Source of the DNA: Minisyncoccota bacterium
Lineage (GTDB): Bacteria; Patescibacteriota; Microgenomatia; UBA1400; PJMF01
Reading direction: 5' to 3'
NCBI GenBank assembly: GCA_018646985.1
Contig: JABGTR010000004.1
Coordinates: forward strand, 2,946-66,945
Length of the DNA stretch: 64,000 nucleotides
Part shown: piece by piece, positions 1 through 64,000 of the stretch
How the letters are laid out: every line of letters begins with the position of its first letter
Position numbering within the stretch: position 1 is the stretch's first letter
Translations under genes and position numbers: made by a program
The notes under the pieces: generated by a model
Database searches by the model: none
What the model saw: the letters and a program-made list of their open reading frames with translations, nothing else
Told to the model about the DNA's origin: nothing

Positions 1-93
1 TAGATCTTTCATAATTTTTTTCCTTGTTTCCCCTCCTTTTGTATTTAACAAAAGAATCTGTTGACTAGGGTTATTTTATATAATTAATAATTT

Positions 94-702
94 TTATCGA
101 CTGTAGTACTCCACCACTAACTGTTCATCTATTCTTTCAATCACATCATCTCGGACTGGTAGGCTAGCAATCTTGGCTGCTGCACCTTTTCTTTTAATCC
201 ACTCTGGAGTAGTAACGCTTTCATCTTTAAGTAAATCAGATACATAAGGGATCTTCATCGCTTTATCTTTTAGATTTACTACATCCTCAACCTTAACTCG
301 GTAAGAAGGGATGCTCATCTTTTTTCCGTTTACCTGGACATGTCCATGAGAAACTAACTGCCTGGCTGAAAATCTTGTTGGAGCCCAACCAGCTCGGTAG
401 ACAACATTATCTAGTCTACGTTCAAGTAGGCCTAATAAAGCTGAACCAGTAGCAGTGGGGTTCTTACTAGCTTCTTTATAAAGACGACTCAATTGTTTTT
501 CTAAAATACCATAAATGTATTTCACTTTTTGTTTTTCTTGCAGCTGCAGACCATAATCAGAAACTTTACGACGTCCACGGTGACCGTGTTGTCCTGGTCT
601 GATCATTAACCGACGAGCTACTTTAAGAGCGTTAGTTTTTAAACCTAAGTCTTCACCGACTTTACGAGCTAGTTTGTTTTTTGGTCCTGTATATCTTGCC
701 AT
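94..702 (-). CDS. rpsD: 30S ribosomal protein S4
   Basis: 202 aa; N-terminus MARYTGPKNKLARK and S4 domain pattern; expected position after rpsK in the alpha operon. Confidence 0.95.
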   Translation of the reverse strand: MARYTGPKNKLARKVGEDLGLKTNALKVARRLMIRPGQHGHRGRRKVSDYGLQLQEKQKVKYIYGILEKQLSRLYKEASKNPTATGSALLGLLERRLDNVVYRAGWAPTRFSARQLVSHGHVQVNGKKMSIPSYRVKVEDVVNLKDKAMKIPYVSDLLKDESVTTPEWIKRKGAAAKIASLPVRDDVIERIDEQLVVEYYSR

Positions 703-727
703 AATTCTTTTTTAATATTTATCTGGT

Positions 728-1114
728 CTAGTTTCTACTTTTTCGTGGCTTAGTACCGTTATGAGGTAAAGGTGTCACATCAGCGATCATAGTTAATTTA
801 ATACGCTGAGCACGAATAACTCTCAGGGCCACATCTCTACCTGGTCCTGGTCCTTTAATAAAGAGCTCAATTTCGTTCATCCCAAAGGCCTTGGCCTTAT
901 TAATTGCATTCTCAACAGTGATAGTAGCTGCATAAGGAGTAGATTTTCTTGATCCACTAAAACCTGCTTCGCCAGTTGAAGACCAACACAGAACATTTCC
1001 TTTTTCATCAGTAATACTGACTAAAGTAGTGTTGAAGGTAGCAGTCACATACATTCTACCCTTAGGCACAACTTTTGAAATTTTCTTATTAGTTTTAACT
1101 CTTGGTTTTGACAT
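728..1114 (-). CDS. rpsK: 30S ribosomal protein S11
   Basis: 128 aa; conserved S11 C-terminus (PHNGTKPRKSR-like); sits between rpsM and rpsD. Confidence 0.95.
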   Translation of the reverse strand: MSKPRVKTNKKISKVVPKGRMYVTATFNTTLVSITDEKGNVLCWSSTGEAGFSGSRKSTPYAATITVENAINKAKAFGMNEIELFIKGPGPGRDVALRVIRAQRIKLTMIADVTPLPHNGTKPRKSRN

Positions 1115-1134
1115 ATTTTAGATATCTTTAAAAA

Positions 1135-1533
1135 TTATTTTCCAGCTGCTTCCATTTTAGCTGCTACTTCTTTAGCCAAAGCACCAACAGTTTTTCTTTT
1201 ACCTCGACCTGTTCTAGCGTTAGTCTTAGTTCTCTGACCTCGCACAGGTAATCCCTGACGATGACGAAGTCCTCTGTAGGAACCAATTCTTCGTAAACGA
1301 TCAACATTGTCTCTGACTATTCGTCGCAACTGACCACCAACAGCATGTTTTTCAAGCTGTTTGGCAATCTGATTAATTTCATCAGCAGTTAAATCTTTAG
1401 CTCTTTTTTCTGGATTTATTTTAGTGCTTTTAATAATCTTATCAGCTATCTTAGGACCTACTCCAAAAATATAGCGTAAGGAGAAGCTTACTTTCTTTTC
1501 ATCTGGAATATCAAAACCGGTTATTCTTGGCAT
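1135..1533 (-). CDS. rpsM: 30S ribosomal protein S13
   Basis: 132 aa; MPRITGFDIP start and basic C-terminal tail typical of S13. Confidence 0.95.
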   Translation of the reverse strand: MPRITGFDIPDEKKVSFSLRYIFGVGPKIADKIIKSTKINPEKRAKDLTADEINQIAKQLEKHAVGGQLRRIVRDNVDRLRRIGSYRGLRHRQGLPVRGQRTKTNARTGRGKRKTVGALAKEVAAKMEAAGK

Positions 1534-1560
1534 AAATGTAATTTATAAGTTTTTTTAACT

Positions 1561-1677
1561 TTATCCTTGTCTTTGTTTATGTCTAGGATCTGCCTTACAG
1601 ACCACTCTGACTACTCCTTTTCGTCTAACAATTTTGCAGCTGTCACAACGCTTTCCAACTGATGATCCTTTTTTCAT
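1561..1677 (-). CDS. rpmJ: 50S ribosomal protein L36
   Basis: 39-codon ORF missing from the supplied track (<60 aa). I translated the reverse strand by hand: [38 protein letters not shown], with the C-x2-C ... C zinc-ribbon pattern and KHKQRQG end characteristic of L36. Canonical infA-rpmJ-rpsM position. Confidence 0.85.
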
Positions 1678-1743
1678 ATTTTTATCTATACTTCTTTATT
1701 TATAGGTCGTAAATATACATCAAACCTCGAGTTATGAACAGCA

Positions 1744-2073
1744 CTAGTTTTGCTGCGTAGGTCTTTTGATTGATCTATAGGTTATTTTACACTTTCCGAG
1801 GTCATATTTTGACACATAACCCTTAACTTCATCTCCTGGCATGACTCTAATTCTGTAGAGTCTCATCTTGCCAGCTAAAGTCCCCAGTAAAACCTTATCT
1901 ACTAAGGCTGTAGCTGGAGCAGCAGTGACTCGGACTTTAAACATGGTGTTGGGGAGACATTGCTCCACTACACCTTCAATCTCCATTCGATCAGGATTTG
2001 ACTCCCTCTCAGATGTTCGATCTATCTGTCGACGTGCTTTAGCTGCTCTTTTATGATCTTGAACTTTTCCCAT
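1744..2073 (-). CDS. infA: translation initiation factor IF-1, with possible 29-aa basic N-terminal extension or mis-called start
   Basis: The C-terminal 80 aa (MEIEGVVEQCLPNTMFKVRV...GKMR...YDLGKCKITYR) match the IF-1 S1-like fold. The longest ORF adds MGKVQDHKRAAKARRQIDRTSERESNPDR upstream; an internal ATG at 1986 would give a canonical-length IF-1. Confidence 0.8.
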   Translation of the reverse strand: MGKVQDHKRAAKARRQIDRTSERESNPDRMEIEGVVEQCLPNTMFKVRVTAAPATALVDKVLLGTLAGKMRLYRIRVMPGDEVKGYVSKYDLGKCKITYRSIKRPTQQN

Positions 2074-2117
2074 ATAACAAGCTGTTATTATAACAGAATT
2101 TTACCCTGGTGACAGGG

Positions 2118-2648
2118 CTAAATATCTAATCCTTTACAAATTTGAGAGAAAACCTCATCGATGTCTTTTTCCCCATCAACGGAAAGCAATTTGCCCTTCT
2201 CTTTATAAAATTCCACCACCGGCTCAGTTTCTTGATGGAAAAGACCAATTCGTTTTCGAATTGCTTTCAAAGTCTCATCATCACGATCTTCTGATCTACC
2301 AGAGATACGCCATAGGGCTTCTTTATCTGACACATCAAGTAAGATTACTTTTTCCACCCCATTTTCAAACTGTTCAGCCTGAGTTACTGTTCTGGGGAAT
2401 CCATCTAAAATATAACCATTCTCGTACTCTGGCTTATCTAGATATTGAGAAATTATCTCAATGATAGTTTTGTCTGGAACCAATCTCCCAGAAGCCAAGA
2501 TTTCCTTTATCCATCTGTTTTCACGAGACATTTGACGAAGGACGTGACCTGAAGAAAGATAAGGAATCTGCAGTTTTTCTGAAAGCAGACTTCCCTGGGT
2601 TGATTTACCAGCTCCTTGTATTCCAATTAGGATCAATTTCATTAACAT
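2118..2648 (-). CDS. adk: adenylate kinase, short type (no zinc-lid insertion)
   Basis: 176 aa; P-loop GIQGAGKSTQ; short LID segment (GRSEDRDDE) without a Cys4 zinc motif; located after secY. Confidence 0.9.
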   Translation of the reverse strand: MLMKLILIGIQGAGKSTQGSLLSEKLQIPYLSSGHVLRQMSRENRWIKEILASGRLVPDKTIIEIISQYLDKPEYENGYILDGFPRTVTQAEQFENGVEKVILLDVSDKEALWRISGRSEDRDDETLKAIRKRIGLFHQETEPVVEFYKEKGKLLSVDGEKDIDEVFSQICKGLDI

Positions 2649-2722
2649 CCCCTTAGTGTTTGTCTAATAACTGTACTACTATACATCTTTTAACGGATAA
2701 TTCAATAATAAATTTAGAAAAA

Positions 2723-4006
2723 TCAACTATATTGGTCGTAGTTTTGACCAACTAGCATTGACTCAACTTGTTTAGAAGTTTCTAGGATGACAGAAACTAC
2801 GATTAAAATACTGGTTCCCCCAATAGCTAAGTTGCTGGCGCCAGTAAATACTTGGGCCAGGGATGGTAATAAAGCAATAAATCCTAAGAAAATAGCACCA
2901 GCTAAACTGATCCTAGTGACTACAAACTCTAAAAAGACCTTAGTGGGGCCACCTGGTCTCACCCCAGGAATAAAGGCGCCACTTTTTTTAAGCTCATCAG
3001 ACATATCTTGGGCATTAAAGAATAATAGAGCTGAAAAAAAAGTAAAACTAAAGACTATTACAAAGTAAGCAATCATATAAACAGCTGAGGTTGGATCAGA
3101 CCAAACTGTTAAAGTTTGACCAATCTCTACTAATCTATCCTGTCCACTTGCTGCTAAGAATCGGCCAATGAAAGAAGGCACTAACATGATTGAAACACCA
3201 AAAATGATTGGCATCACTCCAGCTACATTAACCCGGATGGGCAAATGGGTAGTTTGAGCTCCATAGTTTTTGCTGCCACGAGTTCTTCTAGCATATTGAA
3301 TTTTTACTTTTCTAATGGCTTCGTTCATAAACACAATCACCGCCACTACTGCTAAACCAATCGCTGTAAAAGTAAGGGTAGAAGTAAGTTGAGCAGTGCT
3401 GGTAGTAGCAAAAGATTGAGCGATTGCTAATGGAAATTGGCTGACTATTCCACCTAGTAGAATCATCGAAATCCCATTCCCCAAACCATACTCAGAGACT
3501 AACTCTCCCAACCACATCATAATCATTGCTCCAGCTACTAAACTAGTAATCAGCGCTATTAATGCCAATGGATTACTAGAATCCAGCAGCTGCTGTGAGT
3601 TGAGGAGGGCAATCACCGAGATACTTTGTACTACTCCCAAAGGAATAGTCATAATACGAGTGTATTGATTAACTTTTTCTCGACCCGCTTCGCCATCGCG
3701 CTGTAGTTCTTTTAGCTTAGGAAAAATCATACTTCCCAGCTGCATGATAATCGAAGCTGTAATGTAAGGATTAATACCAACTGCCACAATTGAAAAATTA
3801 GCTAGGGTTCCACCAGAGAAGATATTTAAAAAACTTAAAAATTGATTTGCAGAAAAAATACTCTCTAGTCTATTGAGATCAACTCCTGGAACTGGAACGT
3901 GAGCTAGAAACCTAAAAATGAAAAATACACCTAAAGTAAATAAAAGTTTATTTTTTAACTTCTTGGTAGAAAACACGCGTTGAATTAAATCAAAAATCTT
4001 CTGCAT
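2723..4006 (-). CDS. secY: preprotein translocase subunit SecY
   Basis: 427 aa polytopic membrane protein in the expected position after rplO. Confidence 0.93.
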   Translation of the reverse strand: MQKIFDLIQRVFSTKKLKNKLLFTLGVFFIFRFLAHVPVPGVDLNRLESIFSANQFLSFLNIFSGGTLANFSIVAVGINPYITASIIMQLGSMIFPKLKELQRDGEAGREKVNQYTRIMTIPLGVVQSISVIALLNSQQLLDSSNPLALIALITSLVAGAMIMMWLGELVSEYGLGNGISMILLGGIVSQFPLAIAQSFATTSTAQLTSTLTFTAIGLAVVAVIVFMNEAIRKVKIQYARRTRGSKNYGAQTTHLPIRVNVAGVMPIIFGVSIMLVPSFIGRFLAASGQDRLVEIGQTLTVWSDPTSAVYMIAYFVIVFSFTFFSALLFFNAQDMSDELKKSGAFIPGVRPGGPTKVFLEFVVTRISLAGAIFLGFIALLPSLAQVFTGASNLAIGGTSILIVVSVILETSKQVESMLVGQNYDQYS

Positions 4007-4027
4007 CTCTAATAATGATAACGTAGA

Positions 4028-4462
4028 TTACTTGGTAGAACCACCAGCGCTTTCAATCGCTTTCTTGCTGCCAGCGGAAACTGGAATCTCAACCGTTACT
4101 TTACGGGTCAACTTTCCAGTACTTACCAGCTTAGCTTTTCTAAAACGAGCGTTGATAACTTTTTCGAGCTTCAATGTTTCTAAACTAATTACCTTAGATT
4201 CCATTTTTTCAATATCAGTCAAAGTTACTTCTGCTGTAGGAACTAAAACGTTAAATCTACCTTTACCACGTAACATAGGCAGACGCTTAGTTAATGGTAA
4301 TTGACCACCTTCAAACCAAAGCGGAATCTTAGAACCGACACGAGATCTCTGACCTTTCATACCTCTGCTAGAAGTATGTCCACCTTTACCAGATCCATAA
4401 CCACGACCAATGCGCTTGGATGATTTACTAACAATGCTGGTGAGATTATTTAAAAGTGACAT
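4028..4462 (-). CDS. rplO: 50S ribosomal protein L15
   Basis: 144 aa; Gly/Arg-rich N-terminus (GRGYGSGKGGHTSSRGMKGQRSR) typical of L15. Confidence 0.93.
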   Translation of the reverse strand: MSLLNNLTSIVSKSSKRIGRGYGSGKGGHTSSRGMKGQRSRVGSKIPLWFEGGQLPLTKRLPMLRGKGRFNVLVPTAEVTLTDIEKMESKVISLETLKLEKVINARFRKAKLVSTGKLTRKVTVEIPVSAGSKKAIESAGGSTK

Positions 4463-5163
4463 TATTTCTTTTTGACCTTAACTGTTTTTTTAGCTACTGT
4501 TTCTTTTTTAACGGCTGCTTTTTTTACCACAGGTTTCTTAGATTTAACGGTCTTAGCTTTGGCTTTGGGAGCCTTGCTAGCAACTACTTTTTTGTCACTC
4601 TTTTTTACAACTGGCTTCTTCTTAGCTTTTTCTTGTAGCTCAGCTTCTTTCTTCTTTTCTTCTGCTTGAACTTCTGCTAATGAACGCAGCTTAATGCCTT
4701 TAATTTTGACTAAATCTGCAATCTGCTTCAAAGCTTCAAAAGTAGCATAAGCATTAGAGGCTTTATTACCTGTGCCTAAAATCTTACTAGAAATGTCTCT
4801 AATTCCAGCTGCTTCAACTACAGCTCTGACTGGGCCACCAGCAATGACTCCGGTTCCCTTAGGAGCTGGCTTAAGAATTAACTGAGCCGCACCCTTTTTG
4901 ACACTGACTCTAAAAGGAACAGTAGTGCCATCGATAGGAATTTGAATCATTTTTTTCTTAGCTTTTTTAACACCCTTACGAATAGCGGAGACAACATCTG
5001 AGGCTTTACCCTTACCAACTCCAATCTTACCTTTTTTATCTCCCACCACCATTACTACTGAAAATCCAAATGAATTACCACCTTTAGTCTTTTTAGAAAC
5101 TCTAGAAACTTGAATAACTTTTTCTTCAAGATTGTCTTTAGGTTGTTGTTTGTAATCTGCCAT
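4462..5163 (-). CDS. rpsE: 30S ribosomal protein S5 with ~70-aa lysine/alanine-rich C-terminal extension
   Basis: 233 aa; S5 core (dsRBD-like plus GIRDISSKILGTGN region) followed by KKKPVVKKSDKKVVASKAPKAKAKTVKSKK... tail. Its stop overlaps the rplO start, leaving no room for an L30 gene. Confidence 0.92.
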   Translation of the reverse strand: MADYKQQPKDNLEEKVIQVSRVSKKTKGGNSFGFSVVMVVGDKKGKIGVGKGKASDVVSAIRKGVKKAKKKMIQIPIDGTTVPFRVSVKKGAAQLILKPAPKGTGVIAGGPVRAVVEAAGIRDISSKILGTGNKASNAYATFEALKQIADLVKIKGIKLRSLAEVQAEEKKKEAELQEKAKKKPVVKKSDKKVVASKAPKAKAKTVKSKKPVVKKAAVKKETVAKKTVKVKKK

Positions 5164-5175
5164 TATTTTTTCCTT

Positions 5176-5541
5176 TTACAGTTTTAATCCTGCTTTTCTA
5201 AGTGACTCTGCTACTGCTTTGACTCGACCATGATATCGATAATAACCACGATCAAAGACTAATTCCTTAACTTTTTTCTTATCTAACTGTTGAGCAATAT
5301 CTTTAGCCACCTTAACAGCACGCTCTGTTTTAGTGCCAGTTATTTTTGAATCTTTTCTAGCATCATTAGCTGAAGCAAGTGTCTTACCAGAATCATCATC
5401 TATAACTTGCAAATAACAGTATTTATTAGAACGAAGCACATTCAATCTAGGCCTGCTAGCAGTCCCATGAATGTTCACCCTAACTCTAATCTTGCGTTTT
5501 TGCTTGACAGTTAAATTATGTTTTATTTTTGGCATGATCAT
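5176..5541 (-). CDS. rplR: 50S ribosomal protein L18
   Basis: 121 aa; expected position and length; basic N-terminus. Confidence 0.9.
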   Translation of the reverse strand: MIMPKIKHNLTVKQKRKIRVRVNIHGTASRPRLNVLRSNKYCYLQVIDDDSGKTLASANDARKDSKITGTKTERAVKVAKDIAQQLDKKKVKELVFDRGYYRYHGRVKAVAESLRKAGLKL

Positions 5542-5542
5542 T

Positions 5543-6082
5543 TTAAGCTATTGAAGCTTTTCCTTGTTTACGCTTGACTACTTCATCTTCATAACGAATC
5601 CCTTTGCCCTTATATGGCTCAGGCTTCTTAACTAATCTAATTTCAGCAGCAGTTTGACCGACTTGTTGCTTATCGATTCCTGAAACAATGATTGTATCAT
5701 TACCTTCAAGAGCAAGAGTAATGCCTGCGGGAGCTGAAAACTCAACATCATGAGAGAACCCAACTTGAAGGTTAAGCCCTGTTCCACGCTGCTGAACTCT
5801 ATATCCAGTTCCGACCATTTTTAAAGTTTTTTTATAACCTTCAGTAACACCAATTACATTATTGTTAATCAAGCTACGAATCAAGCCATGATTAGCATTA
5901 GTTTGTTTCTCATGGTTAGTGGTTAAAACCTCCAAAGTATTATCTTTTTGCTCGACTTTGATTCCAGATAAAATCTTAGTACTTAATTCTCCCTTAGGAC
6001 CTTTAACCACCACCGCATCTTTACCGATTTCAACGGTAACTCCGGCTGGAATATTGATAAGCATGCGTCCAATTTTTGACAT
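5543..6082 (-). CDS. rplF: 50S ribosomal protein L6
   Basis: 179 aa; duplicated L6 domain pattern; expected position. Confidence 0.92.
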   Translation of the reverse strand: MSKIGRMLINIPAGVTVEIGKDAVVVKGPKGELSTKILSGIKVEQKDNTLEVLTTNHEKQTNANHGLIRSLINNNVIGVTEGYKKTLKMVGTGYRVQQRGTGLNLQVGFSHDVEFSAPAGITLALEGNDTIIVSGIDKQQVGQTAAEIRLVKKPEPYKGKGIRYEDEVVKRKQGKASIA

Positions 6083-6088
6083 ATAAAT

Positions 6089-6481
6089 TTACCAAACCTG
6101 ACAAAGGATTTCACCGCCAACATTCTTTTGGCGAGCTTCCTTATCAGCGATCACTCCTTGATTAGTACTTAAAATAGTAATGCCGTATCCTCCAAGTGTT
6201 GCTGGAATTTCCCCAGCTGATACATAGAGTCTTCTACCTGGTTTAGAAATTCTTTTGACTCCACTTACCACCGGCAATGAGCCAGCATATTTTAATGAAA
6301 TCTTCAATTGCTTTTGTGGCTTAGAATCCAAGGTCTCCACATTTTCTAAATATTTTTGATCCAATAAAATTCCAGCAATGGCTGCTCTCATCTTCGAATG
6401 AGGCATCACCACTTCTTCATGACCTGCTGCCAGGGCATTCTTAATTCTAATTAACATATCAGCTATTGAGTCAGTGTACAT
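6089..6481 (-). CDS. rpsH: 30S ribosomal protein S8
   Basis: 130 aa; MYTDSIADMLIRIKNA start typical of S8. Confidence 0.93.
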   Translation of the reverse strand: MYTDSIADMLIRIKNALAAGHEEVVMPHSKMRAAIAGILLDQKYLENVETLDSKPQKQLKISLKYAGSLPVVSGVKRISKPGRRLYVSAGEIPATLGGYGITILSTNQGVIADKEARQKNVGGEILCQVW

Positions 6482-6490
6482 ATTTATTCT

Positions 6491-6748
6491 TTATTTATTA
6501 GCTCTTACTACTCCGGGTAATTCCCCTTTATTTGCTAGCTCTCTAAAAGTTATTCTGCTTAACCCAAAGTATCTTAGGTAACCGCGAGGACGACCTGTAA
6601 TCTTACAACGATTCTTACCTCTAGTCGAGACTCTATTTGGCTTACTTTCACCTTGCTGCTTGTATTCTTCTAAATACTTAGCTCTTTTTGCTTGCAGCTT
6701 AAGTGACTTGATTACTTTTGATTTTTTAGCCATGGTTTTCCTTTTCAA
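6491..6748 (-). CDS. rpsN: 30S ribosomal protein S14 (non-zinc type; start probably at internal ATG 6733)
   Basis: 85 aa; [10 protein letters not shown]...[16 protein letters not shown] end typical of S14; only one Cys so not the Zn-ribbon form. The longest ORF overlaps the rplE 3' end by 23 nt; the 6733 start reduces this to 8 nt. Confidence 0.85.
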
Positions 6749-7286
6749 ACGGCATTCCTAATAACTCTAAAAGACGGAATGACTCTTGATCATTTTTAGT
6801 GCTGGTGACTATTGTAACCTGTAAACCTCTAATTTGATTGATTAAATCATAGTTTATCTCGGGAAATACAATTTGCTCTTCTAAACCTAAGTTATAATTA
6901 CCTCGGCCATCAAAAGCTTTTCTAGAGACGCCTTGGAAGTCTTTAACTCGAGGTAGAGTGATGCTAACTAGTTTATCTAGAAACTCCCACATCTGCAGGC
7001 CTCGCAGAGTTACCATGGCTCCAACTGGGTCACCTTCACGAAGAGTAAAACCAGCGATGGCTTTACGTGCTAGGGTCACGTTTGGTTTTTGCCCAGTGAT
7101 GATCTTGAACTGATCAATAATATTATCCATAATCTGCCATCTAGCTCGAGGCTCGGTAGGCTGAGTTACACCCATATTAATCACAATCTTATTCACTTTT
7201 GGCACAGCCATTAGCGAACTCATCTTCAATTCTTTTTGAAGCTGAGGGGCTATCTTTTTGGAATATTTCTCTTGTAATCTGTTCAT
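6726..7286 (-). CDS. rplE: 50S ribosomal protein L5
   Basis: 186 aa; expected position between rplX and rpsN; conserved L5 core. Confidence 0.92.
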
Positions 7287-7291
7287 TTCAA

Positions 7292-7624
7292 TTATTTCTT
7301 TAATTTCTTTTTATCTAAAGCAGGCACTGGTTGACCAGTTTTCTTAAAAATACGTTCCTTAGAACCATCCTTAGCAACTTTATAGCCAATTCTGTCTACT
7401 TCTCCCTTATCATTCAAAATAGCTATTTTTGCGACCGACATCGGTCTTTCTCGACGCACTTTATCCCCAGGCTTATCACCAATAGGCTTAATATGTTTAC
7501 TGTACATATTGGCACCTTTAACAATAACTTTGTCTTGAGTGGGAAATACTTTAACTATTTCTTCCTTTTGACCTTTATCTTTTCCAGATGTGACTAGTAC
7601 TTTATCGCCGACTTTAAATTTCAT
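7292..7624 (-). CDS. rplX: 50S ribosomal protein L24
   Basis: 110 aa; KOW motif MKFKVGDKVLVTSGKDKG. Confidence 0.92.
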   Translation of the reverse strand: MKFKVGDKVLVTSGKDKGQKEEIVKVFPTQDKVIVKGANMYSKHIKPIGDKPGDKVRRERPMSVAKIAILNDKGEVDRIGYKVAKDGSKERIFKKTGQPVPALDKKKLKK

Positions 7625-7632
7625 ATCTTAAG

Positions 7633-8007
7633 TTATAAAACCTCCGATGCTAAACTAGCAATCTTGTTATAATTTCTTTCCTTTACTTCTCTGGCTACTG
7701 GCCCAAAAACTCTAGTTCCAACTGGATCAACACTATGTCTGGACTCAATAATTACGGCGGCATTATCATCAAAACGAACGTACTCACCTGTTTCGCGTCG
7801 TTTTTCTTTTCTGGTTCTAACAATCACGGCTCGCACAACTTCACCTCTTCTGATTTCACTTTGTGGTTGAGCTGAGATGACAGAGGCGCTGACCACATCA
7901 CCCACATGGCCAAAGCGTCTTCTTGATCCACCATAGACCTGAATAACTCGGAGTGTTTTAGCTCCGCTATTATCTGCAACTTGTAAAACTGATCTTAACT
8001 GAATCAT
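7633..8007 (-). CDS. rplN: 50S ribosomal protein L14
   Basis: 124 aa; [17 protein letters not shown] start is highly conserved in L14. Confidence 0.95.
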
Positions 8008-8008
8008 C

Positions 8009-8251
8009 TTATTTTTTTACCTTCTTAATAACTCTAAAACGCTTAGTTTTGCTAACTGGCCGACACTCTTCGATAATTACTTCATCATTTAATTTGAGGC
8101 CATCAACTCCTTCTGAATGACACATGTAGTTTTTGCTACGTTTGACACTCTTTTTGTATAAAGGGTGTTGCCACTGACGCTCTATCTCAACCTTAACGGT
8201 TTTGTCTGAAGACAATGAAATTATTTTTCCCTGTAGTTGTTTTTTAGGCAT
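8009..8251 (-). CDS. rpsQ: 30S ribosomal protein S17
   Basis: 80 aa; expected position and length; OB-fold pattern. Confidence 0.9.
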
Positions 8252-8481
8252 TACTTGTTTTCCTTAGCTACTGATTCTTTGGCTGAAACTTGCTTCTCAC
8301 GAAGAATGGTTTTAACTCGAGCAATATCGTCTCTAATTTTACCAGGTAATCTGGTATCTTCAAGCTTACCTGCTGGTAATTCCAGTTTTGCTTTAGCCAA
8401 GCTTTTTCTCAGCTCTACCAGCTGCTGTTCCAGCTCACCATTAGTTTTGTCATGTAGGGCTTTTATATCGTTTCTTTTCAT
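8251..8481 (-). CDS. rpmC: 50S ribosomal protein L29
   Basis: 76 aa helical protein (ELRKSLAKAKLEL) between rplP and rpsQ. Confidence 0.88.
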   Translation of the reverse strand: MKRNDIKALHDKTNGELEQQLVELRKSLAKAKLELPAGKLEDTRLPGKIRDDIARVKTILREKQVSAKESVAKENK

Positions 8482-8483
8482 GT

Positions 8484-8888
8484 CTATTTTTCCACAATCT
8501 GAGTTTTAACTGATATCTTATGTGCTGCTTTTCTCAAGGCTTCTTTGGCCATTTCTCCGGTAACTCCACCAAGTTCAAATAAAATTTTCCCTGGTAGAAC
8601 TGTAGCTACGTACTCTTTAATTTCTCCCTTACCTGAACCCATTTTTACTCCAACTGGCTTGCTGGTAATTGGCTTATCTGGAAAAACTCTAATCCAATAT
8701 TTACCGCTTCTTTTAGTGACATGAGTAATTTTCTTACGAGCTGCCTCAATCTGACGAGCTGAAATCCAGCCTCTACCAACAGCTTTTAGACCAAACTCTC
8801 CAAAAGAAAGATCACTCCCCCGAAGAGCTGTGCCTCTCATCTTGCCTCTGAACTGCTTGCGGAATTTAGTTTTTTTAGGTTGTAACAT
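8484..8888 (-). CDS. rplP: 50S ribosomal protein L16
   Basis: 134 aa; [19 protein letters not shown] start typical of L16. Confidence 0.95.
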
Positions 8889-8901
8889 AGTTCTTTACGT
8901 T

Positions 8902-9555
8902 CTAGATTGTCTTTTCACCCTTATAAATCCATACTTTGATTCCCACATACCCAGATCTGGTTCTAGCAGCATGGTGATGATAATCAATATTAGCTCTTAA
9001 GGTTTGAGTAGGGACACTGCCTTGAGTGTATTTTTCAGATCTGGCAATTTCTGCTCCACCGATTCTACCGGAAAGCTGAATCTTTATTCCTTTGGCTCCA
9101 GCTTGCATCACCTTTTCAAGTGCCTGCTTGATAGCTCTTCGATGCGGATAACGAGAAATTAGCTGTTGAGAAATTCTTTCGGCAACTAATTTTGAACTTA
9201 AATTTGGCTCATTAACTTCACTCACCTGCAGATCAACTTGAACCTTATCTTTCTTGAGTTTTGAAACGTTCAATATTTTCTCAACATCTTTTCTAATCTC
9301 TTCAAGATTGGAGCCACCTCTACCAATAACTACACCTGGTCTTGAAACTGAGATAATGATTTTAATTTTCTTGACACTACGCTCGATCAATACTTCTACT
9401 AAGCCAGCATTGGTGAGCTTATCATTAAGATATTTTCTAAGCTTAAAATCTTCAATTACTTTATCAGAGTATTTTTTAGCAGGAGTATACCAACGTGATT
9501 TCCAGTTAAAGGTAATACCTAATCTAAAGCCGGTAGGATGTACTTTCTGTCCCAT
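8902..9555 (-). CDS. rpsC: 30S ribosomal protein S3
   Basis: 217 aa; MGQKVHPTGFRLG start and KH domain. Confidence 0.95.
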   Translation of the reverse strand: MGQKVHPTGFRLGITFNWKSRWYTPAKKYSDKVIEDFKLRKYLNDKLTNAGLVEVLIERSVKKIKIIISVSRPGVVIGRGGSNLEEIRKDVEKILNVSKLKKDKVQVDLQVSEVNEPNLSSKLVAERISQQLISRYPHRRAIKQALEKVMQAGAKGIKIQLSGRIGGAEIARSEKYTQGSVPTQTLRANIDYHHHAARTRSGYVGIKVWIYKGEKTI

Positions 9556-9556
9556 A

Positions 9557-10030
9557 TTATTTGTTTTTCTTTGCCTTAGTTGTTACTTTTTTCTTAGCCG
9601 GCGTGGCTACCTTAGTTTTTTTAGCTGTTTTCTTAGTTTCTTTTTTGGCAGCTTTCTTGACTTCTTTCTTAACTGCTACTTCTTTTTTAGGCTTATCTTC
9701 TTTGACTTCAAGCTCAACCATGACATGAGAAGTTCTCTTCATGATGCTATGAGCTCTGCCTCTACTCACAGCTCTCCATCTTTTATAAACGGAGCCTGGA
9801 GTGACTTGGATGCTAGATAAAACCAAGCTTTCAAAAGGTAAGCGATGATTATTCATCGCATTGGCAATTGCCTGCTTGACTACTTTTAAGATGCTTAAAC
9901 TAGCTCTTCTGTTTATCACAGCCAACTGACGCATGGCTTGTTCTAAAGACAAATCTTTGACTTCATTAGCCACCAATCGCATTTTGCGAGGTGTCTGTCT
10001 GATTTGTTTCTGTGTAGCTTTAATTTTCAT
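9557..10030 (-). CDS. rplV: 50S ribosomal protein L22 with lysine-rich C-terminal extension
   Basis: 157 aa; L22 core followed by EDKPKKEVAVKKEVKKAAKKETKKTAKKTKVATPAKKKVTTKAKKNK. Confidence 0.9.
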   Translation of the reverse strand: MKIKATQKQIRQTPRKMRLVANEVKDLSLEQAMRQLAVINRRASLSILKVVKQAIANAMNNHRLPFESLVLSSIQVTPGSVYKRWRAVSRGRAHSIMKRTSHVMVELEVKEDKPKKEVAVKKEVKKAAKKETKKTAKKTKVATPAKKKVTTKAKKNK

Positions 10031-10034
10031 ATCT

Positions 10035-10319
10035 TTAAGTCTTAGTAGCTGTTCGTTTCACCATTCTGCCGTGACCTCTAAAAGTACGAGTCAAGGAGAA
10101 CTCACCTAATTTATGTCCGACCATGTCTTCAGTGCAAAAAACTTCTTTGAACTCTCGACCCTGATGGACTGCAAAAGTATGTCCGACAAACTCAGGAGCA
10201 ATAGTACAATCACGAGACCAAGTCTTAATTGGAGTTTTTTGTCCAACCTGCTTTTGCTTCATGACCTTAGCGATTAGCTTTGGGTCAACATGTGGTCCTT
10301 TTTTACTTGATCTTCCCAT
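10035..10319 (-). CDS. rpsS: 30S ribosomal protein S19
   Basis: 94 aa; [11 protein letters not shown]...GHTFAVHQG conserved S19 motifs. Confidence 0.95.
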
Positions 10320-10339
10320 ATTTTTTGTCTTGTCTTACT

Positions 10340-11173
10340 TTATATTTTAACTCTTCTATCTCTAATAATAAACTTGCTACTCTTACGTTTACCACGAGTC
10401 TTTTTGCCCAAAGCATGTTTACCCCAAGGAGTCTTAGGATATTTCATACCCACCCCAGATCTACCTTCACCTCCTCCATGAGGATGTGAGCCTGGATGTT
10501 GAGCAACACCTCTCACGGTTGGACGGATACCCATCAATCTCTTTCGACCAGCTTTACCAATCTTTCGATTCTTCCAATCGTGATTTCCAACCTGGCCAAT
10601 TGTAGCGTAGCACTTGAGGTTAATCAAACGCAGCTCTTTAGATGGTAATTGGACAGTCGCATACTTACCTTCTTTAGCTTGGACATAGGCTGCTGTCCCT
10701 GCTCCACGGACTATCTGAGCACCTTTGCCTGGTGTCATCTCAAGATTATGAATCGGAATACCAATCGGCACATTACGTAACGGCATGGCATTACCAGTCT
10801 TAATCTCAACTTTTTCTCCAGCAATAACTTGATCGCCAATATTCAATTCGTCTGGGGCAACCATATATTTCTTTTCACCATCTGGGTAGATGATCAAAGC
10901 AATATTAGCGCTTCTCATTGGATCGTACTCAATTCTCTCGACTCGACCAGCAATATCTCGTTTTCGACGTTTCCAGTCAATAATACGCATTCTTTTCTTC
11001 ACCCCACCACCTCGATGACGCATGGTAATGTGACCTTTATAACCACGACCCTGACGTTTCTTATGGCCCTTGGCTAATAAAGATTTCTCTGGCTCACCTT
11101 TGTATAGATCGCTGCGATCTAAGACAACTTGGTGGCGAGTTCCAGGAGTAGTTGGTTTTCTTTTCTTTAACAT
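10340..11173 (-). CDS. rplB: 50S ribosomal protein L2
   Basis: Conserved L2 core (GRNxxGxITxRHRGGGxKRxYR). The ORF runs to 11194, but the ATG at 11173 (MLKKRKPTTPG) matches canonical L2 N-termini and removes the overlap with rplW. Confidence 0.93.
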   Translation of the reverse strand: MLKKRKPTTPGTRHQVVLDRSDLYKGEPEKSLLAKGHKKRQGRGYKGHITMRHRGGGVKKRMRIIDWKRRKRDIAGRVERIEYDPMRSANIALIIYPDGEKKYMVAPDELNIGDQVIAGEKVEIKTGNAMPLRNVPIGIPIHNLEMTPGKGAQIVRGAGTAAYVQAKEGKYATVQLPSKELRLINLKCYATIGQVGNHDWKNRKIGKAGRKRLMGIRPTVRGVAQHPGSHPHGGGEGRSGVGMKYPKTPWGKHALGKKTRGKRKSSKFIIRDRRVKI

Positions 11174-11174
11174 A

Positions 11175-11471
11175 TTATTGGTTGTAAATATCAAATAATT
11201 CTATATTGTCACCTTCTTTAAGAGTTGCCATAGCTTTTTTAACTTGGGCAATTTGCTTCTCTAAACGACGCTTGCCAGTTTTCTTAACACTTACATTTCT
11301 AGTAGTAGTGTTAATTCTCAATACAGTTACGCTATAAAGCTCTTCAATTGCTTCTTTGATTTGCTGCTTATTGGCTAATCGATCTACTTCAAAAGTGTAG
11401 GTATTGCTTGCGTTAGCCAGCTGCATTGATTTTTCAGTAATGATTGGTCGTTTTAAGATATATGGATTCAT
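11175..11471 (-). CDS. rplW: 50S ribosomal protein L23
   Basis: 98 aa between rplD and rplB. Confidence 0.88.
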   Translation of the reverse strand: MNPYILKRPIITEKSMQLANASNTYTFEVDRLANKQQIKEAIEELYSVTVLRINTTTRNVSVKKTGKRRLEKQIAQVKKAMATLKEGDNIELFDIYNQ

Positions 11472-11473
11472 TT

Positions 11474-12127
11474 TTAGCTATCTTTTTTGACTACTTTAAT
11501 ATGCTTAGCTAATTTTTCTTCAAGCTGTTTGAGAGCGTCTGTGGTGATAATGATCTTATCAGCTAAAGAAACCTCGTAGATATTGATTCGCTGTGCTCTA
11601 GTCACCACCACTCTTTGAATGTTTCTCAAACTTCTGATTATTTCTGGATTAGACTCAGTCAAAACAACTAAGATTTTTTCATTTTTATCTCTGATCTTAC
11701 TAAGCAACTCTACAGCTTGCTTGGTCTTACCAGTTAGCTCATTGAAGCCATCACAGACGACAATATTTTTTTGCTGAGCACTTAAAGCAGAGATCAATGC
11801 TTGAGACTTAAAACGTTTGGTGAGCTTAAGCTTCCAATTAGATAGGCCAGTTGGGCCATGGGCCACACCACCACCTACAAAAATTGGAGCATTTTTAGAA
11901 CCATGACGAGCATTACCAGTTCCTTTTTGAGCATATGCCTTCTTTTTAGTGCGGTTAACAGCAGATCTGTTTTTGACTTTACTAGTTCCTTGACGTTGAT
12001 TGGCTAAATAAACTCGAATGCCTTGAGAGAGCAATTTCTTATTTACTTCAGCATTAAAGACAGTTTCACTGGCTGTGACAGCAGTCTTACTTTTAGCACC
12101 AGTTTTTGTATAAGTAGTTAATTTCAT
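11474..12127 (-). CDS. rplD: 50S ribosomal protein L4
   Basis: 217 aa; expected position and L4-like pattern. Confidence 0.9.
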   Translation of the reverse strand: MKLTTYTKTGAKSKTAVTASETVFNAEVNKKLLSQGIRVYLANQRQGTSKVKNRSAVNRTKKKAYAQKGTGNARHGSKNAPIFVGGGVAHGPTGLSNWKLKLTKRFKSQALISALSAQQKNIVVCDGFNELTGKTKQAVELLSKIRDKNEKILVVLTESNPEIIRSLRNIQRVVVTRAQRINIYEVSLADKIIITTDALKQLEEKLAKHIKVVKKDS

Positions 12128-12864
12128 TATTTAGTTTCTTCCTCTTTAGACTCAGGTTCTGCAGCGACTTCCTTGACTACAATGCCTGAGGCATCATTAT
12201 CTAACTCAATCATTTTTTTATCACCAGTTTTAGTGATCTTAACTGTGGATGAATAAAATCCTGGTACTGGGCCGCTGAGCCAAACTTCGCCAGTTTCTTG
12301 ATCTAAATGAACTACTACTAAGCCACTGATAGTCTTAGTATCAGTTCCGTAGTGTCCAGGCATCTTTTTTCCTGGCCAAACACGACCTGGGTCTGTACCA
12401 GCACCGATTGATCCTGGAGCACGTTCTCGATCTGATTGACCATGAGTACGTTGACCACCACTGAATCCCCAGCGCTTCATGACGCCAGCAAAACCTCGAC
12501 CTTTAGTTATTCCTTGGACTTTAACTACATCACCCACTTCTAAAACTTGACCCACTTTAACAACATCGCCGATCTTGGTTTGATCAGCGCTATCATTTTC
12601 GTCTTGAGTTGAAGGAGTGAATTGTTTAACTCCTTGGAGTTGGGTTACACCTATAGAAAAACCACTCTTTTGCATTTTGCTGCGGAGTGGCTTAGACATG
12701 TTTTTTATTTTTTTCTGACCATAGCCAACTTCAAAAGTATCAGCTGATTTTTTATCAACTATTAAATTATCATCAGCTTTGCAACGAGTAATAGCCAGCC
12801 GCTTACCTTGTTTTGACCAGGCTTGGGTCATATCTAGTTTGGTGGCAAAAATACTGTATAACAT
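12127..12864 (-). CDS. rplC: 50S ribosomal protein L3
   Basis: 245 aa; KLDMTQAW near the N-terminus matches the L3 KVGMTQ motif; acidic C-terminal extension. Confidence 0.9.
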   Translation of the reverse strand: MLYSIFATKLDMTQAWSKQGKRLAITRCKADDNLIVDKKSADTFEVGYGQKKIKNMSKPLRSKMQKSGFSIGVTQLQGVKQFTPSTQDENDSADQTKIGDVVKVGQVLEVGDVVKVQGITKGRGFAGVMKRWGFSGGQRTHGQSDRERAPGSIGAGTDPGRVWPGKKMPGHYGTDTKTISGLVVVHLDQETGEVWLSGPVPGFYSSTVKITKTGDKKMIELDNDASGIVVKEVAAEPESKEEETK

Positions 12865-12935
12865 GGTTCTTTTTTTCTTTAATCAGCAAATTTAGTTTTA
12901 TCATTCTTTTTTTAAGAAGCCCTGACAACTTCTTG

Positions 12936-13265
12936 TTACATCTTGATTTGGATATCAACCCCTGCAGGTAACTCCAAATGCATTAACGAGTCAATTGTTT
13001 TACTCGTTGGGTTGACAATGTCAATCAACCGTTTATGGGTTCTAATAACGTATTTCTCCTGCGAATCCTTGTCCGTGTGTGGAGAGATAATCACCGTAAA
13101 CCATTTACGATGGGTTGGTAAAGGAATTGGTCCTTTAACCATCGCCCCAGTTGATAAAGCAGTCTCTAAAATCTTTTTACCAGCTTCATCGACTACTCGA
13201 TGATCATAAGATTTGAGTCTGACTCTAATTTTGTAGGCGTCGTTTTTCTTAGAACTTGTTGCCAT
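12936..13265 (-). CDS. rpsJ: 30S ribosomal protein S10
   Basis: 109 aa; [14 protein letters not shown] matches the S10 consensus; first gene of the S10 operon. Confidence 0.93.
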
Positions 13266-13314
13266 ATTTTGTTAATGTTTTATTAGTTTCTATCTATACT
13301 TAAAACAAAGCGTG

Positions 13315-13343
13315 ATTATATCTGGTCTCTGCCTGGTTGTACA
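13315..13343 (-). promoter_or_regulatory. candidate sigma70-type promoter of the S10 operon (-35 TGTACA, 17-nt spacer, -10 TATAAT)
   Basis: Minus strand reads TGTACA-N17-TATAAT about 50 nt upstream of the rpsJ start and just downstream of the tuf terminator hairpin. Confidence 0.4.
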
Positions 13344-13407
13344 GAGTTATTTCGCTTTATTTATTTATTAAGACTAGGCGACTATTGTAACAGAGCTTTC
13401 TATAAAT

Positions 13408-13435
13408 GAAAAGTCCCGCCTCGGCGGGACTTTCC
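13408..13435 (-). terminator. Rho-independent terminator downstream of tuf
   Basis: Perfect GC-rich inverted repeat (gaaaagtcccgcc TCGG cgggacttttc), followed on the minus strand by a T-rich tract and located 17 nt after the tuf stop. Confidence 0.7.
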
Positions 13436-13451
13436 TCATATTTTAATTATA

Positions 13452-14648
13452 TTATTTTATAATTTTTGTAATTGCTCCAGCACCAATAGTGTGGCCACCT
13501 TCGCGGATAGCGAAGCGTAATCCATCAGCCATAGCTACAGGGACAATTAGCTTAACAGTCATCTTAGCGTTGTCGCCAGGCATGACCATTTCAACACCAT
13601 CAGGGAGAGCAATCTCTCCAGTTACATCAGTAGTTCTGATGTAAAACTGAGGTCTGTATCCGGTGAAAAATGGCTTATGACGACCACCTTCTTCTTTGGT
13701 TAAGATATATACTTCAGCTTCAAACTCGGTGTGAGGGCTAGCAGTGCCTGGCTTAGCCAAGACCTGACCACGTTCGATGTCATCTTTACCGATCCCTCTA
13801 AGGAGGATACCGACGTTGTCTCCAGCTTGACCATCGTCAAGTAATTTACGGAACATCTCGACACCTGTAACGGTGGTTTTAGCAGTATCTCTAATACCAA
13901 CCATCTCAATTTCTTCACCCACTTTGACTTTACCAGAGGCAATGCGACCAGTCACAACTGTACCGCGGCCTTTGATTGAAAAGACATCTTCGATTGGCAT
14001 TAAGAATGGTTTATCAAGATCGCGAACTGGCTCTGGAATGTATTCATCAACAGCGTTGATTAATTCCATCACTTTATCTTGAGCTTCAGCATCACCTTCG
14101 AGAGCTTTAAGAGCACTCACTCGGACTACTGGAGCATTATCACCATCAAATTTGTATTTAGTTAAGAGTTCCCTGACTTCCATTTCGACTAAGTCTAAGA
14201 GTTCAGGATCATCAACCATGTCAACTTTATTTAAAGCGACAATAATTTTTGGAACGTTAACTTGTTTAGCTAAGAGGATATGCTCTCTGGTTTGAGGCAT
14301 AGGACCATCATTAGCGGCGACTACCAAGATAGCACCGTCCATTTGAGCGGCACCGGTGATCATGTTTTTAATGTAATCAGCATGTCCTGGAGCATCAATA
14401 TGAGCATAATGACGTTTTTCAGTCTCGTACTCAATGTGGGAAATGTTAATTGTCACACCTCGAGCTGCTTCTTCAGGAGCATTGTCGATATCTAAATATC
14501 CAAGTGCTTTATTAATATCACTGGGCAGCTTGGCTGCTAATGTTTGGGTAATAGCGGCGGTTAGAGTAGTTTTACCATGGTCGACGTGACCAATGGTGCC
14601 CACGTTAACGTGAGTTTTATCTCTCTTGAATTTCTTGTCGTCTGACAT
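13452..14648 (-). CDS. tuf: elongation factor Tu
   Basis: 398 aa; [14 protein letters not shown] and NKVD G-motifs. Confidence 0.97.
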
Positions 14649-14708
14649 ATTGTCTCCTTTTATGTTTGCTAATGTGTATAGCTAAATATTTTTTTACTTT
14701 TTACTAAA

Positions 14709-16832
14709 TTATTCAGATTTAGTTCTTTGCTTAATAATTTCTTCAGTGATGTTTGCTGGCACCTCTTGATAGTGACTTGGCAATAAAACACTAGAGGCAC
14801 GACCTTGAGTCATGCTTCTCAAAATTGTAACATAGCCTTGCATCTCTGCCAACGGGACCAATCCAGTAATAATCACCATCTTACCGCGATTAGTTGTCCC
14901 TTGGATCTGACCTCGGCGGCTACTTAAATCTCCAATCACATCTCCCATAAAATTATCCGGAGCAGTGACTTCAACTTTCATAATTGGCTCAAGTAGAATC
15001 ACATCAGCTTTAGATAAAGCATCTCGGAGGGCTAATGAGCCAGCCATCTTAAAAGCAACTTCACTAGAGTCAACATCGTGGAAGGATCCATCATAAACTG
15101 TGACTGAGAAATCAACCATTGGGTACTTGGCTAAATAACCACGCTCCATTGACTCGATAATACCTTTGTTAATTGGCTTGATAAATTCACGAGGAATAAC
15201 ACCGCCTTTGATTTCATCAATGTATTCGTATCCAGAACCAGGATCTGTAGGCTCAATCTTAATCAAACAGTGACCATACTGACCTCGGCCACCGGTTTGC
15301 TTAATGTATTTACCTTCACCTTCAGCATATTTCTTAATAGTTTCTTTGTAAGCTACTTGAGGTTTACCGACTCCAGCATCAACACTAAATTCACGTTTCA
15401 TCCGGTCGACAATAATCTCTAGATGCAGCTCACCCATTCCACCAATAATAGTTTGACCTGTTTCATGGTCAACTTCGATACTAAAGGTTGGATCTTCTTC
15501 AGAAAGCTTGTTTAAAGCCATCCCCATTTTTTCTTGATCAGCTTTAGTTTTAGGCTCAATTGCCAACGAAATAACTGGATCTGCAAAAGTAATTCTTTCT
15601 AACTCGATGGGGTGATCTTCATCACATAAGGTATCACCAGTAGTAGTATTTTTCAAACCAATCAAAGCTACAATCTCTCCAGCTTGCGCATACCCTATTT
15701 CTTCACGCTCATTAGCGTGCATCAAGAGTAATCTACCAACACGCTCCTTATTGCCAGAAGAAGAATTGTAAACATAACTTCCGGACTCAATTTTTCCAGA
15801 GTAGACTCTCATGTAAGTCAAACGACCCACATGAGGATCCGATTGAATTTTAAAAGCTAAGCCAGCGAAGGGTTCTTCTGGTTTAAGTGCGCGCTGCACT
15901 TCTTCATCTGTTTTAGGATTAATTCCATCGATATGATCAATATCCATTGGAGATGGTAAGTACTCAATGACTGCATCTAAAAGTGGCTGCACGCCAGTGT
16001 TCTTAAGTGAAGAGCCGGCCATGACTGGCACCAATTTATAATCAATTACAGCTTTTCGTAGAGCTGCTTTCAGATCATTAACTGCAATCTCTTCTTCCAT
16101 TAAAAACTTTTCCATTAGCGCATCATCTGTTTCAGCAATTGCTTCCACTAATTCAGCTCGTAGTTTCTTGGCTTCATCTTTATATTCATCTGGAATGTCT
16201 TTTATTTCGGGCTCAGTAGCAGTAGTTTTATCTTCCCAGAAATAAGCTTTCTCATCTAGTAACTGGATTACTCCTTGGAAACTATCTTCAGCTCCCATTG
16301 GTAAGTTTAAGATAGCTGGCTTAACACCAAATTTGTCTCTAATATCTTGGATAGTGGCCATAAAATCTGCCCCCAATTTATCCATCTTATTTACAAAACA
16401 AACTCGAGGCACATTGTACTTATCAGCTTGACGCCACACAGTTTCTGATTGGGATTGAACTCCTTCAGAAGCATCTAAAACAGTTACTCCGCCATCAAGA
16501 ACTCTTAGAGAGCGCTCAACTTCGGCAGTAAAATCAACATGTCCTGGAGTATCAATAATATTCAAACGGTAATCATCTTTAGCTAAGTGGGAATCAAAGT
16601 AAGGCTTCCAAAAAGCAGTGGTGGCAGCTGACATAATGGTGATGCCTCGCTCTTGTTCTTGAGCCATCCAGTCCATAGTGGCTTCACCTTCATGGACTTC
16701 ACCGATCTTGTAAGTTCGGCCAGTATAAAACAATATTCTTTCAGTAGTGGTGGTCTTACCCGCATCAATATGGGCAATAATACCAATATTACGAATCTTA
16801 TCTAGAGGAATTTTCTTCTGAGTTTTGGGCAT
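14709..16832 (-). CDS. fusA: elongation factor G
   Basis: 707 aa; [14 protein letters not shown] and NKMD motifs; EF-G domain IV/V signatures. Confidence 0.97.
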
Positions 16833-16838
16833 ATTTTT

Positions 16839-17315
16839 TTACCATCTAAAGTGGGCAAAAGCTTTGTTGGCATCAGCCATTTTGTGACTGGTGTCGCGGC
16901 GATTAATAGTTCCACCTTGTTCATTTAAAATATCAAGCATTTCTGCAGCTAATTTTTCTGCAAAAGAATGATGCTCTTTATTTAGTCTTTTATTAGCCTC
17001 ATTAACTAGCCATCTGAGGGCTAATGAATTAGCACGACGAGCTTTAACTGGCATTGGCACCTGATAAGATGCTCCACCGACTCGGCGTGTTCTAACTTCT
17101 ATCTGAGGCTTAATCTTTTCTAAAACCTCCTCATAAACTTCGAGGGGTTTTCTTTTAGTCTTTTCTTTAACAATCTCGAAAGCATTGTAGACCTGTTTTT
17201 GAGCAACAGTTTTCTTACCACTCTGCATAACTCTATTGATAAGCTGAGAAATTTTTACAGAACCATACTTAAGGTCTGGCTTAATATCTCGTGGGGGGAA
17301 TCTTTTTGTTCTCAT
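16839..17315 (-). CDS. rpsG: 30S ribosomal protein S7
   Basis: 158 aa; expected position in the str operon; S7-like pattern. Confidence 0.93.
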   Translation of the reverse strand: MRTKRFPPRDIKPDLKYGSVKISQLINRVMQSGKKTVAQKQVYNAFEIVKEKTKRKPLEVYEEVLEKIKPQIEVRTRRVGGASYQVPMPVKARRANSLALRWLVNEANKRLNKEHHSFAEKLAAEMLDILNEQGGTINRRDTSHKMADANKAFAHFRW

Positions 17316-17317
17316 AA

Positions 17318-17725
17318 TTAGCTTCTCTTGACACCATATTTACTGCGGCTGGTTTTACGATCAGTGACACCTTCACTATCATAAACACCACGGACCACAT
17401 GATACTTAACACCAGGTAAATCTTTGACTCTTCCACCTCTAACTAGGACTACACTATGTTCTGCTAAGTTATGACCTTCTCCTGGGATGTAAGCGGTGAC
17501 TTCAATCTTATTAGATAATCTGACACGAGCTACTTTACGCAGAGCAGAGTTTGGTTTTTTAGGAGTCATGGTTTTGACTACTGTACAAACTCCTCTCTTC
17601 TGAGGATTATTGGTCTTCACAGGCGAATTCTTAAGCATGTTAAAGCTACGTCTAAAGGCAGTAGACTTGACTCGCTTAGGTTTTGACTTGCGACCTTTTC
17701 TGACTAGTTGATTAATTGTAGGCAT
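17318..17725 (-). CDS. rpsL: 30S ribosomal protein S12
   Basis: 135 aa; [12 protein letters not shown] start and [10 protein letters not shown] motif. Confidence 0.96.
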
Positions 17726-17752
17726 AAGAGCGTGATTGTAACATAAACTAAC

Positions 17753-20700
17753 TTATACTTCTATCTGGGCTCTCTCTGGTGTAGTTGGAATCAAGCGCCC
17801 GATGATAACATTCTCTTTTAGACCGTCGAGGTAATCAATTGCTCCTTTGGAAGAAGCATTTGTGAGAACACTCTTGGTGTGCTGGAATGAAGCCGCTGAT
17901 AACCAGGAGTGAGTGTAAAGAGCACTTCTAGTAATACCTAGCAACATCACCTTAGCACTAGCTGGCTCGCCACCAGCTGCCATGATGTCATCATTACCTT
18001 GAATCAATTGACTTCTCTCTATCACTTCTCCAGTTAAGAACTCTGTATCACCTGATTTCTCAATTTTAACTTTATCACCCATCTTGCGGGCAATAACTTC
18101 AAAATGTTTGTCGTGGATAGTGATACCCTGAGATTCATAAACATACTGGACACTGTCAACGATATATTGTTGAGTGTGAAGTAAGCCTCTGACTAACAAG
18201 AGCTCACTTAAGTTAACACTACCAGCAGTTAAACTCTCTCCAGCTGCAATCAAATCTCCATCATCTACTATCAAAGCAGTATTTAAACTTACTTTGTAAG
18301 AAACTTCTTCTTTGGGTGAAGTGGTGGTAGTAATAGTAATCTCTATCTCTTTATCACCTTCATCAATTTTAACTTTTCCAGTTAACTCAGAGATGAGTGC
18401 CTTGCTCTTTGGGTTTCGAGATTCAAAAATTTCTTCGACTCTAGGTAAACCTTGAGTCACGTCTAAACCAACGATACCTCCAGAATGCTTGACCCTCATA
18501 GTCAGCTGAGTACCTGGCTCTCCAATTGATTGAGCGGCAGCTACACCGACTGGGACACCGATTTCGACAATCTTACGAGTTGAGAAATCCCAACCGTAAC
18601 AGTGAGCACACATCCCTTGAACGGCCTCACATGTAAGAGGGGATCTGACTTTAATTATAGTAATTTTTTCATCAGCAGCTATTTTTTCAGTCAAATCTGG
18701 AGTAATTACCTCTCCAACTTTAACTACTACTTTTGAATCAACCTTAATATCTTGTAAGGAAACTCTACCCAGGATGCGATCAGCAAAACTATTTGATCTT
18801 TCACCCTCTCTAATGATCTCAACCCCATTAGTGGTCCCACAATCATCTTGACGAATAATTACATCATGAGATACATCGACCAATCTTCTGGTTAGATAAC
18901 CTGCATCAGCTGTCTTTAAAGCTGAGTCAGTTAAACCTTTTCTGGATCCACGAGCTGATGTTACATACTCAAAGATTGATAATCCTTGTCTAAAGTTAGA
19001 TTTAGTTGGCATTTCCACAATATTTCCCAAAGGATCTACTACCAAACCTCTCATAGCAGCTAATTGCTTGACCTGATCTCTAGAAGCACGTGTACCTCCA
19101 GAATCAATAATCACTTTCACAGCATTATCCTTGCTATAAGAATCCCAAGTCTTATCAGCTACTTCTTCAGTCGTATCCATCCAAACTTGATTATTCAGTT
19201 TTTTACGCTCTTCATTTGTAACCAATCCCTCTTGATAACTATCTTGAATCTTCTCAACTTGCTTGTTAGCTCTATCGATAATCTGATCCTTTTCATCAAT
19301 CATTTCACAATCAACAACTGATACAGAGATACCTGAAAGAGTGGCGGCATCAAAGCCAAGATCTTTAATGTTATCAATCAATTTAGTGACTTCATCTCGA
19401 GGTTGAGTTTCGATAGCCAAAGTTACCAAGGCTTTAATTTTCTTGGCAGTAACTGCCTCATTAATGTAGTCAGTCCCATCTCCTAAAAGGAGATTAAATT
19501 GAATTCTACCGACAGTTGTCCTCACAATTTTAGTCTCTTTGTTTGAAACTAAACGAACCTTTACTGCCTGATGAAGATCAATTAAACCTATCTGATGAGC
19601 ATGAAAAGCTTCGTCTATGTCTGTGAAAATTGATGGGTACTCTGGCAGATCCTCATTCAAGATCGTCTGATAGTAAACTCCCATAGCCATCTCTTTATTA
19701 GGCATAGTGACGGGTTCACTATTAGCTGGTTTGAGCAAGTTCTGAGTTGACATTAATAAATCAACTTGTTCTTGCTGAGCTTGTTTGGTTAATGGTACGT
19801 GGACAGCCATTTGGTCACCATCAAAATCAGCATTATAGCCAGAACAGACACATGGATGAAGTCGAATCGCTTTTCCCTCAACTAAAATAGGATAAAAGGA
19901 TTGCATACCCAGCTTATGTAAGGTTGGTGCTCTATTTAGGATTACGGGATGGTTTTCAGTTACTTTTTCCAAAATGTCATAAACCTCAGGCTCACGACGA
20001 TCTATCAAGTGGCGAGCACTTTTTACATTTGGAGCAATGCCGTTGAGAATCAACTCTCGCAATACATGGGGCTTAAACATTTCTAACGCCATATCTTTAG
20101 GTAAACCACACTGGTTAAGTTTTAACTCAGGACCGACGACAATTACACTTCGCCCTGAATAATCGACTCTTTTTCCTAAAAGATTGCGACGGAATCGACC
20201 TTGCTTTCCCTTAAGCATGTCTGAGAGTGACTTTAGCTCTCGCTGTCGACGACGCTTAGTATTGCTTTGATCAATTAAAGAATCGACTGCTTCCTGGAGC
20301 ATTCGTTTTTCATTGCGTAAAATAATATCTGGAGCTCCCAAATCAATTAAGTGTTTCAAACGATTGTTGCGATTAATAACTCTTCTATAGAGATCGTTGA
20401 GATCAGAAGTAGCAAACCTACCGCCAGAAAGTTGGACCATTGGTCTCAAATCTGGTGGAATAACTGGCAAAGTGGTTAAGAACATCCAGCTAGGATCAAT
20501 CTCAGCTTTGCGCAAACCCTCAACTACTCTAAGACGCTTAATCATCTTAACTTTGCGAGCACCTTTGGAGTTAGTTATCTCTTCACGAAGGTAAACTACT
20601 AGAGAATCTAGATCTAACTCTTTTACCAACTCGAGAATGCTTTCAGCACCCATACCAACTCTAATGTGACCATCGGCATCATAATCAATTAGCTTGATGT

Positions 20701-21454
20701 ACTCATCTTCACTGAGAATGGTACCTTTTTTAATCTTCTTGACCATTTTCTTAATGGTGGCATAGATTTCAGCAGTTTGATCTAGCTGCTCATCAAGTTG
20801 AGATTTAAGGTTTGCAATTTGTTGCTTGGCTTTAATTTCAGCTTCTTCAATTTTTAATTCTAGAGTTTCTTTATTAGAAACTTTTTCAGACAACTTTTTC
20901 TTTTCTTCTTTTAATAATTCTTGTGTCTCGACAATAGCCTGCTTAGCAATTTCTTTAAGTTCATTTTGAGATTCAGATAAAGTAATTTCTAGTTGTTCTA
21001 GATTTTCAGTTTTATGCTGTTCATCTACTTCCAATACGACATACTGAGCAAAATAGATAATAGAAGCTAAGCTTTTGGGTGAGATGTCTAGTAATAGAGA
21101 CAGCTTAGAAGGAGCTCCTTTAAAATACCAAATGTGAGCTATTGGAGCTGCTAAACTAATATGACCCATTCTTTCTCTTCTGACTCTAGAGTGAGTGACT
21201 TCGACTCCACACTTATCACAAACAATTCCCTTATATCTAGCTCTCTTGTACTTACCACAATAACATTCGTAGTCTTTGATTGGACCAAAAATCTTTTCAT
21301 CAAAGAGGCCATCTTTTTCTGCTTTTAGAGATCTATAGTTAATTGTCTCTGGTTTCTTAATCTCTCCATGTGACCAAGATAAAATCTTATCAGGGCTAGC
21401 AATTTTAATTTCTAAGGCAGAGAAGTCAACCACGTTTTGTAATGAATCTTGCAT
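17753..21454 (-). CDS. rpoC: DNA-directed RNA polymerase subunit beta'
   Basis: 1233 aa; NADFDGDQMAVH catalytic motif; zinc-binding Cys cluster near the N-terminus; follows rpoB with a 5-nt gap. Confidence 0.97.
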   Translation of the reverse strand: MQDSLQNVVDFSALEIKIASPDKILSWSHGEIKKPETINYRSLKAEKDGLFDEKIFGPIKDYECYCGKYKRARYKGIVCDKCGVEVTHSRVRRERMGHISLAAPIAHIWYFKGAPSKLSLLLDISPKSLASIIYFAQYVVLEVDEQHKTENLEQLEITLSESQNELKEIAKQAIVETQELLKEEKKKLSEKVSNKETLELKIEEAEIKAKQQIANLKSQLDEQLDQTAEIYATIKKMVKKIKKGTILSEDEYIKLIDYDADGHIRVGMGAESILELVKELDLDSLVVYLREEITNSKGARKVKMIKRLRVVEGLRKAEIDPSWMFLTTLPVIPPDLRPMVQLSGGRFATSDLNDLYRRVINRNNRLKHLIDLGAPDIILRNEKRMLQEAVDSLIDQSNTKRRRQRELKSLSDMLKGKQGRFRRNLLGKRVDYSGRSVIVVGPELKLNQCGLPKDMALEMFKPHVLRELILNGIAPNVKSARHLIDRREPEVYDILEKVTENHPVILNRAPTLHKLGMQSFYPILVEGKAIRLHPCVCSGYNADFDGDQMAVHVPLTKQAQQEQVDLLMSTQNLLKPANSEPVTMPNKEMAMGVYYQTILNEDLPEYPSIFTDIDEAFHAHQIGLIDLHQAVKVRLVSNKETKIVRTTVGRIQFNLLLGDGTDYINEAVTAKKIKALVTLAIETQPRDEVTKLIDNIKDLGFDAATLSGISVSVVDCEMIDEKDQIIDRANKQVEKIQDSYQEGLVTNEERKKLNNQVWMDTTEEVADKTWDSYSKDNAVKVIIDSGGTRASRDQVKQLAAMRGLVVDPLGNIVEMPTKSNFRQGLSIFEYVTSARGSRKGLTDSALKTADAGYLTRRLVDVSHDVIIRQDDCGTTNGVEIIREGERSNSFADRILGRVSLQDIKVDSKVVVKVGEVITPDLTEKIAADEKITIIKVRSPLTCEAVQGMCAHCYGWDFSTRKIVEIGVPVGVAAAQSIGEPGTQLTMRVKHSGGIVGLDVTQGLPRVEEIFESRNPKSKALISELTGKVKIDEGDKEIEITITTTTSPKEEVSYKVSLNTALIVDDGDLIAAGESLTAGSVNLSELLLVRGLLHTQQYIVDSVQYVYESQGITIHDKHFEVIARKMGDKVKIEKSGDTEFLTGEVIERSQLIQGNDDIMAAGGEPASAKVMLLGITRSALYTHSWLSAASFQHTKSVLTNASSKGAIDYLDGLKENVIIGRLIPTTPERAQIEV

Positions 21455-21459
21455 ATATT

Positions 21460-24400
21460 TTACTCCTGCTCCTTAGTGTCTGTATTTAATTTTTCTTCTG
21501 TAGACTCAACAGCTTCCACCTCTTCTTTCACATCAGCTGTGTCATCTGCGACAGCATCATCAGTTGTGTCATCAGTAGCAGCGGTATCATCATCGTCAGT
21601 GGTTGTGTCATCGGTTGCAACTGCATCATCAGTTGTAGCTTCAGCACTTGGCTTTACTTCTTCTATCTGCTCTTCAACTTCATGGGGAATAACATCTAGC
21701 CCAAGTGAGTTCAACTCTCTGACTAAAACCTTGAATGATTCTGGAACTGTTGGTGCAGGAATTTCTTCACCCTTAACCATAGCTTCAAAAGCTCTACCTC
21801 TACCTTTAACGTCATCTGATTTGATAGTTAGCATTTCCTGAAGTGTATGAGCGGCTCGATGAGCTTCTAATGCCCAAACTTCCATTTCTCCCATTCTCTG
21901 ACCACCCATTTGAGCTTTTCCACCCAAAGGCTGTTGAGTTACTAGAGAGTATGGTCCAGTAGAACGAGCATGAACTTTATCTTCTACCATATGAGCTAAT
22001 TTTAGAATGTAACCAATACCAACTACAGTTGATTCTCTAAACTTTTCACCAGTTCGGCCATCAAGGAGCTGTGTTTTACCAGATCTAGGTAGACCGGCTT
22101 CTTCTAAAGAATCCCAAATTTTACCTTCATCAATTTGCTCAAACGGAGGAATAGCCACATTATAGCCTAGATTTTTTGCTGCCCAAGCCAAGTTGGCCTC
22201 TAACAATTGACCTAAATTCATACGAGCTAAAACTGAAAGTGGAGAAATAATAATATCGATCGGAGTACCATCTTCCAAATGAGGCATATCTGCCTGTGGC
22301 ACAATCTTAGAAATGACCCCTTTATTACCATGACGACCGGCTAACTTATCACCCACCGTAATCTTACGAGTCTCAGCTACCCTGACGGTAACTTCCTTAA
22401 GAGTTCCTGGATCAAGCTCATCGCCTTTTTCGCGATCTAAAACTTGAACATCAATGACTGTCCCAGTAGTACCATGAGGCAAACGAAGTGAAGTGTTTCT
22501 AACTTCTCTGGATTTTTCACCAAAGATAGCTCTGAGTAATCTTTCCTCTGGAGAAAGCTCTGTTTCTCCCTTAGGAGCAATCTTACCAACCAAAATGTCT
22601 CCAGAAGCAACTACGCTTCCATTTCTCACAATACCATCTTCAGTTAAGTTAGATAAATATGATTCTGAAACATTAGGGATATCATTAGTCAGCTCTTCAG
22701 ACCCAAGCTTGGTGTCCATTACTCTAGATCGGTATTCGCTAATATGAACAGATGTCAATGAATCATCTTTTACTAATCTATCAGAGATAACGATAGCATC
22801 TTCATAGCCTAAGCCCTCAAAAGAACTATAAGCAATCAATAAATTAGAACCTAAAGCCAACTCTCCATTATCTGAAGATGGGCCATCGATAATTACATCA
22901 CCTTTTTTAATCTTATCGCCAACTTTAACAATTGCTCGTTGAGAGTAAGAAGTGCTTTGAGCAGTTCTTTTAAAAGTAGTCAATTTATAAATGTCTTTAC
23001 CTTTTTCAAAAGAAACCTCTTCAACGTGACGATAATCTTCTTTATTAACTTTTTTGAGTTCTTTTCCATCAATTTTAATCGTTACTTTATTGCCATCAAC
23101 ATACTCAACTTCACCACCATGCCAAGCTTTAACAGTTCTGCCCATAGCACAAGCCACCACACCTTCCATACCTGTTCCCACTATCGGAGCATCAGTTCTA
23201 ATTAAAGGCACAGCTTGACATTGCATATGAGTACCCATTAAGGCACGATTGGCTTCATCATGGTCGATAAATGGAATTAACGAAGCAGAAGTACCGATCA
23301 CCTGAGATGGAATAACATCGATGTACTCAACTTCTTCGACTGAGCCTTCAATGAAATTATTCATGTAACGGATTGGAACCCAATCGTCAGTAATATATCC
23401 ATTGTCATCGATATCCACTCCAGCATGAGTGATTTTGTGATCTTCTTCATCAGCAGCATTCATGTAAACAATCTCATCTGTCACCTTCATCTTACCCTTA
23501 CGATTTTCCACTCTTAAATAAGGAGCTTCTAGAAAGCCAAACTTATTCACATGAGCAAAAAGAGCTAAATAAGTTACTAGACCAATGTTTGGTCCTTCTG
23601 GAGAACGAACTGGGTCAATTCTAGAGTATTGAGAAGCATTGATGTCACGCATTGAGAAGGAAGCTCTCTCTCTGGTTACTCCACCACTACCCATAACTGA
23701 TAAACGACGTAGATTATCAATTTCAGCCAAAGGATTAGTTTGATCTAAAATAGTTGAAAGACGATTCCTGCGGAAGAATTCTGAGATGGTGGCAATTAAA
23801 GGTCTAGCATTTACCAAAGCAGCTGGAGTTAAAACTTCATCAGTTTTAGTCAATGACATTTTTTCTCTAATTGAACGCTCTAAACGGATTAAACCAATTC
23901 GGACAGCACTACCCTGAACCAACTCACCAACTCGTCTTAAACGGCGATTGCTAAGATGGTCAATATCATCAACTTTACCTTTTCCATTTTGCAAACCAAT
24001 TAAATATTTAATACTAGAAATAACATCTTCTTTAGTTAAAACAGTTACGTGATCTTTAATATCTAGTTTTAAGCGACTATTGAGCTTATAACGACCTACT
24101 TCGCCCAAATCATATCGGCGAGCATCAAAAAACAATTGGAATAAATAGTCTCGAGCAGTATTTAAAACGGCTGGCTCACCAGGACGCATTTTTTCATATA
24201 ACTCAATCAAGGCTTCTTCTTCTGTTTTAGTACTATCTTTAGCAATCGTGTTCACTAGCAAATCGTGCTCATCAAAACCAATCTCATCAGCAAACAGCTC
24301 CATTAATTCTTCGTCAGAGCCATAGCCCATTGCTCTCAATAAAACAGTAGCTGGCATCTTACGACGACGATCAATTTTGACTGATAAAACTTGACGTTTA

Positions 24401-24915
24401 CCCACCCCAATTTCTAGCCAAGAGCCACGTAATGGGCGTAATTCAGCTTTATATAGAAGTTGAGCACCATCTTTATCACTGGAGAAAAAAGCTCCTGGAG
24501 AACGAACTAACTGAGTAACAACTGCGCGCTCAATACCATTCACAATGAAAGTACCTACGTTAGTCATCTTAGGCATATCAGCCAAGAAAACCTCTTGAGT
24601 TTGTGTAGCACCAGTTCTCTGATTAGTTAGGGAAGCCTCTACATAAAGAGGGAAGTCGTAAGTAACAGCCTTGCTTTTAGCTTCAGCTGGGGTGTGCTTG
24701 AGCTCACCTAATCTATAGTTACCAAATTTTAAAATCCAATTTTTACCAGTAAAGTCTTTAATACCCTCACCATCTTGGCCATTTATCTCATCAAGGGATT
24801 CTCTTATTCCGGAATCTAAAAACTGCTGATAGCTATCTCGCTGCAACTCAATTAAATCGAGTTTAGGAAATACTTTGCGTTCTTTTCCCCATTTGATTCG
24901 TGGCTTACGTGACAT
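21460..24915 (-). CDS. rpoB: DNA-directed RNA polymerase subunit beta, with D/T-rich acidic C-terminal tail
   Basis: 1151 aa; conserved beta-subunit blocks; C-terminal ~60 aa are TDDAVATDDTTTDDDDTAATDDTTDDAVADDTAD... Confidence 0.97.
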   Translation of the reverse strand: MSRKPRIKWGKERKVFPKLDLIELQRDSYQQFLDSGIRESLDEINGQDGEGIKDFTGKNWILKFGNYRLGELKHTPAEAKSKAVTYDFPLYVEASLTNQRTGATQTQEVFLADMPKMTNVGTFIVNGIERAVVTQLVRSPGAFFSSDKDGAQLLYKAELRPLRGSWLEIGVGKRQVLSVKIDRRRKMPATVLLRAMGYGSDEELMELFADEIGFDEHDLLVNTIAKDSTKTEEEALIELYEKMRPGEPAVLNTARDYLFQLFFDARRYDLGEVGRYKLNSRLKLDIKDHVTVLTKEDVISSIKYLIGLQNGKGKVDDIDHLSNRRLRRVGELVQGSAVRIGLIRLERSIREKMSLTKTDEVLTPAALVNARPLIATISEFFRRNRLSTILDQTNPLAEIDNLRRLSVMGSGGVTRERASFSMRDINASQYSRIDPVRSPEGPNIGLVTYLALFAHVNKFGFLEAPYLRVENRKGKMKVTDEIVYMNAADEEDHKITHAGVDIDDNGYITDDWVPIRYMNNFIEGSVEEVEYIDVIPSQVIGTSASLIPFIDHDEANRALMGTHMQCQAVPLIRTDAPIVGTGMEGVVACAMGRTVKAWHGGEVEYVDGNKVTIKIDGKELKKVNKEDYRHVEEVSFEKGKDIYKLTTFKRTAQSTSYSQRAIVKVGDKIKKGDVIIDGPSSDNGELALGSNLLIAYSSFEGLGYEDAIVISDRLVKDDSLTSVHISEYRSRVMDTKLGSEELTNDIPNVSESYLSNLTEDGIVRNGSVVASGDILVGKIAPKGETELSPEERLLRAIFGEKSREVRNTSLRLPHGTTGTVIDVQVLDREKGDELDPGTLKEVTVRVAETRKITVGDKLAGRHGNKGVISKIVPQADMPHLEDGTPIDIIISPLSVLARMNLGQLLEANLAWAAKNLGYNVAIPPFEQIDEGKIWDSLEEAGLPRSGKTQLLDGRTGEKFRESTVVGIGYILKLAHMVEDKVHARSTGPYSLVTQQPLGGKAQMGGQRMGEMEVWALEAHRAAHTLQEMLTIKSDDVKGRGRAFEAMVKGEEIPAPTVPESFKVLVRELNSLGLDVIPHEVEEQIEEVKPSAEATTDDAVATDDTTTDDDDTAATDDTTDDAVADDTADVKEEVEAVESTEEKLNTDTKEQE

Positions 24916-25125
24916 TAAGACTCCTGACTATTTTTATTTTCAGTTACTTACTAAAGTTGTTTCAGTTTCCATTTATTAACAAACAACAACGCAAAAAGAG
25001 ACCACTTGATCAGTGCTCTCTAAATTACGAATGAGCTTATTTTTATATAGTTGATAAACAAAAGAATCCCGAGTATATGTTTATTTTCCTTAAGGAAACT
25101 GAGTGATTATATCAATAATAACAAA

Positions 25126-26103
25126 TCATCGCAAGTAGCGTTGAACGTTTGAGTTATGTTCTTCCAAATTCTTACCATAGTGTATCCCACCATCCCCGCC
25201 ATGTAAATAGAAAAAATTAGCTGTATCTAGAGGATTGAGGGCAGCTTTAATTGCATCTAGCCCAGGATTACATATTGGCTGAGGTGGCAAACCGTAATTG
25301 AGGTAGGTATTAAAGGGTGAATCAAGCTTTTTATCAAAACTAGTGGGTGGCTCCCACCAAGATTGAGCTTGCTTATCATAGCCTTTGACATACTGGAGTG
25401 TCGCATCAGCTTGGAGAGCCATATCAATATCGTATCTGTTCCATAAAATTCCAGCTACATGACGCATCTCTTCATAGCCTCTGGCTTCTCTCTCTACTAT
25501 TGAAGCCATAACTAAAGCATCATCAAAGCTTCGCTCTGATTTCTTGATCTCATCCTCTAATCCAACGGTGACTTTTTTCTCAAAGTTATTTTGAATGACC
25601 TGATGAACTTTGGTGGCAGTAGACTCTTTCGCGAAAAGATAAGTGTCTGGAAAAGTTTGTCCCTCCTGGCCCAATGCTAAACTCATAAATTCATCACTAT
25701 CAACCATGCTTAATCCATACTCTGCAAAACTAGCCGCAACTTGCTCAAGACGCCAGCCCTCAAGAATAGTCACCCAAACGTCATCAGTACCTTGGGTAAG
25801 CTTGAGAGCAATTTCAGCTGGAGTCATGGACGAAGAAACTTCGAATGAACCAGATTGAAGCTTGGATTCAAGACCTTGTTGTTTAACTACCAAACGGAAA
25901 ATGATTGAACTTTTAATTAGACCCTTTTCCTTTAATCTAGAAGCAATGATGCTGACTGCCTGACCACGGGGAATCACAAATTGGGTTTTAGCTGTGGTAT
26001 CTGTAGTCATGGGCTGAGAAAAAAGATAAAAATAGCCAACAAAACCCAAAACTAAAACAAAAATCATAGCTGTAATTGTGGCGAGAAGTTTTTTAAAAGG
26101 CAT
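25126..26103 (-). CDS. mltG: endolytic murein transglycosylase MltG (YceG family)
   Basis: 325 aa; N-terminal TM helix; YceG-like blocks (WVTILEGW, ASIVEREA). Confidence 0.8.
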   Translation of the reverse strand: MPFKKLLATITAMIFVLVLGFVGYFYLFSQPMTTDTTAKTQFVIPRGQAVSIIASRLKEKGLIKSSIIFRLVVKQQGLESKLQSGSFEVSSSMTPAEIALKLTQGTDDVWVTILEGWRLEQVAASFAEYGLSMVDSDEFMSLALGQEGQTFPDTYLFAKESTATKVHQVIQNNFEKKVTVGLEDEIKKSERSFDDALVMASIVEREARGYEEMRHVAGILWNRYDIDMALQADATLQYVKGYDKQAQSWWEPPTSFDKKLDSPFNTYLNYGLPPQPICNPGLDAIKAALNPLDTANFFYLHGGDGGIHYGKNLEEHNSNVQRYLR

Positions 26104-26118
26104 GAAAAAAGTATAGCA

Positions 26119-26502
26119 CTATAGATTCTCATCCATCCACTCTCGTAGGAACTCTGCTGCTGCATAGTGATCAATGGGACCCTGTCGTTTCTTGAGTTTC
26201 ATATGTGAAGTAGCCAGTTTTTGATGAATATTTTTAGAACTGAGAGTTTCGTCAGCAAACTCTATGGGGAGAGCAGTTGTTTTCTTTAATTCTTTAGTAA
26301 ATTCTTTGATTTTTTTGGCCATCTCATTTTCTGACATCCCCACTAAAATCAAATCTATCTCTTCTCGCTCTAAAACTTGCTTGAGCTTCTCAAACATTAG
26401 CTCATTATTGTCAATAATTTTCAATGGCTCTGCCAAACTATGTCTGCTCACAGCTAAACCAATTCGCTTGGTTCCAAAATCAATGGCTAATATTTTTTTC
26501 AT
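26119..26502 (-). CDS. ruvX: Holliday-junction resolvase-like protein RuvX/YqgF
   Basis: 127 aa; MKKILAIDFGTKRIGLAVS RNase H-like N-terminus typical of YqgF. Confidence 0.85.
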   Translation of the reverse strand: MKKILAIDFGTKRIGLAVSRHSLAEPLKIIDNNELMFEKLKQVLEREEIDLILVGMSENEMAKKIKEFTKELKKTTALPIEFADETLSSKNIHQKLATSHMKLKKRQGPIDHYAAAEFLREWMDENL

Positions 26503-26505
26503 AAG

Positions 26506-27453
26506 CTAATTATTCACCAACTCTGCAGTTACTACTCCTCGACGTAGATAAGTTCCCTCTGGAACACAAGTTACCAGCTTAAGCTTCCGATCATCATATT
26601 GCTGAGCCAAAATATAAGTATCTTCAGGCTTAACATCAGTTTTATCTGTTACTCGATATTTGTATTTAGCTCCATCTTGAGTCAAGAAAATTTCAGCTCC
26701 TTTTTCTAAGGTCATAATATAACTAAAAATGGAGTTATAGCGACGAGGATTCTTTTCACTGGGATTATAAAACTGTCGCAAAACTGAGTGCCCAAATATA
26801 ACTGGAGATCCTAACTCTCCTGGGAAAGCTGTTCCTGGATAAGCAATTAAGCTTTCATCTAAATTCATCCCACCAATTTGAACATGAGCATCTTCTATCT
26901 CCAGCTCAGGAATACTTAATACATACATAGTGTTGTTTTGAATCTTTCTCAAGGCATCGCTTCTGCCGTCATTAAACCAGTTGGTTAAGTTCGTGTAATC
27001 TAGCTCAGTGTCCAAAATAACCGGACCAGTTGTTTTTGATTTAGAGCCTAGTACTGCCGAGCCATGCTCTACTTGAGATATAACTAGTGGTGTTACGTCC
27101 AGAACATCTTCTTTAGGGATAGGTGCTTTAAGCTGATTCTCACTTAAATTTGGTAAAGATGAAAAATAGTATTGAGCTAGTGGCGCGATTGCATTGCCCA
27201 ACAAAAATAATCCGACTCCAATAAAAACCATTGGCAAAACCAAGGCACCGTACCTAATTGTCTTGGGAAGACGATGTCTTATTTTAGAAACTCGCTCCCG
27301 CTCTTCTTTTTGCTCTACCTTTTGACTAACTGACACTTTGTCCAATTTTTTAGATATTTTTTTTTCGAGCTTATTTAAAGATAAATTTTTTTTTAAAGCC
27401 TGACGATATAAGTCTACTAACTTAGCTGAAGAAATTTGATTTATCTGCTTCAC
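26506..27453 (-). CDS. sortase family transpeptidase
   Basis: 315 aa; N-terminal TM segment; conserved His (VIFGHS) and catalytic TLxTC-like motif (KLVTCVP), followed by an Arg (YLRRG). Confidence 0.75.
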   Translation of the reverse strand: MKQINQISSAKLVDLYRQALKKNLSLNKLEKKISKKLDKVSVSQKVEQKEERERVSKIRHRLPKTIRYGALVLPMVFIGVGLFLLGNAIAPLAQYYFSSLPNLSENQLKAPIPKEDVLDVTPLVISQVEHGSAVLGSKSKTTGPVILDTELDYTNLTNWFNDGRSDALRKIQNNTMYVLSIPELEIEDAHVQIGGMNLDESLIAYPGTAFPGELGSPVIFGHSVLRQFYNPSEKNPRRYNSIFSYIMTLEKGAEIFLTQDGAKYKYRVTDKTDVKPEDTYILAQQYDDRKLKLVTCVPEGTYLRRGVVTAELVNN

Positions 27454-29603
27454 TTTATTTCTACCTTAGAAAAATCTGTGGGGATGCGAGCATAAATTTT
27501 AGCAGCTATACTAGGGATTAAATCAATTTTTACCGATTTAACACCATCATCGGCTGTTAGAAATCTCTTGGCTTCATCAATACTCTTACCCAAGATAGAT
27601 TTTTTTAATTCTTCTAAATCTAGATCTGGCTTTGCTTCTGAGGTGATATTAACTAATAGTTGGACCTCTCCAGATACGGATGATTCTTGGTCTGGAGCAG
27701 ACATAATCTGCGGCTCACTGTTAGCTATAGTATATCCGTCAGGAACGTCATCCTCGAGTACACTTTGAGCTAAAGGCTTCAAATCTTCTGTTCTATAAGA
27801 TAGAGCTTGCACCGTTATTGATAAATCTAGAGTCAAAACTCCAATTTCATCAGCAATTTCAGCATCAAATTTTTGCTCATTGATTTTAGAAATATTTACC
27901 GAAGCAATGTACTCACCTTCATCTAGGCTCTTCTCTATTTCATCTTGAGCTTCTGCCAATAACTTTTTTCTTAAATCTTCAATCAACTGATCTCGATCAC
28001 TTGATGATACAACCCTAACTTCACGACTAGAACCACCGCTGAAAGCTTCTACCGTGGTTGCTGAGTAAGTGCCAGGATCAAAGCTAGCCACTTGCAGCTC
28101 AATCTCCTTCTCTATATTTGAATCTGCGCCAATGGCAGCCGCTGTTACTTTCACGTTGTTTTTACCATACTCTGTCTCTTTACCACTAGATGTTTCTTTT
28201 GTACTCGCCGAAGCCACTTCCACAATATCATCTAAAGTAAAAACTAGATCACCTTTGGAAATCTTTGTGCCTTTATCAAAAGATTTGACTGCTTCAGTTT
28301 TGTTGTAAAGAGTAATTTCTCCAATAGCTTGATCGCCAACAACTTTTACCCCAGTAGTCTCTTTAGTTTTCTTATCTGAAACTTTTTTATCGATCGTATC
28401 AGCTATTAAGACTAACTTGTTAGCATCAACACCATCTGATTCTGAACTGAGAGTGATTATAGTCTCCTTTGAGATTAACTCTGTCGCCAGCGACAGCCTA
28501 ACCACTGCCTTCACTCCTGAAGTCAACCATACTCCTGCTACAACCAACAAGGTCACTATGCCTGCAAAGAAACCACCAATAGCAAATGAGCGATGTTCTC
28601 TAAACCAATTATTAAATTTCATTTTTGTTTGTGAAGATTTTTCTATTTTTGAATCTGATAAGTTTACCTCATCTTGAGACTTAAGTTCAGGTTTAATTTT
28701 ATGATCAAGTTTATTTAAACTAACTGGCACTCCATAGCTAGTAGGCTCAACATTGGCAACTGTTGTCTCCTGGGAATCAATCTCTACCGCAATCTCGCTA
28801 GCCTCAACCATCTCTTTTTTTACTGGTTTTTCAGCAACCTTAGAAGCGATAGTTGGATTTTCAACCGAGTCACCTCCTCCTTGCTTAATAACTGCCTCTA
28901 AAATCATCTCTTTATCTAGTAAATCTACTGTTGGGGAATGAACAAAAGGATGTGAATTGACCCAATCATGACTAAGCAAAAGCTGTTGCTGATCTTTTAA
29001 TTCAGACTCATCCAAATCTAGAGATGAAAGAATTATCTTTGCCGGCAACTTAATCTCTTCTTCATGATGAGCGTTAAGTCTTGCCAAGGCTTCAGTCATA
29101 TCAGCCATAGTTTCACCAGAACGACCTACATACTGAGTGCTAGTTAGCTTCCCTTGAACAATTAGGCTTAAAAATAACTCATATTGGCTGAACTCAACCA
29201 AGAGTGCAGATAAACGAGGATCTCCAGCCACTAGTTGCTTGGATAAAGCTTCGGAGGTCATCACAAATCCAACTGCACTTAAATCTAATCCTTCCGTAAT
29301 CGACTTCAAGATTGGTTTTTTAATAGCTATCACTCCTTGATCATCTGCCCAAGTGCGTGGCAAGCCAAAAACAATATCATTGACTTTCTCCGATTGTTTG
29401 CCTAAATTTTGCAAAGCCTTATCCGCTTGAGTCACAGCTTGATCATCATCGCTATACTCATAAATTGTGGATTTACTTAAAACAGCAATTCCCTGATTAT
29501 CCTGCTGCCATAAAGCTGCTTGAAGATTAGAATCAGACAATAAAATTGTAATGTATAAAGAAGTAGCTGGTTGTTTGGTTTTGAAAACTGGCGGCAGACC
29601 CAT
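27450..29603 (-). CDS. membrane protein: actin-like (PilM/FtsA-type) cytoplasmic N-terminal domain, single TM helix, ~370-aa extracytoplasmic domain
   Basis: The ORF extends to 29732 but would overlap alaS; the likely start is the ATG at 29603 (MGLPPVFK...). The N-terminal region has FtsA/PilM-like blocks (LYITILLSDSNLQAALWQ; ITEGLDLSAVGFVMTSEAL). TM helix FAIGGFFAGIVTLLVVAGVWL. No LPXTG at the C-terminus. Stop/start ATGA overlap with the sortase gene. Confidence 0.5.
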   Translation of the reverse strand: MGLPPVFKTKQPATSLYITILLSDSNLQAALWQQDNQGIAVLSKSTIYEYSDDDQAVTQADKALQNLGKQSEKVNDIVFGLPRTWADDQGVIAIKKPILKSITEGLDLSAVGFVMTSEALSKQLVAGDPRLSALLVEFSQYELFLSLIVQGKLTSTQYVGRSGETMADMTEALARLNAHHEEEIKLPAKIILSSLDLDESELKDQQQLLLSHDWVNSHPFVHSPTVDLLDKEMILEAVIKQGGGDSVENPTIASKVAEKPVKKEMVEASEIAVEIDSQETTVANVEPTSYGVPVSLNKLDHKIKPELKSQDEVNLSDSKIEKSSQTKMKFNNWFREHRSFAIGGFFAGIVTLLVVAGVWLTSGVKAVVRLSLATELISKETIITLSSESDGVDANKLVLIADTIDKKVSDKKTKETTGVKVVGDQAIGEITLYNKTEAVKSFDKGTKISKGDLVFTLDDIVEVASASTKETSSGKETEYGKNNVKVTAAAIGADSNIEKEIELQVASFDPGTYSATTVEAFSGGSSREVRVVSSSDRDQLIEDLRKKLLAEAQDEIEKSLDEGEYIASVNISKINEQKFDAEIADEIGVLTLDLSITVQALSYRTEDLKPLAQSVLEDDVPDGYTIANSEPQIMSAPDQESSVSGEVQLLVNITSEAKPDLDLEELKKSILGKSIDEAKRFLTADDGVKSVKIDLIPSIAAKIYARIPTDFSKVEIK

Positions 29604-29652
29604 ATTATTACTATACCTCAACTTAAACCCGAAGAGTACTATTCTATTTATT

Positions 29653-31476
29653 TTACTTAAATTTGGCGTAAACTCGACGTACACCGGCACTACATGACTG
29701 TTCTTTAAAGAGCATAATCTGGCCAATTTCACCTATCTTACCAACATGAGGACCACCACAGAGCTCTTTAGAAATACCTTCAATTGTATAAACAGTCACC
29801 TCATCTGGGTATTTTTCAATAAAAAAAGCGACTGCTCCTTCATTAAGAGCTGCTTGTTTGCTCATGACTTGTTTTATGACCGGGAGATCACTCTTTATCC
29901 AGGTGTTAATTTGAGCTTCTATTTGATTAATTTCATCTTTAGTTAGAGCTTGAGGATGAGAAAAATCAAATCTTAAACGATCTCCATTGATATTGGAGCC
30001 TTTTTGTTCCACATGAGTGCCTAGAATCTTACGTAAAGCAGCATGAAGTAGATGAGTGGCAGTGTGATACTTAACCGTGGCCTCAGATTGATCACCCAAG
30101 CCACCTTTGAACTTATCAGTTGAAGCCTGACGGGACTTATCAGCGTGAGACTGCTTAAGTTGATTGAATTTAGTTTCAATATCATCTTCAATCTTCATAT
30201 CTCGACGTTGCGCTTCTTCTATAGACATCTCCAGAGGAAAACCATAACTCTCATAGAGGTTAAATGCAGTGGCGCTAGTCAAACTATCCAAGTCTTCTTT
30301 TTCAAAAACTCGCAAGCCTTTAGTTAAGGCTTTTTGAAATTTTTTCTCTTCTGTGGCGAAAATTTGTTGAATGTTTTTTACTTGATCAATAACTTTGGGG
30401 TAAGGAATTTGGTAGATAGCTGCTATGACGGGTACTAAACCAGAAACAAATTCATTCTCGATCCCAATCATCTGACCATAACGGATAGCTCTTCTAATTA
30501 AACGACGAGAAAAATACCCCTGCTCTTTATTGGACGGATAAACTCCGTCTGCAGCCAGCATAACTGCTGCCTTCATATGATCAGCGATAACTCTAAATGC
30601 TTGAGTGGTTTTTTCATCCTGATTATATTTTTTACCAGAAGTTTCTTCCAAATAACTAATTATGGGCATGAACAGTTCGGTTTTAAACACATCAGGATCG
30701 TTATTCATGGCTGCTAGAATACGCTCGAATCCACCGCCAAAGTCAATGTTTTTGTCTTCCAACTCCTTGAAGCCACTAGCTGTTTTGACATAAGTCATAA
30801 ACACATTATTGCCAATCTCTAGATAGCGACCGCAGTCACAATTGAGATGACATTCTTGATCAGAAAACTGCGAGTTTTCATGATCTTTGTAGTCTATTCC
30901 AAAATCATAGAAGATTTCACTGTCAGGACCACCTGGCTCTCCATTTGACATATTAGATGGCTCACCAACTCGAGACCACCAATTTTCATTTCCATAATAA
31001 TAAACTCGTTGATCAGTAATACTTTTTTTAGCAAATAAATCTTTCCAGATCTCAGCTGCTTCTTCATCGCGAGCAATACCTAACTCTTGATTTCCCTCAT
31101 AAGCTGTCACGAAGAGTCTCTCTGGATTTAGTCCACAGATATCTGTAAAAAACTCAAAAATCCATTCTAACTGCTCTTTTTTAAAATAATCTCCAAAAGA
31201 CCAATTGCCTAGCATCTCAAAAAAAGTAGTGTGACGATTGTCACCCACTTCTTCTATATCCTGAGATCTAAAGCATTTTTGTGAATTAACTACTCGTGTC
31301 CCTTTAGGATGAGGCTGACCTAAGAAATAAGGTAAAAGTGGCTGCATCCCTGAACCAGTAAAAAGGGTCGTTGGATCATTGTCTGGCACTAGAGAATCAG
31401 AGGGTAAAACGGCGTGTTTTTTTTGAACAAAAAAATCTAGATATGCTTGGCGAAGTTCGTCTGGAGTCATAGGCAC
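29653..31476 (-). CDS. alaS: alanine--tRNA ligase, truncated form lacking the C-terminal C-Ala domain
   Basis: 607 aa; class II AlaRS N-terminal catalytic core; C-terminal editing-domain motifs HTATHLLHAAL and CGGPHV; ends soon after the editing domain. Confidence 0.9.
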   Translation of the reverse strand: MPMTPDELRQAYLDFFVQKKHAVLPSDSLVPDNDPTTLFTGSGMQPLLPYFLGQPHPKGTRVVNSQKCFRSQDIEEVGDNRHTTFFEMLGNWSFGDYFKKEQLEWIFEFFTDICGLNPERLFVTAYEGNQELGIARDEEAAEIWKDLFAKKSITDQRVYYYGNENWWSRVGEPSNMSNGEPGGPDSEIFYDFGIDYKDHENSQFSDQECHLNCDCGRYLEIGNNVFMTYVKTASGFKELEDKNIDFGGGFERILAAMNNDPDVFKTELFMPIISYLEETSGKKYNQDEKTTQAFRVIADHMKAAVMLAADGVYPSNKEQGYFSRRLIRRAIRYGQMIGIENEFVSGLVPVIAAIYQIPYPKVIDQVKNIQQIFATEEKKFQKALTKGLRVFEKEDLDSLTSATAFNLYESYGFPLEMSIEEAQRRDMKIEDDIETKFNQLKQSHADKSRQASTDKFKGGLGDQSEATVKYHTATHLLHAALRKILGTHVEQKGSNINGDRLRFDFSHPQALTKDEINQIEAQINTWIKSDLPVIKQVMSKQAALNEGAVAFFIEKYPDEVTVYTIEGISKELCGGPHVGKIGEIGQIMLFKEQSCSAGVRRVYAKFK

Positions 31477-31479
31477 AAA

Positions 31480-31815
31480 TTATACACCTTTGAAATGTTT
31501 TTGTTTTGCTTGTCGATTATAAATCCTCTTCTTGCGTGGCGCCTTTTCTTTTTTGATTTCAGCTGGTTCAACCTCTAACTTCTTTAGCAGCTCATCCTTG
31601 GCTAGCTGAATTAGATCACCTAAGTTATCAAATTTAATATCCTTACCCAAGACTCCTTTATCAGTTAAATGCTGCTGCGCACTTTCCCATTCGCTAACTA
31701 GTTTTTTTCTAGTTTTTTCACCCCGCTTGGTTCCAAATAGATAATAGCCAACCACACCAGAGAAAAGACCTAAAGAAAAACCGGGTACGAATGAACTATG
31801 GTTATTTTTTTCCAC
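31480..31815 (-). CDS. YtxH-like small membrane protein
   Basis: 111 aa; N-terminal hydrophobic segment, then GTKRGEKTRKKL and a charged helical tail, as in the YtxH family. Confidence 0.45.
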   Translation of the reverse strand: MEKNNHSSFVPGFSLGLFSGVVGYYLFGTKRGEKTRKKLVSEWESAQQHLTDKGVLGKDIKFDNLGDLIQLAKDELLKKLEVEPAEIKKEKAPRKKRIYNRQAKQKHFKGV

Positions 31816-32086
31816 TAGCTTTAGTTTCCTTATCTTTATTTAACCAGCCTACAAAAGCCTCAAAAACCTTCATCCCTGTTCCTAAGCCTGAAGCAAGACC
31901 AGAAATTTTCTGCAAAGGAGCTGCTATGGCCGCAATTTTGGCATCAGCAGTTTCTAGCGCATCATTAACCTTCTTGAGCGTCTTTTTTAATTCTAGTAAA
32001 ACTAATACCATCTGCACCCCAACCACACTTAAAACGATGGTTAAAGCTACTAAAGCAACGGCAAAAATTGTTGGAACTAAGTCCAT
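31802..32086 (-). CDS. DUF948-like small membrane protein
   Basis: 94 aa; N-terminal TM helix plus coiled-coil; 14-nt overlap with the downstream YtxH-like gene (the ytxG/ytxH-type pairing seen in Firmicutes). Confidence 0.4.
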   Translation of the reverse strand: MDLVPTIFAVALVALTIVLSVVGVQMVLVLLELKKTLKKVNDALETADAKIAAIAAPLQKISGLASGLGTGMKVFEAFVGWLNKDKETKASGKK

Positions 32087-32131
32087 AATAATCCTTTCAT
32101 AAATAGATAAGTCTAATATAGCAAATCTAGA

Positions 32132-32776
32132 TCAAAACTTCACCCGGACTGAGCGCTGAACCAAGATAGTCTTACCACGACGGTCCTGGGACTCTATCGA
32201 GATGGTATTTATTCCTTCACGAGGCAAATAAACTTCTGTCTCAAAAGAACCGTCTGTTTGCAAAGCCACTGGTTGAGAATTAACAGTTACAATCGCATCA
32301 ATGTCAGTCTGCCCACTCACACCAACTCTAGCAGCAACTAAAGAATCTTCTATTGGCAACATTATCTTCAGCTCTGGAGGCTGAGCTAACAGATACCATT
32401 GAAAACCAGCGTAGCTAATCAAGGTAATGAAAGTTAAAGCTAGTCCTAGAACTACAAAAGTAGCTGGACCCCAATTTTGACGCTTCTTCAGGATAGGTTT
32501 AATAAATTCACGAGGCACCAACCGTCCCTTAACACTTTCTTTAAAATCCCTCCTTAGAAGAGCTACTAAAGGCTGATGGTCAAAACCAAATAATTGAGAG
32601 TAAATTTTAATATAACCCCTCACAAAGGTAGCTGCTGGGAGTTGATCAAATTGGTTATCCTCTAAAGCTCGCAAATACTTCTCTTTAATCCGAGTTTTTT
32701 TAGCCAACTTCTCAATTGATAAGCGGTGTTTTTCCCGCTCATCTCTTAAAATTTCACCAATGGTTTTGGTTTTCAT
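32132..32776 (-). CDS. rodZ: RodZ-like cytoskeleton protein (XRE-type HTH, TM helix, C-terminal domain)
   Basis: 214 aa; N-terminal HTH (TIGEILRDEREKHRLSIEKLAKKTRI), central TM helix and a beta-rich C-terminal domain. Confidence 0.65.
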   Translation of the reverse strand: MKTKTIGEILRDEREKHRLSIEKLAKKTRIKEKYLRALEDNQFDQLPAATFVRGYIKIYSQLFGFDHQPLVALLRRDFKESVKGRLVPREFIKPILKKRQNWGPATFVVLGLALTFITLISYAGFQWYLLAQPPELKIMLPIEDSLVAARVGVSGQTDIDAIVTVNSQPVALQTDGSFETEVYLPREGINTISIESQDRRGKTILVQRSVRVKF

Positions 32777-32780
32777 AAGT

Positions 32781-33227
32781 CTAGACTGCTAAAGCTTGAC
32801 GCACTAATGACGAAACTCGCCCGCCATCAGCTTTACCTTGCACTTTAGCCATTACCTGACCGATTGTGGGTCCCATTTCTGGATTTTCTAAACTGCTCAA
32901 AACTTCATCGACAATCTTTTGAAGATCTTCATCTGACATTTGTTCTGGCAAATAAGATTTAAGTATTTTCAACTTAGGCTCTTCTTCTGCCACCAAATCA
33001 TCTCTACCAGCTTTTTGGTACTCAGCAATAGATTCTTTAACTTGCTTGACTTGTTTGGCAATAATTTTTTCAATCCCAGCGTCATCCTGCTCACCGTTAT
33101 CTATTTCAAAATTTTTGATCTCTGATCTTAAAAAACGAACTACGCCCAGCTTAACCTTGTCACCAGCCTTCATGGCCTGCTTCATATCTTCTACTAATTG
33201 TTGACTAAAAGACATATTTCCTTTCAT
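32781..33227 (-). CDS. GatB/YqeY domain protein
   Basis: 148 aa; MSFSQQLVEDMKQAMKAGDK... typical YqeY helical protein. Confidence 0.8.
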   Translation of the reverse strand: MKGNMSFSQQLVEDMKQAMKAGDKVKLGVVRFLRSEIKNFEIDNGEQDDAGIEKIIAKQVKQVKESIAEYQKAGRDDLVAEEEPKLKILKSYLPEQMSDEDLQKIVDEVLSSLENPEMGPTIGQVMAKVQGKADGGRVSSLVRQALAV

Positions 33228-33311
33228 CTAAATATTGAGTAAGTAGTCTCGATTGTAGCATGGGTAATGCTATACTTAAGTTTGAGTAAAAAATATTACT
33301 GAGGGAAAATT

Positions 33312-33878
33312 ATGAAGAAACCTTTTTTAACACTTGGCGCAGTAGCAGTAGTTTTGGGAATGTGGCTCATGGGAACCTACAATGGCTTAGTCGGACTAGG
33401 GCAACAAGTTGATGGTCAATGGGCTCAGGTAGAAACTCAATATCAACGTCGCTTTGACTTAGTCCCTAACTTAGTTGAGTCAACAAAAGGGTTTTTAACC
33501 CAAGAAAAGGAAGTTTTTTCCAATATTGCAGAAGCTAGGCAAGGCTATGCCGGAGCCGGCACTGCTAATGAAAAAGTAGCTGCTACTAATGAGATGGAGT
33601 CAGCTCTTAGTAGATTGTTAGTTATTGTGGAAAACTACCCTGAGCTTAAATCTAACCAAACGGTTCAAGACTTAATGGTTGAACTGGCCGGGACTGAAAA
33701 TAGAATTAGTGTCGAACGAAAACGCTATAACGACACTGTTAAAGGCTACAATATTAAAGTCAAAACATTCCCTACCATGATGGTAGCCAATATGTTTGGT
33801 TATGCTGAAAAACCTTACTTCGAGTCTATAGAGGCAGCTGAAACTGCCCCAGCAGTTAATCTAAATTTAAATGATTAA
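33312..33878 (+). CDS. LemA family protein
   Basis: 188 aa; N-terminal TM helix plus conserved LemA blocks (YNGLV..., RRFDLVPNLVE). Confidence 0.85.
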   Translation: MKKPFLTLGAVAVVLGMWLMGTYNGLVGLGQQVDGQWAQVETQYQRRFDLVPNLVESTKGFLTQEKEVFSNIAEARQGYAGAGTANEKVAATNEMESALSRLLVIVENYPELKSNQTVQDLMVELAGTENRISVERKRYNDTVKGYNIKVKTFPTMMVANMFGYAEKPYFESIEAAETAPAVNLNLND

Positions 33879-34770
33879 AAAACTAGCTTTGGGATTTCTC
33901 TTACTTTTAGTTGGAAGTCTGATTTTAGTATCTCCAGTAAAAGCATTTTCCATACCTAACTATGAAGGCTTTGTGAATGATTATGCCGATGTTCTATCTG
34001 TGGAATTGGAAGAGCAGCTAGAAACTGAGCTCCAAACTACAGCTGAAGCCTCTGATGGAGCAGAAATTGCGGTGGTGACTATTAATAGTCTAGATGGCGA
34101 TACAGTGGAAAATGTGGCTCAAGAGTTTTTTGATACTTGGAAAATTGGTAAAAAACATCTTGATAATGGGGTGTTGTTACTGGTCTCTGTTGAAGATAGA
34201 AAGCTGAGAATTCACGCTGGCTATGGAGCTGAGTCGGTGATCACTGATGCTGAGGCAGGCCGAATTATTAGAAATGTAATTACTCCAGAATTTAAGAAAA
34301 ATGACTATGAGTCTGGAATCAGACAAGGAGTAGCTGCAATTGAGCAACAGTTTATCGATAGCCCTGGTTTTGCTCCTGGTATAAACCCGATTAATAAAGA
34401 CTCTAGCCTACTTGATTCTTTCACTGAAGCTCTCAGTGGTGTTATTGCAGCAGTGATGGGAATGTCTGTAATCACCTACATAGGAGCTTGGTTGGGCAGA
34501 AGCAAAGCCTGGTGGCCCGGTGGCCTCTTAGGAGTAGGACTAGGAATACTAATCGGCAACGTGCCTGCTGGAGTTTTCTTTGGTATCTTTGGCTTAATCT
34601 TAGATTTCATCTTATCTGCAAATTATAAATCTCTAAAGAAAGCTAAAAAATCGACAGGTTGGAAAAATACTTGGGGAGGATTTAGCACTGGTTCTTCTTC
34701 CAGGTCTTCTGGAGGCTCTAGTTTTGGTGGCGGCTCTAGCGGTGGCGGTGGTTCCAGTGGGAGCTGGTAA
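33871..34770 (+). CDS. TPM-domain (TLP18.3/Psb32-type) putative phosphatase with Gly/Ser-rich C-terminal tail
   Basis: 299 aa; signal/TM segment; YVNDYADVLS motif; two C-terminal TM helices and a GGSSFGGGSSGGGGSSGSW tail; 8-nt overlap with lemA (the common LemA-TPM pair). Confidence 0.8.
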   Translation: MIKKLALGFLLLLVGSLILVSPVKAFSIPNYEGFVNDYADVLSVELEEQLETELQTTAEASDGAEIAVVTINSLDGDTVENVAQEFFDTWKIGKKHLDNGVLLLVSVEDRKLRIHAGYGAESVITDAEAGRIIRNVITPEFKKNDYESGIRQGVAAIEQQFIDSPGFAPGINPINKDSSLLDSFTEALSGVIAAVMGMSVITYIGAWLGRSKAWWPGGLLGVGLGILIGNVPAGVFFGIFGLILDFILSANYKSLKKAKKSTGWKNTWGGFSTGSSSRSSGGSSFGGGSSGGGGSSGSW

Positions 34771-34773
34771 CCC

Positions 34774-35514
34774 ATGACAAGAAAACTTTCTCCATACGAA
34801 AAAACTCATCTTCAAAGATTTGGTAAAGGTGACATAGATATTGCTGATTATGGTGAGATGCCAGTAGAGTACATCACTGGTAAAGTAGAATTTGGAGAGC
34901 AAGTTTTTGAAGTTAATAAAAATGTATTAATTCCCAGAGTAGAGACTGAAGAGTTTGTTAATTTGGCTTTAGAAAAAATTGAGAAAGAAGAAGTGACTAT
35001 TGCGGATGTAGGTTGTGGGAGTGGTGCAATTGGGATTAGCGTCTGGCTAGAACTACAAAAAAAAACTGTGGCTACCCAAATGTATTTAAGTGATATTTCA
35101 GCCGAAGCCATCAAAGTAACTAAGAGGAATGTTAGTAATCTAATTGAAGAGGATGAAAATATTAAAATATTTAAATCTGATTTACTAGAAAGCTATCCCA
35201 AAGATGTTAAGTTTGATTTAATCATGGCTAATCTACCTTATATTCCATCTGGGAGAGTAGCGATTCTGGATGAATCTGTCAGAAAATATGAGCCACACTT
35301 AGCTCTCGATGGTGGTGAAGACGGATTAAAACACATTGAGAGATTGATCAAGCAAGCTAAGGATAGACTAAACCCTGGTGGAGTAATTTTACTTGAGGTA
35401 GATTACACCCACGATGATGAATACCTAAGGAGAAAACTAGCACTAGATGATATGCAGCTAGAAACTAAACAAGATCAGTTTCAACGAATGCGGTTTGCGA
35501 TAATAATCAACTAA
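34774..35514 (+). CDS. class I SAM-dependent methyltransferase, HemK/PrmC-like
   Basis: 246 aa; SAM motif I VGCGSGAIG; motif IV ANLPYIP, a variant of NPPY. Confidence 0.55.
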   Translation: MTRKLSPYEKTHLQRFGKGDIDIADYGEMPVEYITGKVEFGEQVFEVNKNVLIPRVETEEFVNLALEKIEKEEVTIADVGCGSGAIGISVWLELQKKTVATQMYLSDISAEAIKVTKRNVSNLIEEDENIKIFKSDLLESYPKDVKFDLIMANLPYIPSGRVAILDESVRKYEPHLALDGGEDGLKHIERLIKQAKDRLNPGGVILLEVDYTHDDEYLRRKLALDDMQLETKQDQFQRMRFAIIIN

Positions 35515-36504
35515 CTATTTTTCCCGCCTCAGATTTACTTCTGAAAATTCTTTTAACATCTTCCTGAACTCAACTACCCTTAACTCTTTAATTTGCTGCT
35601 GAGAATTTACTTCTAATTTTTCTAAGTCATTATTTACCAATTCAACAATTTGATGCTTTTCCATCAAACTCAATATCTCTTCCACTCCGTTTTCTGCAAA
35701 AGTCCCTGGCGCCTTTTTCTCTAAGTAATAATAGTAGAGGGTTTTTTTTCCTTCACGGATATCTGCTCCAACTGGCTTACCAGTTTTTTGTTTATCTCCA
35801 AACAATCCTAGCTCATCATCCTTAATCTGAAAAATTAAACCTAAAGTTTTTCCTAATTCATTTAATTGAATCACAAACTCTTCACCTTGCTCTGCTAAAA
35901 CTGCTCCCGCCATCAAAGGCAGACTAATTGTATAGCTAGCTGTTTTATCCAAATACATCTGAAAAATGCTCTCTTTGGTAATAACCTCACCATTCATTAA
36001 TGCCAACTCCACATCATGCATCTCACCTAAAGCAACTAGGCCAAAATGTTGAGAAAATAACTTTATCAAGCCACCGCTCAATAACTCGTAAGCTAGAAAG
36101 AAAACTAAATCCCCAGCACAGGTCGCCAAGCTAGCTCCCGTATGAGCTGGCTGCTGATATTTTTTCTGTTCGGATCGCTGAGTATATTGATGATGAAGGG
36201 TGGGCTGACCACGACGCAGTTCATCCTGATCAATAATGTCATCGTGAATTAAAAAACCAGTTTGAGCTAACTCTAAAGCTGTTGCTGCTTGCAAAGCTTC
36301 CTGACTATATTTTTTACCAGTTAACTTCTCGTAGGCATTCATCAACAAACTCCCGCGCAACATTTTGCCACTGGTGGCTAAGGGTATTAATCGCTCAAAA
36401 ACATCCTCTGAAAAATGTGAATCTTTTAGTTCCAACTTCTGATGTGTTAAAAAACTAATTAAAAAATCTGAGATCTCTTTTTTATATGAGATAAAATGCT
36501 GCAT
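35515..36504 (-). CDS. polyprenyl diphosphate synthase (trans-isoprenyl diphosphate synthase family)
   Basis: 329 aa; first DDxxD motif (LIHDDIIDQD) and second Asp-rich motif (KDDELGLFGD). Confidence 0.85.
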   Translation of the reverse strand: MQHFISYKKEISDFLISFLTHQKLELKDSHFSEDVFERLIPLATSGKMLRGSLLMNAYEKLTGKKYSQEALQAATALELAQTGFLIHDDIIDQDELRRGQPTLHHQYTQRSEQKKYQQPAHTGASLATCAGDLVFFLAYELLSGGLIKLFSQHFGLVALGEMHDVELALMNGEVITKESIFQMYLDKTASYTISLPLMAGAVLAEQGEEFVIQLNELGKTLGLIFQIKDDELGLFGDKQKTGKPVGADIREGKKTLYYYYLEKKAPGTFAENGVEEILSLMEKHQIVELVNNDLEKLEVNSQQQIKELRVVEFRKMLKEFSEVNLRREK

Positions 36505-36533
36505 AAGCTATATCTTATCACCCTCATGACTTA

Positions 36534-37778
36534 TTGGGACAAAGTGGTTATAATACAACCCATATGACAGACTACCAACCATCACAAAAAATCTTAAACA
36601 AATATGCTCAAGTACTCATTAACTGCGCTCTTAATTCTGGTGAAGGAATTAAAAAAGGTGAAGTAGTTAAAATAGTTGTTCCAGACATTGCTAAACCTCT
36701 GGCCCTAGAACTCCAAAACGTAACTCTGAAAGCTGGTGGTCACCCCATGCTCCAGCTTATCCCAACTGAATTTAGTAAAGATTACTACTCGTTAGCAAAT
36801 GATAAACAACTGACTTTTTTTCCCAAGAAATATCTTCAAGAACGAGCTAAATTAATCGATCACCAAGTCATCATCATTGCTGATCCCGATCCTTTTGAGC
36901 TAAAAAATATTGAACCAAAAAAAATCATCAAGGCTCGTGATGCTAAAAAAGAATATCGTGAGTGGCTAGATGATAAAGAAAGTAAAAACAAATTTACCTG
37001 GACCATCGGTCTGTGGGGTGTACCTGCTAAAGCCGAAATTGTCGGATTATCTCTCAAGGAATATTGGAATCAAATCATCAAGGCTTGTTTCTTAGACAAA
37101 AAAGACCCAATTACAGAGTGGAAACATATTTTTAAAATGCAGCACTCAATTAAAAAAACACTCAACGAAATGAGCATCGAGTGGTTAGAAGTCAAAGGAC
37201 CTGATGTAGATCTGAGGATTAAGTTGGGTGCTGATCGAATTTGGAATGGTGGTAGTGGACGAAATATTCCTAGTTTTGAGTTCTTTACCTCTCCAGATTG
37301 GCGTGGCGTAGATGGTTGGATTCAGTTTAATCAGCCTCTCTACCGCTATGGCAATGTGATCGAAAATGTTTATTTAAAATTAGAAAAAGGCTTAGTTGTC
37401 GAAGCTAAAGCCAAAACTGGCAATAAAATTTTACAAGAAATGCTCAAGAGTCCTAATGCTAATAAGATCGGTGAGTATTCACTGACTGATAAGCGAATGT
37501 CACGCATTACTCATCCTATGGCAGAAACCTTATTTGATGAGAATGTCGGTGGCCCATTTGGTAATACCCATCTGGCAGTCGGAAAAGCATATAAAGATTG
37601 TTATCGTGGTGATCCTAGCACTATTAGTAAAAAACAGTGGGAGAAGATGGGTTTCAATGACTCTGCAGAACATACTGATATCGTCTCTACCACCGATCGT
37701 ACCGTAACTGCTCACTTAACTGATGGCAGCCAAAAAATAATCTATGAAAAAGGGATGTTTACTTTTTATAAGGAATAA
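36534..37778 (+). CDS. aminopeptidase, M29 (AmpS/PepS) family
   Basis: 414 aa; N-terminal LNKYAQVLINCALN... and overall pattern of thermophilic-metalloprotease-type aminopeptidases. Confidence 0.6.
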   Translation: MGQSGYNTTHMTDYQPSQKILNKYAQVLINCALNSGEGIKKGEVVKIVVPDIAKPLALELQNVTLKAGGHPMLQLIPTEFSKDYYSLANDKQLTFFPKKYLQERAKLIDHQVIIIADPDPFELKNIEPKKIIKARDAKKEYREWLDDKESKNKFTWTIGLWGVPAKAEIVGLSLKEYWNQIIKACFLDKKDPITEWKHIFKMQHSIKKTLNEMSIEWLEVKGPDVDLRIKLGADRIWNGGSGRNIPSFEFFTSPDWRGVDGWIQFNQPLYRYGNVIENVYLKLEKGLVVEAKAKTGNKILQEMLKSPNANKIGEYSLTDKRMSRITHPMAETLFDENVGGPFGNTHLAVGKAYKDCYRGDPSTISKKQWEKMGFNDSAEHTDIVSTTDRTVTAHLTDGSQKIIYEKGMFTFYKE

Positions 37779-38555
37779 ATGATTATTAAATCTCAAACAG
37801 AACTAGCTACTTATAAAAAAGCCACTCAACTTTCTAAAGAAATTTTGTCTCAGCTACGAGAAGCTATTAAACCTGGGGTTTACCCGATTGAACTAGATAT
37901 CTTAGCTGGTGAGCTATGCAAAAAGAATGGGGTGAGATCGTCTTTTAAAGGTGTGGTAAGCGGTCATCTAACCTATGGTTTTAACAGCTGCATCTCTGTT
38001 AATGATGAAATTTTACATGGAATCCCCAGCGATAAAAGAAAAATTCAAGCAGGTGATTTAGTCAAAATCGATTTTGGAATTATTTATCAAGGTTTTTATA
38101 CAGATCATTGTTTTACCGTGGGAGTAGGCAGCATTTCAGCTGAAGATCAAAAACTGTTAGAAATTGGTCGTGAAGCAGTTTTGAATGCAGTCAAACTAGC
38201 TAAGCCAGGAAATACAGCTGGAGACCTAGGATTTGCCATGCACAACACTTCTTATAAAGCTGGTTTTGATACTCTCAAACAATACGTGGGCCACGGTATT
38301 GGAAAAAGTCTTCATGAAAATCCTGAAATCCCAGCTTTTGGTAAACCTGGGGCAGGGGCAAAGCTTGAAAAAAACATGATTATCTGTGTTGAGTGTCAGG
38401 TTGTAACTGGTGATGATCGAGTCTATATCGAAAATAATGGTTGGACAGTTAAAACTAAAGACAGCGGCAAAGGAGTCATGTTTGAGTACATGGTCAGAGT
38501 TGACAAAAAACCAGAGATCTTAACCCCAACGCAAGACTGGCCACTAACAGTTTAA
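37779..38555 (+). CDS. map: methionine aminopeptidase type I
   Basis: 258 aa; pita-bread-fold metal-ligand blocks (D...D...H...E...E; YVGHGIG). Located away from the spc/alpha operon. Confidence 0.9.
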   Translation: MIIKSQTELATYKKATQLSKEILSQLREAIKPGVYPIELDILAGELCKKNGVRSSFKGVVSGHLTYGFNSCISVNDEILHGIPSDKRKIQAGDLVKIDFGIIYQGFYTDHCFTVGVGSISAEDQKLLEIGREAVLNAVKLAKPGNTAGDLGFAMHNTSYKAGFDTLKQYVGHGIGKSLHENPEIPAFGKPGAGAKLEKNMIICVECQVVTGDDRVYIENNGWTVKTKDSGKGVMFEYMVRVDKKPEILTPTQDWPLTV

Positions 38556-38560
38556 AAAAG

Positions 38561-40255
38561 ATGAAAGCAAAACTTACCCAACTAGTATTTCCTCTACTAC
38601 TAGTTATTTTCTCTTTAGTGATCCTCAGACCTTTGTTCTCCGAACAACTGCTCTATACTGACGATGCTGAACTCCATGCTGCTCGAGTTGCCAACTATTA
38701 CTTGGCTGTTAAACAAGGCCAAATACCGCCTCGATTAGCACCAAATCTTGATAGCGGCTACGGATCATCAGTTTTAAACTTCACCTATCCCTTGCCCTAC
38801 AGTATCAGCACCCTGATTTATATGGCGCTACCAGTGACAATTGTGCTGGCTTTAAACTTAACTATCATCATCCTTGTACTTTCTGGCGTTTTAGGTGTTT
38901 ACTATTTAGCCCAAAAATTTTCTTTAAAACCACGGCACTCAGCACTTGCCTCTTTGATCTACTTAACTGCGCCCTATACCTTAATTAATATCTACTCACG
39001 CACTGCCCTAGGTGAAATAGCATTTTTTGCCGTACTTCCATGGGTAATGTGGAATATAGAACATTTCATGGGAGGTAAAAAAGTAAAACCAATAGTCTCT
39101 TTGGCTCTAGTAGGAAGCCTAGCTCTACTTTTACTAAGTCATCAAACATCCCTGATTATTTCAGCCCCAGTTTTAATTACCTACTACCTACTGCGCGCAA
39201 AAAATAAAAAGCAGGTCATCACTTTAATTAAACGAATCATCCCACTAGCAGCTATTTCTCTACTAATTACAGCTTGGTACTGGCTACCTGCTTTAATAGA
39301 AAAAAAGTTTGTAATTCTTGATAGAGCAGACACAGTCACTCACTACCTGGATCAGTTTCCCAATCAATGGTCATTCTTTTTCCACAAAATAAAGAACTTA
39401 GAAAGACTAGATGTTCTTAAAATTGTTTCCATTGGTTATAGCAACTTGCTCATCATCCTGATTAGCCTGTGGCAAATCATAAAAAACAAAAGTAAAAGTA
39501 GAAAAGAAGTTAAATATTTATCAATCATCTTTTTTTCAACTATCATTCTGATAATGCCTTTTACTAGACCTCTCTGGTTAGTTTCAGGATTGGGTCAGTA
39601 CATTCAATATCCATGGAGGTTGCTCTCTCTGGTGACCTTAAGTTCTACCTTACTCTTCATTCATCTCACTAAAAATAAATTGATTAACAACTTTTTTATC
39701 GGAGTAATATTAGCAACTAGTTTGCTTTCAGCAGTTGTCTATGCTCAGCCCCGTGGATTTCAAAGCTGGAGTGACTACGAGCTCTTTGAGTATTTTAAAA
39801 CCACGACTACTTTTAATGAGTTCCAGCCGATTTGGGCAGCCGAATATACGAGACATTTCCCACAAGAAAAAATTTCTCTCAGAGTTCCTGAGAAGAGCTT
39901 GTATAACGATGATGTCTTGCAAACAGCTGAATATGCACAACTAAAAATTCAAAAATGGAATGGCTCAGCAATGAGCTATGTCATTGACACCGAAAAGCCA
40001 GTAGAAGCAATTCAAAAAACTTACTATTTTCCAGGATGGGAGTTGGTGGTCGATGGACAAAAACGAGTAATTCAATATCAGGACGAAGAGTTTCCTGGGC
40101 ATATTACTTATTCATTAGACCCAGGAAAGCATCAAATAGAACTTAAATTTACAAACAATACTCCTCCTAGAAAAATAGGCTTTGCCTTAACTTTAATAGG
40201 AGCACTTAGCCTTTCAGGCTATTTATTTTGGCATAAAAAAAATGAGTCACTTTAA
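38561..40255 (+). CDS. polytopic membrane protein, putative GT-C-fold glycosyltransferase
   Basis: 564 aa; ≥10 predicted TM helices with a large extracytoplasmic C-terminal domain; N-terminal region resembles the PMT/ArnT/YfhO type. Confidence 0.4.
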   Translation: MKAKLTQLVFPLLLVIFSLVILRPLFSEQLLYTDDAELHAARVANYYLAVKQGQIPPRLAPNLDSGYGSSVLNFTYPLPYSISTLIYMALPVTIVLALNLTIIILVLSGVLGVYYLAQKFSLKPRHSALASLIYLTAPYTLINIYSRTALGEIAFFAVLPWVMWNIEHFMGGKKVKPIVSLALVGSLALLLLSHQTSLIISAPVLITYYLLRAKNKKQVITLIKRIIPLAAISLLITAWYWLPALIEKKFVILDRADTVTHYLDQFPNQWSFFFHKIKNLERLDVLKIVSIGYSNLLIILISLWQIIKNKSKSRKEVKYLSIIFFSTIILIMPFTRPLWLVSGLGQYIQYPWRLLSLVTLSSTLLFIHLTKNKLINNFFIGVILATSLLSAVVYAQPRGFQSWSDYELFEYFKTTTTFNEFQPIWAAEYTRHFPQEKISLRVPEKSLYNDDVLQTAEYAQLKIQKWNGSAMSYVIDTEKPVEAIQKTYYFPGWELVVDGQKRVIQYQDEEFPGHITYSLDPGKHQIELKFTNNTPPRKIGFALTLIGALSLSGYLFWHKKNESL

Positions 40256-40559
40256 TCAAAAAATCTATGACCTACTAATTAAAGTCCCTGCTGGTCAAGT
40301 GACCACTTATAAAGCACTAGCAGAAAATTTGGGGACCAGAGCTTATCAAGCAGTTGGCAATGCCCTAAAAAATAATCCAGATGCTCCCCGCATTCCTTGT
40401 CATAGGGTAGTCAAAAGCAATGGAAAAATAGGTGGCTTCAATGGCCAAACTACTGGTATGGAAATAAAAAGAAAAATAAAATTATTAGAAAAAGAAGGAG
40501 TGCTAGTTAAACAAGGTGAGGTTTGTAATTTATCTAAGATATTTTTTGACTTCTCTTAA
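40242..40559 (+). CDS. MGMT-family protein (methylated-DNA-protein-cysteine methyltransferase DNA-binding domain only)
   Basis: 105 aa; active-site PCHRVV motif and winged-helix region; no N-terminal Ada/Ogt domain. Confidence 0.8.
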   Translation: MSHFNQKIYDLLIKVPAGQVTTYKALAENLGTRAYQAVGNALKNNPDAPRIPCHRVVKSNGKIGGFNGQTTGMEIKRKIKLLEKEGVLVKQGEVCNLSKIFFDFS

Positions 40560-41009
40560 TACTTTTTTGCCAGCTGGAAAAGTGATTTTTGTCATTGCCT
40601 CTTTACATTCAAACCAACCATAGTCTGCCACCTCTTCTTCTTGAATCTTAACCTGCTTATCAGCTACCCAGGCTGGATAATAAGTTACTGTTTTATGGAA
40701 AATATCTCCATACCCCAGAGCACCTTCTCTGGCTTCGCCATTCACCTTGTCTCGTTGCGGATAGTACTCTTCTTGAAAAGAAATCGACTCATCGACCTGG
40801 TACTGCAAAATTCCAGTCTCTTCCTCAAACTCACGCTGAGCTGTTTCTAAAAAAGACTCACCACTTTCGGCATGGCCTTTGGGGAAAGCCCAATGACCAG
40901 CTACATGCTGAATTAATAAAAATTCAACTTTATCTCCATCCTTATACATGGGTATCAAACCAAATGAAGCATCTTTTTGCATAACAAATCCAAGATAACT
41001 GCCTAACAA
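40530..41009 (-). CDS. NUDIX hydrolase
   Basis: 159 aa; Nudix box GHWAFPKGHAESGESFLETAQREFEEETGI. Confidence 0.85.
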   Translation of the reverse strand: MLGSYLGFVMQKDASFGLIPMYKDGDKVEFLLIQHVAGHWAFPKGHAESGESFLETAQREFEEETGILQYQVDESISFQEEYYPQRDKVNGEAREGALGYGDIFHKTVTYYPAWVADKQVKIQEEEVADYGWFECKEAMTKITFPAGKKVLREVKKYLR

Positions 41010-41012
41010 TGA

Positions 41013-41576
41013 CTAATCTTCGCTGGCGGGTTTTTCACTGGCGCGCAACTTAAGCTGTCTATTCCATCCAGTATCAAGAGCAGACACTACCTTCTTCTCT
41101 GCATCTTCTAGCTCTATCTTTAAAACATAGGCTACTTCCTGCTGGAAACGCATCATCACCATTCCAAAAGTATTTCGTTTACTGATGGTAAAGTTTTTAT
41201 CTTCATCCCTTTTTTCTTCCCAAAGAGTTTTAAGAACTTGAGCAATATCATGAAGTTCATTGGTGCTAATAATTCGCTTTACCTTAAGCTGATTAAACTG
41301 AATCTTTTCATATTCTCCCTGACGGAGATATTTTAGCTCATCATTCAAAACAGCCTTAGAAGCTGGCAACCTAATCGTAGTTTTATTAAGATTTCCTAGA
41401 GGAATAGATAGTTTTAGAGTTTCATTGCTACGAGTTTTATAAACAGGCTCAAAATGGATTAACTTATCTTTTTTACCAGTTGAATCTTCAATTTTTTCAA
41501 GCTTAGTAATTTTATTAATAATTCCGAATCTCACAATTACATCATTTTTTTTAAACTCGTTTGGTGTATCTATCAT
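41013..41576 (-). CDS. CarD/CdnL family RNA-polymerase-binding transcription factor
   Basis: 187 aa; N-terminal FKKNDVIV... Tudor-like RNAP-interacting domain; C-terminal helical domain with VLKTLWEEKRDED resembling CarD (VVRDLWRRDQER). Confidence 0.6.
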   Translation of the reverse strand: MIDTPNEFKKNDVIVRFGIINKITKLEKIEDSTGKKDKLIHFEPVYKTRSNETLKLSIPLGNLNKTTIRLPASKAVLNDELKYLRQGEYEKIQFNQLKVKRIISTNELHDIAQVLKTLWEEKRDEDKNFTISKRNTFGMVMMRFQQEVAYVLKIELEDAEKKVVSALDTGWNRQLKLRASEKPASED

Positions 41577-41631
41577 AAGATCATCATTCTAACATAGCCT
41601 GGATGTAGAGTTAAGTGTCTGATGATAAGTC

Positions 41632-42006
41632 TTGTGTTGTTTTTACAGCCAGACTACAATCTGTAGTATGTCAACTGATACCACTTGTTGCTTGGGTCCG
41701 CTGGAAAAAGAAGTATTGGAGATCGTTTGGGTTGAAGATTGCCCAAGCGTTAGATGTGTTTTGCTAGCAATAAATAAATCTCGAAAAAAATCTGAAAAAC
41801 TAGCCTACACGACAGTCATGACTATCATGAAGCGCCTAGTTAAGAAAAAAGTCTTAACTAGAAAAAAAGATGGTCGTAGCTATCGATATGAACCTAAAGA
41901 ATCAAAACAGGAATTTATAAAAAAAATCACCCGTTGCACTATACAAAACCTAATTAGTAAGTTCGGTGACTCAGCAATCCAAGCACTAAAAGAAGAACTC
42001 CAATAA
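41632..42006 (+). CDS. BlaI/MecI/CopY-family transcriptional repressor
   Basis: 124 aa (likely start at ATG 41668); winged-helix segment LEKEVLEIVW...AYTTVMTIMKRLVKKKVLTRKKDGRSYRY typical of penicillinase-repressor-family proteins. Confidence 0.75.
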   Translation: MCCFYSQTTICSMSTDTTCCLGPLEKEVLEIVWVEDCPSVRCVLLAINKSRKKSEKLAYTTVMTIMKRLVKKKVLTRKKDGRSYRYEPKESKQEFIKKITRCTIQNLISKFGDSAIQALKEELQ

Positions 42007-42087
42007 GTTTATTGTTTCCAATGGTTGACAACTATTGTCTACAAACACTACACTTCGTAGTATTCTTAAAATTAGAAAGGGATTAGC

Positions 42088-42828
42088 ATGTCATCTGATA
42101 GATTTTTAACCAGTAACCTAGGAACCATTCTTTTAGCAATAGTTTTTTTTGTTAGTGGATTCTTTGTTGGTACTCTTTGGACAGAAAACAAAATGTTAAA
42201 GCTAGGTGGAGGCCCATCTCAAAAACAAGCTGGTCAACTAGCTGAAGCACCCACTGAAGCTCAAGCCCCAGATACTTTAAGTGAAATGCCAGAGATTTCC
42301 GATGAAGATCATATAATTGGTGCTAAAAACCCTAAAATTTACTTAGTAGAGTACTCAGACTATGAATGCCCTTTCTGTGAAAGATTTCACCCTACTACCA
42401 AGCAAATCATAGAAAAATATGGTGACGATGTGGCTCTAGTATTTCGTCACTACCCATTAGGCTTCCACCCCAATGCTCAATCAGCAGCAGAAGCTGCAGA
42501 GTGTGTTGCTAATAGAAGTGGAAATGATGCGTTTTGGAAATATACTGATGAGATATTCTCACAAAATGAACAGCTGGGAGGGAAGCTTAGTCCTGAAGCC
42601 ATCGATGCTGCCATCGCAGCTAGCGGAGCTAATACAGCTGCCGTTAAGGGATGTCTCGAAAGTGGAGAAATGACAGAAGTAGTCACTGCTCAACAAAATG
42701 GCGGAGCTGCTGCTGGAGTCTCTGGCACACCAGGAACGATTCTACTCACTGTTGATGGAGAGTCTGAACTTATTAGTGGAGCATTACCATTAGTTCAAGT
42801 AGAACAAATAATTGAGAAATATCTTTAA
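42088..42828 (+). CDS. DsbA-like thiol-disulfide oxidoreductase (thioredoxin fold, CPFC active site), membrane-anchored
   Basis: 246 aa; N-terminal TM helix; YSDYECPFCERFH active site. Confidence 0.8.
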   Translation: MSSDRFLTSNLGTILLAIVFFVSGFFVGTLWTENKMLKLGGGPSQKQAGQLAEAPTEAQAPDTLSEMPEISDEDHIIGAKNPKIYLVEYSDYECPFCERFHPTTKQIIEKYGDDVALVFRHYPLGFHPNAQSAAEAAECVANRSGNDAFWKYTDEIFSQNEQLGGKLSPEAIDAAIAASGANTAAVKGCLESGEMTEVVTAQQNGGAAAGVSGTPGTILLTVDGESELISGALPLVQVEQIIEKYL

Positions 42829-42834
42829 TACCTA

Positions 42835-43584
42835 ATGGGACATAGCATCTTCGATGGTTCTCAAGTTAATTTCCTAATTGCTTTTTTAGCTGGAATTACA
42901 ACTTTCTTTGCTAGCTGTTTACTACCATTAGTCCCAACTTATCTAGCTTATTTGTCTGGAATAACTCTTAATGATGAACACGCCAGTCAAAAAAAGTGGC
43001 AGGGATTCAAAACCGGCCTCATGTTTGTGATTGGTTTCATTATTACTTTCATGATTCTTGGGTTGACTGCAAACAAATTTGCGAGTGTTCTTCATCCCTA
43101 TAGACAATTCATTGAAAAAGTAGCTGGAGTTTTATTTATTGCCTTAGGTTTCTTTATGATGGGAATATTTAAAAATAATCTCCTATCACGAGAGAAGAGA
43201 TTTAATGTTCAGGGAAAATTTAAAAAACATCGTTCTCTACATGCTATCTTGACAGGGATTGCCTTTGGTTTTGGTTGGACACCATGCATAGGACCAGTCT
43301 TAGCAGTGATTCTATTTTGGGCAGCTCAAGCAGATTCTGCTTTAAAAGGAACTATGCTACTCACTTCGTATGGAGTTGGGTTGGGAGTTCCCTTTCTGAT
43401 CATTGCGCTGGGATTTGAAAAAATAATTCCTTGGATTAAAAAACATCACCAAATTTCTCGAATCACCAGTTTCATCTCTGGATTGTTTATCTTAATTACT
43501 GGAATTTTACTATTTACAGATCAGCTTCAGGCACTATCCTTCTATTTGCTAAATTTCTTTAATCTAAGTGCATTATCTACCTAA
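42835..43584 (+). CDS. ccdA: cytochrome c-type biogenesis/thiol-disulfide transporter CcdA (DsbD transmembrane-domain family)
   Basis: 249 aa; 6 TM helices with conserved Cys in TM1 (FFASCLLPL) and TM4 (WTPCIGP). Confidence 0.8.
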   Translation: MGHSIFDGSQVNFLIAFLAGITTFFASCLLPLVPTYLAYLSGITLNDEHASQKKWQGFKTGLMFVIGFIITFMILGLTANKFASVLHPYRQFIEKVAGVLFIALGFFMMGIFKNNLLSREKRFNVQGKFKKHRSLHAILTGIAFGFGWTPCIGPVLAVILFWAAQADSALKGTMLLTSYGVGLGVPFLIIALGFEKIIPWIKKHHQISRITSFISGLFILITGILLFTDQLQALSFYLLNFFNLSALST

Positions 43585-43611
43585 TCAAACTTGGTGGTAA
43601 AATAAATCCTT

Positions 43612-44781
43612 ATGAAATGGCGCAGAGAACACACCATCATCTTCATGATTAAAATTACGGAAGTCTTAGGATTTTCATTAATTTTACCCTTTTTACCATT
43701 CTATGCTCAAAATTTAGGAGCTTCTCCAACTCAAGTAGGATTAGTGCTGGCCACTTTTTCCTTATTTCAATTTATCTCAGCGCCTATCATGGGCAAACTC
43801 AGTGACTCATATGGCCGAATACCACTACTATTACTTTCCCAGCTTTCTACATTGATCAGCTTCATTGTCTTAGGCTTTGCCAATAGCTTGTGGATGCTAT
43901 TTCTCTCCAGAATGATCGATGGTTTGCTTGGCAGCAACTACACTATTGCTCAAGCTTATTTGAGCGATATCACCCCCAAGAATGAAAGAACTAAAATATT
44001 TAGCCTCACCGGAATTGCTTTTAGTATTGGATTTTTTATTGGACCAGCTCTAGGTGGATACTTGGCTCAATTTAGCTATGCTCTACCCTCATTTTTAGCT
44101 GCTGGTATGGCTGCTATCACCATCATAACCACATATCTTTACCTACCTGAGACAGTTGATAAATCCAAAAACTTTACCTGGTCATGGAAAATATTAAAGC
44201 TTAAACAATTTAAATTACTAATGGCAAAACCAAAAATATCCCTACCTCTCTGGGAATTTTTCTCATATGTGCTGACACATGGTCTTTGGGCAAGTAGCTT
44301 TGCCCTTTATGCAGAACGTCAATTTAATTTTGGATCTCAAGATATCGGCTATATTTTTGCTATCATCGGAGCAGTAACTATTTTCATTAAAATTCTAATT
44401 CTTCCCAAGCTATTAAATATTATGGATGAGGATAAATTGAGAATCATTGGAGCCGCAACCATTATTCTTGCTCTGGGAGCCACTCCTTGGATGCAGACTA
44501 GAGCTGCTATCACCACAGCGACAATCATCTTTGCTTTTGGCGCTAGTCTACTTAGACCTAGCTTAACTTCTCACGTTTCAAATCAGGCACCCAAAGATGA
44601 ACTAGGTGAATTTATGGGAGTTAGTGATTCTCTTGGGAGTATTTCTCAGATAATTGGTCCATTATTAGGAGGATTTCTAATTCAAAACTTCTTCCCTGGA
44701 AGTTTAGGTTTAGTTGCAGCAGCGACTATGACTGTTGGGTTAATTCTAATGATCATGGATAGAAAAATCAGCCAAGATTAA
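43612..44781 (+). CDS. MFS transporter
   Basis: 389 aa; 12-TM pattern; MFS motif A-like GKLSDSYGR. Confidence 0.8.
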   Translation: MKWRREHTIIFMIKITEVLGFSLILPFLPFYAQNLGASPTQVGLVLATFSLFQFISAPIMGKLSDSYGRIPLLLLSQLSTLISFIVLGFANSLWMLFLSRMIDGLLGSNYTIAQAYLSDITPKNERTKIFSLTGIAFSIGFFIGPALGGYLAQFSYALPSFLAAGMAAITIITTYLYLPETVDKSKNFTWSWKILKLKQFKLLMAKPKISLPLWEFFSYVLTHGLWASSFALYAERQFNFGSQDIGYIFAIIGAVTIFIKILILPKLLNIMDEDKLRIIGAATIILALGATPWMQTRAAITTATIIFAFGASLLRPSLTSHVSNQAPKDELGEFMGVSDSLGSISQIIGPLLGGFLIQNFFPGSLGLVAAATMTVGLILMIMDRKISQD

Positions 44782-44788
44782 TCACCAG

Positions 44789-45667
44789 CTATATAACTAC
44801 ACTTTGATCTTCTAGCGACTTTTCTTCTTTTACCATGATGTAAACATCTTGATTATATTCACTCACACCTACCTTTTTAGCTTCACCAGCCAAAACTTTT
44901 TCCAATGGCTTGCAATGACGACATCCACCTTCGCCTTGAGGACACTTAAATCGTTCTAGTTTTCTAGCTAACTTGATTTTTTTAGCGATCGCCAAGACCT
45001 CTTCATGGGCTTCAATTAAATCTGGTAGTTTTTGTTCCACTGGTTCATCGTGCAAATCTAAGTACCAATAACTAGCCTTAGCAACCTTCCGATGCTGAGT
45101 GTTGTGAACTAGTAAATGATAGATGGGTAACTGAAGTGAACCACCTTGGTCTTCTCTTTTACTAGTTTTGAAATCAATAATGTGGACTGCGTCTTCATCT
45201 TCAAGATACTCCAGCCAATCAACCTTTCCACAAAGAATAATATTATCTTCATCAGAAATCCAATAGTGAGGCAAGTCTTCTTTAATCTTAATTGCCAAAT
45301 TATTTAAAATACCAGGATTCCTCATCACCTGACGCAACATTTTTTCACCCCGATCTTTGTACTCTCGCTCCTGCTCATCACTACTAAAGCCACCTTTCTC
45401 TCCATGGTGTTTCTGCCAAACACGATCAAACTTCTCAATTAAGGATTCTCTAAACCTATCTTTAGAAGGAATAACTGACAAAGACTCAAGCACTTCATGG
45501 ACTGCACCACCAAGAGCTAGTGGAGCACTCATGAGCTGTATTTTTCGCCCTGTTTCTGGACTCTTATAAACATTATTTAAATAATAAGCCCGAGGACATT
45601 TCAAGAAATCTCCAATCGAACTATGTGAAACCCAGGTAGCGGTAAATTTATCAGGCATAAAACTCAT
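44789..45667 (-). CDS. PD-(D/E)XK nuclease, Cas4/AddB-like with four-Cys (Fe-S) signature; not CRISPR-associated
   Basis: 292 aa; N-terminal Cys (KCPRAYY), D-x-K (IIDFKTSK), QxxxY (QLPIYHLL), C-terminal C-x6-C-x2-C (CPQGEGGCRHC). Confidence 0.6.
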   Translation of the reverse strand: MSFMPDKFTATWVSHSSIGDFLKCPRAYYLNNVYKSPETGRKIQLMSAPLALGGAVHEVLESLSVIPSKDRFRESLIEKFDRVWQKHHGEKGGFSSDEQEREYKDRGEKMLRQVMRNPGILNNLAIKIKEDLPHYWISDEDNIILCGKVDWLEYLEDEDAVHIIDFKTSKREDQGGSLQLPIYHLLVHNTQHRKVAKASYWYLDLHDEPVEQKLPDLIEAHEEVLAIAKKIKLARKLERFKCPQGEGGCRHCKPLEKVLAGEAKKVGVSEYNQDVYIMVKEEKSLEDQSVVI

Positions 45668-45704
45668 TCTAAAACAAAGTTGAAGTTTTCTCTATAATAC
45701 TTTA

Positions 45705-47291
45705 GTGATTAAAAGAATTATTTTCAAAAATCGTTTTCAAATTTTTCTACTAATAATCATTGTAATTGGCCTTTGGCTAAGGTTCTACAACCTACCCAAT
45801 CAGGTGTGGAGTCAAGCTGGTTATGATGAGGCTAGAGATATGCTGGTAGCCGAGCATATTTACAAATACAAAGAAACAGTTAATAGAGGACCCTTAGCTG
45901 CTGGTGGCCTTAACTATCTTATGAATTCACCAGTTTACTACTATTTAGTCACATTTTTATGGATGATTACACAAAATCCGACTTCCATGATGTACCTCTG
46001 GGCAAGTTTATTAACTACACAAATTCCATTAGCCTACTTAGTGGGGAAACAACTAGGTGATAAAACTACTGGAATTATTGCTGCTATAGTTTTTGCGCTC
46101 CACAACCAACTGATCTTCCAAAGCAGAGAAGTATGGCAACCGAACTTACTTCCCATATTCTCACTACTGTTTCTATGGGTTTTATTAAAAAACCAGAAAA
46201 AGAAAAGCCTTGCTCTTCTTTTACTAATGATTTTTTTATTATTATTCCCGCTGCATCTTCACTATGGAGTATTCCTAATATTACCAGTGGGAGTCTTTTG
46301 GGTTTCTTATTTTTGGAGTCAAATTTTAGAAAATAATCTTTCACTTAAAAATATTTTTTTACCCGTTGCAACCACAGTCGGACTAATTTTTTCATGGCTA
46401 ATTACTACTTATAAGGTTAAGATTTTTGATCAGATTTTTTTCTTGTTAATAATTCTTAAAGGATCAGACACTTCATTCTTTAACAAATCTCATGAATTAA
46501 TATCAAAACTAAAACATATGCTTTGGGCAGATACGCCATCATATTTAGCAGTTTTAATAACTTTTATTTTAATCACTTTTTCATTTTTTTGTAAAAAAGA
46601 ACGCTCACGGTCAAAAAAAACTAACTGGATTATTATCAGCCTAGCTTTTTCAGCTCTAATAGGAGGACTATTCCCAAAAGAAATTCTTACAAGCTACTTT
46701 TTTAGCACCCTGCCATTCTTTTTAATTCTATTCTCATTAGGCATAAGACAACTAATTTCTATTAATAACTATTTAGGATTAGTTGTCGTAAGTGTCATCC
46801 TATTTCTAATTTATCTTCCAACTCAAAATTTGATATTTTTTCAAACTCCATCCGAATCATTTTTAGAACAAAACTATAAAGTAGCTGAGGTAATATTTAG
46901 TGATCAAAAAAATATGAATCATGAGGGAAAATACTCAATTAATTTTGGAATAGTAGCACTTTCCACCACAGTTTTTCAGCACTTTGATGGTTGGGGCACT
47001 AGTGGAGTTTGGTTTTATTTAGAAGAACTATTTGACAAGCCATTGGTTAAACTAACTAATTATGGAGTTAGTCATTATCCAATCACAACGGACATCAACT
47101 ACTTATATTTTGTTTGTGATCATAGAACACTACCAGAGCTTATTAATGAGAGCTGCTTAAATAGATTTGTTGAAGACAGAAATTATCTCAGTGACTATCC
47201 AGATAAAATTTATCAATCACAAAACTACACTGTTTGGAAAGCAGCAGTTGACTCAAAAAAACATCAGGGAAGCTACTATCATGTTCACTAA
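45705..47291 (+). CDS. GT-C glycosyltransferase, ArnT/PMT (GT39/GT83)-like
   Basis: 528 aa polytopic membrane protein; N-terminal LWLRFYNL...GYDEAR motif typical of dolichyl-phosphate-mannose / undecaprenyl-phosphate sugar transferases. Confidence 0.65.
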   Translation: MIKRIIFKNRFQIFLLIIIVIGLWLRFYNLPNQVWSQAGYDEARDMLVAEHIYKYKETVNRGPLAAGGLNYLMNSPVYYYLVTFLWMITQNPTSMMYLWASLLTTQIPLAYLVGKQLGDKTTGIIAAIVFALHNQLIFQSREVWQPNLLPIFSLLFLWVLLKNQKKKSLALLLLMIFLLLFPLHLHYGVFLILPVGVFWVSYFWSQILENNLSLKNIFLPVATTVGLIFSWLITTYKVKIFDQIFFLLIILKGSDTSFFNKSHELISKLKHMLWADTPSYLAVLITFILITFSFFCKKERSRSKKTNWIIISLAFSALIGGLFPKEILTSYFFSTLPFFLILFSLGIRQLISINNYLGLVVVSVILFLIYLPTQNLIFFQTPSESFLEQNYKVAEVIFSDQKNMNHEGKYSINFGIVALSTTVFQHFDGWGTSGVWFYLEELFDKPLVKLTNYGVSHYPITTDINYLYFVCDHRTLPELINESCLNRFVEDRNYLSDYPDKIYQSQNYTVWKAAVDSKKHQGSYYHVH

Positions 47292-49120
47292 ATTAGAGAT
47301 CTAACTTTCTCCACAATAGCTGCGGCATCTATTTTTTCAAGAGCTAATAATTCTGCTGGCTGGCCACTCCGTGGCTGCTGATCGACATATAGTGAGTGAA
47401 CAGGTGTGTTTTGATTGACCAAAGCAGCTTTCACGGCTTCTCCAATACCACCAAATTGATAGTGATCTTCGGCAGTAACAAGAGCCTTTGTTTCTTGAGC
47501 TGATTTCATTAGAGTCTCAATATCTAAAGGCTTAATGCTATAGAGATCAATTACTCTAATATTAATCTTATTTTTGCGTAATTGACGATAGGCCTTCATC
47601 GCTTCATGTAATGTAATCCCAGCAGCTATTACCGTAGCCACATCTTTTTTTGACTGATAAATAACTTTACTACCACCTATTTTAAATTCTTCATCTAGTT
47701 TATAAATAATTGGCGTATCTATCCTGGTGGTTCTTAAATATGAGATACCTTTATGATTTGTCATCTGCTGGACTAGTTTTTCAGTAGAAACTGCATCGCT
47801 AGGATACAGCACTACACTGTCACGAATTGATCTGAACATTGATATATCTTCCAACCCCATCTGAGATGGACCATCCTGACCAATTGATACCCCTGCATGA
47901 GAGCCAATAAGTTTAATATTAGCTTTCGAGTATTGAGCCATTCTGATTTGATCAAAAGCACGAGTTAGAAAAGAAGCAAAGGTAGAGATAAAGGGAATTT
48001 TTCCCATTCTCGACAAACCAACTGCGACGCTGATCATATTCTGCTCAGCAATGAACATCTCAAAAAAACGATCTGGGAAAGCTGCAGCAAAAATATTAGC
48101 AAAAGTAGAGTTACCCATCTCTGCATCTAAAACCACTATTTTTTGATTCTTTGCACCTAGTTTAGTAATGGCATTTCCATAAGCTTTGCGAGTTGCTAAG
48201 TGCTTTTTGACTGGCTTAGCTAAAAATTTATCTAGCTTAATCTCATTGCTCTGACTCTTTTTAAGCCCTATCTCTTTAGGCAGTAAAATATTCTCTTTCA
48301 AGCTCACATTGACATCCCCTAGCTCAATCAAGGCTTTCTGAAGATGATCTTGGCTCAAAGCTTTACCATGCCAGTTGTCTTGATCTTCTAAAAAAGAGAG
48401 ACCTTTTCCTTTTATAGTTTTGGCGATGATCATCACCGGCACATCTTTAACTAGACTAGCTTTTTGATAAGCCTTGGCAACCTCAGTCAAGTTGTGTCCA
48501 TCAATTACAATCGTCTCCCAACCAAAGGCCCGAGCTTTATAAGCATAGTCACTCACATCATGACCCGTCATCGTCTCACCTCTTTGTCCCAAGCGATTCA
48601 CATCAATAATGCCAACTAAATTATTTAGCTTGTAGTAACTAGCTAGCTGCATTGCCTCCCAAACTTGACCCTCAGCCATCTCACTATCACCCAACAAAAC
48701 ATAAGTTTTATAAGTTGAGCTATCTAGATATTTAGCATTTATGGCCAAGCCCACCCCCACTGACAAACCCTGTCCTAAAGAACCAGTAGCTACTTCCGTA
48801 TAAGGAAAACGAATACTGGGATGACCTTCTAAGGGACTATCTATGTGGCGCAATGTTTTGAGATCTGCTTCAGTTAGTTTCCCAGCTACTGCATAAAGTG
48901 AATAAAAAAGAGGAGCAGCGTGACCCTTGGAAAAAATTACCCGATCATTGTCGGGGTGATCTGGATTCTTTAGATCATATTTAAGAAAACCACCAAAATA
49001 TAAGACTGTCATTAACTCTACTGCCGATAAAGATGAAGTTAAATGACCAGAGCCGGCAGCTGAGGTAGATACCAAACAATAGTAACGAAGTAACTTAGCA
49101 ATCTCAGGCAGATGATCCAT
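47288..49120 (-). CDS. tkt: transketolase
   Basis: 610 aa; TPP-binding N-terminal motif (GSGHLTSSLSAVEL...GHA) and GDSEMAEG; single-polypeptide form. Confidence 0.9.
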   Translation of the reverse strand: MDHLPEIAKLLRYYCLVSTSAAGSGHLTSSLSAVELMTVLYFGGFLKYDLKNPDHPDNDRVIFSKGHAAPLFYSLYAVAGKLTEADLKTLRHIDSPLEGHPSIRFPYTEVATGSLGQGLSVGVGLAINAKYLDSSTYKTYVLLGDSEMAEGQVWEAMQLASYYKLNNLVGIIDVNRLGQRGETMTGHDVSDYAYKARAFGWETIVIDGHNLTEVAKAYQKASLVKDVPVMIIAKTIKGKGLSFLEDQDNWHGKALSQDHLQKALIELGDVNVSLKENILLPKEIGLKKSQSNEIKLDKFLAKPVKKHLATRKAYGNAITKLGAKNQKIVVLDAEMGNSTFANIFAAAFPDRFFEMFIAEQNMISVAVGLSRMGKIPFISTFASFLTRAFDQIRMAQYSKANIKLIGSHAGVSIGQDGPSQMGLEDISMFRSIRDSVVLYPSDAVSTEKLVQQMTNHKGISYLRTTRIDTPIIYKLDEEFKIGGSKVIYQSKKDVATVIAAGITLHEAMKAYRQLRKNKINIRVIDLYSIKPLDIETLMKSAQETKALVTAEDHYQFGGIGEAVKAALVNQNTPVHSLYVDQQPRSGQPAELLALEKIDAAAIVEKVRSLI

Positions 49121-49133
49121 ATTATCAATTGTA

Positions 49134-50240
49134 CTAAACTAGTTGTTCCCAAGGAAACTCTGCTTTGCCGAAATGACCGTAGGCAGCAGTAGGTAGGTAA
49201 ATTGGTCGATGCAAATCAAAGGCTTTGATAATTCCCTTTACCGAGGTGTCTAAAATATCATCTACAAAAACCTCCAGCACTTTCTCATCAACTTTAGCAG
49301 TTCCAAAAGTATTTATAGTTTTCATCACTGGGTGAGACTGACCAATGCAGTAGGCTAATCCAATCTCAACCTGGTCAGCTAAGCCTTTGTTAATTAAATT
49401 TTTAGCAATATAACGAGCGCCGTAAGCTCCAGATCGATCAACTTTAGTTGCATCTTTACCAGAGAAGGCACCGCCTCCAACACGAGCATAACCTCCATAA
49501 CCATCGACGATGATCTTGCGTCCAGTCATACCTGTATCACTAGCTGGACCACCAATGTGCCACACTCCAGTGCCGTTAACTATCAACTGATTTAATTTGA
49601 GATCAAGTCTATACTCTGCTAAAACTGGCAATACTACCTGATCGTACAAATCTTTTTTTACCTGCTTTAATGGAATATCCTCGTCGTGGGGAACTGCTAA
49701 AACTACAGTTTCCACTCCAACTGGCTGACCATTTTCATACTTCACTGTGACTTGAGTTTTTCCATCTGGACGCAAGTAATCAAGAGTCTTATCTTCACGA
49801 GCTTGGTCTATTTTCTGGGCTAATTTATGAGCGAGAGTGATTGGCAAAGGCATTAATTCCGGAGTTTCTGTAGAAGCATAACCAAACATCATTCCCTGAT
49901 CACCAGCACCATCATTATCTACGCCAGTGGAAATCTCTGGAGATTGCTGATGAATATAGGTGGAAATAGGAGAGCGGTGAGTAAAATCAAACTTATCATC
50001 TATGTAACCCATCTTCTTTATTTGATCACGAGCAATTTGCTCATAATCTACCTGAGCTGAGGTGGTTACTTCGCCTGCTAGAACTACTCTGTCAGTGGTG
50101 ACTAAAGTCTCAACTGCAACTCGACTGAATTTGTCCTGCGTCAAGACTGCATCTAAGATTGCATCTGAAATTTGATCAGCAATTTTATCAGGATGACCTG
50201 CGCAAACTGACTCGGAAGTGAAATAGGTTATTAAAGACAT
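49134..50240 (-). CDS. metK: S-adenosylmethionine synthetase
   Basis: MetK signatures GHPDK and GGGAFSGKD. The ORF extends to a GTG at 50273, but that extension overlaps the riboswitch; the ATG at 50240, preceded by GGGGAG, is the likely start. Confidence 0.93.
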   Translation of the reverse strand: MSLITYFTSESVCAGHPDKIADQISDAILDAVLTQDKFSRVAVETLVTTDRVVLAGEVTTSAQVDYEQIARDQIKKMGYIDDKFDFTHRSPISTYIHQQSPEISTGVDNDGAGDQGMMFGYASTETPELMPLPITLAHKLAQKIDQAREDKTLDYLRPDGKTQVTVKYENGQPVGVETVVLAVPHDEDIPLKQVKKDLYDQVVLPVLAEYRLDLKLNQLIVNGTGVWHIGGPASDTGMTGRKIIVDGYGGYARVGGGAFSGKDATKVDRSGAYGARYIAKNLINKGLADQVEIGLAYCIGQSHPVMKTINTFGTAKVDEKVLEVFVDDILDTSVKGIIKAFDLHRPIYLPTAAYGHFGKAEFPWEQLV

Positions 50241-50246
50241 GAGCAT

Positions 50247-50341
50247 CTCCCCTTTCTGGGCCGGAATTAGCACCTATCAATTTAAAATTGGTGGTTGCTG
50301 AATGGGTTAACAAGCCGGATCTCTACCCATCACTCTTGATG
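50247..50341 (-). promoter_or_regulatory. SAM-I (S-box) riboswitch in the metK leader
   Basis: Minus strand reads CAUCAAGAGUGAUGGGUAGAGAUCCGGCUUGUUAACCCAUUCAGCAACC...GGUGCUAAUUCCGGCCCAGAAAGGGGAGAUG. This matches the SAM-I consensus blocks (UCAAGAG-GG-GGAGGGA-GGCCCGAUGAAACCC-GGCAACC ... GGUGCCAAUUCC...AGA). The 3' P1 strand overlaps the metK Shine-Dalgarno sequence. Confidence 0.8.
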
Positions 50342-50349
50342 TTATTTAG

Positions 50350-50379
50350 ATTATAGAACATTTTGGGGTAGAAAGACAA
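50350..50379 (-). promoter_or_regulatory. candidate promoter for the metK riboswitch transcript (-35 TTGTCT, 18-nt spacer, -10 TATAAT)
   Basis: Minus strand TTGTCT-N18-TATAAT immediately upstream of the riboswitch P1; overlaps the 3' end of the upstream gene. Confidence 0.4.
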
Positions 50380-50387
50380 GAAAAAGA

Positions 50388-51593
50388 CTAAGCTTGGCCC
50401 ATGCCACGGAGCTTTAGAATGAACTTGTCTAAAGTAAATGGTGAAGAAATAGCAATTAGCTCAAAGGTAAAAATCGATAACTCAAAGGCAGAGGGGATTA
50501 AGTTGGTGATAAAAAATGCTCCCAATCCAATTAGAGTGGCATTAAATAAGTTAGATTTAAACATTTCTGCTTGAGTCATCTCAATCACCTCCTCAGAAAT
50601 ACCTTTTTCTTGGGCTAACTTGCCTTGCCTCAAGATATCTTGCAGACCAAACCAGATCACCATTATGAATGTAGCAATCGCCGTCACCGTATTTAGAGTT
50701 CGATTAGGAATACTGACATCCCCAGAAAAAATCCTAAACTCCCAAGCTAGGGGGAAGTTTCTCACCACAATATAAGCTACCACAAATAAAATTATGGTTG
50801 AGCTCCCTAAAAATCCCATTGTCTGCTTAGCTTTTTGTTGAGATTCAAGTTGTGGTTTGGTCTCTGCGACTACTTTCTGCTCAGGCTCCTCGCCCTCTGA
50901 ATCCTCTGCCGATGAAGTTTTTTTTGTATTCAACATAAATCTATGTTTCATTCTTTTAGCTAGATAGATAAAAACATGTGAAAGTAAAATTAAAATCCAG
51001 GCCCAGAAAACAATCCATAGTCCAAAATCCTTAGATCTGGTTACTATCGGATAAGGAATCTTGAACCATAAACCCTGGAGGGGATAAACTGGATAAGGAA
51101 TAAATTTTAATAAAATACTGGGATCAATTTTGTTGGCATAAAAATCTGTCAAAAATAATCGCCCAATCGAGATAAATAGAGTTATCTGGATCATAAAATC
51201 AACTACATAGAACAAGAAGGTCATATTGCCTTGTCTAAAATTCTTCTTAACTCTAGCTATTTGCTGATCTTCTAGTTTCAATTCATCGATTTTATCCTGA
51301 AATTTCTGCGTATTATGTGACTGCATGACTCTAATGGCACGAAATGGGACCATCAATAAAGTTTGAGTAACTCCCAACAAAACTACTGACACCCAAATTT
51401 GCTTCGTCAAAGCATAGAAACCAAATAAAATATTAGCGTAAAAATTAAAAGTCCATCCTTTGAAAAAAGCATAAACTAAAAAAACAACAATCACTGCAAC
51501 CAAGCCACTCATAACTGGTAACAACACACCAGAAGAACTAATCTTAGTATCCTTAACTAATGATGGTGAAACTTGATTGTCAGCCATAACCAT
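50388..51593 (-). CDS. membrane protein, putative YidC/Oxa1-family insertase with C-terminal extension
   Basis: 401 aa; first TM followed by a basic/coiled region (RVMQSHNTQKFQDKIDELKLEDQQIARVKKNFRQGNM) resembling YidC (SKAMQALQPEMQKLKEKY...); multiple further TM helices. Confidence 0.4.
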   Translation of the reverse strand: MVMADNQVSPSLVKDTKISSSGVLLPVMSGLVAVIVVFLVYAFFKGWTFNFYANILFGFYALTKQIWVSVVLLGVTQTLLMVPFRAIRVMQSHNTQKFQDKIDELKLEDQQIARVKKNFRQGNMTFLFYVVDFMIQITLFISIGRLFLTDFYANKIDPSILLKFIPYPVYPLQGLWFKIPYPIVTRSKDFGLWIVFWAWILILLSHVFIYLAKRMKHRFMLNTKKTSSAEDSEGEEPEQKVVAETKPQLESQQKAKQTMGFLGSSTIILFVVAYIVVRNFPLAWEFRIFSGDVSIPNRTLNTVTAIATFIMVIWFGLQDILRQGKLAQEKGISEEVIEMTQAEMFKSNLFNATLIGLGAFFITNLIPSAFELSIFTFELIAISSPFTLDKFILKLRGMGQA

Positions 51594-51654
51594 TGATTAT
51601 ACATGCCAAGCAACTTAATTTTAAGATCGTTAAATTCAGGTTATAATTAACTTC

Positions 51655-52731
51655 ATGAAATCAGATCTTACTAATCAAACTAATTTTTGGTCAAAACTTG
51701 AAAAACCTTTTATTGGGCTGGCTCCTATGGATGGAGTTGGAGATCATCCTTATCGATATATTCAAAAAAAATATGGACAGCCAGACATCATCTACACCGA
51801 ATTTGCGACTGTAGAGGGTTTTTGCAGAGGAGTAACGGTGCCGCTACGAGATTTTATCTTTGATAAAACCCAGCGACCCATCATTGCTCAAATATATGGT
51901 AAAACTCCTCAATTTTTTAGAGAAACTGCGACTGTAGTTTGTCAGCTCGGATTTGATGGAATAGATATCAATATGGGCTGTCCGGCTAAAAGTGTGGCTA
52001 ATGGTGGTGCTGGAGCAGGTTTAATAAATACTCCAAAATTAGCTCAAGAGATTATTGAAGCCACTCAAGCTGGTGTCCAAGATTGGGTAAATGGCAAAAC
52101 AGCCACAGATTGTGAGCATATTACTCCTGAAATAGCTAAAGAAGTAGAAAAAAGAAGCCTAAATCTGTCTGAAGAATATCAGCAACATCAGAGTATCCCG
52201 GTCAGTGTGAAAACTAGGATTGGTTTTGATAGCCCAATTATTGATCAATGGCTACCAATACTGCTGGAAACTAAACCTGCAGCGATAGCCATCCATGGGC
52301 GAACTCTGCGCCAAGGCTATAGTGGTAAAGCCGACTGGAATGAAATCGGCAAAGCAGTTCGAATAGCTAAAGATAGCTCGACTTTAATTATTGGCAATGG
52401 CGATGTTTCATCTAAAGCGGAGGCTCTAGAAAAAGTAAATCAATCTGGAGTAGATGGGGTGCTAATCGGCAGAGCTAGTTTTGGTAATCCCTGGGCATTT
52501 AATGATGAAGATGCAAGCATCAACCAAAAAGCTGCAGTTGCTCTAGAACATGCTCAGCTATATGAAAAAACATTTAATGAAGATGAAAAGTATTCTTTTT
52601 TACCAATGAGAAAACATCTAAGTTGGTACATCAAGAGTTTCGAGAAAGCTAAAGAAGTCAGAAAACAATTAGTGCTAACCAATAATAGCCAAGAAGTTAA
52701 AGAGATATTTGATAAATACGAATTACTTTGA
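51655..52731 (+). CDS. tRNA-dihydrouridine synthase
   Basis: 358 aa; [15 protein letters not shown] start and TIM-barrel FMN-binding pattern of the Dus family. Confidence 0.85.
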
Positions 52732-53349
52732 GTTCTTTTTTTGTAGCCACTTAACTCCCAATGAAGTAATGGGTGTCCCAAAAGCAGCAAAAGCAAATTT
52801 TAACAACCAATATGGCCAAACTAGAGATAAGATGAACCAAAAATTGCCAGGCTGATAAAAAGCTAAAAACATAAAAACGGTTGTATCTAGCAGCAGGCCA
52901 AATAGGTTTGAGAGATTGTTTCTTACCCAAAACTTATGATGTTTGAATTTTTCTTTTAGTTTTGAAAAAACATAGACATCTAGTCTTTCTGCTGTCCAAA
53001 AGGCGAACAAACTAGCTACAGTAATTCGAAGGGATTTAGAAAAAATTAAATTATAAGCATCGTTGGTAGTTAGAAATCTATCTGCAGGAGGCAATACTAA
53101 GGCAAGAATGTTAAATGCTACTAAGAAGAATAAGATATGGAGACCACTGCGCACAAAACTAAGGGCTCTTTTTTTGCCATAAACTTCGAAGATGATGTCG
53201 TTGATGCTAAATGTCAGGGGTAAAACAAAAATAGCTACCGAGGCATTGACTCCCCCCACAGCAAATATTTTGCTGCCCATCAGCTCTGCAGCCACAATCG
53301 CTGCAATATATAGCGCATGTAAAAAATCCATCTTTTGAACCTCAGTCAT
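52723..53349 (-). CDS. queuosine-precursor transporter YhhQ (DUF165/VUT family)
   Basis: 208 aa; 6 TM helices; conserved PLTFSINDIIFEVYGKK block. Confidence 0.7.
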   Translation of the reverse strand: MTEVQKMDFLHALYIAAIVAAELMGSKIFAVGGVNASVAIFVLPLTFSINDIIFEVYGKKRALSFVRSGLHILFFLVAFNILALVLPPADRFLTTNDAYNLIFSKSLRITVASLFAFWTAERLDVYVFSKLKEKFKHHKFWVRNNLSNLFGLLLDTTVFMFLAFYQPGNFWFILSLVWPYWLLKFAFAAFGTPITSLGVKWLQKKNSK

Positions 53350-53474
53350 ATTTGAAAAATTGTAACACAGTGACTTAATCTATAAATTATGCATCAAAAT
53401 AGGCATTGCTATTCTTATATTATTTAGTTAATATTTAGTCTAGTTAGAATCATCTGCCACACAAAGTTTGCTTT

Positions 53475-54713
53475 ATGGCATTAGCAACTGAAAAAAAATC
53501 GACGAATCCTCTATTAATTCCCAACACTTTTAGACTTTATAGACCCATCCTATCTCATTCTCTAAAAGAACACTTCTCTTCATTTAGTCTTTCTCTAAGA
53601 GACTTTTCCAGCTTAATGCCACTACTAATCTCTGATTATGCTCCGAATGTAGCAATACCATGGTTGCTAAATGGTGATAATTGGGAAGATGCGATAGTAG
53701 ATATGTTCAAGATCCATGCTTTAACTCAGAACAGTGACCCAGCTGGGCCTAATGTGATGAACGTAACAGCCTTATCTGTATTTATGGATTGGAGACAGGA
53801 TTCAAGAACTCGAAAACCTATTCATGGTAGGGAAGGCGAGGTGGCTATTGTTCAAGGGCAAGCTAGTTTTTCAAAAGCTATGGCTACTTTAATGAAACAT
53901 ACGGCTGGAATAAATAATTTTGTTAATTTAGACGCCCATAGTCATACGGCATTAGATCAATTCAGAGCTGAAGGAATTGATACTATGAATCTAACGGCAG
54001 CTTTTCTCATGGCTGATGAGATAAAAAAACTAAATTTAATTAGAAGTGATCTGGATACAATGATATGTGGAATAGATGCCGGTAATTTACCTTTAGTGAA
54101 AGCACTTAGTCAATACCTCGATCTACCGATTGCTATTATCCGTAAGTGGAGAGAATCAATCATGGGAGGTGTTCAAAGTAAAACTCACCATGAATTAATT
54201 TTTGGGAATGTTAGAGGAAAAAGAATAATTTTAGTTGATGACATGATTAGTAGTGGTGGCACAATTAAAAAAACTGTAGATGAACTACTTAAAAATGGAG
54301 CTAAAGAGATTATTATCTGTGCAACTCATGCTGTATTATCTGGTAACGACTATTACAAGAATATTCAAGAAGTCTTAGAGCTTGAAGAAGTAAGGTTGGT
54401 AATGACTACCAATACCATACCATTAGAAAGACCGAATGGAAGAGAAAAAGATAGGCCTTTCATTCTTAAAGAAGATGGTGAGAAGAAAAAATTAGAAATA
54501 CTAGATATAGATAATTTTATTATTTGGACATTAGGAATACTACTGAATAGTAAAAATTTTGATGAAGCTAAGCAAAAGCTAAAACCACATACGCTGCAAT
54601 TAGAAGATCCAGCTATAATATATGAAGAAATCACTGGACAAAAAATGCCTAAACCAAAAGAAACAGCGATTTACAGAAAAGGTGGTGAATTACATCCTCT
54701 GCCACAAAAATGA
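53475..54713 (+). CDS. prs: ribose-phosphate pyrophosphokinase (PRPP synthetase), divergent N-terminus and C-terminal extension
   Basis: 412 aa; RQDSR (RQDRK-like) motif; PRPP-binding loop GKRIILVDDMISSGGTI; LPIAIIRKWR matches Prs APIAIIDKRR. Confidence 0.6.
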   Translation: MALATEKKSTNPLLIPNTFRLYRPILSHSLKEHFSSFSLSLRDFSSLMPLLISDYAPNVAIPWLLNGDNWEDAIVDMFKIHALTQNSDPAGPNVMNVTALSVFMDWRQDSRTRKPIHGREGEVAIVQGQASFSKAMATLMKHTAGINNFVNLDAHSHTALDQFRAEGIDTMNLTAAFLMADEIKKLNLIRSDLDTMICGIDAGNLPLVKALSQYLDLPIAIIRKWRESIMGGVQSKTHHELIFGNVRGKRIILVDDMISSGGTIKKTVDELLKNGAKEIIICATHAVLSGNDYYKNIQEVLELEEVRLVMTTNTIPLERPNGREKDRPFILKEDGEKKKLEILDIDNFIIWTLGILLNSKNFDEAKQKLKPHTLQLEDPAIIYEEITGQKMPKPKETAIYRKGGELHPLPQK

Positions 54714-55789
54714 AAAAAATATTCACCGACAAAAAGGTTTCTCTAATCGTGGCTGGTGTATTAGTCATCACCATCGCTGCCACGGTGACTTTTTTTGTTT
54801 CTCAGCAAAAAGAAACAGCTGCTGATCCTGAAAACTTCCCTGAGGTTCTCTCAGCTCAAACAGAGGTTGATATCTCCGAAGTACCTGCTGAAGAACTTAA
54901 AACATTAACCGTACTCCTCCTAGGTTACGGCGGTGCTGGTCACCAAGGTGGATTCCTAACAGACGTCATTCAGCTAGCTCACATCGATTTCGAAAAATCT
55001 CAGATTAATCTCATTTCTGTACCCCGCGATCTGTGGGTCAAACTTCCCAACAACAAACAAGCCAAAATCAACACTGCTTTTACCTTAGGAGCAGATCCAA
55101 ATAAACCCATCACTAGTGGTGGACAAGTCGCTAAACAAATGGCTACTGCCGTGACTGGACTCCAAATTGATTACTTCATGGCGGTTGATTTCGTCGGCTT
55201 CAAGCGCCTCATAGGTCAAGAACTAGATGGAATTGAAGTTAATGTCCCTGAAACACTCGATGATTCTTGGTACCCAATCAAGGGCGAAGAACTAAACCCA
55301 TGTGGCATGACTCCTGAGGAAGTTGCTGAAGTAACCGCCAGCTACTCCGGATTTAATCTTGAAAAACAGTTTGAGTGCCGCTATGAGCACCTATACTTCC
55401 CACAGGGATTAGTAAAAATGGAAGGTGGCGACGCCCTCGGATATGTGCGCTCTCGTCATGGATCCGCTGGTGGAGATTTTTCTCGCAGCCAACGTCAACA
55501 TGCGTTACTCAAAGCCATTGGGAATAAACTTTGGTCAATTGAAGCGCTTGAAAATGCACCAGATTTTTTCAAAAAAACAATCAAGCACTTTACGACTGAT
55601 ATCAATTTGGAAATTGTTAAATATTTAGTGCCAGCCTTAAAAACTACCAAAAACTTTGAAGTCAAAAGCGTCGTCCTCAGCACAAAAAATGTCTTTATCA
55701 CCTCCAAATCTTCAGCGGGTGCTTTTATTGTCATCCCAAAAACTAGCTGGCAAAGTGTTCACACCTACATCCAACAACAACTCAACTAA
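54710..55789 (+). CDS. LytR-CpsA-Psr (LCP) family cell-envelope phosphotransferase
   Basis: 359 aa; N-terminal TM helix; LCP domain blocks (LLLGYGGAG...TDVIQLAHID...ISVPRDLWV). Confidence 0.8.
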   Translation: MKKIFTDKKVSLIVAGVLVITIAATVTFFVSQQKETAADPENFPEVLSAQTEVDISEVPAEELKTLTVLLLGYGGAGHQGGFLTDVIQLAHIDFEKSQINLISVPRDLWVKLPNNKQAKINTAFTLGADPNKPITSGGQVAKQMATAVTGLQIDYFMAVDFVGFKRLIGQELDGIEVNVPETLDDSWYPIKGEELNPCGMTPEEVAEVTASYSGFNLEKQFECRYEHLYFPQGLVKMEGGDALGYVRSRHGSAGGDFSRSQRQHALLKAIGNKLWSIEALENAPDFFKKTIKHFTTDINLEIVKYLVPALKTTKNFEVKSVVLSTKNVFITSKSSAGAFIVIPKTSWQSVHTYIQQQLN

Positions 55790-55790
55790 G

Positions 55791-56801
55791 CTATTTCTTT
55801 AGTAGTTTCTCTACTAACTTCACATCGGGTTTATTACCAATAAATAGAGGAGCTCGCTGATGCAACTCAGTGGGTACTATCTCCAACACGTCTTGTTGGC
55901 CATCACTAGCATAACCACCGGCTGCCTTAATTAAAAATGCAAAGGGGATCCCTTCATAAAGCAAGCGCAGCTTCCCATTTGGATGCTTTTTGTCTGCTGG
56001 ATAAAGAAAGATTCCACCCTTCAATAAATTGCGATGAAAATCAGCCACTAACGACCCAATGTAACGAGCTGTCTTGGGCTTGCCAGAGATATCCTGATCT
56101 GTCTTCATTTGGCTAACATGATCGGCTAAAGCTTGATCCCATTTAGGTTGATAGCTTTCATTAACACTATAAATATTACTTGCCTCAGGTAAAGTCATAT
56201 CCTCATGTGAGAGCAAAAACTCACCAATGTTTGGATCAAGAGTAAAGCCATGCATTCCTTGCCCTGTAGAATAGACTAGCATGGTGCTAGAACCATAAAG
56301 TACATATCCAGCACAAACCGCATTCTTTCCTGGCTGTAAATAATCACTCTTTTCTAAATTCTGTCCAAAACTTTGCTTACGATAGATGAGAAAAATAGTT
56401 CCCACACTCACATTGACATCAATATTAGATGAACCATCTAGTGGATCCATGTGCATAATGTATTCAGCTTGATCATGATAGTCTTCATTGAAGACAATCA
56501 AGTCAGGCTCTTCTTCAGAGCCAACTGCTTTTATATACGGAGACTGCTTAAGCAATCTCACAAAAATATCATGAGCATACTCATCTAGTTTCTGGACTTC
56601 TTCATCTTGAACATTAGTTTTCCCAGCAGCTCCCAAAATATCAGTTAAGCCAGCTCGGTTAGTTTTGTGTGAAACTATCTTGGCTGAAATCATGATCTGG
56701 TTGAGAATTTCTGCTAGTTCACGGCTGCGTTGGTTAAAGACATGAGCTTTTAGCAAATGATCGGTTAAATTAGTAATCGGTGGCATAACGCTTCCTTTCA
56801 A
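55791..56801 (-). CDS. fbp: fructose-1,6-bisphosphatase class 1
   Basis: 336 aa; conserved MDPLDGSSNIDVNVSVGTIF metal-binding block. Confidence 0.88.
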   Translation of the reverse strand: MKGSVMPPITNLTDHLLKAHVFNQRSRELAEILNQIMISAKIVSHKTNRAGLTDILGAAGKTNVQDEEVQKLDEYAHDIFVRLLKQSPYIKAVGSEEEPDLIVFNEDYHDQAEYIMHMDPLDGSSNIDVNVSVGTIFLIYRKQSFGQNLEKSDYLQPGKNAVCAGYVLYGSSTMLVYSTGQGMHGFTLDPNIGEFLLSHEDMTLPEASNIYSVNESYQPKWDQALADHVSQMKTDQDISGKPKTARYIGSLVADFHRNLLKGGIFLYPADKKHPNGKLRLLYEGIPFAFLIKAAGGYASDGQQDVLEIVPTELHQRAPLFIGNKPDVKLVEKLLKK

Positions 56802-56811
56802 CTAATATTTA

Positions 56812-58197
56812 TTAATCTGCTAAACCACTCACATCATCGTCATTGGTTTTAGAAAATCCAAAATCGACTTCAGTCTTAACTGGAGCAACTGGCTTGACTA
56901 AACTATTAACTAACTCAGCTGTGTTGACCACATTCAGCTGCTCATAGAAGAAAGAGAATCTTTCCTCAAGAGACTGCCGAATCTTAGTTTTATTTTCCTC
57001 TGGCATATCCCAAGTTGCCTGCTTGAACTCTCCCCAAGCTTTTTTACGGAAACTATAGTGAAATTGCTCAACTGTTTGTTCTGGCTTGCGCTCATCACTC
57101 ATGGTTTCATCTAGCCAAGCATACATTTTGTCTCGTAACTCACTTGGGAATGCCTCATGCTCAAACTGAATATTCTGGAAACCAGTTGCTAAATGAACTT
57201 CAACTGCCTCAGACTTAGTAAATTGATTGAAGTACTCGTCTGGAAGGGTAGATGCCCCATGTTGAACACCTCCTCCCATCCCGTACTCATCTCTACTCAC
57301 TTGAGAAACATCTTTTAAAACTCCAAAATCAACACTTACGTCAGCTAAAGTACCATCTGCTAAAACTACTCCACCATGGTGAGTCCCAGTCTGGATGCTA
57401 ATTTTACTCATCCCAATCGTATCGGGAGTTAAACCAGCATTAAAGCCATCCACATAAGCTCTTAAATCCTCTAAAGTACTGTTTTTGCCACCAATGTGAC
57501 CAATCTCACCACCAAGAGAAACGGTGACTCCAGCTGGCTCTAAATCTCGAACAAATTTAGTTATCTCTAAAGAGTAATCAATGTTGGCTAGTTGTTGTTC
57601 TGCTTCGGTGGATTTATCTAAATCAACTAAAGTCGACATATCAATATCGATATTATAAAAACCACCTCTGATAGCTTCTGCAATTAAATCCTTAATAGTT
57701 TCGATCTCACCCTCCTTAGGCACACCTGGCCTAGATGCTTTAGATTGGAAGTGATCACCTTGAACAAACAATGGTCCTGACCAACCTTCTCGCAAGGCTG
57801 CAGCCATCAACACAGTGGTGTATTCTTCTGGTCGCTGATCAGTATAACCAATCTCAGATCTAGCAATTTCAAAAATTAAGGCACCTACACTGTGTTTTTT
57901 AGCAGCTGAAAAAGCAGCTCGAGCGGTATCGTAGGCCATTCCACGAATATTCATCGCTGGTACAGTCAGATCTTTGGGTACTCGGCCATCGCCTTTGGCC
58001 ATATAAAAATCATTAATTGAAGCAGGAACAATCCCCCCAGTAATTGCTTGCTGCCAAATAGAAAACCTGGCGGCTTGTTTTTGACTATCATCGCCAAAAA
58101 CTGCCTGGTAAACAAGCTCGTCCATAGGGTGACTAAAAGATGGAGTGTTCATAAATAAAATCCTTTTATTTATTACTAAGAAACTCATTATACACAA
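56812..58197 (-). CDS. class II fructose-bisphosphate aldolase family protein (long form)
   Basis: 461 aa (start may be the internal ATG near 58152); blocks PAMNIRGM (AFN-like), QGDHFQ (LDHG-like), HHGG and QHGAST (HGxSG-like) align with class II FBA/TBP aldolases. Confidence 0.6.
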   Translation of the reverse strand: MCIMSFLVINKRILFMNTPSFSHPMDELVYQAVFGDDSQKQAARFSIWQQAITGGIVPASINDFYMAKGDGRVPKDLTVPAMNIRGMAYDTARAAFSAAKKHSVGALIFEIARSEIGYTDQRPEEYTTVLMAAALREGWSGPLFVQGDHFQSKASRPGVPKEGEIETIKDLIAEAIRGGFYNIDIDMSTLVDLDKSTEAEQQLANIDYSLEITKFVRDLEPAGVTVSLGGEIGHIGGKNSTLEDLRAYVDGFNAGLTPDTIGMSKISIQTGTHHGGVVLADGTLADVSVDFGVLKDVSQVSRDEYGMGGGVQHGASTLPDEYFNQFTKSEAVEVHLATGFQNIQFEHEAFPSELRDKMYAWLDETMSDERKPEQTVEQFHYSFRKKAWGEFKQATWDMPEENKTKIRQSLEERFSFFYEQLNVVNTAELVNSLVKPVAPVKTEVDFGFSKTNDDDVSGLAD

Positions 58198-58260
58198 ACT
58201 TGATATTGAAGATGGATATAAGATATAATGAATATATATTCATAAATAATATGAAAGGAA

Positions 58261-58443
58261 ATGATTATGCCAAGATTTGATAAAACAGGACCTCAAGGAA
58301 TGGGACCTAGAACCGGCAAAGGTCTAGGACAATGTATTTCTAGCTCAAACAAAAAACAATCTCTTGCAGATCGCAAGCAAGAACTCGAAAAAGAGCTAAA
58401 TAATATTAAAAAAGAAGAAGCTGAATTAATCCAAGAAAAATAA
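58261..58443 (+). CDS. DUF5320-family small protein
   Basis: 60 aa; MPRFDKTGPQGMGPRTGKGLGQC N-terminus plus a C-terminal coiled-coil, as in DUF5320. Confidence 0.55.
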   Translation: MIMPRFDKTGPQGMGPRTGKGLGQCISSSNKKQSLADRKQELEKELNNIKKEEAELIQEK

Positions 58444-58447
58444 TTAA

Positions 58448-58723
58448 ATGCCAAGACCCAGAAAACAACGTCGCTTGCAATTTAAACCCAACGTTCATTA
58501 CTTCAAACCCAGAGGCATTCCTCTGAGGGAGCTAAAAGAAGTGGTTTTAGAAAAAGATGAACTTGAAGCTCTAAAACTTCATGATGTTGATGGATTAGAT
58601 CAAATAAAAGCAGCTGAACAAATGGAGATCTCTCAACCAACTTTTGCCAGAACATTAGATAGAACTTACAAAAAGTTAGCTGATGGAATTATTAATAGCA
58701 AAGCAATTAAAATAAAAGAGTAA
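58448..58723 (+). CDS. DUF134/UPF0251-family putative DNA-binding protein
   Basis: 91 aa; MPRPRKQRRLQFKPNVHYFKPRGIPL...ISQPTFARTLDRTYKKLADGIINSKAIKI closely follows the UPF0251 consensus (sigma-70 region-4-like HTH). Confidence 0.7.
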   Translation: MPRPRKQRRLQFKPNVHYFKPRGIPLRELKEVVLEKDELEALKLHDVDGLDQIKAAEQMEISQPTFARTLDRTYKKLADGIINSKAIKIKE

Positions 58724-58729
58724 TTAACT

Positions 58730-59824
58730 TTAAATCCAGCCGCCCACGATCACAATTCCCATTATCAACATGATTATGCCAGCAACCAAATGAAGTGTTT
58801 TTAATCTCTTTTGACGAATTTCTTCTGCCTTAGCTGGATCAAAACCTTTATAAACGGCTACTGATATTAGAACCATTGGCAACACAAAAATCAAGTTGTA
58901 TAGCAGCAAATAGAGAATCGCTTTAAATTGCGAAACTGTATTCGCCAACATTCCCAAGATAACAATATAGGGACCACTCGTACAAGGTAGTAGAAATAAA
59001 CTAATAACAAACCCAATTCCAAATGCTCCAACTGGATTTGTGACTGAGTTTAATAATTTCTTCAGATTTGGACGCCAACTCATTGGCACTTCCATTAAAA
59101 CTCCTTTGCCATACCACAACCAATCTTTGAGGTTTAATAAACCTAAAACTATTGCCATCCAACCAACTACTTTGAAAAATACCTCAGTAAAACCGCCCAA
59201 CTCTAAAGCCTTATATAAACCAAGACCCATTAGAAAATAAGAGATGAAAATTGAACTAGCAAAAGCTAAGCCAGACATAAGGGCTTTTTTACCATCTCCT
59301 GCTACTAGAATAGTGCTCATAAGAATTATCAAAACTGCAAAAGCGCAAGGATTAACGGCATCAACAATACTGGCCCCAATGACTGCCGGCAAAGTAATAT
59401 CCAAAGAAGCAGGCTCATCAGAACTATTTAAATCTGACTCATCCTGCTGATCCTCAGTATCAGTTAATAAAAATTCATCCGCCTTAACAACAAAATCATC
59501 AATAATAGACCTATCGCCTACAATAACTTTGTCACCAATTATTACTAGCGGCACACCACGCTCATTCTCTGGTACTCCCAACTTTGTGAGTAAAGAATTA
59601 AATAATAAAGCATTATCTCTATTAGAATAAATTTCTTTTTTTTCAATTGGATAATTGGCGTATAGATCTTGCTCCTCAAAATATCTATCCACTACAGAAC
59701 AATGAGGACAACCTTGCCCATAAAACAAATAAATTTTCGAATCTACTTGTGCTTGGACTACCTGTGCTGTGGCTATAAATATAAAAACAAATAATAAGCT
59801 GAATTTAATTAATTTTTTAATCAT
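58730..59824 (-). CDS. thioredoxin-domain / CcdA(DsbD)-like fusion membrane protein
   Basis: Likely start MIKKLIKF... at 59824 with a signal-peptide-like segment; extracytoplasmic CxxC (GQGCPHCS) thioredoxin-like domain fused to a 6-TM CcdA-type domain with conserved TM Cys (VNPCAF, LLPCTSGP). Confidence 0.65.
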   Translation of the reverse strand: MIKKLIKFSLLFVFIFIATAQVVQAQVDSKIYLFYGQGCPHCSVVDRYFEEQDLYANYPIEKKEIYSNRDNALLFNSLLTKLGVPENERGVPLVIIGDKVIVGDRSIIDDFVVKADEFLLTDTEDQQDESDLNSSDEPASLDITLPAVIGASIVDAVNPCAFAVLIILMSTILVAGDGKKALMSGLAFASSIFISYFLMGLGLYKALELGGFTEVFFKVVGWMAIVLGLLNLKDWLWYGKGVLMEVPMSWRPNLKKLLNSVTNPVGAFGIGFVISLFLLPCTSGPYIVILGMLANTVSQFKAILYLLLYNLIFVLPMVLISVAVYKGFDPAKAEEIRQKRLKTLHLVAGIIMLIMGIVIVGGWI

Positions 59825-60944
59825 TGTTTTTCTCCTTTTTGCTAAAAACATAAGCCGCTATTATTGTAGCTAATGGTGCAGCTAAAACTAGTCCAATACT
59901 ACCCACCAACATCCTTACAATTTCTTCAGCAATTAACTCAAACTCTAAAATATCTAGAAAAGTCTTTTGACTATCGAAAAAAAGCAATAACATCGGTAGA
60001 GACGAACCAGAATAAACTAGTACTAAGGTATTAACCATTGAAGAAATATGATCTTGTCCCACTTTCATTCCGTCTTTAAATAAATCCCAGAAGCCTATCT
60101 CAGGCTTTGCCTTTTTAAGCTGCTTCACTACAGATGACTGTCCAACAGTCACGTCATCTAGAATCCCCAAAGTTCCAATAATAATACCGGCTAAAAGTAA
60201 TCCTCTGATATCGATTGAGCCTTGTCTTTCTACCTGTAGAAATCCTGCTTCTTCAGAAGCAAAGCCAGTTAAATGAGTAGCATCTGCAAAATGTACAGCT
60301 AATAAACCAGTAATAATTAGACCAATGAAGGTCGCTACTACTCCAATATGAGTTTTTTTATTAAACCCATGAGAGATATAAAAAGTAGTGGGAATAATGA
60401 TTGTTGAACCTAGAATAGCTGCTAAGACTGGATTAAATCCTTGAATAATTAAAGGAATAATAAGTTTAAAAATAACTAAAAATGAAGTTATTAAACCCAG
60501 CAAAGATAAAGCTCCCCAAATCCCACCCACCAACAATACAACTACTATAAACAATAATCCTAATACCAATAAACCATTTCGCTTTACCATTCCATCAAGA
60601 GAATAAGTTATTTCTCCATCTATATTTTGCTGTGTAGCAATTTTAACCCTATCTCCCAGCTGATACAGTTGATACTTAGCACCTACTACTCCTAAACCTG
60701 CGGCTAAGTTTTCTACTTCGACCAGCTCATCCCGATTCTCTCCTCTAGTAATCTTGATCTCCAGCTCTTGAAACTCAACTAACTCATCTAAGAAACTTTT
60801 TTTACCGCTGTCTATAATTTTGGTAACTACACCTTCACTAGCTTTAAAACCAACCTCCTGAGCAGATGCGCCTTGAGAAAAACTTGCAAAAAAAACTATG
60901 AAAATTATTAAAGGTAAAAAAACACGAACCATGAATTGCTGCAT
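59817..60944 (-). CDS. YibE/F family membrane protein
   Basis: 375 aa; N-terminal signal/extracellular region followed by multiple TM helices with a YibE/F-like pattern. Confidence 0.6.
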   Translation of the reverse strand: MQQFMVRVFLPLIIFIVFFASFSQGASAQEVGFKASEGVVTKIIDSGKKSFLDELVEFQELEIKITRGENRDELVEVENLAAGLGVVGAKYQLYQLGDRVKIATQQNIDGEITYSLDGMVKRNGLLVLGLLFIVVVLLVGGIWGALSLLGLITSFLVIFKLIIPLIIQGFNPVLAAILGSTIIIPTTFYISHGFNKKTHIGVVATFIGLIITGLLAVHFADATHLTGFASEEAGFLQVERQGSIDIRGLLLAGIIIGTLGILDDVTVGQSSVVKQLKKAKPEIGFWDLFKDGMKVGQDHISSMVNTLVLVYSGSSLPMLLLFFDSQKTFLDILEFELIAEEIVRMLVGSIGLVLAAPLATIIAAYVFSKKEKNND

Positions 60945-61012
60945 ACTACATAATTATACGATTATTTTTTCAGATAAAAAGAGAAAAATAGCCAGATTTA
61001 GAATCCTATAAC

Positions 61013-61041
61013 TTGCATATATAATGACAGTGTGCTACAAT
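61013..61041 (+). promoter_or_regulatory. candidate promoter of the DEAD-box helicase gene (-35 TTGCAT, 17-nt spacer, -10 TACAAT)
   Basis: TTGCAT-N17-TACAAT about 135 nt upstream of the helicase ATG; would produce a long T-rich 5' UTR. Confidence 0.4.
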
Positions 61042-61174
61042 CAAATTTGTTAAAATAAAAATACCCAATGGGTTTAAGCTCGCATCTAGATTTTTGAATC
61101 TTCGTTTTTTTCAATTTTCCTTTTTTTTGCTTCTTGTCTTTTGCCTTTCGTATTTATAAAGAAAGAAGTATTAT

Positions 61175-62377
61175 ATGTATCGTTCAAGACGATCTTTTTC
61201 TAATTCTAGAAGTAACCAACGTGGCGGTAATAACCGTCGCTCTGGCAGATTTTCTGGAGGCAGAGGCAGAATGGGCTCATTTGATCCCTCAATGCTAATC
61301 AGAAAAGCTGTTCAAAATCCAGCTCCACAACCCACTTATGTGGTGGAAAATAAGTTTGTAGATTTCGCCATTAGCGATCAACTCAAACACAATATTGTAG
61401 CCAGAGGCTATGACACCCCCACCCCAATCCAAGATCAAATCATCCCCTATATTTTAGAGGGCCGAGATGTGGTTGGATTAGCTAATACTGGCACTGGTAA
61501 GACAGCTGCCTTTTTAATTCCTTTGCTAGACAACATCTATCAACGAAAATCTGAAAAAGTATTAATCATGGCCCCAACTAGAGAGTTGGCTGTTCAAATT
61601 GAATCAGAAGTAAAATTATTTGCCAGAAGCTTAAGAATAAATTCTAGCCTTTGTATTGGCGGCGCCTCAATCAATCGTCAGATCGATGCATTGCGCAGAA
61701 ATCCTCAATTTGTTATTGGAACCCCAGGTAGACTAATTGATCTTGAAAAACGCAGGTTTTTAAATTTCAATGATTTCTCAACTATTGTCTTAGACGAAGT
61801 TGACCAAATGTTTGACATGGGTTTCATTAACGACATGAAATATGTGATCGCCAACCTACCACAAGACAGACATTCTCTCTTCTTCTCTGCTACTTTGCCC
61901 AGCAAACTAGACAGCGTTGTTGGTAGCTTTCTAAAAGATCCAGTTATGGTTCAAGTAGAAACTCAAAAAGCTTCTACCAATGTCGATCAAGATGTAATCA
62001 AAGTTAATGGGCAGTCGAAAACTAGCCTACTTCAAGATTTACTTAACCAAGAAGGCTTTGATAAAGTCCTCGTCTTTGGTAGAACTAAGCGTGGCTTAGA
62101 TAAACTCGATCGAACCCTATACCAAAAAGGCTTCAGAGTAGCTGCTATTCATGGTAATAAATCTCAAGGTCAACGCCAACGAGCTCTTAAAGAGTTTAAA
62201 AGAAACAATATTCAAGTGCTATTAGCTACTGACATTGCTTCTAGAGGCCTAGATATTGATGATGTAACTCATGTTATCAACTTCGATCTTCCTCAAACTA
62301 AAGAAGACTACATTCATCGTATCGGCAGAACTGGCCGTGCTAATAAAACTGGCATAGCTCTTAGTTTTGTTGATTAA
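61175..62377 (+). CDS. DEAD-box ATP-dependent RNA helicase with N-terminal Arg/Gly/Ser-rich region
   Basis: 400 aa; Q motif (TPTPIQ), motif I ANTGTGKTAAF, motif II DEVD, SAT, HRIGRTGR. Confidence 0.9.
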   Translation: MYRSRRSFSNSRSNQRGGNNRRSGRFSGGRGRMGSFDPSMLIRKAVQNPAPQPTYVVENKFVDFAISDQLKHNIVARGYDTPTPIQDQIIPYILEGRDVVGLANTGTGKTAAFLIPLLDNIYQRKSEKVLIMAPTRELAVQIESEVKLFARSLRINSSLCIGGASINRQIDALRRNPQFVIGTPGRLIDLEKRRFLNFNDFSTIVLDEVDQMFDMGFINDMKYVIANLPQDRHSLFFSATLPSKLDSVVGSFLKDPVMVQVETQKASTNVDQDVIKVNGQSKTSLLQDLLNQEGFDKVLVFGRTKRGLDKLDRTLYQKGFRVAAIHGNKSQGQRQRALKEFKRNNIQVLLATDIASRGLDIDDVTHVINFDLPQTKEDYIHRIGRTGRANKTGIALSFVD

Positions 62378-62380
62378 AAG

Positions 62381-63811
62381 CTATAGCTTTAATTGCCAAA
62401 AGAAGTTTTTAAGCCAATTAGTAACTAATTCGTTTTTAACATCATTGTTACTGGCTAGGTTATTTTTTTCTTGATTATCTTGGCTTAAGTCATATAACTC
62501 ATTTTTTTGCTCGACTAAGTCACTAATCATTTTAAAATTATCTTTATTGATGCCACCTCTTAAAGAGCTCAGATATCTATAATCAGAATGGAATAAAACC
62601 TCTTCCTGAGATTCATCTCCCAAAAAAGTAGGTTTAAAAGAAACTCCATCTAAAGCAGCGTTAGAGTTTTGAGTTATACCCACTAAATCCAAAACTGTTG
62701 GCAATAGATCAACTGCTGAAGTCCTACTCTCAACTTTAATAGATTTAGTCTGCTCTGGCAAATGAATGAGTAGGGGGGTTTTTACAACTTCTTGATAAAG
62801 AGTCAAGCCATGATCAATCCCATTATGGTCAAAGAGTTCTTCTCCATGATCTGAAGTGAGAATAACAAGAGTAGGATTATCAAAACCTAGCTGCGAATAA
62901 TAATCCTCCAAGAAGAATCCTATTTTTTTATCCATTGCCAAGACTTTGTCATCATAACGATCTATTAAAAACTGTTTATCATCATCAGTTAAAAATAGTT
63001 GTTTCTTAATCTGGTATTGATCTCTCATTTCGACATGCTCCTCTACTGAACCCTGAAGATCACCTTTATATGATTTGGAGAAATATGGTTCCAAATCATC
63101 ATTATTTGCCACTTGCCCATGAACGTCATAACCATGCAAAAATAAAAAATGTCGATTGTCTTCATCGGCAGATATATTTTTCAACCAATCCATAGCTAGT
63201 GGAATTGTTGACTCAAAGCTATCGAAGTCACCCTCATCCGAGTAAGTATCAAAACCTTTATCGAAACCAAAAACTGAAGAAACTCCCGCTCCACCAGTAA
63301 ACCCAGCGGTATGATAACCAGATTCTTTAAAATACTGAGCCAAAGTAATCAAATGAGGGGATGTTTTATCTAAGTTGATGTAAGTATCTGGTGAATTATA
63401 TGAGTACTTATTGGTAACTAAATGATGTTGCGGGTACATCCCAGTAAACATACTCATCATGGCTGGAAGTGTCCAATTGGATGCAGAATAATTATCAAAA
63501 AATACAAATGATCTGCTAGCTAGCTTATCAAGATAAGGTGTTAAAACTCTTGAACTACCATAGGTGGTCAATCGGTCTTGTCTTAGAGTATCAACAACTA
63601 TAAGAATTACATTGCAGTCTTTACAGTCAATTTCTGATAAAGTATTAGTAGGTTTAAGACTATCTCTTAAGAAATAATCAGCTGAAACAATAATGAAAAT
63701 AAAAAATAGAATTAGTAAGGTTAGTTTTTTAATCATAATTAGCTTGATCTCTTTCCTATTGATTCTATTGTTTTTTACTAAAAAAAGAAAATGCAATAAT
63801 CTAGACTGCAT
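62381..63811 (-). CDS. sulfatase-like hydrolase/transferase (alkaline-phosphatase superfamily), membrane-anchored
   Basis: 476 aa (probable start MIKKLTL at 63736); N-terminal TM helix; VVDTLRQD...SNWTLPAMMSMFTG metal-binding blocks; no C/S-x-P-x-R formylglycine motif, so more like LTA-synthase/phosphotransferase-type enzymes than arylsulfatases. Confidence 0.7.
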   Translation of the reverse strand: MQSRLLHFLFLVKNNRINRKEIKLIMIKKLTLLILFFIFIIVSADYFLRDSLKPTNTLSEIDCKDCNVILIVVDTLRQDRLTTYGSSRVLTPYLDKLASRSFVFFDNYSASNWTLPAMMSMFTGMYPQHHLVTNKYSYNSPDTYINLDKTSPHLITLAQYFKESGYHTAGFTGGAGVSSVFGFDKGFDTYSDEGDFDSFESTIPLAMDWLKNISADEDNRHFLFLHGYDVHGQVANNDDLEPYFSKSYKGDLQGSVEEHVEMRDQYQIKKQLFLTDDDKQFLIDRYDDKVLAMDKKIGFFLEDYYSQLGFDNPTLVILTSDHGEELFDHNGIDHGLTLYQEVVKTPLLIHLPEQTKSIKVESRTSAVDLLPTVLDLVGITQNSNAALDGVSFKPTFLGDESQEEVLFHSDYRYLSSLRGGINKDNFKMISDLVEQKNELYDLSQDNQEKNNLASNNDVKNELVTNWLKNFFWQLKL

Positions 63812-64000
63812 TTCTTTTCCTCTACAAGATACCTATGGACTAGAAGAAGTTTATCAAAACAAAGATACTACTTATTTAGCTAAGTATGCAAACAACGACT
63901 CTATTTTAAGAGTTGAAATCATTGGTCAAAAAAAAGAAGATTCTCAGCAACTTATCAGAGGTAGGATCGCTCGAATTAAAAATCAATATGAAGAGAATAT

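Follow-up and report, generated by a model that had tools for sequence, protein, structure and literature searches.

The minus-strand region at positions 4028-10030 of the window (the whole 64-kb stretch of DNA that was analyzed) belongs to the S10-spc-alpha operon of ribosomal-protein genes in an uncultured, Pacebacteria-like marine bacterium of the Candidate Phyla Radiation (CPR). In this region the rpmD gene for L30 is missing from its usual site between rpsE (S5) and rplO (L15), and S5 and L22 both end in long lysine-rich extensions. The account that we favor, and consider reasonably probable as a whole, is that L30 was lost in an ancestor of the CPR and that the S5 and L22 tails were acquired later within the clade as cationic RNA tethers. 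The observation is correct yet largely ordinary, because the loss of L30 is already known for CPR and lysine-rich tails of the same kind occur in mycoplasmas and mycobacteria.

The top homologues of the S5, L22, and IF-1 proteins of the window carry the names Patescibacteria or Candidatus Pacebacteria, and a protein identical to its IF-1 is named Candidatus Pacebacteria. By similarity ranking, the ribosomal proteins affiliate with Patescibacteria, with Pacebacteria/Microgenomates nearest. The CPR/Patescibacteria host proposed in the preliminary description was borne out by these named nearest homologues and by the related loci. The host genome is AT-rich (38% GC). On the minus strand, the upstream neighbor of S5 is rplR (uL18, 5176-5541, Pfam Ribosomal_L18p), and rplO (uL15, 4028-4462), an ORF of 144 aa with the Pfam domain Ribosomal_L27A, is followed downstream by secY (2723-4006), an ORF that JGI annotated as PF00344 in the identical locus L001. 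The L36 gene was found at 1564-1677. CPR ribosomes are further marked by introns or shortened helices in the rRNA and, in Microgenomates, by the lack of bL9. No rRNA genes were found within the 64-kb window, and L9, whose gene normally sits elsewhere in the genome, had no match inside it.

The rpsE/rplO junction reads AAGAAATAATGTCA, in which the TAA stop codon of S5 and the ATG start codon of L15 overlap by one base (TAATG, 4460-4464, minus strand) at the usual rpmD site. Because the two codons share this base, there is no space for rpmD between the genes, and the claim that rpmD is missing at its usual position was confirmed. A search for L30 by tblastn, which had been suggested as a check, was run on the 64-kb window with four L30 queries, together with hmmsearch --max on six-frame ORFs of at least 30 aa; nothing better than E = 0.3 was returned, and no L30 was detected. 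As a positive control, the same L30 HMM was applied to two Chloroflexi loci, where it detected L30 directly 3' of S5 (E about 1e-20). Related loci totalling about 600 kb likewise yielded no L30. The data showed that S5 abuts L15 without L30 in all 43 related clade loci and in three more distant CPR loci, and that the gap from S5 to L15 was -1 to 119 nt in the 43 related CPR loci, in comparison with 300-342 nt in the Chloroflexi controls, which carry L30.

According to surveys (Brown et al. 2015, as cited in Tsurumaki et al. 2022, 10.1101/2022.01.07.475337), all CPR lack L30 and have S5 and L15 adjacent, and no uL30 is reported in the literature for 69 complete CPR genomes. The absence of L30 from the host genome as a whole rests on this literature; locally, it was shown within the 64-kb window. 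However, Mollicutes, Halanaerobiales, and several endosymbionts have lost L30 too, and two Chthoniobacter loci likewise show S5 directly before L15. The description of L30 loss as a CPR hallmark is therefore right in that the loss is common to CPR, but it is not specific to them. A loss of rpmD in the CPR ancestor would account for its absence here, and S5 and L15 may now be coupled translationally through the TAATG overlap.

A relocated map gene had also been taken as a CPR signature. In the window, adk (2118-2648, minus strand, Pfam ADK) is directly followed by infA with no map between them, and map, encoding methionine aminopeptidase (37779-38555, plus strand, tblastn E = 2e-37, Pfam Peptidase_M24), sits 33 kb off on the opposite strand, directly after an M29 aminopeptidase gene. 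However, the order adk-map-infA is kept in 23 of the 43 clade relatives and in three other CPR loci, so the relocation is not a CPR trait and this part of the preliminary description was not upheld. The IF-1 protein has a strongly conserved basic N-terminal extension of 24 aa and also a clade-conserved insertion in its OB fold.

The S5 protein (rpsE, uS5, 4462-5163, minus strand) is 233 aa long including its tail, and its two Pfam domains, Ribosomal_S5 and Ribosomal_S5_C, span residues 12-152. Alignment to solved S5 chains placed the canonical end at residue 165-167 or thereabouts, which leaves a C-terminal extension of about 66 aa (75 aa when counted past the Pfam core) composed of 37% K, 15% A, 16% V, 4% P, and 9% E. 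Residues 159-183 (LRSLAEVQAEEKKKEAELQEKAKKK; 4615-4689) are a charged segment, conserved over 43 loci, in which L159 does not vary; of 68 homologues, at least 90% keep S161, E169, and Q177. The initial 8 or so of these residues are the canonical end of S5, and the extension begins at about residue 168. AlphaFold2 predicted a helix over residues 162-182 with moderate confidence (pLDDT 62-75). Residues 184-233 (4465-4614) are a polycation rich in K, V, A, and P whose sequence and length differ among relatives, and disorder was predicted for residues 187-225 (pLDDT <50). As modeled, the S5 extension is a conserved helix followed by a disordered polycation, and the charged helix probably packs on the 30S surface.

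The S5 tail could be a remnant of rpmD, if the S5 stop codon was lost and the L30 part of the resulting S5-L30 fusion then decayed to low complexity; the tail (about 200-225 nt) sits exactly where rpmD and its spacer would be and is of roughly their combined size. However, the L30 HMM (--max) was silent on every S5 ORF and tail-region frame of 53 sequences, the charged helix that forms the conserved part of the tail does not resemble L30, and a similar tail is present on L22 without any lost neighbor gene. The Saccharibacteria loci L049, L047, and L046 lack L30 and have S5 tails of only 0-20 aa, and the absence of both L30 and the tail in L047 and L049 indicates that L30 loss preceded the tail. 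We regard an origin of the tail from rpmD as very improbable.

The L22 protein (rplV, uL22, 9557-10030, minus strand) is 157 aa long including its tail. Pfam Ribosomal_L22 covers residues 5-107, and alignment to solved L22 chains placed the canonical end at residue 110-112, giving a C-terminal extension of about 45-48 aa composed of 46% K, 15% A, 10% V, 12% T, and 4% P. AlphaFold2 modeled the L22 core with a pLDDT of about 97, and it predicted the whole polycationic tail (residues 111-157, 9560-9700) to be disordered, with a pLDDT <50 for residues 116-157. The long lysine/alanine-rich C-terminal extensions attributed to S5 and L22 were thus both found. Lysine averaged 8.6% over the window's 72 likely genes, and the two tails are the peaks of lysine density in the window (14 per 30 residues, against at most 10 in other ORFs).

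[quoted passage not shown] However, the identical 233-aa S5 (P0001) recurs in 97 index blocks; at least 52 contigs from NCBI, JGI, Logan, and ENA, assembled independently, encode it, and an independent JGI contig carries the entire operon with identical S5 and L22. The frame is also held open in more than 100 diverged homologues. The check for frameshifts that had been called for showed that the tails are real, and the artefact reading, to which we give almost no weight, is effectively refuted by the independent assemblies and the open frames.

We also analyzed how the tails evolve. Imperfect tandem repeats were present in the tail DNA of S5 (18 bp, 4485-4525) and of L22 (24 bp, 9617-9671), and the relative L004 has a 45-bp tandem repeat in its tail DNA with 2.5 copies and 98% identity. 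DNA alignment of relatives showed that tail indels keep the frame; both tails evolve by in-frame tandem duplication or slippage. The length of the S5 and L22 tails had an SD of 18-25 aa, in comparison with mostly 0-3 aa in other operon proteins, L4 and a few unverified outliers excepted; near-constant lengths were found for L2 (276-278 aa), S19 (94 aa), L16 (134-136 aa), and, in all relatives, L15 (143-149 aa). Relatives had L22 tails of 2-96 aa, six clade loci lacked this tail, and the S5 tail was truncated in L006, P0038, and P0071, whose core identity is 79-87%; in some relatives the loss of the tails is secondary. With rising GC, alanine increased significantly in both tails, valine decreased significantly in S5 only, and lysine decreased significantly in L22 only, as correlations without phylogenetic correction.

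These data may also reflect a neutral expansion of low-complexity sequence. Slippage in an AT-rich genome would add functionless Lys-rich repeats at tolerant, exposed termini, and the positive charge would be merely what the ribosome surface and AAA/AAG-rich DNA permit. The tandem repeats, the variable lengths, the composition that follows GC, the repeated losses, and the disorder predicted by AlphaFold2 all agree with this. However, tails of at least 40 aa are kept in 117 of 120 homologue clusters for S5 and in 93 of 120 for L22, in diverged lineages of a genome-reduced clade. The net charge is maintained through sequence turnover, with a mean of +10.7 for each tail across relatives. Moreover, the expansion is limited to few proteins instead of affecting all termini, and the S5 tail starts with 25 conserved residues that include near-invariant positions, which is unexpected under drift. 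Neutral expansion is a serious possibility that we nevertheless judge rather unlikely.

The tails had been called histone-H1-like. The C-terminal domain of linker histone H1, Chlamydia Hc1, and the C-terminal domain of mycobacterial HupB are Lys/Ala-rich disordered polycations that bind nucleic acid by charge. The window tails resemble them in composition, with 37-46% K and 15% A but 4% P and 10-16% V. However, they are attached to ribosomal globular domains, and the likeness did not extend to homology: with E up to 10, hmmscan of the tails against Pfam found 0 families and phmmer against the PDB found 0 matches. A histone-like or other extraribosomal role would have the tails bind DNA, mRNA, or partners such as RNA polymerase, and not rRNA, for example by tethering the ribosome to the nucleoid in a tiny cell or by capturing mRNA at the S3/S4/S5 entry site. 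The Lys/Ala-rich composition suits such a role, as does the location of S5 at the mRNA entry and RNA polymerase interface, and the predicted S5 helix could be a spacer that projects the cationic segment. In Mycoplasma pneumoniae, 30S extensions crosslink other proteins, S6 being linked to the RNA polymerase delta subunit (10.1101/2021.12.18.473270). On the other hand, no homology to linker histones, Hc1, or other families was seen in Pfam or the PDB, L22 lies near the tunnel exit and distant from the mRNA path, and some relatives do without the tails. An extraribosomal role is improbable in our view, and the target of the tails is most likely RNA on the ribosome rather than DNA.

In the account that we favor, the uS5 and uL22 C-terminal extensions would have been gained in the Pacebacteria/Microgenomates-like clade, later than L30 loss and independently of it. 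As cationic tethers exposed to solvent, the tails may bind the rRNA backbone, or other RNA close by, through non-specific electrostatic contacts. No CPR ribosome was among the PDB sequence matches to S5 or L22; judged from general ribosome structure, the S5 tail would make its contacts close to the mRNA entry region, on the solvent side of the 30S body, and the L22 tail would make its own around the tunnel exit at the 50S surface. Such contacts could give modest help to the assembly or stability of a reduced ribosome. Some close relatives have lost the tails, which would therefore be helpful without being essential, and a dispensable electrostatic RNA contact at the ribosome surface is most likely their role, with both position and RNA binding inferred. 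However, the high variability and secondary loss of the tails fit little or no function equally well.

A more far-reaching proposal is that the S5 extension is a clade-specific functional module: a conserved ER/K-type helix would be docked on the solvent face of the 30S or project from it, and the cationic stretch after it would serve to capture mRNA, rRNA, or a partner. With the IF-1 extension and insertion and the L22 tail at the tunnel exit, it would mark a remodelled small-subunit/initiation surface. We consider this doubtful; if true, the remodelled surface compensates for rRNA and protein elements missing from reduced ribosomes.

The window was compared with known systems. As in the CPR complement without uL30 (Brown et al. 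2015, cited in Tsurumaki et al. 2022), S5 and L15 are adjacent and rpmD is missing. L22, which is enlarged in the window, is among the enlarged CPR ribosomal proteins in that survey (10.1101/2022.01.07.475337). The survey does not name S5 among the enlarged proteins, but the S5 of the window is extended. It also describes an Ala/Lys-rich C-terminal region in the S19 of Parcubacteria, whereas the S19 of the window (94 aa) is tail-less. The S5 tail and its conserved helix are confined to the Pacebacteria/Microgenomates-like clade, and were missing in Saccharibacteria and the other CPR loci examined. Both window tails extend more than 20 aa beyond the E. coli or B. subtilis ends and are kept among relatives, which fits lineage-specific extensions, and they contain no independent domain, with helix or disorder predicted and no Pfam family.

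Actinobacterial L22 proteins are 153-197 aa long, and their C-terminal tails align (phmmer) to window L22 residues up to 135-153; actinobacterial S5 proteins are 214-220 aa long, and the alignment extends to window S5 residue 175, within the helix segment. These actinobacteria have high-GC genomes and retain L30. The chains compared were those of Mycobacterium tuberculosis (5v7q/5v93), M. smegmatis (5o60/5o5j), and Cutibacterium acnes (8crx). Their Ala/Lys/Pro-rich tails contain more Ala and Pro than the window tails, and homology is not demonstrable.

Mycoplasma pneumoniae shares with the window a reduced genome and the absence of L30. Its L22 (159 aa; PDB 7ood/7ooc) is extended at the C-terminus, and the alignment of this extension runs into the window L22 tail; the extension is helical in the model, whereas the window tail is predicted to be disordered. 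[quoted passage not shown] The two sets of tails have no sequence homology, which indicates independent origins. In M. pneumoniae the extensions face the solvent, disorder is predicted for most of them, and their disruption alters fitness; the L22 C-extension rests on peripheral rRNA, and such extensions are widespread in bacteria (Xue et al. 2022, 10.1101/2021.12.18.473270). By analogy with this L22 extension, extra rRNA contacts by the window tails are plausible. K/A-rich L22 tails are also found in Chthoniobacter, Mycobacterium, Cutibacterium, and Mycoplasma, and are not CPR-specific.

The ORF list and Pfam annotation showed a contiguous str-S10-spc-alpha ribosomal protein cluster on the minus strand at positions 1-16,832 of the window. 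The gene order is fusA, tuf, S10, L3, L4, L23, L2, S19, L22 (9557-10030), S3, L16, L29, S17, L14, L24, L5, S14, S8, L6, L18 (5176-5541), S5 (rpsE, 4462-5163), L15 (rplO, 4028-4462), SecY, adk, infA, L36 (1564-1677, found by tblastn), S13, S11, and S4. At the S5/L15 junction (AAGAAATAATGTCA) the rpsE stop codon TAA and the rplO start codon ATG share one base, so there is no room for the L30 gene, rpmD, at its normal position. When the L30 proteins of E. coli, B. subtilis, T. thermophilus, and M. tuberculosis were used as tblastn queries against the 64 kb, nothing better than E = 0.3 was found. An L30 HMM built from these four queries was also run with filters off (--max) against the six-frame ORFs of at least 30 aa in the window and 52 retrieved loci. 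As a positive control it detected L30 at 1e-20 in two Chloroflexi loci, exactly between S5 and L15; elsewhere in the window and fetched loci it gave nothing better than E = 0.6. An L30 gene hidden in another frame or elsewhere in the window was ruled out, as these searches returned noise only (E ≥ 0.3) while the controls worked. The codon overlap and the empty window searches thus bore out the preliminary description, in which rpmD was said to be missing from its universal position. The absence of L30 within the window is solid; its absence from the whole genome rests on the literature, our examination covering the 64-kb window only. L30 is missing from all members of the Candidate Phyla Radiation (CPR), in whose genomes S5 and L15 lie near each other (Tsurumaki et al. 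2022, bioRxiv 10.1101/2022.01.07.475337), and it has also been lost in Mollicutes, Halanaerobiales, and several endosymbionts (Galperin et al. 2021).

The gap from the S5 stop to the L15 start was -1 to 119 nt, mostly below 20 nt, in all 43 loci of the Pacebacteria/Microgenomates-like clade (59-91% S5 identity), and three CPR loci at greater distance had 2-24 nt. The Chloroflexi controls had a gap of 300-342 nt that contains L30. In two Chthoniobacter (Verrucomicrobia) loci, L050 and L052, only 2-8 nt likewise separate S5 from L15, L30 was not detected within the locus, and L22 carries a K/A-rich tail of 49-55 aa. Therefore, neither S5-L15 adjacency nor such an L22 tail is exclusive to CPR.

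The C-terminal tails of S5 and L22 were then delimited. The Pfam domains cover residues 12-152 of the 233-aa S5 and 5-107 of the 157-aa L22, and in alignments to solved ribosomes the canonical proteins stop near residue 160-167 of S5 and 106-112 of L22. The extensions are thus about 66 aa (S5) and 45 aa (L22), or 75 and 48 aa past the conserved cores used here. Lysine makes up 37% of the S5 tail and 46% of the L22 tail, compared with 8.6% over the window's 72 likely proteins, and the two tails are the most lysine-dense segments there. The possibility that they are frameshift artefacts, which had been named as a refutation, was rejected. NCBI, JGI, Logan, and ENA together contain the exact 233-aa S5 in 97 index blocks and on at least 52 contigs of up to 196 kb. 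An independent marine contig from JGI (sample 3300000198) has the same operon with S5 and L22 identical to those of the window. Moreover, at least 40 residues past the core were present in 117/120 of the best homologue clusters for S5 (median 69) and in 93/120 for L22 (median 49).

Length variation in the operon of the clade loci lay mainly in uS5 (171-263 aa) and uL22 (112-205 aa). It was modest in uL29 (63-87 aa) and uL24 (102-134 aa), and most other proteins were near fixed, including L2 (276-278 aa), S19 (94 aa), L16 (134-136 aa), L6 (178-182 aa), and L15 (143-149 aa). L4 lengths also varied, but they are unreliable at locus edges. Compensation between tails, with a short L22 offset by a long L24, L29, or S5, was rejected in the absence of any convincing correlation (S5 versus L22, rho = -0.33, p = 0.06); only the L29 and L24 lengths were significantly correlated (rho = 0.39). 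A few apparent single-locus length outliers occurred among the projected ORFs of L23, S17, L5, L14, and S8. Those of L23 in L020 (about 406 aa), S17 in L028 (about 134 aa), and L5 in L021 (about 246 aa) may be lineage-specific extensions or fusions, or artefacts of stop-to-stop ORF projection.

We also analyzed the structure of the tails. S5 residues 159-183 (LRSLAEVQAEEKKKEAELQEKAKKK) are conserved in the clade, with L159 invariant and S161, E169, and Q177 present in at least 90% of sequences. The 20-80 residues that follow are unalignable and rich in K, A, V, P, T, and E. AlphaFold2, run on a 68-sequence S5 alignment, predicted residues 162-182 as a helix (pLDDT 62-75) and gave no structure for 187-233 (pLDDT < 50). 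The L22 core was predicted with a pLDDT of about 97, and residues 116-157 fell below 50 without secondary structure. In an alignment of the DNA of four close relatives, all length changes were in-frame, the helix-coding part was conserved, and the conserved AAGAAATAA end adjoined the L15 start. Imperfect in-frame tandem repeats were found in the tail DNA, one of 18 bp (4485-4525) and one of 24 bp (9617-9671). In the close relative L004, the S5 tail contains 2.5 copies, 98% identical, of a repeat of 45 bp or 15 codons.

Across loci, whose genomic GC ranged from 33% to 50%, tail alanine rose with GC (L22 rho = 0.62, p = 0.0006) in correlations that were not phylogenetically corrected. With kinship likewise ignored, valine and lysine fell with rising GC, significantly for valine in S5 only and for lysine in L22 only. 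The mean net charge was +10.7 in both tails across the GC range. The S5 extension consists of a conserved helical base and a fast-turnover polycationic end in which charge is kept rather than sequence. The main rival reading is that the disordered parts are neutral products of slippage; the maintained charge and the near-universal presence of the tails make it less likely. The tails have been secondarily lost in some relatives. In locus L006, S5 ends within the helix (LRSVTQVEKQEKD) and the DNA downstream is deleted; its near relative L003 has a 49-aa tail. The homologous S5 proteins P0038 and P0071 (79-84% identity) have 169 aa, and the L22 tail is at most 5 residues long in six clade loci.

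The relation of the tails to L30 was also considered. The other CPR loci, L049, L047, and L046 (Saccharibacteria), lack L30 and have S5 tails of just 0-20 aa, which shows that L30 loss was earlier than, and independent of, the S5 tail. These loci and the negative HMM result led us to reject the idea that the S5 tail is a decayed L30. It is also unlikely that the tails stand in for uL30, because uS5 belongs to the 30S subunit and uL22 is, we assume, not adjacent to the uL30 site.

The protein uS5 lies on the solvent side of the 30S subunit by the mRNA entry region, beside uS4 and uS8, and uL22 lies at the 50S surface around the tunnel exit. In the best-supported reading, the tails are translated, polycationic, solvent-exposed extensions anchored on these two proteins, whose non-specific electrostatic contacts with RNA might modestly aid a reduced ribosome and yet be losable. 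The conserved S5 helix is the sole part of the tails that looks like a specific contact. In four loci of a Microgenomates-like subgroup (L017, L029, L031, and L037) the L22 tail ends in a conserved motif that is not of low complexity (…AIKLDRSKNQAAKLQGSGKGQANKLIQSQKKGSK) and that, in contrast to the purely lysine-rich tail of the window, may be a specific binding element. The tails might conceivably bind DNA, mRNA, or RNA polymerase. The tails had been called histone-H1-like. They matched no Pfam family, histone H1 and Hc1 included, and no PDB sequence at E ≤ 10. The C-terminal 103-aa query gave only a non-significant compositional match to the lysine-rich N-terminus of Euglena eL31 (E = 0.2). 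Thus, the term holds as a statement of composition and fails as one of homology.

The most noteworthy by-product of the analysis was IF-1 (infA, 1744-2073, minus strand), which has 109 aa compared with 71-83 aa in every solved IF-1 structure. It carries a 24-aa basic N-terminal extension (MGKVQDHKRAAKARRQ...; consensus MGKVQ[DE]HKR.AK..RQ) that is near-invariant across the Pacebacteria-like clade, 7 aa inserted into the OB fold, and about 8 added C-terminal residues. Its homologues had 104-125 aa in all 120 best clusters, and the alignments of IF-1 from L049 (Saccharibacteria) and L047 started only at residue 22-24. The extension presumably resembles the basic N-terminal tail of a/eIF1A; in eIF1A this tail extends to the mRNA channel or P site.

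The related loci were titled Patescibacteria, Candidatus Pacebacteria, Microgenomates, or Woesebacteria, and several of the closest relatives came from marine or Saanich Inlet samples; bins such as SI047_bin131 are related. An IF-1 identical to that of the window is named Candidatus Pacebacteria in NCBI, where Pacebacteria is now placed under the phylum Minisyncoccota. The assignment to CPR was correct, and the window is from a marine Pacebacteria-like CPR bacterium. Many MAG records titled "uncultured Pseudomonadales bacterium" (L002, L004, L005, L007-L012, HK-STAS-PATE-15/16/17, and others) are clearly Patescibacteria by ribosomal protein similarity and gene order, and these titles appear to be a systematic taxonomic mislabel. 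The relocated map gene (methionine aminopeptidase, 37779-38555, plus strand) starts at the base that follows the end of an M29 aminopeptidase gene (36534-37778, plus strand), with which it forms an aminopeptidase pair. The relocation had been read as a pointer to CPR. However, the order adk-map-infA is kept in 23/43 clade loci and in three other CPR loci, and this marker was rejected; the 20/43 loci without it include the five closest relatives, and the relocation is a sub-lineage rearrangement.

Upstream of the cluster, rpoC (17753-21454) and rpoB (21460-24915) lack the L10-L7/L12 genes that usually come before them; their place is taken by YceG (25126-26103) and RuvX (26119-26502), all on the minus strand (17753-26502). 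Farther along the same strand, a 760-aa ORF without a Pfam match (27450-29732) overlaps the 3' end of an alanyl-tRNA synthetase ORF (29653-31476; 607 aa, catalytic and SAD domains) and is followed by a sortase-domain protein (26506-27453). It may be a sortase substrate or part of an unusual C-terminal arrangement of the synthetase. Rfam (gathering threshold) and tRNA scans of the 64-kb window detected no tRNA gene, rRNA, or Rfam family, including the ribosomal protein leader RNAs by which other bacteria control these operons.

The trait known from CPR, a lack of uL30 with S5 and L15 forming a single translational unit, applies to this lineage as well. The finding is mainly confirmatory; its new content is modest and descriptive and adds no new kind of biology. 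Close relatives with and without tails both exist, so that the tails form a convenient natural series for the question of whether reduced ribosomes gain stability from disordered cationic extensions. Neither the PDB sequence matches nor the literature search yielded a solved CPR ribosome for placement of the tails, and L22 proteins with C-terminal tails are present in the PDB from M. tuberculosis (197 aa), M. smegmatis (153 aa), C. acnes (153 aa), and M. pneumoniae (159 aa). Among CPR ribosomal proteins, L22 has been reported as enlarged and S5 has not, and S19 of Parcubacteria has an Ala/Lys-rich C-terminal region (Tsurumaki et al. 2022, bioRxiv 10.1101/2022.01.07.475337). In Mycoplasma pneumoniae, 11 ribosomal proteins, L22 and S5 included, have solvent-exposed, mostly predicted disordered extensions; that of L22 is helical and rests on peripheral rRNA, over 30 Å away from the tunnel exit. 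Fitness drops when the extensions are disrupted, and such extensions are widespread among bacteria (Xue et al. 2022, bioRxiv 10.1101/2021.12.18.473270). L30 loss and such extensions are already documented in CPR, Mollicutes, and Actinobacteria, and the tails described here add a new example, specific to this clade, to a known type of ribosomal protein extension, alongside an L30 loss that was already known.

Follow-up and report, generated by a model that had tools for sequence, protein, structure and literature searches.

A 717-aa protein encoded between alaS and ruvX in the window (the whole 64-kb stretch of DNA that was analysed) belongs, as a bitopic membrane protein, to a large, Patescibacteria-centred superfamily that has hitherto been uncharacterised. 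Its N-terminal domain is an ASKHA (actin-fold) domain related to FtsA and PilM, its ectodomain is homologous to the baseplate wedge protein of contractile tails (gpJ/gp47/gp6) and represents a cellular, membrane-anchored form of it, and a sortase is co-translated with the fused protein in essentially every genome that has the fused form. The best explanation of this arrangement, to which we assign a probability of roughly 45%, is a trans-envelope scaffold formed by the fusion of FtsA-derived and baseplate-J-like parts, which would connect processes on the wall side, among them the action of the sortase, with a cytoplasmic element of the FtsA type. No account characterising this module of large protein and sortase was found in the searchable literature.

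The locus and its conservation

The genes lie on the minus strand in the order alaS (29653-31476; Pfam tRNA-synt_2c and tRNA_SAD, encoding a short form of 607 aa), the large gene (27450..29603), the sortase (26506..27453, 315 aa), ruvX (26119-26502), mltG/yceG (25126-26103), and rpoB. The intergenic gaps are 49 nt between alaS and the large gene, -4 between the large gene and the sortase, 3 between the sortase and ruvX, and 15 between ruvX and mltG. The placement of the pair between alaS and ruvX-mltG, as given in the preliminary description, is borne out by this layout and by the Pfam assignments (AlaS, Sortase, RuvX, YceG), together with the junction sequences and the synteny in the case of ruvX and mltG. 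Upstream of alaS, a conserved block recognised by Pfam and synteny (31480..33227, minus strand) encodes YqeY (32781-33227), a RodZ-like protein (32132-32776) that combines an HTH_25 domain with a TM helix and a Glucodextran_B-like domain, and then two further products, a small TM protein (31802-32086) and one resembling YtxH (31480-31815).

The large gene starts with the ATG at 29603, preceded by a GAGGT Shine-Dalgarno sequence 11 nt 5' of the start, and a longer, GTG-started ORF was rejected, given that it would overlap alaS. The product, which had been estimated at about 718 aa, is thus 717 aa long and consists of an actin-fold domain, a linker, a TM helix, and a baseplate-J-like ectodomain, as delimited from the ORF, the start site, the homologues, and an AF2 model (pLDDT 83). 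An identical protein is present in a Candidatus Pacebacteria MAG at NCBI, a word search recovered 54 clusters of full-length homologues, and a profile search with the family gave 12,451 matches (a superfamily of more than 12,000 clusters at 50% identity), the best 150 of which are nearly all end-to-end, to proteins of 687-825 aa. The ORF is therefore not an artefact of assembly or fusion, which the preliminary description had allowed for. The GC content and composition of the gene are native, like those of its surroundings.

The block YqeY-RodZ-like-small TM-YtxH-alaS-large gene-sortase-ruvX-mltG-rpoB recurs in more than 60 species representatives, and the order of its first four genes is kept in nearly all of these 60+ loci. 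The linkage of the large gene and the sortase to alaS, ruvX, and mltG extends through Pacebacteria, Woesebacteria, and Shapirobacteria, even where identity is as low as about 25%, which is the outcome of the synteny comparison that the preliminary description had proposed. Gene order may also persist in the streamlined genomes of the CPR in the absence of a functional link. The sortase adjoins the large gene in 66 of the 67 fused-type loci with downstream DNA, and its start lies between -11 and +19 nt from the large-gene stop in 64 of the 66, which supports an operonic or translational coupling, the latter having been proposed in the preliminary description. In loci where toxin-antitoxin, Mur-ligase, or other genes have entered the surroundings, the pair is likewise unbroken.

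A second, split form of the locus was found in Saccharibacteria, Dojkabacteria, and one further relative (four loci), where a separate FtsA-like gene immediately precedes that of a shorter homologue, in which a small STAS-like N-terminal domain and a TM helix are combined with an ectodomain like that of the large protein. In three of the four loci ruvX directly follows this shorter gene, and in two alaS lies upstream of it; none of the four has an adjacent sortase. The pair had been described as an insertion into a conserved neighbourhood, but it is not a local novelty, as an ectodomain homologue fills the same alaS-ruvX slot in Saccharibacteria and the further relative.

The Saccharibacterial arrangement is exemplified by Southlakia epibionticum, in which SEML1_0655 (“baseplate J/gp47 family protein”) and SEML1_0656 (an FtsA-domain “PilM”) lie between alaS and ruvX-mltG, and are both flagged as core and Patescibacteria-enriched (PMC10633639, Tables S1/S2). 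The layout of the window, in which a protein with a TM helix and a baseplate-J-like ectodomain is encoded upstream of ruvX in association with an FtsA-like domain or gene, is the same in this species. SEML1_0655 is the apparent counterpart of the large protein, judged by synteny, length, and annotation, and the two loci share the slot, the family of the membrane protein, and the presence of an FtsA-like partner. In S. epibionticum, in contrast with the window, two separate genes take the place of the fusion, no sortase lies next to them, and the N-terminus of the membrane protein is formed by a small SpoIIAA/STAS-like domain. In the Tn-seq data, SEML1_0655 is scored NE/ES/ES and SEML1_0656 NE/NE/GD (PMC10633639, Tables S1/S2), with the baseplate-J counterpart being a class II essential gene (PMC10633639), and these scores are the only experimental information available on the module, the two genes being neither discussed nor characterised in that study (PMC10633639). 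The canonical FtsA-FtsZ and the type IV pilus PilM-PilN of this species are encoded by separate loci elsewhere (PMC10633639).

A reduced actin-fold domain joined to a baseplate-J-like ectodomain

The cytoplasmic domain of the large protein is a minimal ASKHA core (residues 10-245; 28869..29576, minus strand), as delimited by Foldseek, AF2, and hhalign, in which the beta-beta-beta-alpha-beta-alpha-beta-alpha unit occurs twice in the secondary structure order of the AF2 model, while the 1C/SHS2 and 2B insertions are missing, both from the model and from the hhalign alignment, where the corresponding insertions of the template are unmatched. The Foldseek matches in the PDB (E about 1e-7) include EutJ (3h1q), BT_3980 (3hrg), Ppx/GppA, PilM (5eq6), ParM, and MreB. 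The actin-like fold assigned to the N-terminal 330 residues or so in the preliminary description is thus confirmed, but over a shorter extent, with residues 246-330 being predicted to be disordered, and the ATPase blocks read in this region are not found. All three nucleotide-binding motifs sought, that is, phosphate 1 (DxG), phosphate 2 (DxGGG), and adenosine (GGG), are lost, with SDSN, EFSQYE, and SSLD standing in their place, and the large protein, as judged from its sequence, is not an ATPase.

None of the 45 family members matched an actin-family Pfam model, and neither PF14450 (FtsA) nor PF02491 (SHS2_FTSA) matched at E <= 1. The kinship with PilM/FtsA, already suggested in the preliminary description, is established by the ASKHA matches and by hhalign, which aligned the domain with four locus-linked, FtsA-like paralogues of the CPR at a probability of 97.7% (E 1.7e-12, 239 columns, spanning the whole template), against 0.1-10.6% in the controls. 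The FtsA-like protein of locus L005 also matches a Woesebacteria large protein directly in phmmer (2.4e-6). The separate paralogues match the Pfam FtsA model at 1e-13 to 1e-16, the FtsA structure 7q6f at 7.9e-16, and PilM_2 at 3e-8, so that FtsA scores better than PilM, although annotation pipelines name them “pilus assembly protein PilM”. Their motifs are mostly intact (DIGTE, D[IV]GGGTTD, CGGG), and the partners in loci L005, L075, and L077 keep the ATP motifs that the window domain does not. This domain is a reduced pseudo-ATPase descended from an FtsA-family paralogue, of which the 1A and 2A core halves are kept. Given that its homologue is encoded separately beside the shorter homologue in the split loci, the Microgenomates-type large protein is a gene fusion, and this fusion is in turn evidence that the FtsA-like and ectodomain partners work together.

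The large protein shares the ASKHA fold and attachment to the membrane with FtsA itself, and the homology is transitive, passing through the locus-linked paralogue, which itself matches FtsA. It differs from FtsA in lacking 1C/SHS2, 2B, and the nucleotide-binding motifs, and in having a real TM helix, whereas FtsA is anchored by a C-terminal amphipathic helix. No ftsZ or ftsA gene was found in the window regions scanned, and the window protein has no FtsA Pfam match.

The core is followed by a disordered cytoplasmic linker rich in K, S, and E (residues 246-330; 28614..28868, minus strand; AF2 pLDDT 30-47), which contains the motif (T/S)S(F/Y)G(V/I)P (residues 288-294; 28722-28742), kept in most of the 45 aligned members even though its flanks are unalignable. 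The single TM helix, FAIGGFFAGIVTLLVVAGVWL (residues 340-360; 28524..28586), is modelled by AF2 as a helix over residues 338-363, and it confirms the bitopic arrangement originally described. The basic residues before it, KMKFNNWFREHR, indicate an N-in topology.

The extracytoplasmic domain (residues 364-717; 27453..28514, minus strand), assigned from AF2, Foldseek, BFVD, and Pfam, comprises three subdomains in 354 aa of mixed alpha/beta structure, rather than the beta-rich domain of about 370 aa that had been described. Its separate AF2 model (pLDDT 91.9, pTM 0.69) matches baseplate proteins in the PDB end to end (340-370 columns) at E-values of 5e-7 to 1e-4, led by the diffocin triplex (8v3w_0, 5e-7) and followed by cyanophage A-1(L) (8kea), phi812 (9euf), Mu gp47 (9ki1), XM1 (7kh1), and phiCD508. 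The rmsd of these alignments is high and the TM score is about 0.2, which is due to differences in the orientation of the subdomains. The BFVD matches are Baseplate J-like proteins, and the Pfam model PF04865 weakly matches 27 of the 45 family members (best 7.8e-6), with 17.5 bits in the window protein, below the cutoff of 21.1; some relatives carry a precomputed PF04865 annotation. The order of the subdomains is equal to that of Baseplate J, Mu gp47, P2 gpJ, T4 gp6, and the diffocin triplex, and the barrel motifs (A.G.v...N....G...GG) are weakly shared. The window protein differs from all of these in being the product of a chromosomal core gene, anchored in the membrane and facing the exterior of the cell, with none of the hub, sheath, tube, or gpI/TssG partners in its vicinity. 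No tail, tailocin, or T6SS genes were found in the neighbourhood or in the window regions scanned, and the searches of PHROG and IMG/VR with the large protein returned no match and no relatives, respectively.

The overall design, in which a cytoplasmic actin-like domain is connected by a single TM helix to an outer domain, is also that of GspL and of PilM-PilN. The actin-like domain of GspL is nucleotide-free. By analogy, the inside-outside coupling logic of these systems is likely to apply to the window protein, although its outer domain is a 354-aa baseplate-J-like module rather than a small ferredoxin-like domain. The Pfam models of GspL, PilM_2, and PilN match neither the window protein nor the 45 family members, and no pilN, pilO, pilB, pilC, pilT, pilin, gspE, or gspM gene was found in the window regions scanned or in the conserved block.

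A divergent sortase coupled to the large gene

The start of the sortase overlaps the stop of the large gene in the sequence GTGA (27450..27453), which combines a GTG start at 27453 with the TGA stop, and not in ATGA, as had been read originally. The sortase matches PF04203 at 69.8 bits (cutoff 26.6, E 2.2e-19), its PDB structure matches are sortases (2e-5), and its homologues form 1287 clusters named sortase or sortase A; a comparison of the homologue searches indicates that it is better conserved than the large protein. None of the class-specific NCBIfam sortase models (A-F, GN) is passed, with scores of 20-40 bits against cutoffs of 135-166, the best being class C (39.6 vs 160 bits), and the generic TIGR01076 falls short at 38.4 against a cutoff of 39.35.

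The protein has a basic, helical tail of about 65 aa in the cytoplasm and a TM helix at residues 68-90 (27184-27252). The catalytic domain (residues 180-313) is separated from this helix by a linker of about 90 aa, in which an NWF motif is conserved. In an alignment of 67 locus-linked sortases, the catalytic triad region (26530..26796, minus strand) contains the His in FGHS (26785-26796), the Cys, of the TLxTC type, in LVTCVPEG (26554-26577), and the Arg in LRRGVV (26530-26547), each of them at least 90% conserved. This is a divergent, membrane-anchored sortase which, with its triad conserved, is predicted to be catalytically intact. It shares PF04203, the His-Cys-Arg triad, and the type II topology with the housekeeping sortases of classes A and E, but differs from them in its cytoplasmic tail, its NWF linker, its failure to pass any class cutoff, and its translational coupling to a partner that lacks a sorting signal. 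The large protein has no C-terminal sorting signal, as the preliminary description had noted; its conserved C-terminal motif, [RK][LIV]P.D...KI.[IV], is a strand of the ectodomain fold and no TM helix follows it. No substrate with a C-terminal pentapeptide, hydrophobic segment, and basic tail was found in the window, nor was any sortase-type motif or LPXTG-like pentapeptide specific to the sortase-coupled family of large proteins.

Proposed role and alternative explanations

As a trans-envelope scaffold, the large protein would have its dead actin-fold domain docked on a cytoplasmic partner, possibly an FtsA/FtsZ- or MreB/RodZ-type element, with the SYGVP-type motif of the linker perhaps mediating this contact. 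Outside the membrane, the wedge-like ectodomain may oligomerise, as its phage relatives do, into a platform at the wall-membrane interface. By means of this platform, the dedicated sortase would be placed, possibly together with the co-transcribed MltG, where new wall is synthesised or the cell divides, so that surface proteins would be anchored where lipid II is available. The module would then be part of the housekeeping of the cell, and neither mobile nor a pilus motor. In FtsA, subdomain 2B binds FtsZ and 1C binds the late divisome proteins, and any link of the window protein to the divisome would therefore need to be non-canonical, given the loss of both.

The pair may instead be no more than an inherited neighbourhood, in which two envelope housekeepers of independent function, the large protein and the sortase, are kept together by operon inertia, with the sortase serving LPXTG-type proteins encoded elsewhere. 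This would accord with the presence in one block of alaS, ruvX, and rpoB, which are not obviously connected in function, with the lack of a substrate in the window or of a motif specific to the coupled family, and with the homologues of Saccharibacteria, Dojkabacteria, and the further relative, which do without an adjacent sortase. It is rendered rather unlikely by the tight junction in 64 of 66 loci despite an identity of only about 25% in the large protein, by the persistence of the pair where other genes intrude, and by the association of the sortase with the fused form (66/67 fused vs 0/4 split loci), a distribution that one or two evolutionary events might be enough to explain.

The use of baseplate wedge proteins as supports for fibres, together with the GspL-like architecture, the PilM structures among the fold matches, the PilM_2 match and annotation of the split partner, and the ECOD class that one subdomain of the Saccharibacterial homologue shares with a pilus-binding domain, would be compatible with a role as an accessory of pilus assembly. 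The large protein would in this case be an alignment component like PilM-PilN or GspL, between a cytoplasmic pilus motor and an extracellular collar, and a pilus or fibre would be built, or attached, by the sortase on the baseplate-like platform. To our knowledge, sortase pili need no cytoplasmic actin-like factor, and neither the window regions scanned nor the conserved block contains the pilus genes listed above. The split partner scores better with FtsA than with PilM, and the type IV pilus PilM-PilN genes of S. epibionticum, encoded elsewhere, are class I essential, unlike SEML1_0655 and SEML1_0656 (PMC10633639). A pilus role is accordingly unlikely, and of the two functions envisaged in the preliminary description, division or pilus assembly, the evidence leans to a role of an FtsA paralogue in the envelope; neither the LPXTG substrates nor the type IV pilus genes that it had pointed to were found within the window.

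Dedicated sortases with a single adjacent target are known, as in the class GN “marine” sortase of the NCBIfam families, and translational coupling would match the stoichiometry of an enzyme and its target. The large protein might thus be the substrate or acceptor of the sortase, its ectodomain being, for instance, either released from the TM anchor by cleavage or cross-linked to the peptidoglycan through a non-canonical signal. This is quite improbable for a protein with an N-proximal TM anchor and no C-terminal hydrophobic or basic sorting signal. Specific conservation of an LPXTG-like pentapeptide was not observed in the coupled family, and the conserved C-terminal LP.D motif is present in the sortase-less relatives too. 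The fold and weak Pfam similarity to phage baseplate proteins might also suggest a domesticated prophage fragment, a tailocin remnant, or a chimeric assembly with no cellular role, but this is effectively refuted by the lack of other tail genes nearby, the fixed alaS-ruvX position in more than 60 species, the native composition, the negative IMG/VR and PHROG searches, the end-to-end homologues of similar length among the best 150 profile matches, and the essentiality of the apparent Saccharibacterial counterpart in Tn-seq (PMC10633639).

A more far-reaching version of the scaffold, which we regard as doubtful but conceivable, is that the Patescibacteria have recast a phage baseplate wedge as a core extracellular platform governed by a cytoplasmic, FtsA-type actin paralogue, the two being fused in the Microgenomates, where a surface or septal structure specific to the lineage would be built or anchored on this platform by the dedicated sortase. 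If true, the combination of platform and sortase would represent a previously unknown kind of envelope machine, and one that would be important for the growth of these ultrasmall, host-dependent bacteria.

A native large protein within a conserved operon

All of the genes between 21 and 33 kb of the window lie on the minus strand. In their order along that strand, they encode YqeY (32781-33227), a RodZ-like protein with an HTH_25 domain, a TM helix and a Glucodextran_B-like domain (32132-32776), a DUF948-like TM protein of 94 aa followed by a YtxH-like small membrane protein (both within 31480-32776), AlaS (29653-31476), the large protein (27450-29603), a sortase (26506-27453), RuvX (26119-26502), MltG/YceG (25126-26103) and RpoB, with Pfam supporting the assignments other than those of the 94-aa and large proteins. 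The intergenic gaps are of 49 nt (alaS/large gene), -4 nt (large gene/sortase), 3 nt (sortase/ruvX) and 15 nt (ruvX/mltG), and the GC content of the locus (0.365-0.385) is equal to that of its surroundings. Scans of the locus for promoter and terminator consensus sequences recovered no more than the chance level, and a flip in the sign of the GC skew near 33 kb was discounted as a separate signal, given that it merely tracks the switch of gene strand.

The large gene most plausibly begins at the ATG at 29603, with GAGGT 11 nt upstream, which gives a protein of 717 aa; the longer mechanical ORF from GTG 29732 was rejected, as it would overlap alaS. The overlap with the sortase gene, which the preliminary description gave as ATGA, in fact reads GTGA, and is formed by the TGA stop of the large gene and the GTG start of the sortase. 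The neighboring AlaS is short (607 aa), with catalytic and tRNA_SAD domains and without the C-terminal DHHA1-type domain, and is likewise short (~600-670 aa) in all relatives of the compared loci, and the C-terminus of RpoB is a long low-complexity tail, acidic and rich in T, D and A (21460-21650; …ATTDDAVATDDTTTDDDDTAATDDTTDD…EEVEAVE…).

An identical large protein has been deposited from a Candidatus Pacebacteria MAG, and a word-indexed search found 54 clusters of full-length relatives of about 690-790 aa, all "hypothetical" and all of patescibacterial or unnamed metagenomic origin. Among 1.84 billion representatives, the family profile matched 12,451 at E<=1e-3, of which 4,306 reached E<=1e-30; the top 150, proteins of 687-825 aa, align nearly all from end to end. 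Such matches exclude a chance ORF or a mis-assembly, and with them the fusion of unrelated genes by assembly error that had been set out as a possible refutation. The superfamily numbers >12,000 50%-identity clusters in a core-operon position, and its Saccharibacterial subfamily by itself includes >3,460, all "hypothetical"; no NCBIfam model placed the large protein in a family.

Fusion of an FtsA-like paralogue with a baseplate-like ectodomain

The AlphaFold2 model of the large protein, based on a 45-sequence alignment (mean pLDDT 83), has confident domains at residues 10-245 and 364-717, disorder at 246-330, and a helix (338-363) that encloses a hydrophobic segment (340-360). The N-terminus is predicted to be cytoplasmic, given the basic residues before the TM helix and the lack of a signal peptide. 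As had been proposed, the N-terminal domain models as an actin-like fold, and its Foldseek matches in the PDB are ASKHA/actin-fold proteins (E about 1e-7), which include EutJ 3h1q, BT_3980 3hrg, Ppx/GppA, PilM 5eq6, ROK kinases, ParM and MreB. The "ATPase" blocks that accompanied this proposal do not stand, as all three nucleotide-binding motifs have been replaced (by SDSN, EFSQYE and SSLD). In the model, the secondary structure runs through exactly two beta-beta-beta-alpha-beta-alpha-beta-alpha units, with the inserted subdomains absent, and the actin-family Pfam models did not match any of the 45 family members, even at E<=1. For these reasons, this is a minimal actin-fold domain, which is almost certainly nucleotide-free.

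Midway along the disordered cytoplasmic linker, which cannot otherwise be aligned, a short and conserved stretch reads (T/S)S(F/Y)G(V/I)P (residues 288-294; window 28722-28742). The PilN and FtsZ tail peptides bind actin-like partners, and the motif looks like a docking peptide that might, in principle, work in an analogous way.

The ectodomain, modeled by itself (pLDDT 91.9, pTM 0.69), aligns in the PDB with contractile-tail proteins of the wedge or "triplex" type over 340-370 columns, essentially end to end on both sides (Foldseek). The matches include diffocin 8v3w_0 (5e-7), cyanophage A-1(L) 8kea, phi812 9euf, Mu gp47 9ki1, XM1 7kh1, phiCD508 9g8s/9gb2 and Pa193 9b45; the rmsd is high and the TM about 0.2, as expected for elongated, multi-subdomain proteins that differ in their hinge angles. 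The BFVD matches are "Baseplate J-like" proteins, and Pfam PF04865 weakly matches 27 of the 45 family members (best 7.8e-6), with the window protein itself, at 17.5 bits, falling below the cutoff of 21.1. A sequence-profile search of the PDB with the family alignment recovered nothing beyond a marginal match to gp47 (E 3.1), the PHROGs search with the large protein found nothing, and IMG/VR contained no relative. The ectodomain is a cellular domain distantly homologous to the phage wedge protein, rather than the product of a phage gene: the fold is common to both, whereas the large gene is native to the core genome and is absent from the phage collections.

In other lineages, the same parts are found in separate genes. 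This split form was compared in four loci, from the Saccharibacteria (L070 and L077), the Dojkabacteria (L075) and another lineage (L005). The ectodomain homologue of these loci (500-657 aa) lacks the actin-fold domain; from a small N-terminal domain of ~80-100 aa, it continues through an acidic linker and a TM helix into the same ectodomain. Its gene is the immediate upstream neighbor of ruvX in L005, L070 and L077, with alaS detected upstream in L005 and L077, and neither gene detected in L075; no sortase is found beside it in any of the four. Immediately before it is a gene for a separate actin-like protein of 401-421 aa, which matches Pfam FtsA (PF14450) in three of the four loci (1e-13 to 1e-16), and PilM_2 more weakly; the L070 protein matched no Pfam family. 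The L077 protein, the only one queried against the PDB, has FtsA 7q6f as its best match (7.9e-16; PilM, 2.3e-9). The motifs DIGTE, D[IV]GGGTTD and CGGG are kept in three of the four proteins, two of which also have an amphipathic-looking tail.

The profile of the N-terminal domain aligned with the four separate proteins at an hhalign probability of 97.7% (E 1.7e-12) over 239 columns, covering the whole template, in comparison with 0.1-10.6% for the control alignments (sortase, ectodomain and RuvX), and phmmer matched the L005 FtsA-like protein directly to a Woesebacteria large protein (2.4e-6). Relative to the FtsA-like template, the domain is missing ~80-90 aa at subdomain 1C and part of 2B, and both share a distinctive C-terminal signature, LL..dW....PF...P.V..L. 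Since the N-terminal domain is homologous to separate FtsA-like genes that adjoin the ectodomain homologue, these sequence comparisons establish the Microgenomates-type large protein as the product of a gene fusion between an FtsA-family paralogue and its neighboring membrane partner. The fusion was accompanied by the loss of the ATP-binding motifs and accessory subdomains, and by the replacement of a membrane-binding tail with a covalent TM link. The sortase-less homologues of L005, L070 and L077 begin with a conserved IIYI..EDDITsvI.kI…vvL.iP….l.qS.vNLkLL, and their small N-terminal domain, which has no Pfam match, may be the docking site of the separate FtsA-like protein.

An apparent split-form counterpart is listed for Southlakia epibionticum (Saccharibacteria) in Tables S1/S2 of Wang et al. 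(Cell 2023, PMC10633639), in the order alaS (SEML1_0657), "pilus assembly protein PilM" (SEML1_0656, 427 aa, FtsA-domain, K03590), "baseplate J/gp47 family protein" (SEML1_0655, 556 aa), RuvX (SEML1_0654) and MltG (SEML1_0653). From its synteny, length and annotation, SEML1_0655 appears to correspond to the window family. Both SEML1_0655 and SEML1_0656 are in core, Patescibacteria-enriched families (PMC10633639). The Tn-seq calls at T0/T1/T2 are NE/ES/ES for SEML1_0655 (normalised reads 373, 34 and 24), which is class II essential by the definition of the paper, NE/NE/GD for SEML1_0656 (2427, 660 and 221), and NE/NE/NE for MltG (PMC10633639). The ECOD-based annotation gives SEML1_0655 a small SpoIIAA/STAS-like N-terminal domain (SpoIIAA-like, 6-105), a beta-barrel, a G3P-like domain and a "gp6 C-terminal domain III" (PMC10633639). 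This genome also has a canonical FtsA, with SHS2, beside FtsZ (SEML1_0174/0175), and a type IV pilus PilM beside PilN (SEML1_0104/0105; PMC10633639), so the locus-linked SEML1_0656 is a third actin-like paralogue. The main text of the paper does not mention SEML1_0655 or SEML1_0656, and the searchable literature includes no description of the large protein-sortase pair or module, nor any publication on the split/fused relationship, an extracellular baseplate-J homologue or the invariant sortase coupling of the Microgenomates. The new CPR "Pam" pilus (bioRxiv 10.64898/2026.03.03.709456) is chaperone-usher-like and unrelated.

The sortase and its linkage

The sortase scores far over the PF04203 cutoff, and a set of 67 locus-linked sortases shows at least 90% conservation of its His (FGHS), Cys (LVTCxPxG) and Arg. 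It falls short of every class-specific NCBIfam model, and the best PDB matches are SrtA/SrtD-type enzymes (about 2e-5). The enzyme has a basic cytoplasmic tail of ~65 aa and a TM helix, and its linker, of ~90 aa, contains a conserved NWF motif; the tail is limited to the Pacebacteria-type sortases (313-325 aa), the Woesebacteria type being of 219-250 aa. It is more conserved than the large protein, with an identity of 86-87% in the nearest relatives, against 76%, and of about 54% where that of the large protein is about 35%. In a Pacebacteria MAG (UBA1364; L034:8142-9013), the sortase is divided between two ORFs (8142-8489 and 8498-9013), through a frameshift, a pseudogene or a sequencing error.

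The synteny was compared, using one script, in six homologue-encoding contigs and 71 loci from GTDB species representatives, retrieved with the 21 closest family members as the query. Nearly all of these loci have the order YqeY, RodZ-like, small TM, YtxH, alaS, large gene, sortase, ruvX, mltG and (rpoB), under record names that include Pacebacteria, Woesebacteria, Microgenomatus and Shapirobacteria. The pair was thus found together with ruvX-mltG in relatives, and the sortase lies next to the large gene in 66 of the 67 fused-type loci with at least 1 kb of downstream DNA, the exception being one (L006) in which a convergent MurJ flippase gene (10255-11889) follows instead. The sortase start lies -11 to +19 nt from the stop of the large gene in 64 of the 66 (most commonly +5, -4, -1 and -8). 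The pair remains intact where other genes intrude, as in L001, where a HepT/NTP_transf_2 toxin-antitoxin pair (6948-7852) separates alaS from the large gene and MurL/Mur-ligase genes separate the sortase from ruvX, and in several other loci, with 2-3 kb inserted ahead of mltG. The linkage of the two genes is very tight and ancient. Complete Pacebacteria- or Woesebacteria-type blocks were also found under record titles that look taxonomically wrong, in CP011212.1 ("candidate division TM6 bacterium GW2011_GWF2_28_16") and in dozens of "uncultured Pseudomonadales/Gammaproteobacteria" MAGs.

The search of the 64-kb window for sortase substrates by C-terminal signal found none, the sole candidate being a spurious antisense ORF. 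The 564-aa ORF at 38561-40255 has no Pfam match; it carries a TM helix or signal peptide at its N-terminus and, near its C-terminus, a TM helix with HKKNESL after it, a layout that resembles a sorting signal. It was rejected as a substrate, given that it has no LPXTG-like pentapeptide. At 42088-43584, a DsbA-like thioredoxin adjoins a DsbD-type membrane protein, forming an extracytoplasmic disulfide system; the MdbA-like proteins of the CPR have been tied to sortase-dependent surface proteins (Meheust et al. 2019).

A possible trans-envelope scaffold

To our knowledge, division and envelope building are little understood in the CPR/Patescibacteria, which account for much of the diversity of bacteria. 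The favored reading of the locus is a trans-envelope scaffold, in which the large protein would connect an FtsA-type element in the cytoplasm with a platform outside the membrane, and this platform would place the co-translated sortase, and perhaps also MltG, at the sites where new wall forms. Three lines of evidence favor it. The fusion of two neighbors argues that the FtsA paralogue and the membrane protein act as a single trans-membrane unit; contractile-tail wedge proteins, such as T4 gp6 and Mu gp47, oligomerise into rings via subdomains like those seen here; and the surrounding genes include those for wall-synthesis factors (MltG and the RodZ-like protein in the operon, and MurJ and MurL/Mur ligase nearby in relatives). 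As RodZ normally binds the actin homologue MreB, the RodZ-like protein (32132-32776) is, by analogy, a candidate partner of the dead actin-fold domain.

Inherited adjacency alone was also considered. A role at the base of a pilus, or in its alignment, would suit the GspL-like design, but pilus genes are absent from the neighborhood, and the split partner scores better against FtsA than against PilM. The large protein might otherwise be the target of its own sortase, but it has no sorting signal, and no sortase-type motif is conserved only in the sortase-coupled ectodomains; its conserved C-terminal LP.D was rejected as a cryptic signal, being a strand of the fold with nothing hydrophobic after it, which is also present in the sortase-less relatives. 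A phage remnant or assembly artefact is rejected by the end-to-end alignment of nearly all of the best 150 profile matches, the fixed synteny, the lack of an IMG/VR relative and the native composition, which place the large gene in the core genome.

In its design, the large protein resembles FtsA, PilM-PilN and GspL, which are membrane-tethered actin-fold scaffolds, but it does not belong with any of them. Its components are known folds, and the Saccharibacterial relatives have already been annotated automatically and included in a Tn-seq table. There is a real chance, of about one in four, that the module is a new type of envelope machine.

The pattern of fusion and splitting connects an FtsA paralogue with a baseplate-like module outside the cell in a concrete way that can be tested. 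The apparent Saccharibacterial counterpart of the superfamily belongs to the Patescibacteria-enriched genes that growth on the host requires. The coupling also points to a partner for the sortase of the Microgenomates, which is near-universal in this group (PMC6744442), and is an enzyme without an explained role in the CPR. As a genetically tractable Saccharibacterium carries the split form, the question is directly testable, and the module would be unusual in using a structural fold of contractile tails as a housekeeping component of the cell surface.

Follow-up and report, generated by a model that had tools for sequence, protein, structure and literature searches.

How might a metK gene be controlled when its leader seems to hold a SAM-I riboswitch but no terminator, and when hardly any RNA is left between the aptamer and the start codon? 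The question is raised by the leader of metK (S-adenosylmethionine synthetase) in a 64,000-nucleotide stretch of Patescibacteria DNA, the whole of which we refer to as the window. On the minus strand, a 148-nt gap separates an upstream 401-aa ORF (stop at 50388) from metK. Within this gap, the promoter-like pair TTGTCT-N18-TATAAT (50379..50350) is followed after 7-8 nt by AACAUCAAGAGUGAUGGGUAGAGAUCCGGCUUGUUAACCCAUUCAGCAACC…GGUGCUAAUUCCGGCCCAGAAAGGGGAGAUGCUC and then directly by the metK AUGUCU. A first-pass annotation had read the leader as a SAM-I (S-box) riboswitch that carries its own promoter and acts on translation; all of the sequence blocks that it quoted lie on the minus strand.

A trimmed-down SAM-I aptamer upstream of metK

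Scanned as a whole with Rfam at its default gathering thresholds, the window yields no match. A permissive scan of the span 50150..50500 (351 nt) returns RF00162 (SAM) as the sole significant match, at 50345..50240 on the minus strand, where it is also the best-scoring member of its clan. The match covers model positions 1-108 of 108 and scores 40.0 bits, with an E-value of 7.6e-8 in the 351-nt search, or about 1.4e-5 when rescaled (x 64000/351) to the entire 64-kb window. The RF00162 search that the annotation had proposed as a check is therefore significant and full-length but falls below the curated cut-off of 44.4 bits (the gathering score), so that annotation at curated thresholds would miss the element. 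Three features account for the deficit: the three outermost model P1 pairs are non-canonical in the window, the inner pairs of P4 are reduced from six to two or three (CCC-AGAAA-GGG), and the 3′ strand of the K-turn reads GUUAA against a consensus of UGAA. The core plays no part in the shortfall. Every consensus element of the SAM pocket is present, namely the A-U/U-A pairs of P1, AGAG in J1/2, GCAACC/GGUGC with its bulged A in P3, and AAUUCC in J3/4, and across 11 clade sequences these nucleotides are mostly invariant, the remainder nearly so.

Related leaders were sought with MetK as the guide. Peptide-pattern scans of genome and metagenome contigs gave best relatives 57-63% identical among the matches listed, the closest species-representative genome standing at 63% among these, and an Rfam search at E <= 0.01 found no SAM element at ten distant metK loci of this set. 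Close relatives were obtained by exact-protein look-up, which produced 11 loci with MetK 67-88% identical; the window’s MetK is itself 100% identical to a JGI metagenome protein. The nearest named relatives, at 70-80% identity, are filed as “Patescibacteria group bacterium”, Paceibacterota and Levyibacteriota being more distant. All seven orthologous leaders scanned against Rfam carry a full-length RF00162 element just upstream of metK, four of them above the gathering score (51.5, 46.9, 46.0, and 45.4 bits) and three below it (42.5, 40.6, and 37.0 bits). Four further leaders (L168-L171) match R1, a covariance model of the clade built from an alignment (A1) of the window and 10 related leaders. 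R1 scores 79-121 bits on the clade’s elements and, with filters off, finds a single copy in the window at 112.9 bits, the runner-up having an E-value of 0.32. The element occupies the metK leader, on the same strand as the gene, in the window as in each of the 11 related loci. A more distant relative (L001) has a SAM-I element with a large insertion in P3, which R1 matches only partly.

We examined each helix in a structure-aware alignment (A2) of 12 sequences, the window and its relatives. Standard pairs fill 94.4% of the pair cells, compared with 30-41% after a shift of the 3′ partners by 1-3 columns; 13 pairs show changes on both sides, and the observed covariation score was reached by none of 500 column shuffles. 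P1 joins AACAUC (50343..50338, with the core CAUC at 50341..50338) to GAUGCU (50247..50242), a strand that contains an in-frame AUG (50246..50244). Its four core pairs, CAUC/GAUG, form in 12/12 sequences, among which L166 has the one compensatory change (C-G to U-A); the fifth pair forms in nine of the 12, being A.C in the window. P2 (50300..50333) comprises a closing G-C pair, P2a (GAUGGG/CCCAUU), an internal loop, P2b (GAG/CUU), and the loop AUCCGG; five of the seven P2a pairs have changed on both sides. CCGG in this loop (50315..50318) forms a pseudoknot with CCGG (50264..50261) in J3/4, which reads AAUUCCGG (50261..50268). All four pseudoknot pairs form in 12/12 sequences, the first as C-G in seven and as U-A in five. 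P3 (50269..50299; AGCA-A-CC ... GG-UGCU) has a bulged A and a variable distal stem-loop, with six invariant proximal pairs and covariation at 5/5 distal pairs.

Two elements are less regular. The K-turn-like internal loop of P2 has UA on its 5′ side and GUUAA on its 3′ side in the window (consensus GA and UGAA). At K-turn position 1b the window has A, L161 and L162 have U or C, and L163, L164, L166, L169, and L171 have G; in place of the G.A pair of a tandem sheared kink-turn, the window has A.A. SAM-I tertiary contacts can rescue weakened K-turns. P4 (50250..50260) is vestigial, with CCC/GGG in the window and CC/GG in the relatives, and its pairs are invariant, so covariation says nothing about them either way; the more distant relatives L081, L082, and L083 have three to five inner pairs here. 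Of the helices that the annotation expected, P1, P2, P3, and the pseudoknot covary, but P4 is down to 2-3 bp and no canonical G.A pair is present in the K-turn. The annotation had also taken GGGGAGAUG for the 3′ half of P1. Its GAUG(CU) is indeed the 3′ strand of P1, but its GGG is the 3′ strand of P4 and its G-A is J4/1.

The isolated aptamer domain has the four-way junction as its minimum free energy (MFE) structure, at -21.1 kcal/mol, and in the 12-sequence alignment covariation stands behind P1, P2, and P3 of that junction. Because of this covariation and this fold, we file the element as a SAM-I aptamer, bounded by its outermost P1 pair at 50242..50343 (-) on the combined evidence of RF00162, R1, and the isolated-domain MFE. 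Judged from the alignments, it is best regarded as a genuine, trimmed-down aptamer despite its sub-threshold score. The proposed SAM-I identity holds up well: the RF00162 match is full-length, every orthologous leader examined has the element, and P1, P2, P3, and the pseudoknot all covary.

Promoter, start codon, and Shine-Dalgarno sequence

The -35-like hexamer TTGTCT (50374..50379, minus strand) and the -10 hexamer TATAAT (50350..50355, minus strand) match 10 of 12 promoter positions across an 18-nt spacer. Chance alone would supply 4.3 such sites in this AT-rich stretch, where one is found, so the match has no evidential weight of its own. Support for a promoter comes instead from conservation of the -10 box. 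TATAAT ends exactly 8 nt 5′ of the C of CAUC in 7/11 leaders scored; L168 has TATAAT 10 nt before CAUC, and the -10 position reads TTTAAT in L163, L166, and L170 and TACAAT in L171. The -35-like hexamer is the weaker candidate, being identical in L161, replaced by TTGCTT at the same place in L163, L166, and L170, and unmatched in L164 and L167.

Taken by itself, the conserved distance from the -10 box to P1 would place the start of transcription about 7 nt past that box, on the first P1 pair or 1-2 nt ahead of it (50342..50344, ~50343, minus strand), that is, close to the first P1 nucleotide. With such a start, the three outer P1 pairs of the model would probably lie outside the transcribed RNA, which would explain why they are mismatched.

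The metK gene (49134..50240, minus strand; 368 aa plus stop) was delimited by Pfam and N-terminal alignment, with the S-AdoMet_synt N, M, and C domains all recognized (E = 1e-36 to 1e-57). As the annotation had noted, the longest ORF begins at GTG 50273 and runs through the aptamer; this GUG sits within the P3 3′ strand GGUGCU. Two ATGs are in frame, at 50246 and 50240. From ATG 50240, MetK opens MSLITYFTSESV, and its N-terminus MSLITYF aligns residue for residue with MSSITHF and MFSTTHF of relatives; MetK homologues are mostly annotated at 366-370 aa. This AUG lies two nucleotides past the last P1 pair, with one nucleotide intervening. The alternative P1 AUG was considered as a conserved start or mini-ORF and discarded: early stops follow it in L163 and L167, in L166 it is in frame without a stop, and it is the annotated start only in L168.

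The Shine-Dalgarno (SD) sequence GGGGAG (50247..50252, minus strand), read from the sequence, runs from the 3′ strand of P4 through J4/1 into the first pair of P1 and is the only SD in the metK leader. It is spaced 6 nt from AUG 50240 and 0 nt from AUG 50246; EF-Tu, rpoB, and rpoC, whose SDs in the window are strong, have spacings of 5-8 nt. The N-terminal alignment and the 6-nt spacing both bear out the start at 50240 that had been proposed. The annotation placed the SD inside the 3′ half of P1, which is right for the first P1 pair, but most of the motif belongs to the P4 3′ strand and J4/1. Just 13 of the 52 genes in the window are preceded by an SD-like match, so that initiation in this organism may not depend strongly on SD sequences.

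Two leader designs and the control of metK

The relatives’ leaders come in two designs. In eight of them (L163-L167, L169, L170, and L171), which we call the hairpin type, P1 is followed by ~10 nt, (G)CCUCUC, an AU-rich loop, GAGAGG or GGGAGG, 3-4 mostly U nucleotides (UUUU, or UUA in L171), and the AUG. The resulting hairpin buries the SD with a folding energy of -12 to -14 kcal/mol. In P4 of these leaders, the loop and 3′ strand read GAGAGG, a copy of the SD, and the GGGGAG of the window occupies the place of this tract. In folds of the nascent RNA that stop at the anti-SD, CCUCUC is paired to the P4 tract in 5/7 cases, at the cost of P1 and P4. Such folds suggest a switch that works by strand exchange of the conventional kind: when SAM is missing, the P4 tract would capture the anti-SD and leave the SD free, and with SAM present, P1 and P4 would be locked and the anti-SD would pair with the SD. 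These leaders also appear to mark the P4/J4-1 purine tract as a functional partner in SD control. Two other roles for leader sequences were examined and set aside. The relatives’ hairpins, with their UUUU-AUG-UUUU tail, resemble intrinsic terminators but are not called by the terminator scan and have the SD inside, as sequestrators would. An “anti-P1” 5′ hairpin, formed by CAUC of the P1 5′ strand and GAUG of the P2 5′ strand, loses its complementarity in L169.

In the compact type, the module of ~37 nt that carries this hairpin is absent, and the sole SD is at P4/J4-1, as GGGGAG in the window and AAAGGA in L161, L162, and L168. P0004, whose layout is known from a run-through ORF translation, L161, L162, and the window share this compact layout, and L168 has it separately. 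A neighbor-joining tree of MetK (no bootstrap) places the window, L161, L162, and P0004 in one clade nested among hairpin-type leaders, with L168 branching apart and an outgroup clade (L169, L171) of the hairpin type. Because most relatives and the outgroup have the SD-sequestering CCUCUC/GGGAGG hairpin, we read the compact form as derived. The simplest reading of this unbootstrapped tree would be that the hairpin design is ancestral and that the compact form came about by a deletion of ~37 nt, possibly twice.

What, then, would control metK in the window? A terminator scan of 48900..50700 finds no site between the aptamer and metK, in agreement with the first-pass annotation; its sole hit, 48955..48940, lies inside the next gene. 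A separate anti-SD hairpin is likewise absent from the window’s leader, where the relatives’ 37-nt module is missing. The ribosome-binding site (RBS) lies inside the aptamer, the AUG is within a few nucleotides of it, and neither a terminator nor an anti-SD helix accompanies them. SAM-dependent direct occlusion of the RBS, with no separate expression platform, is to our mind the most likely mechanism, and we give it a probability of roughly 0.68. Under this mechanism, transcription would begin at the first P1 nucleotide, and the metK 5′ UTR of ~103 nt would be essentially the whole riboswitch. When SAM is abundant, it would bind the four-way junction and lock P1, J4/1, and the short P4 that holds GGGGAG; with the SD locked and the start codon adjoining, the 30S subunit could not load, and less SAM synthetase would be made. 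When SAM is scarce, a P1 of 4-5 bp and a P4 of 2-3 bp would be too weak to persist and would open, exposing the purine tract so that metK is translated. The outcome would be negative feedback on metK. Translational rather than transcriptional control, as first proposed, is accordingly the best reading of a leader with no terminator and an SD in its aptamer, and it remains a reading.

Folding calculations speak less clearly. With the aptamer enforced, the SD and AUG 50246 are both fully paired. Extending the fold by 30 nt of coding sequence gives an MFE structure (-28.4 kcal/mol) that differs from the aptamer, and even an unconstrained calculation keeps the SD mostly paired (probability of being unpaired, 0.32). 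The plain MFE structure of the 122-nt leader is not the aptamer either, and its z-score is 0.42. As these accessibility calculations fail to separate ON from OFF, we do not count them as support. In the SAM-I RNAs that have been studied, P4 does not need ligand to form, and part of the SD may for this reason be paired in both states. With four secure pairs in P1, two or three in P4, and A.A in the K-turn, the affinity for SAM could be poor.

The lack of a clean difference in SD accessibility also favors an alternative in which SAM is bound but control is exerted through mRNA stability or Rho-dependent termination, and not, or not only, through 30S access. The aptamer starts at the inferred 5′ end of the transcript, where it could block 5′-end-dependent decay or expose a cleavage site, and an untranslated metK mRNA could invite Rho. 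Direct-occlusion switches often change RBS access only modestly and may use Rho or decay (PMC10907184), and the Xanthomonas SAM-I study could not exclude effects of Rho or RNases (PMC7270179). We nevertheless hold this alternative to be unlikely. No rut-like or RNase site was identified, such effects would add to occlusion rather than replace it, and the relatives’ expression platform, plainly a hairpin that pairs SD with anti-SD, points to control at the level of translation in this lineage.

It is less probable still that the element is a decaying relic, whose output was lost with the deletion of the hairpin and whose aptamer now serves as a constitutive structured leader. The score below gathering, the vestigial P4, the degenerate K-turn, and the missing platform would all suit such a relic, and the strengthening of the SD from AGGAUAG in L161 and L162 to GGGGAG in the window could reflect selection for constitutive expression. 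Sequence divergence argues otherwise. Among members of the compact clade, divergence is 44-49% at four-fold degenerate metK sites but only 5-9% in the aptamer, which would therefore have been kept by strong purifying selection since the loss of the platform. The core consensus blocks and the pseudoknot are all intact, and where the window departs from L161/L162 it does so in loops, in the K-turn bulge, and in P4/J4-1, with the conserved core spared. The compact form is, moreover, found also in the separately branching L168.

L168 provides one argument for a third alternative, translation from the P1 AUG at 50246, with the start codon itself sequestered. This AUG is in frame with metK, would be fully paired once the aptamer forms, and has as its equivalent in L168 the annotated metK start. 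Its SD spacing of 0 nt stands against the 5-8 nt of the strong SDs in the window, however, the N-terminus that matches the relatives begins at 50240, and the early stops after this AUG in the hairpin-type leaders L163 and L167 show that it is not a conserved start; we think it very improbable. Classical transcription attenuation as in the Firmicutes S-box, although the commonest SAM-I mechanism and suggested by at least one more distant relative (L001), where a GC-rich hairpin and seven consecutive U come after the aptamer, is effectively refuted for the window, since no terminator-like site and only one nucleotide lie between the last P1 pair and the AUG and the relatives’ hairpins are not called terminator-like either.

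Direct occlusion remains the preferred reading for the window, and its origin can be sketched from the two designs. It is possible, if slightly doubtful, that the window records a recent natural conversion of a strand-exchange SAM-I switch into a platform-less one that works by direct occlusion. In the ancestral design, the P4/J4-1 tract GAGAGG would have competed with the true SD for the anti-SD CCUCUC. A deletion of ~37 nt would then have taken the anti-SD, the loop, and the SD together, and the internal tract, formerly a decoy, would have become the working SD. If this is true, the 5′ UTR consists of the aptamer alone, ~103 nt from start to AUG, and ranks among the smallest complete SAM-I switches; it would also be a native regulatory RNA in a Patescibacteria genome, with both designs side by side in close relatives.

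Several consequences would follow. The window and three of the seven Rfam-scanned relatives score below gathering, and default pipelines would accordingly under-count riboswitches in Patescibacteria. Full-text searches of open-access papers for riboswitches in Patescibacteria/CPR turned up synthetic riboswitches mentioned as tools, and no native ones in the titles or abstracts of the papers retrieved. An ultrasmall, host-dependent lineage would be keeping a predicted SAM feedback on metK under strong purifying selection. The relatives with the hairpin and the platform-less version offer a natural matched pair for direct RBS gating by a four-way-junction aptamer; detailed studies of such gating have dealt mainly with other classes of riboswitch, most of which have pseudoknot aptamers (PMC10907184). 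None of this overturns current understanding, but the phylum is under-sampled and the series of expression-platform variants is informative.

Comparison with known riboswitches

The window’s element shares with the SAM-I/S-box family (RF00162; B. subtilis yitJ, T. tengcongensis metF) the P1-P4 junction and the pseudoknot between the P2 loop and J3-4. The conserved blocks AUCAAGAG, GCAACC, GGUGCUAAUUCC, and AGAU are also common to both, as is a position upstream of a SAM-cycle gene. It departs from a typical SAM-I in its score (40.0 versus 44.4 bits), in a P1 of 4-5 bp that begins at the 5′ end of the transcript, in a P4 of 2-3 bp, in the A rather than G at K-turn position 1b, in having neither terminator nor antiterminator, and in the placement of the SD within the aptamer.

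Within the clan (CL00012), SAM-IV and SAM-I/IV likewise have a SAM-I-like binding core and a junction in which P4 is reduced or missing. Those RNAs have an additional pseudoknot, and their P4 is located 3′ of P1. The window, unlike them, keeps a short hairpin between J3/4 and P1, and RF00162 is its best-scoring family in the clan.

SMK boxes also control metK. In SAM-III (the SMK box), SAM-II/V, and SAM-SAH the SD is part of the SAM-stabilized fold, as we propose for the window (PMC10907184). The folds themselves are unrelated, being H-type pseudoknots or a three-way junction. In most SAM-III, SAM-II/V, and SAM-SAH RNAs the ligand contacts the RBS directly (PMC10907184); the SD of the window lies in P4 and J4/1. 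A 2024 review assigns SAM-II/V, SAM-III, SAM-SAH, and preQ1 to “direct occlusion” and does not discuss SAM-I there (PMC10907184).

Tang et al. 2020 (PMC7270179) remarked that the functionally characterized SAM-I switches had all used terminators, and their study showed experimentally that SAM-I(Xcc) of Xanthomonas campestris acts mainly on translation. The window resembles SAM-I(Xcc) in having an aptamer without an intrinsic terminator; SAM-repressed translation is shown for Xcc and predicted for the window. SAM-I(Xcc), however, spans ~200 nt, has platform hairpins P5-P7 with an anti-SD and an anti-AUG, and senses uncharged initiator tRNA, whereas the window has no platform. The hairpin-type relatives (L163-L167 and L169-L171) are closer to the Xanthomonas logic than the window is.

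The closest precedent is older. Direct sequestration of the RBS within SAM-I aptamers was described bioinformatically by Barrick and Breaker 2007 (PMC2258182), so the contrast with Firmicutes attenuation to which the first-pass annotation drew attention is real but not new. As in that type, the RBS of the window would be sequestered inside the conserved aptamer without a separate expression platform. The type described in 2007 has its RBS in the 3′ side of P1; in the window it is one element further in, spread over the 3′ strand of P4, J4/1, and the first pair of P1, and it is the start codon, not the SD, that adjoins P1. The Patescibacteria lineage was unsampled in the 2007 survey. The leader belongs to a known design category, with the RBS in the 3′ end of the aptamer, that was predicted earlier but has rarely been studied.

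Geometry of P2 and its complementarity to metK

In the window, the P2 helix of the compact SAM-I riboswitch preceding metK contains a non-canonical K-turn (50307..50311 and 50324..50325, minus strand). Position 1b is A here; among the orthologous metK loci of related Patescibacteria (L161-L171), L161 has U, L162 has C, and L163, L164, L166, L169, and L171 retain the G. Position 2n is U in most members of the clade.

The 5′ strand of P2, AGUGAUGGGU, is also complementary to metK codons 5-8, AACCUAUUUCAC, placing 50326..50334 opposite 50217..50228 on the minus strand, and the same complementarity occurs in L161 and L162. Duplex energies in these three leaders range from -8.9 to -11.4 kcal/mol, within the top 2-4% relative to control windows from the same gene. 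Four other leaders (L163, L164, L167, and L170) show a weaker duplex, and L165, L166, L168, L169, and L171 show none. Such a duplex could represent an alternative pairing in the ligand-free state, or it could be a by-product of the conserved Thr-His-Phe codons.

Reading frames around the riboswitch

A 400-aa ORF (50388..51593, minus strand) lies directly upstream of the riboswitch and ends 9 nt ahead of the -35 box, with no terminator following it. A Pfam search of this ORF returned no family at threshold, the sole match being ACR_tran at 14.5 bits. Its position as a neighbor of metK is preserved in L161-L168. In L164 (~2150-2340) and L165 (~1910-2090), a small ORF missing from the gene call list is inserted in the interval that separates the upstream gene from the riboswitch. 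This ORF has a Shine-Dalgarno (SD) sequence of its own, GGAGG, and reads MSKFYPRKHSSAWRTCNCLV… with a hydrophobic tail; a strong terminator, made up of CCCCCGG…CCGGGGG and a U-run, lies on its 3′ side.

The 3′ strand of P1 contains an AUG. In L163 and L167 it starts a mini-ORF of two to three codons. Because the AUG of L166 is in frame with metK and no stop codon intervenes (L166:2452-2503), a 16-codon N-terminal extension of this MetK is possible.

Translation starts and structured RNAs across the window

Only 13 of the 52 ATG-start ORFs in the window show an SD-like match of at least 4 nt located 3-12 nt before the ATG; EF-Tu, rpoB, and rpoC are starts with strong SDs. In many genes of the window, a -10-like hexamer (TATAAT, TACAAT, TAGAAT, or TATACT) ends 6-9 nt before the ATG, an arrangement which suggests that leaderless mRNAs are widespread here. 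Examples lie at 51655 (+) and at 49120, 60944, 53349, 17725, 41576, and 26103 (all -).

An Rfam scan of positions 1..64000 yielded no family at gathering score; it gave neither tRNAs nor ribosomal-protein leaders. Ribosomal-protein, rpoBC, and EF-Tu/EF-G operons are present in the window, yet have no Rfam match at that score.

A terminator platform in a more distant relative

L001, labeled “uncultured Gammaproteobacteria” in its record, encodes a MetK 63% identical to that of the window and is the closest species-representative relative among the matches listed. Upstream of metK it carries a SAM-I aptamer whose P3 contains a large insertion (L001:127-415), which Rfam missed at E ≤ 0.01 and which R1, the clade covariance model built from the window and ten related leaders, matched only partially. 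Behind this aptamer, ~130 nt before metK, comes a classical terminator (GCCAC…GGUGGC and seven U), so that a third platform type is present among the relatives alongside the compact leaders and those with a separate SD-sequestering hairpin.
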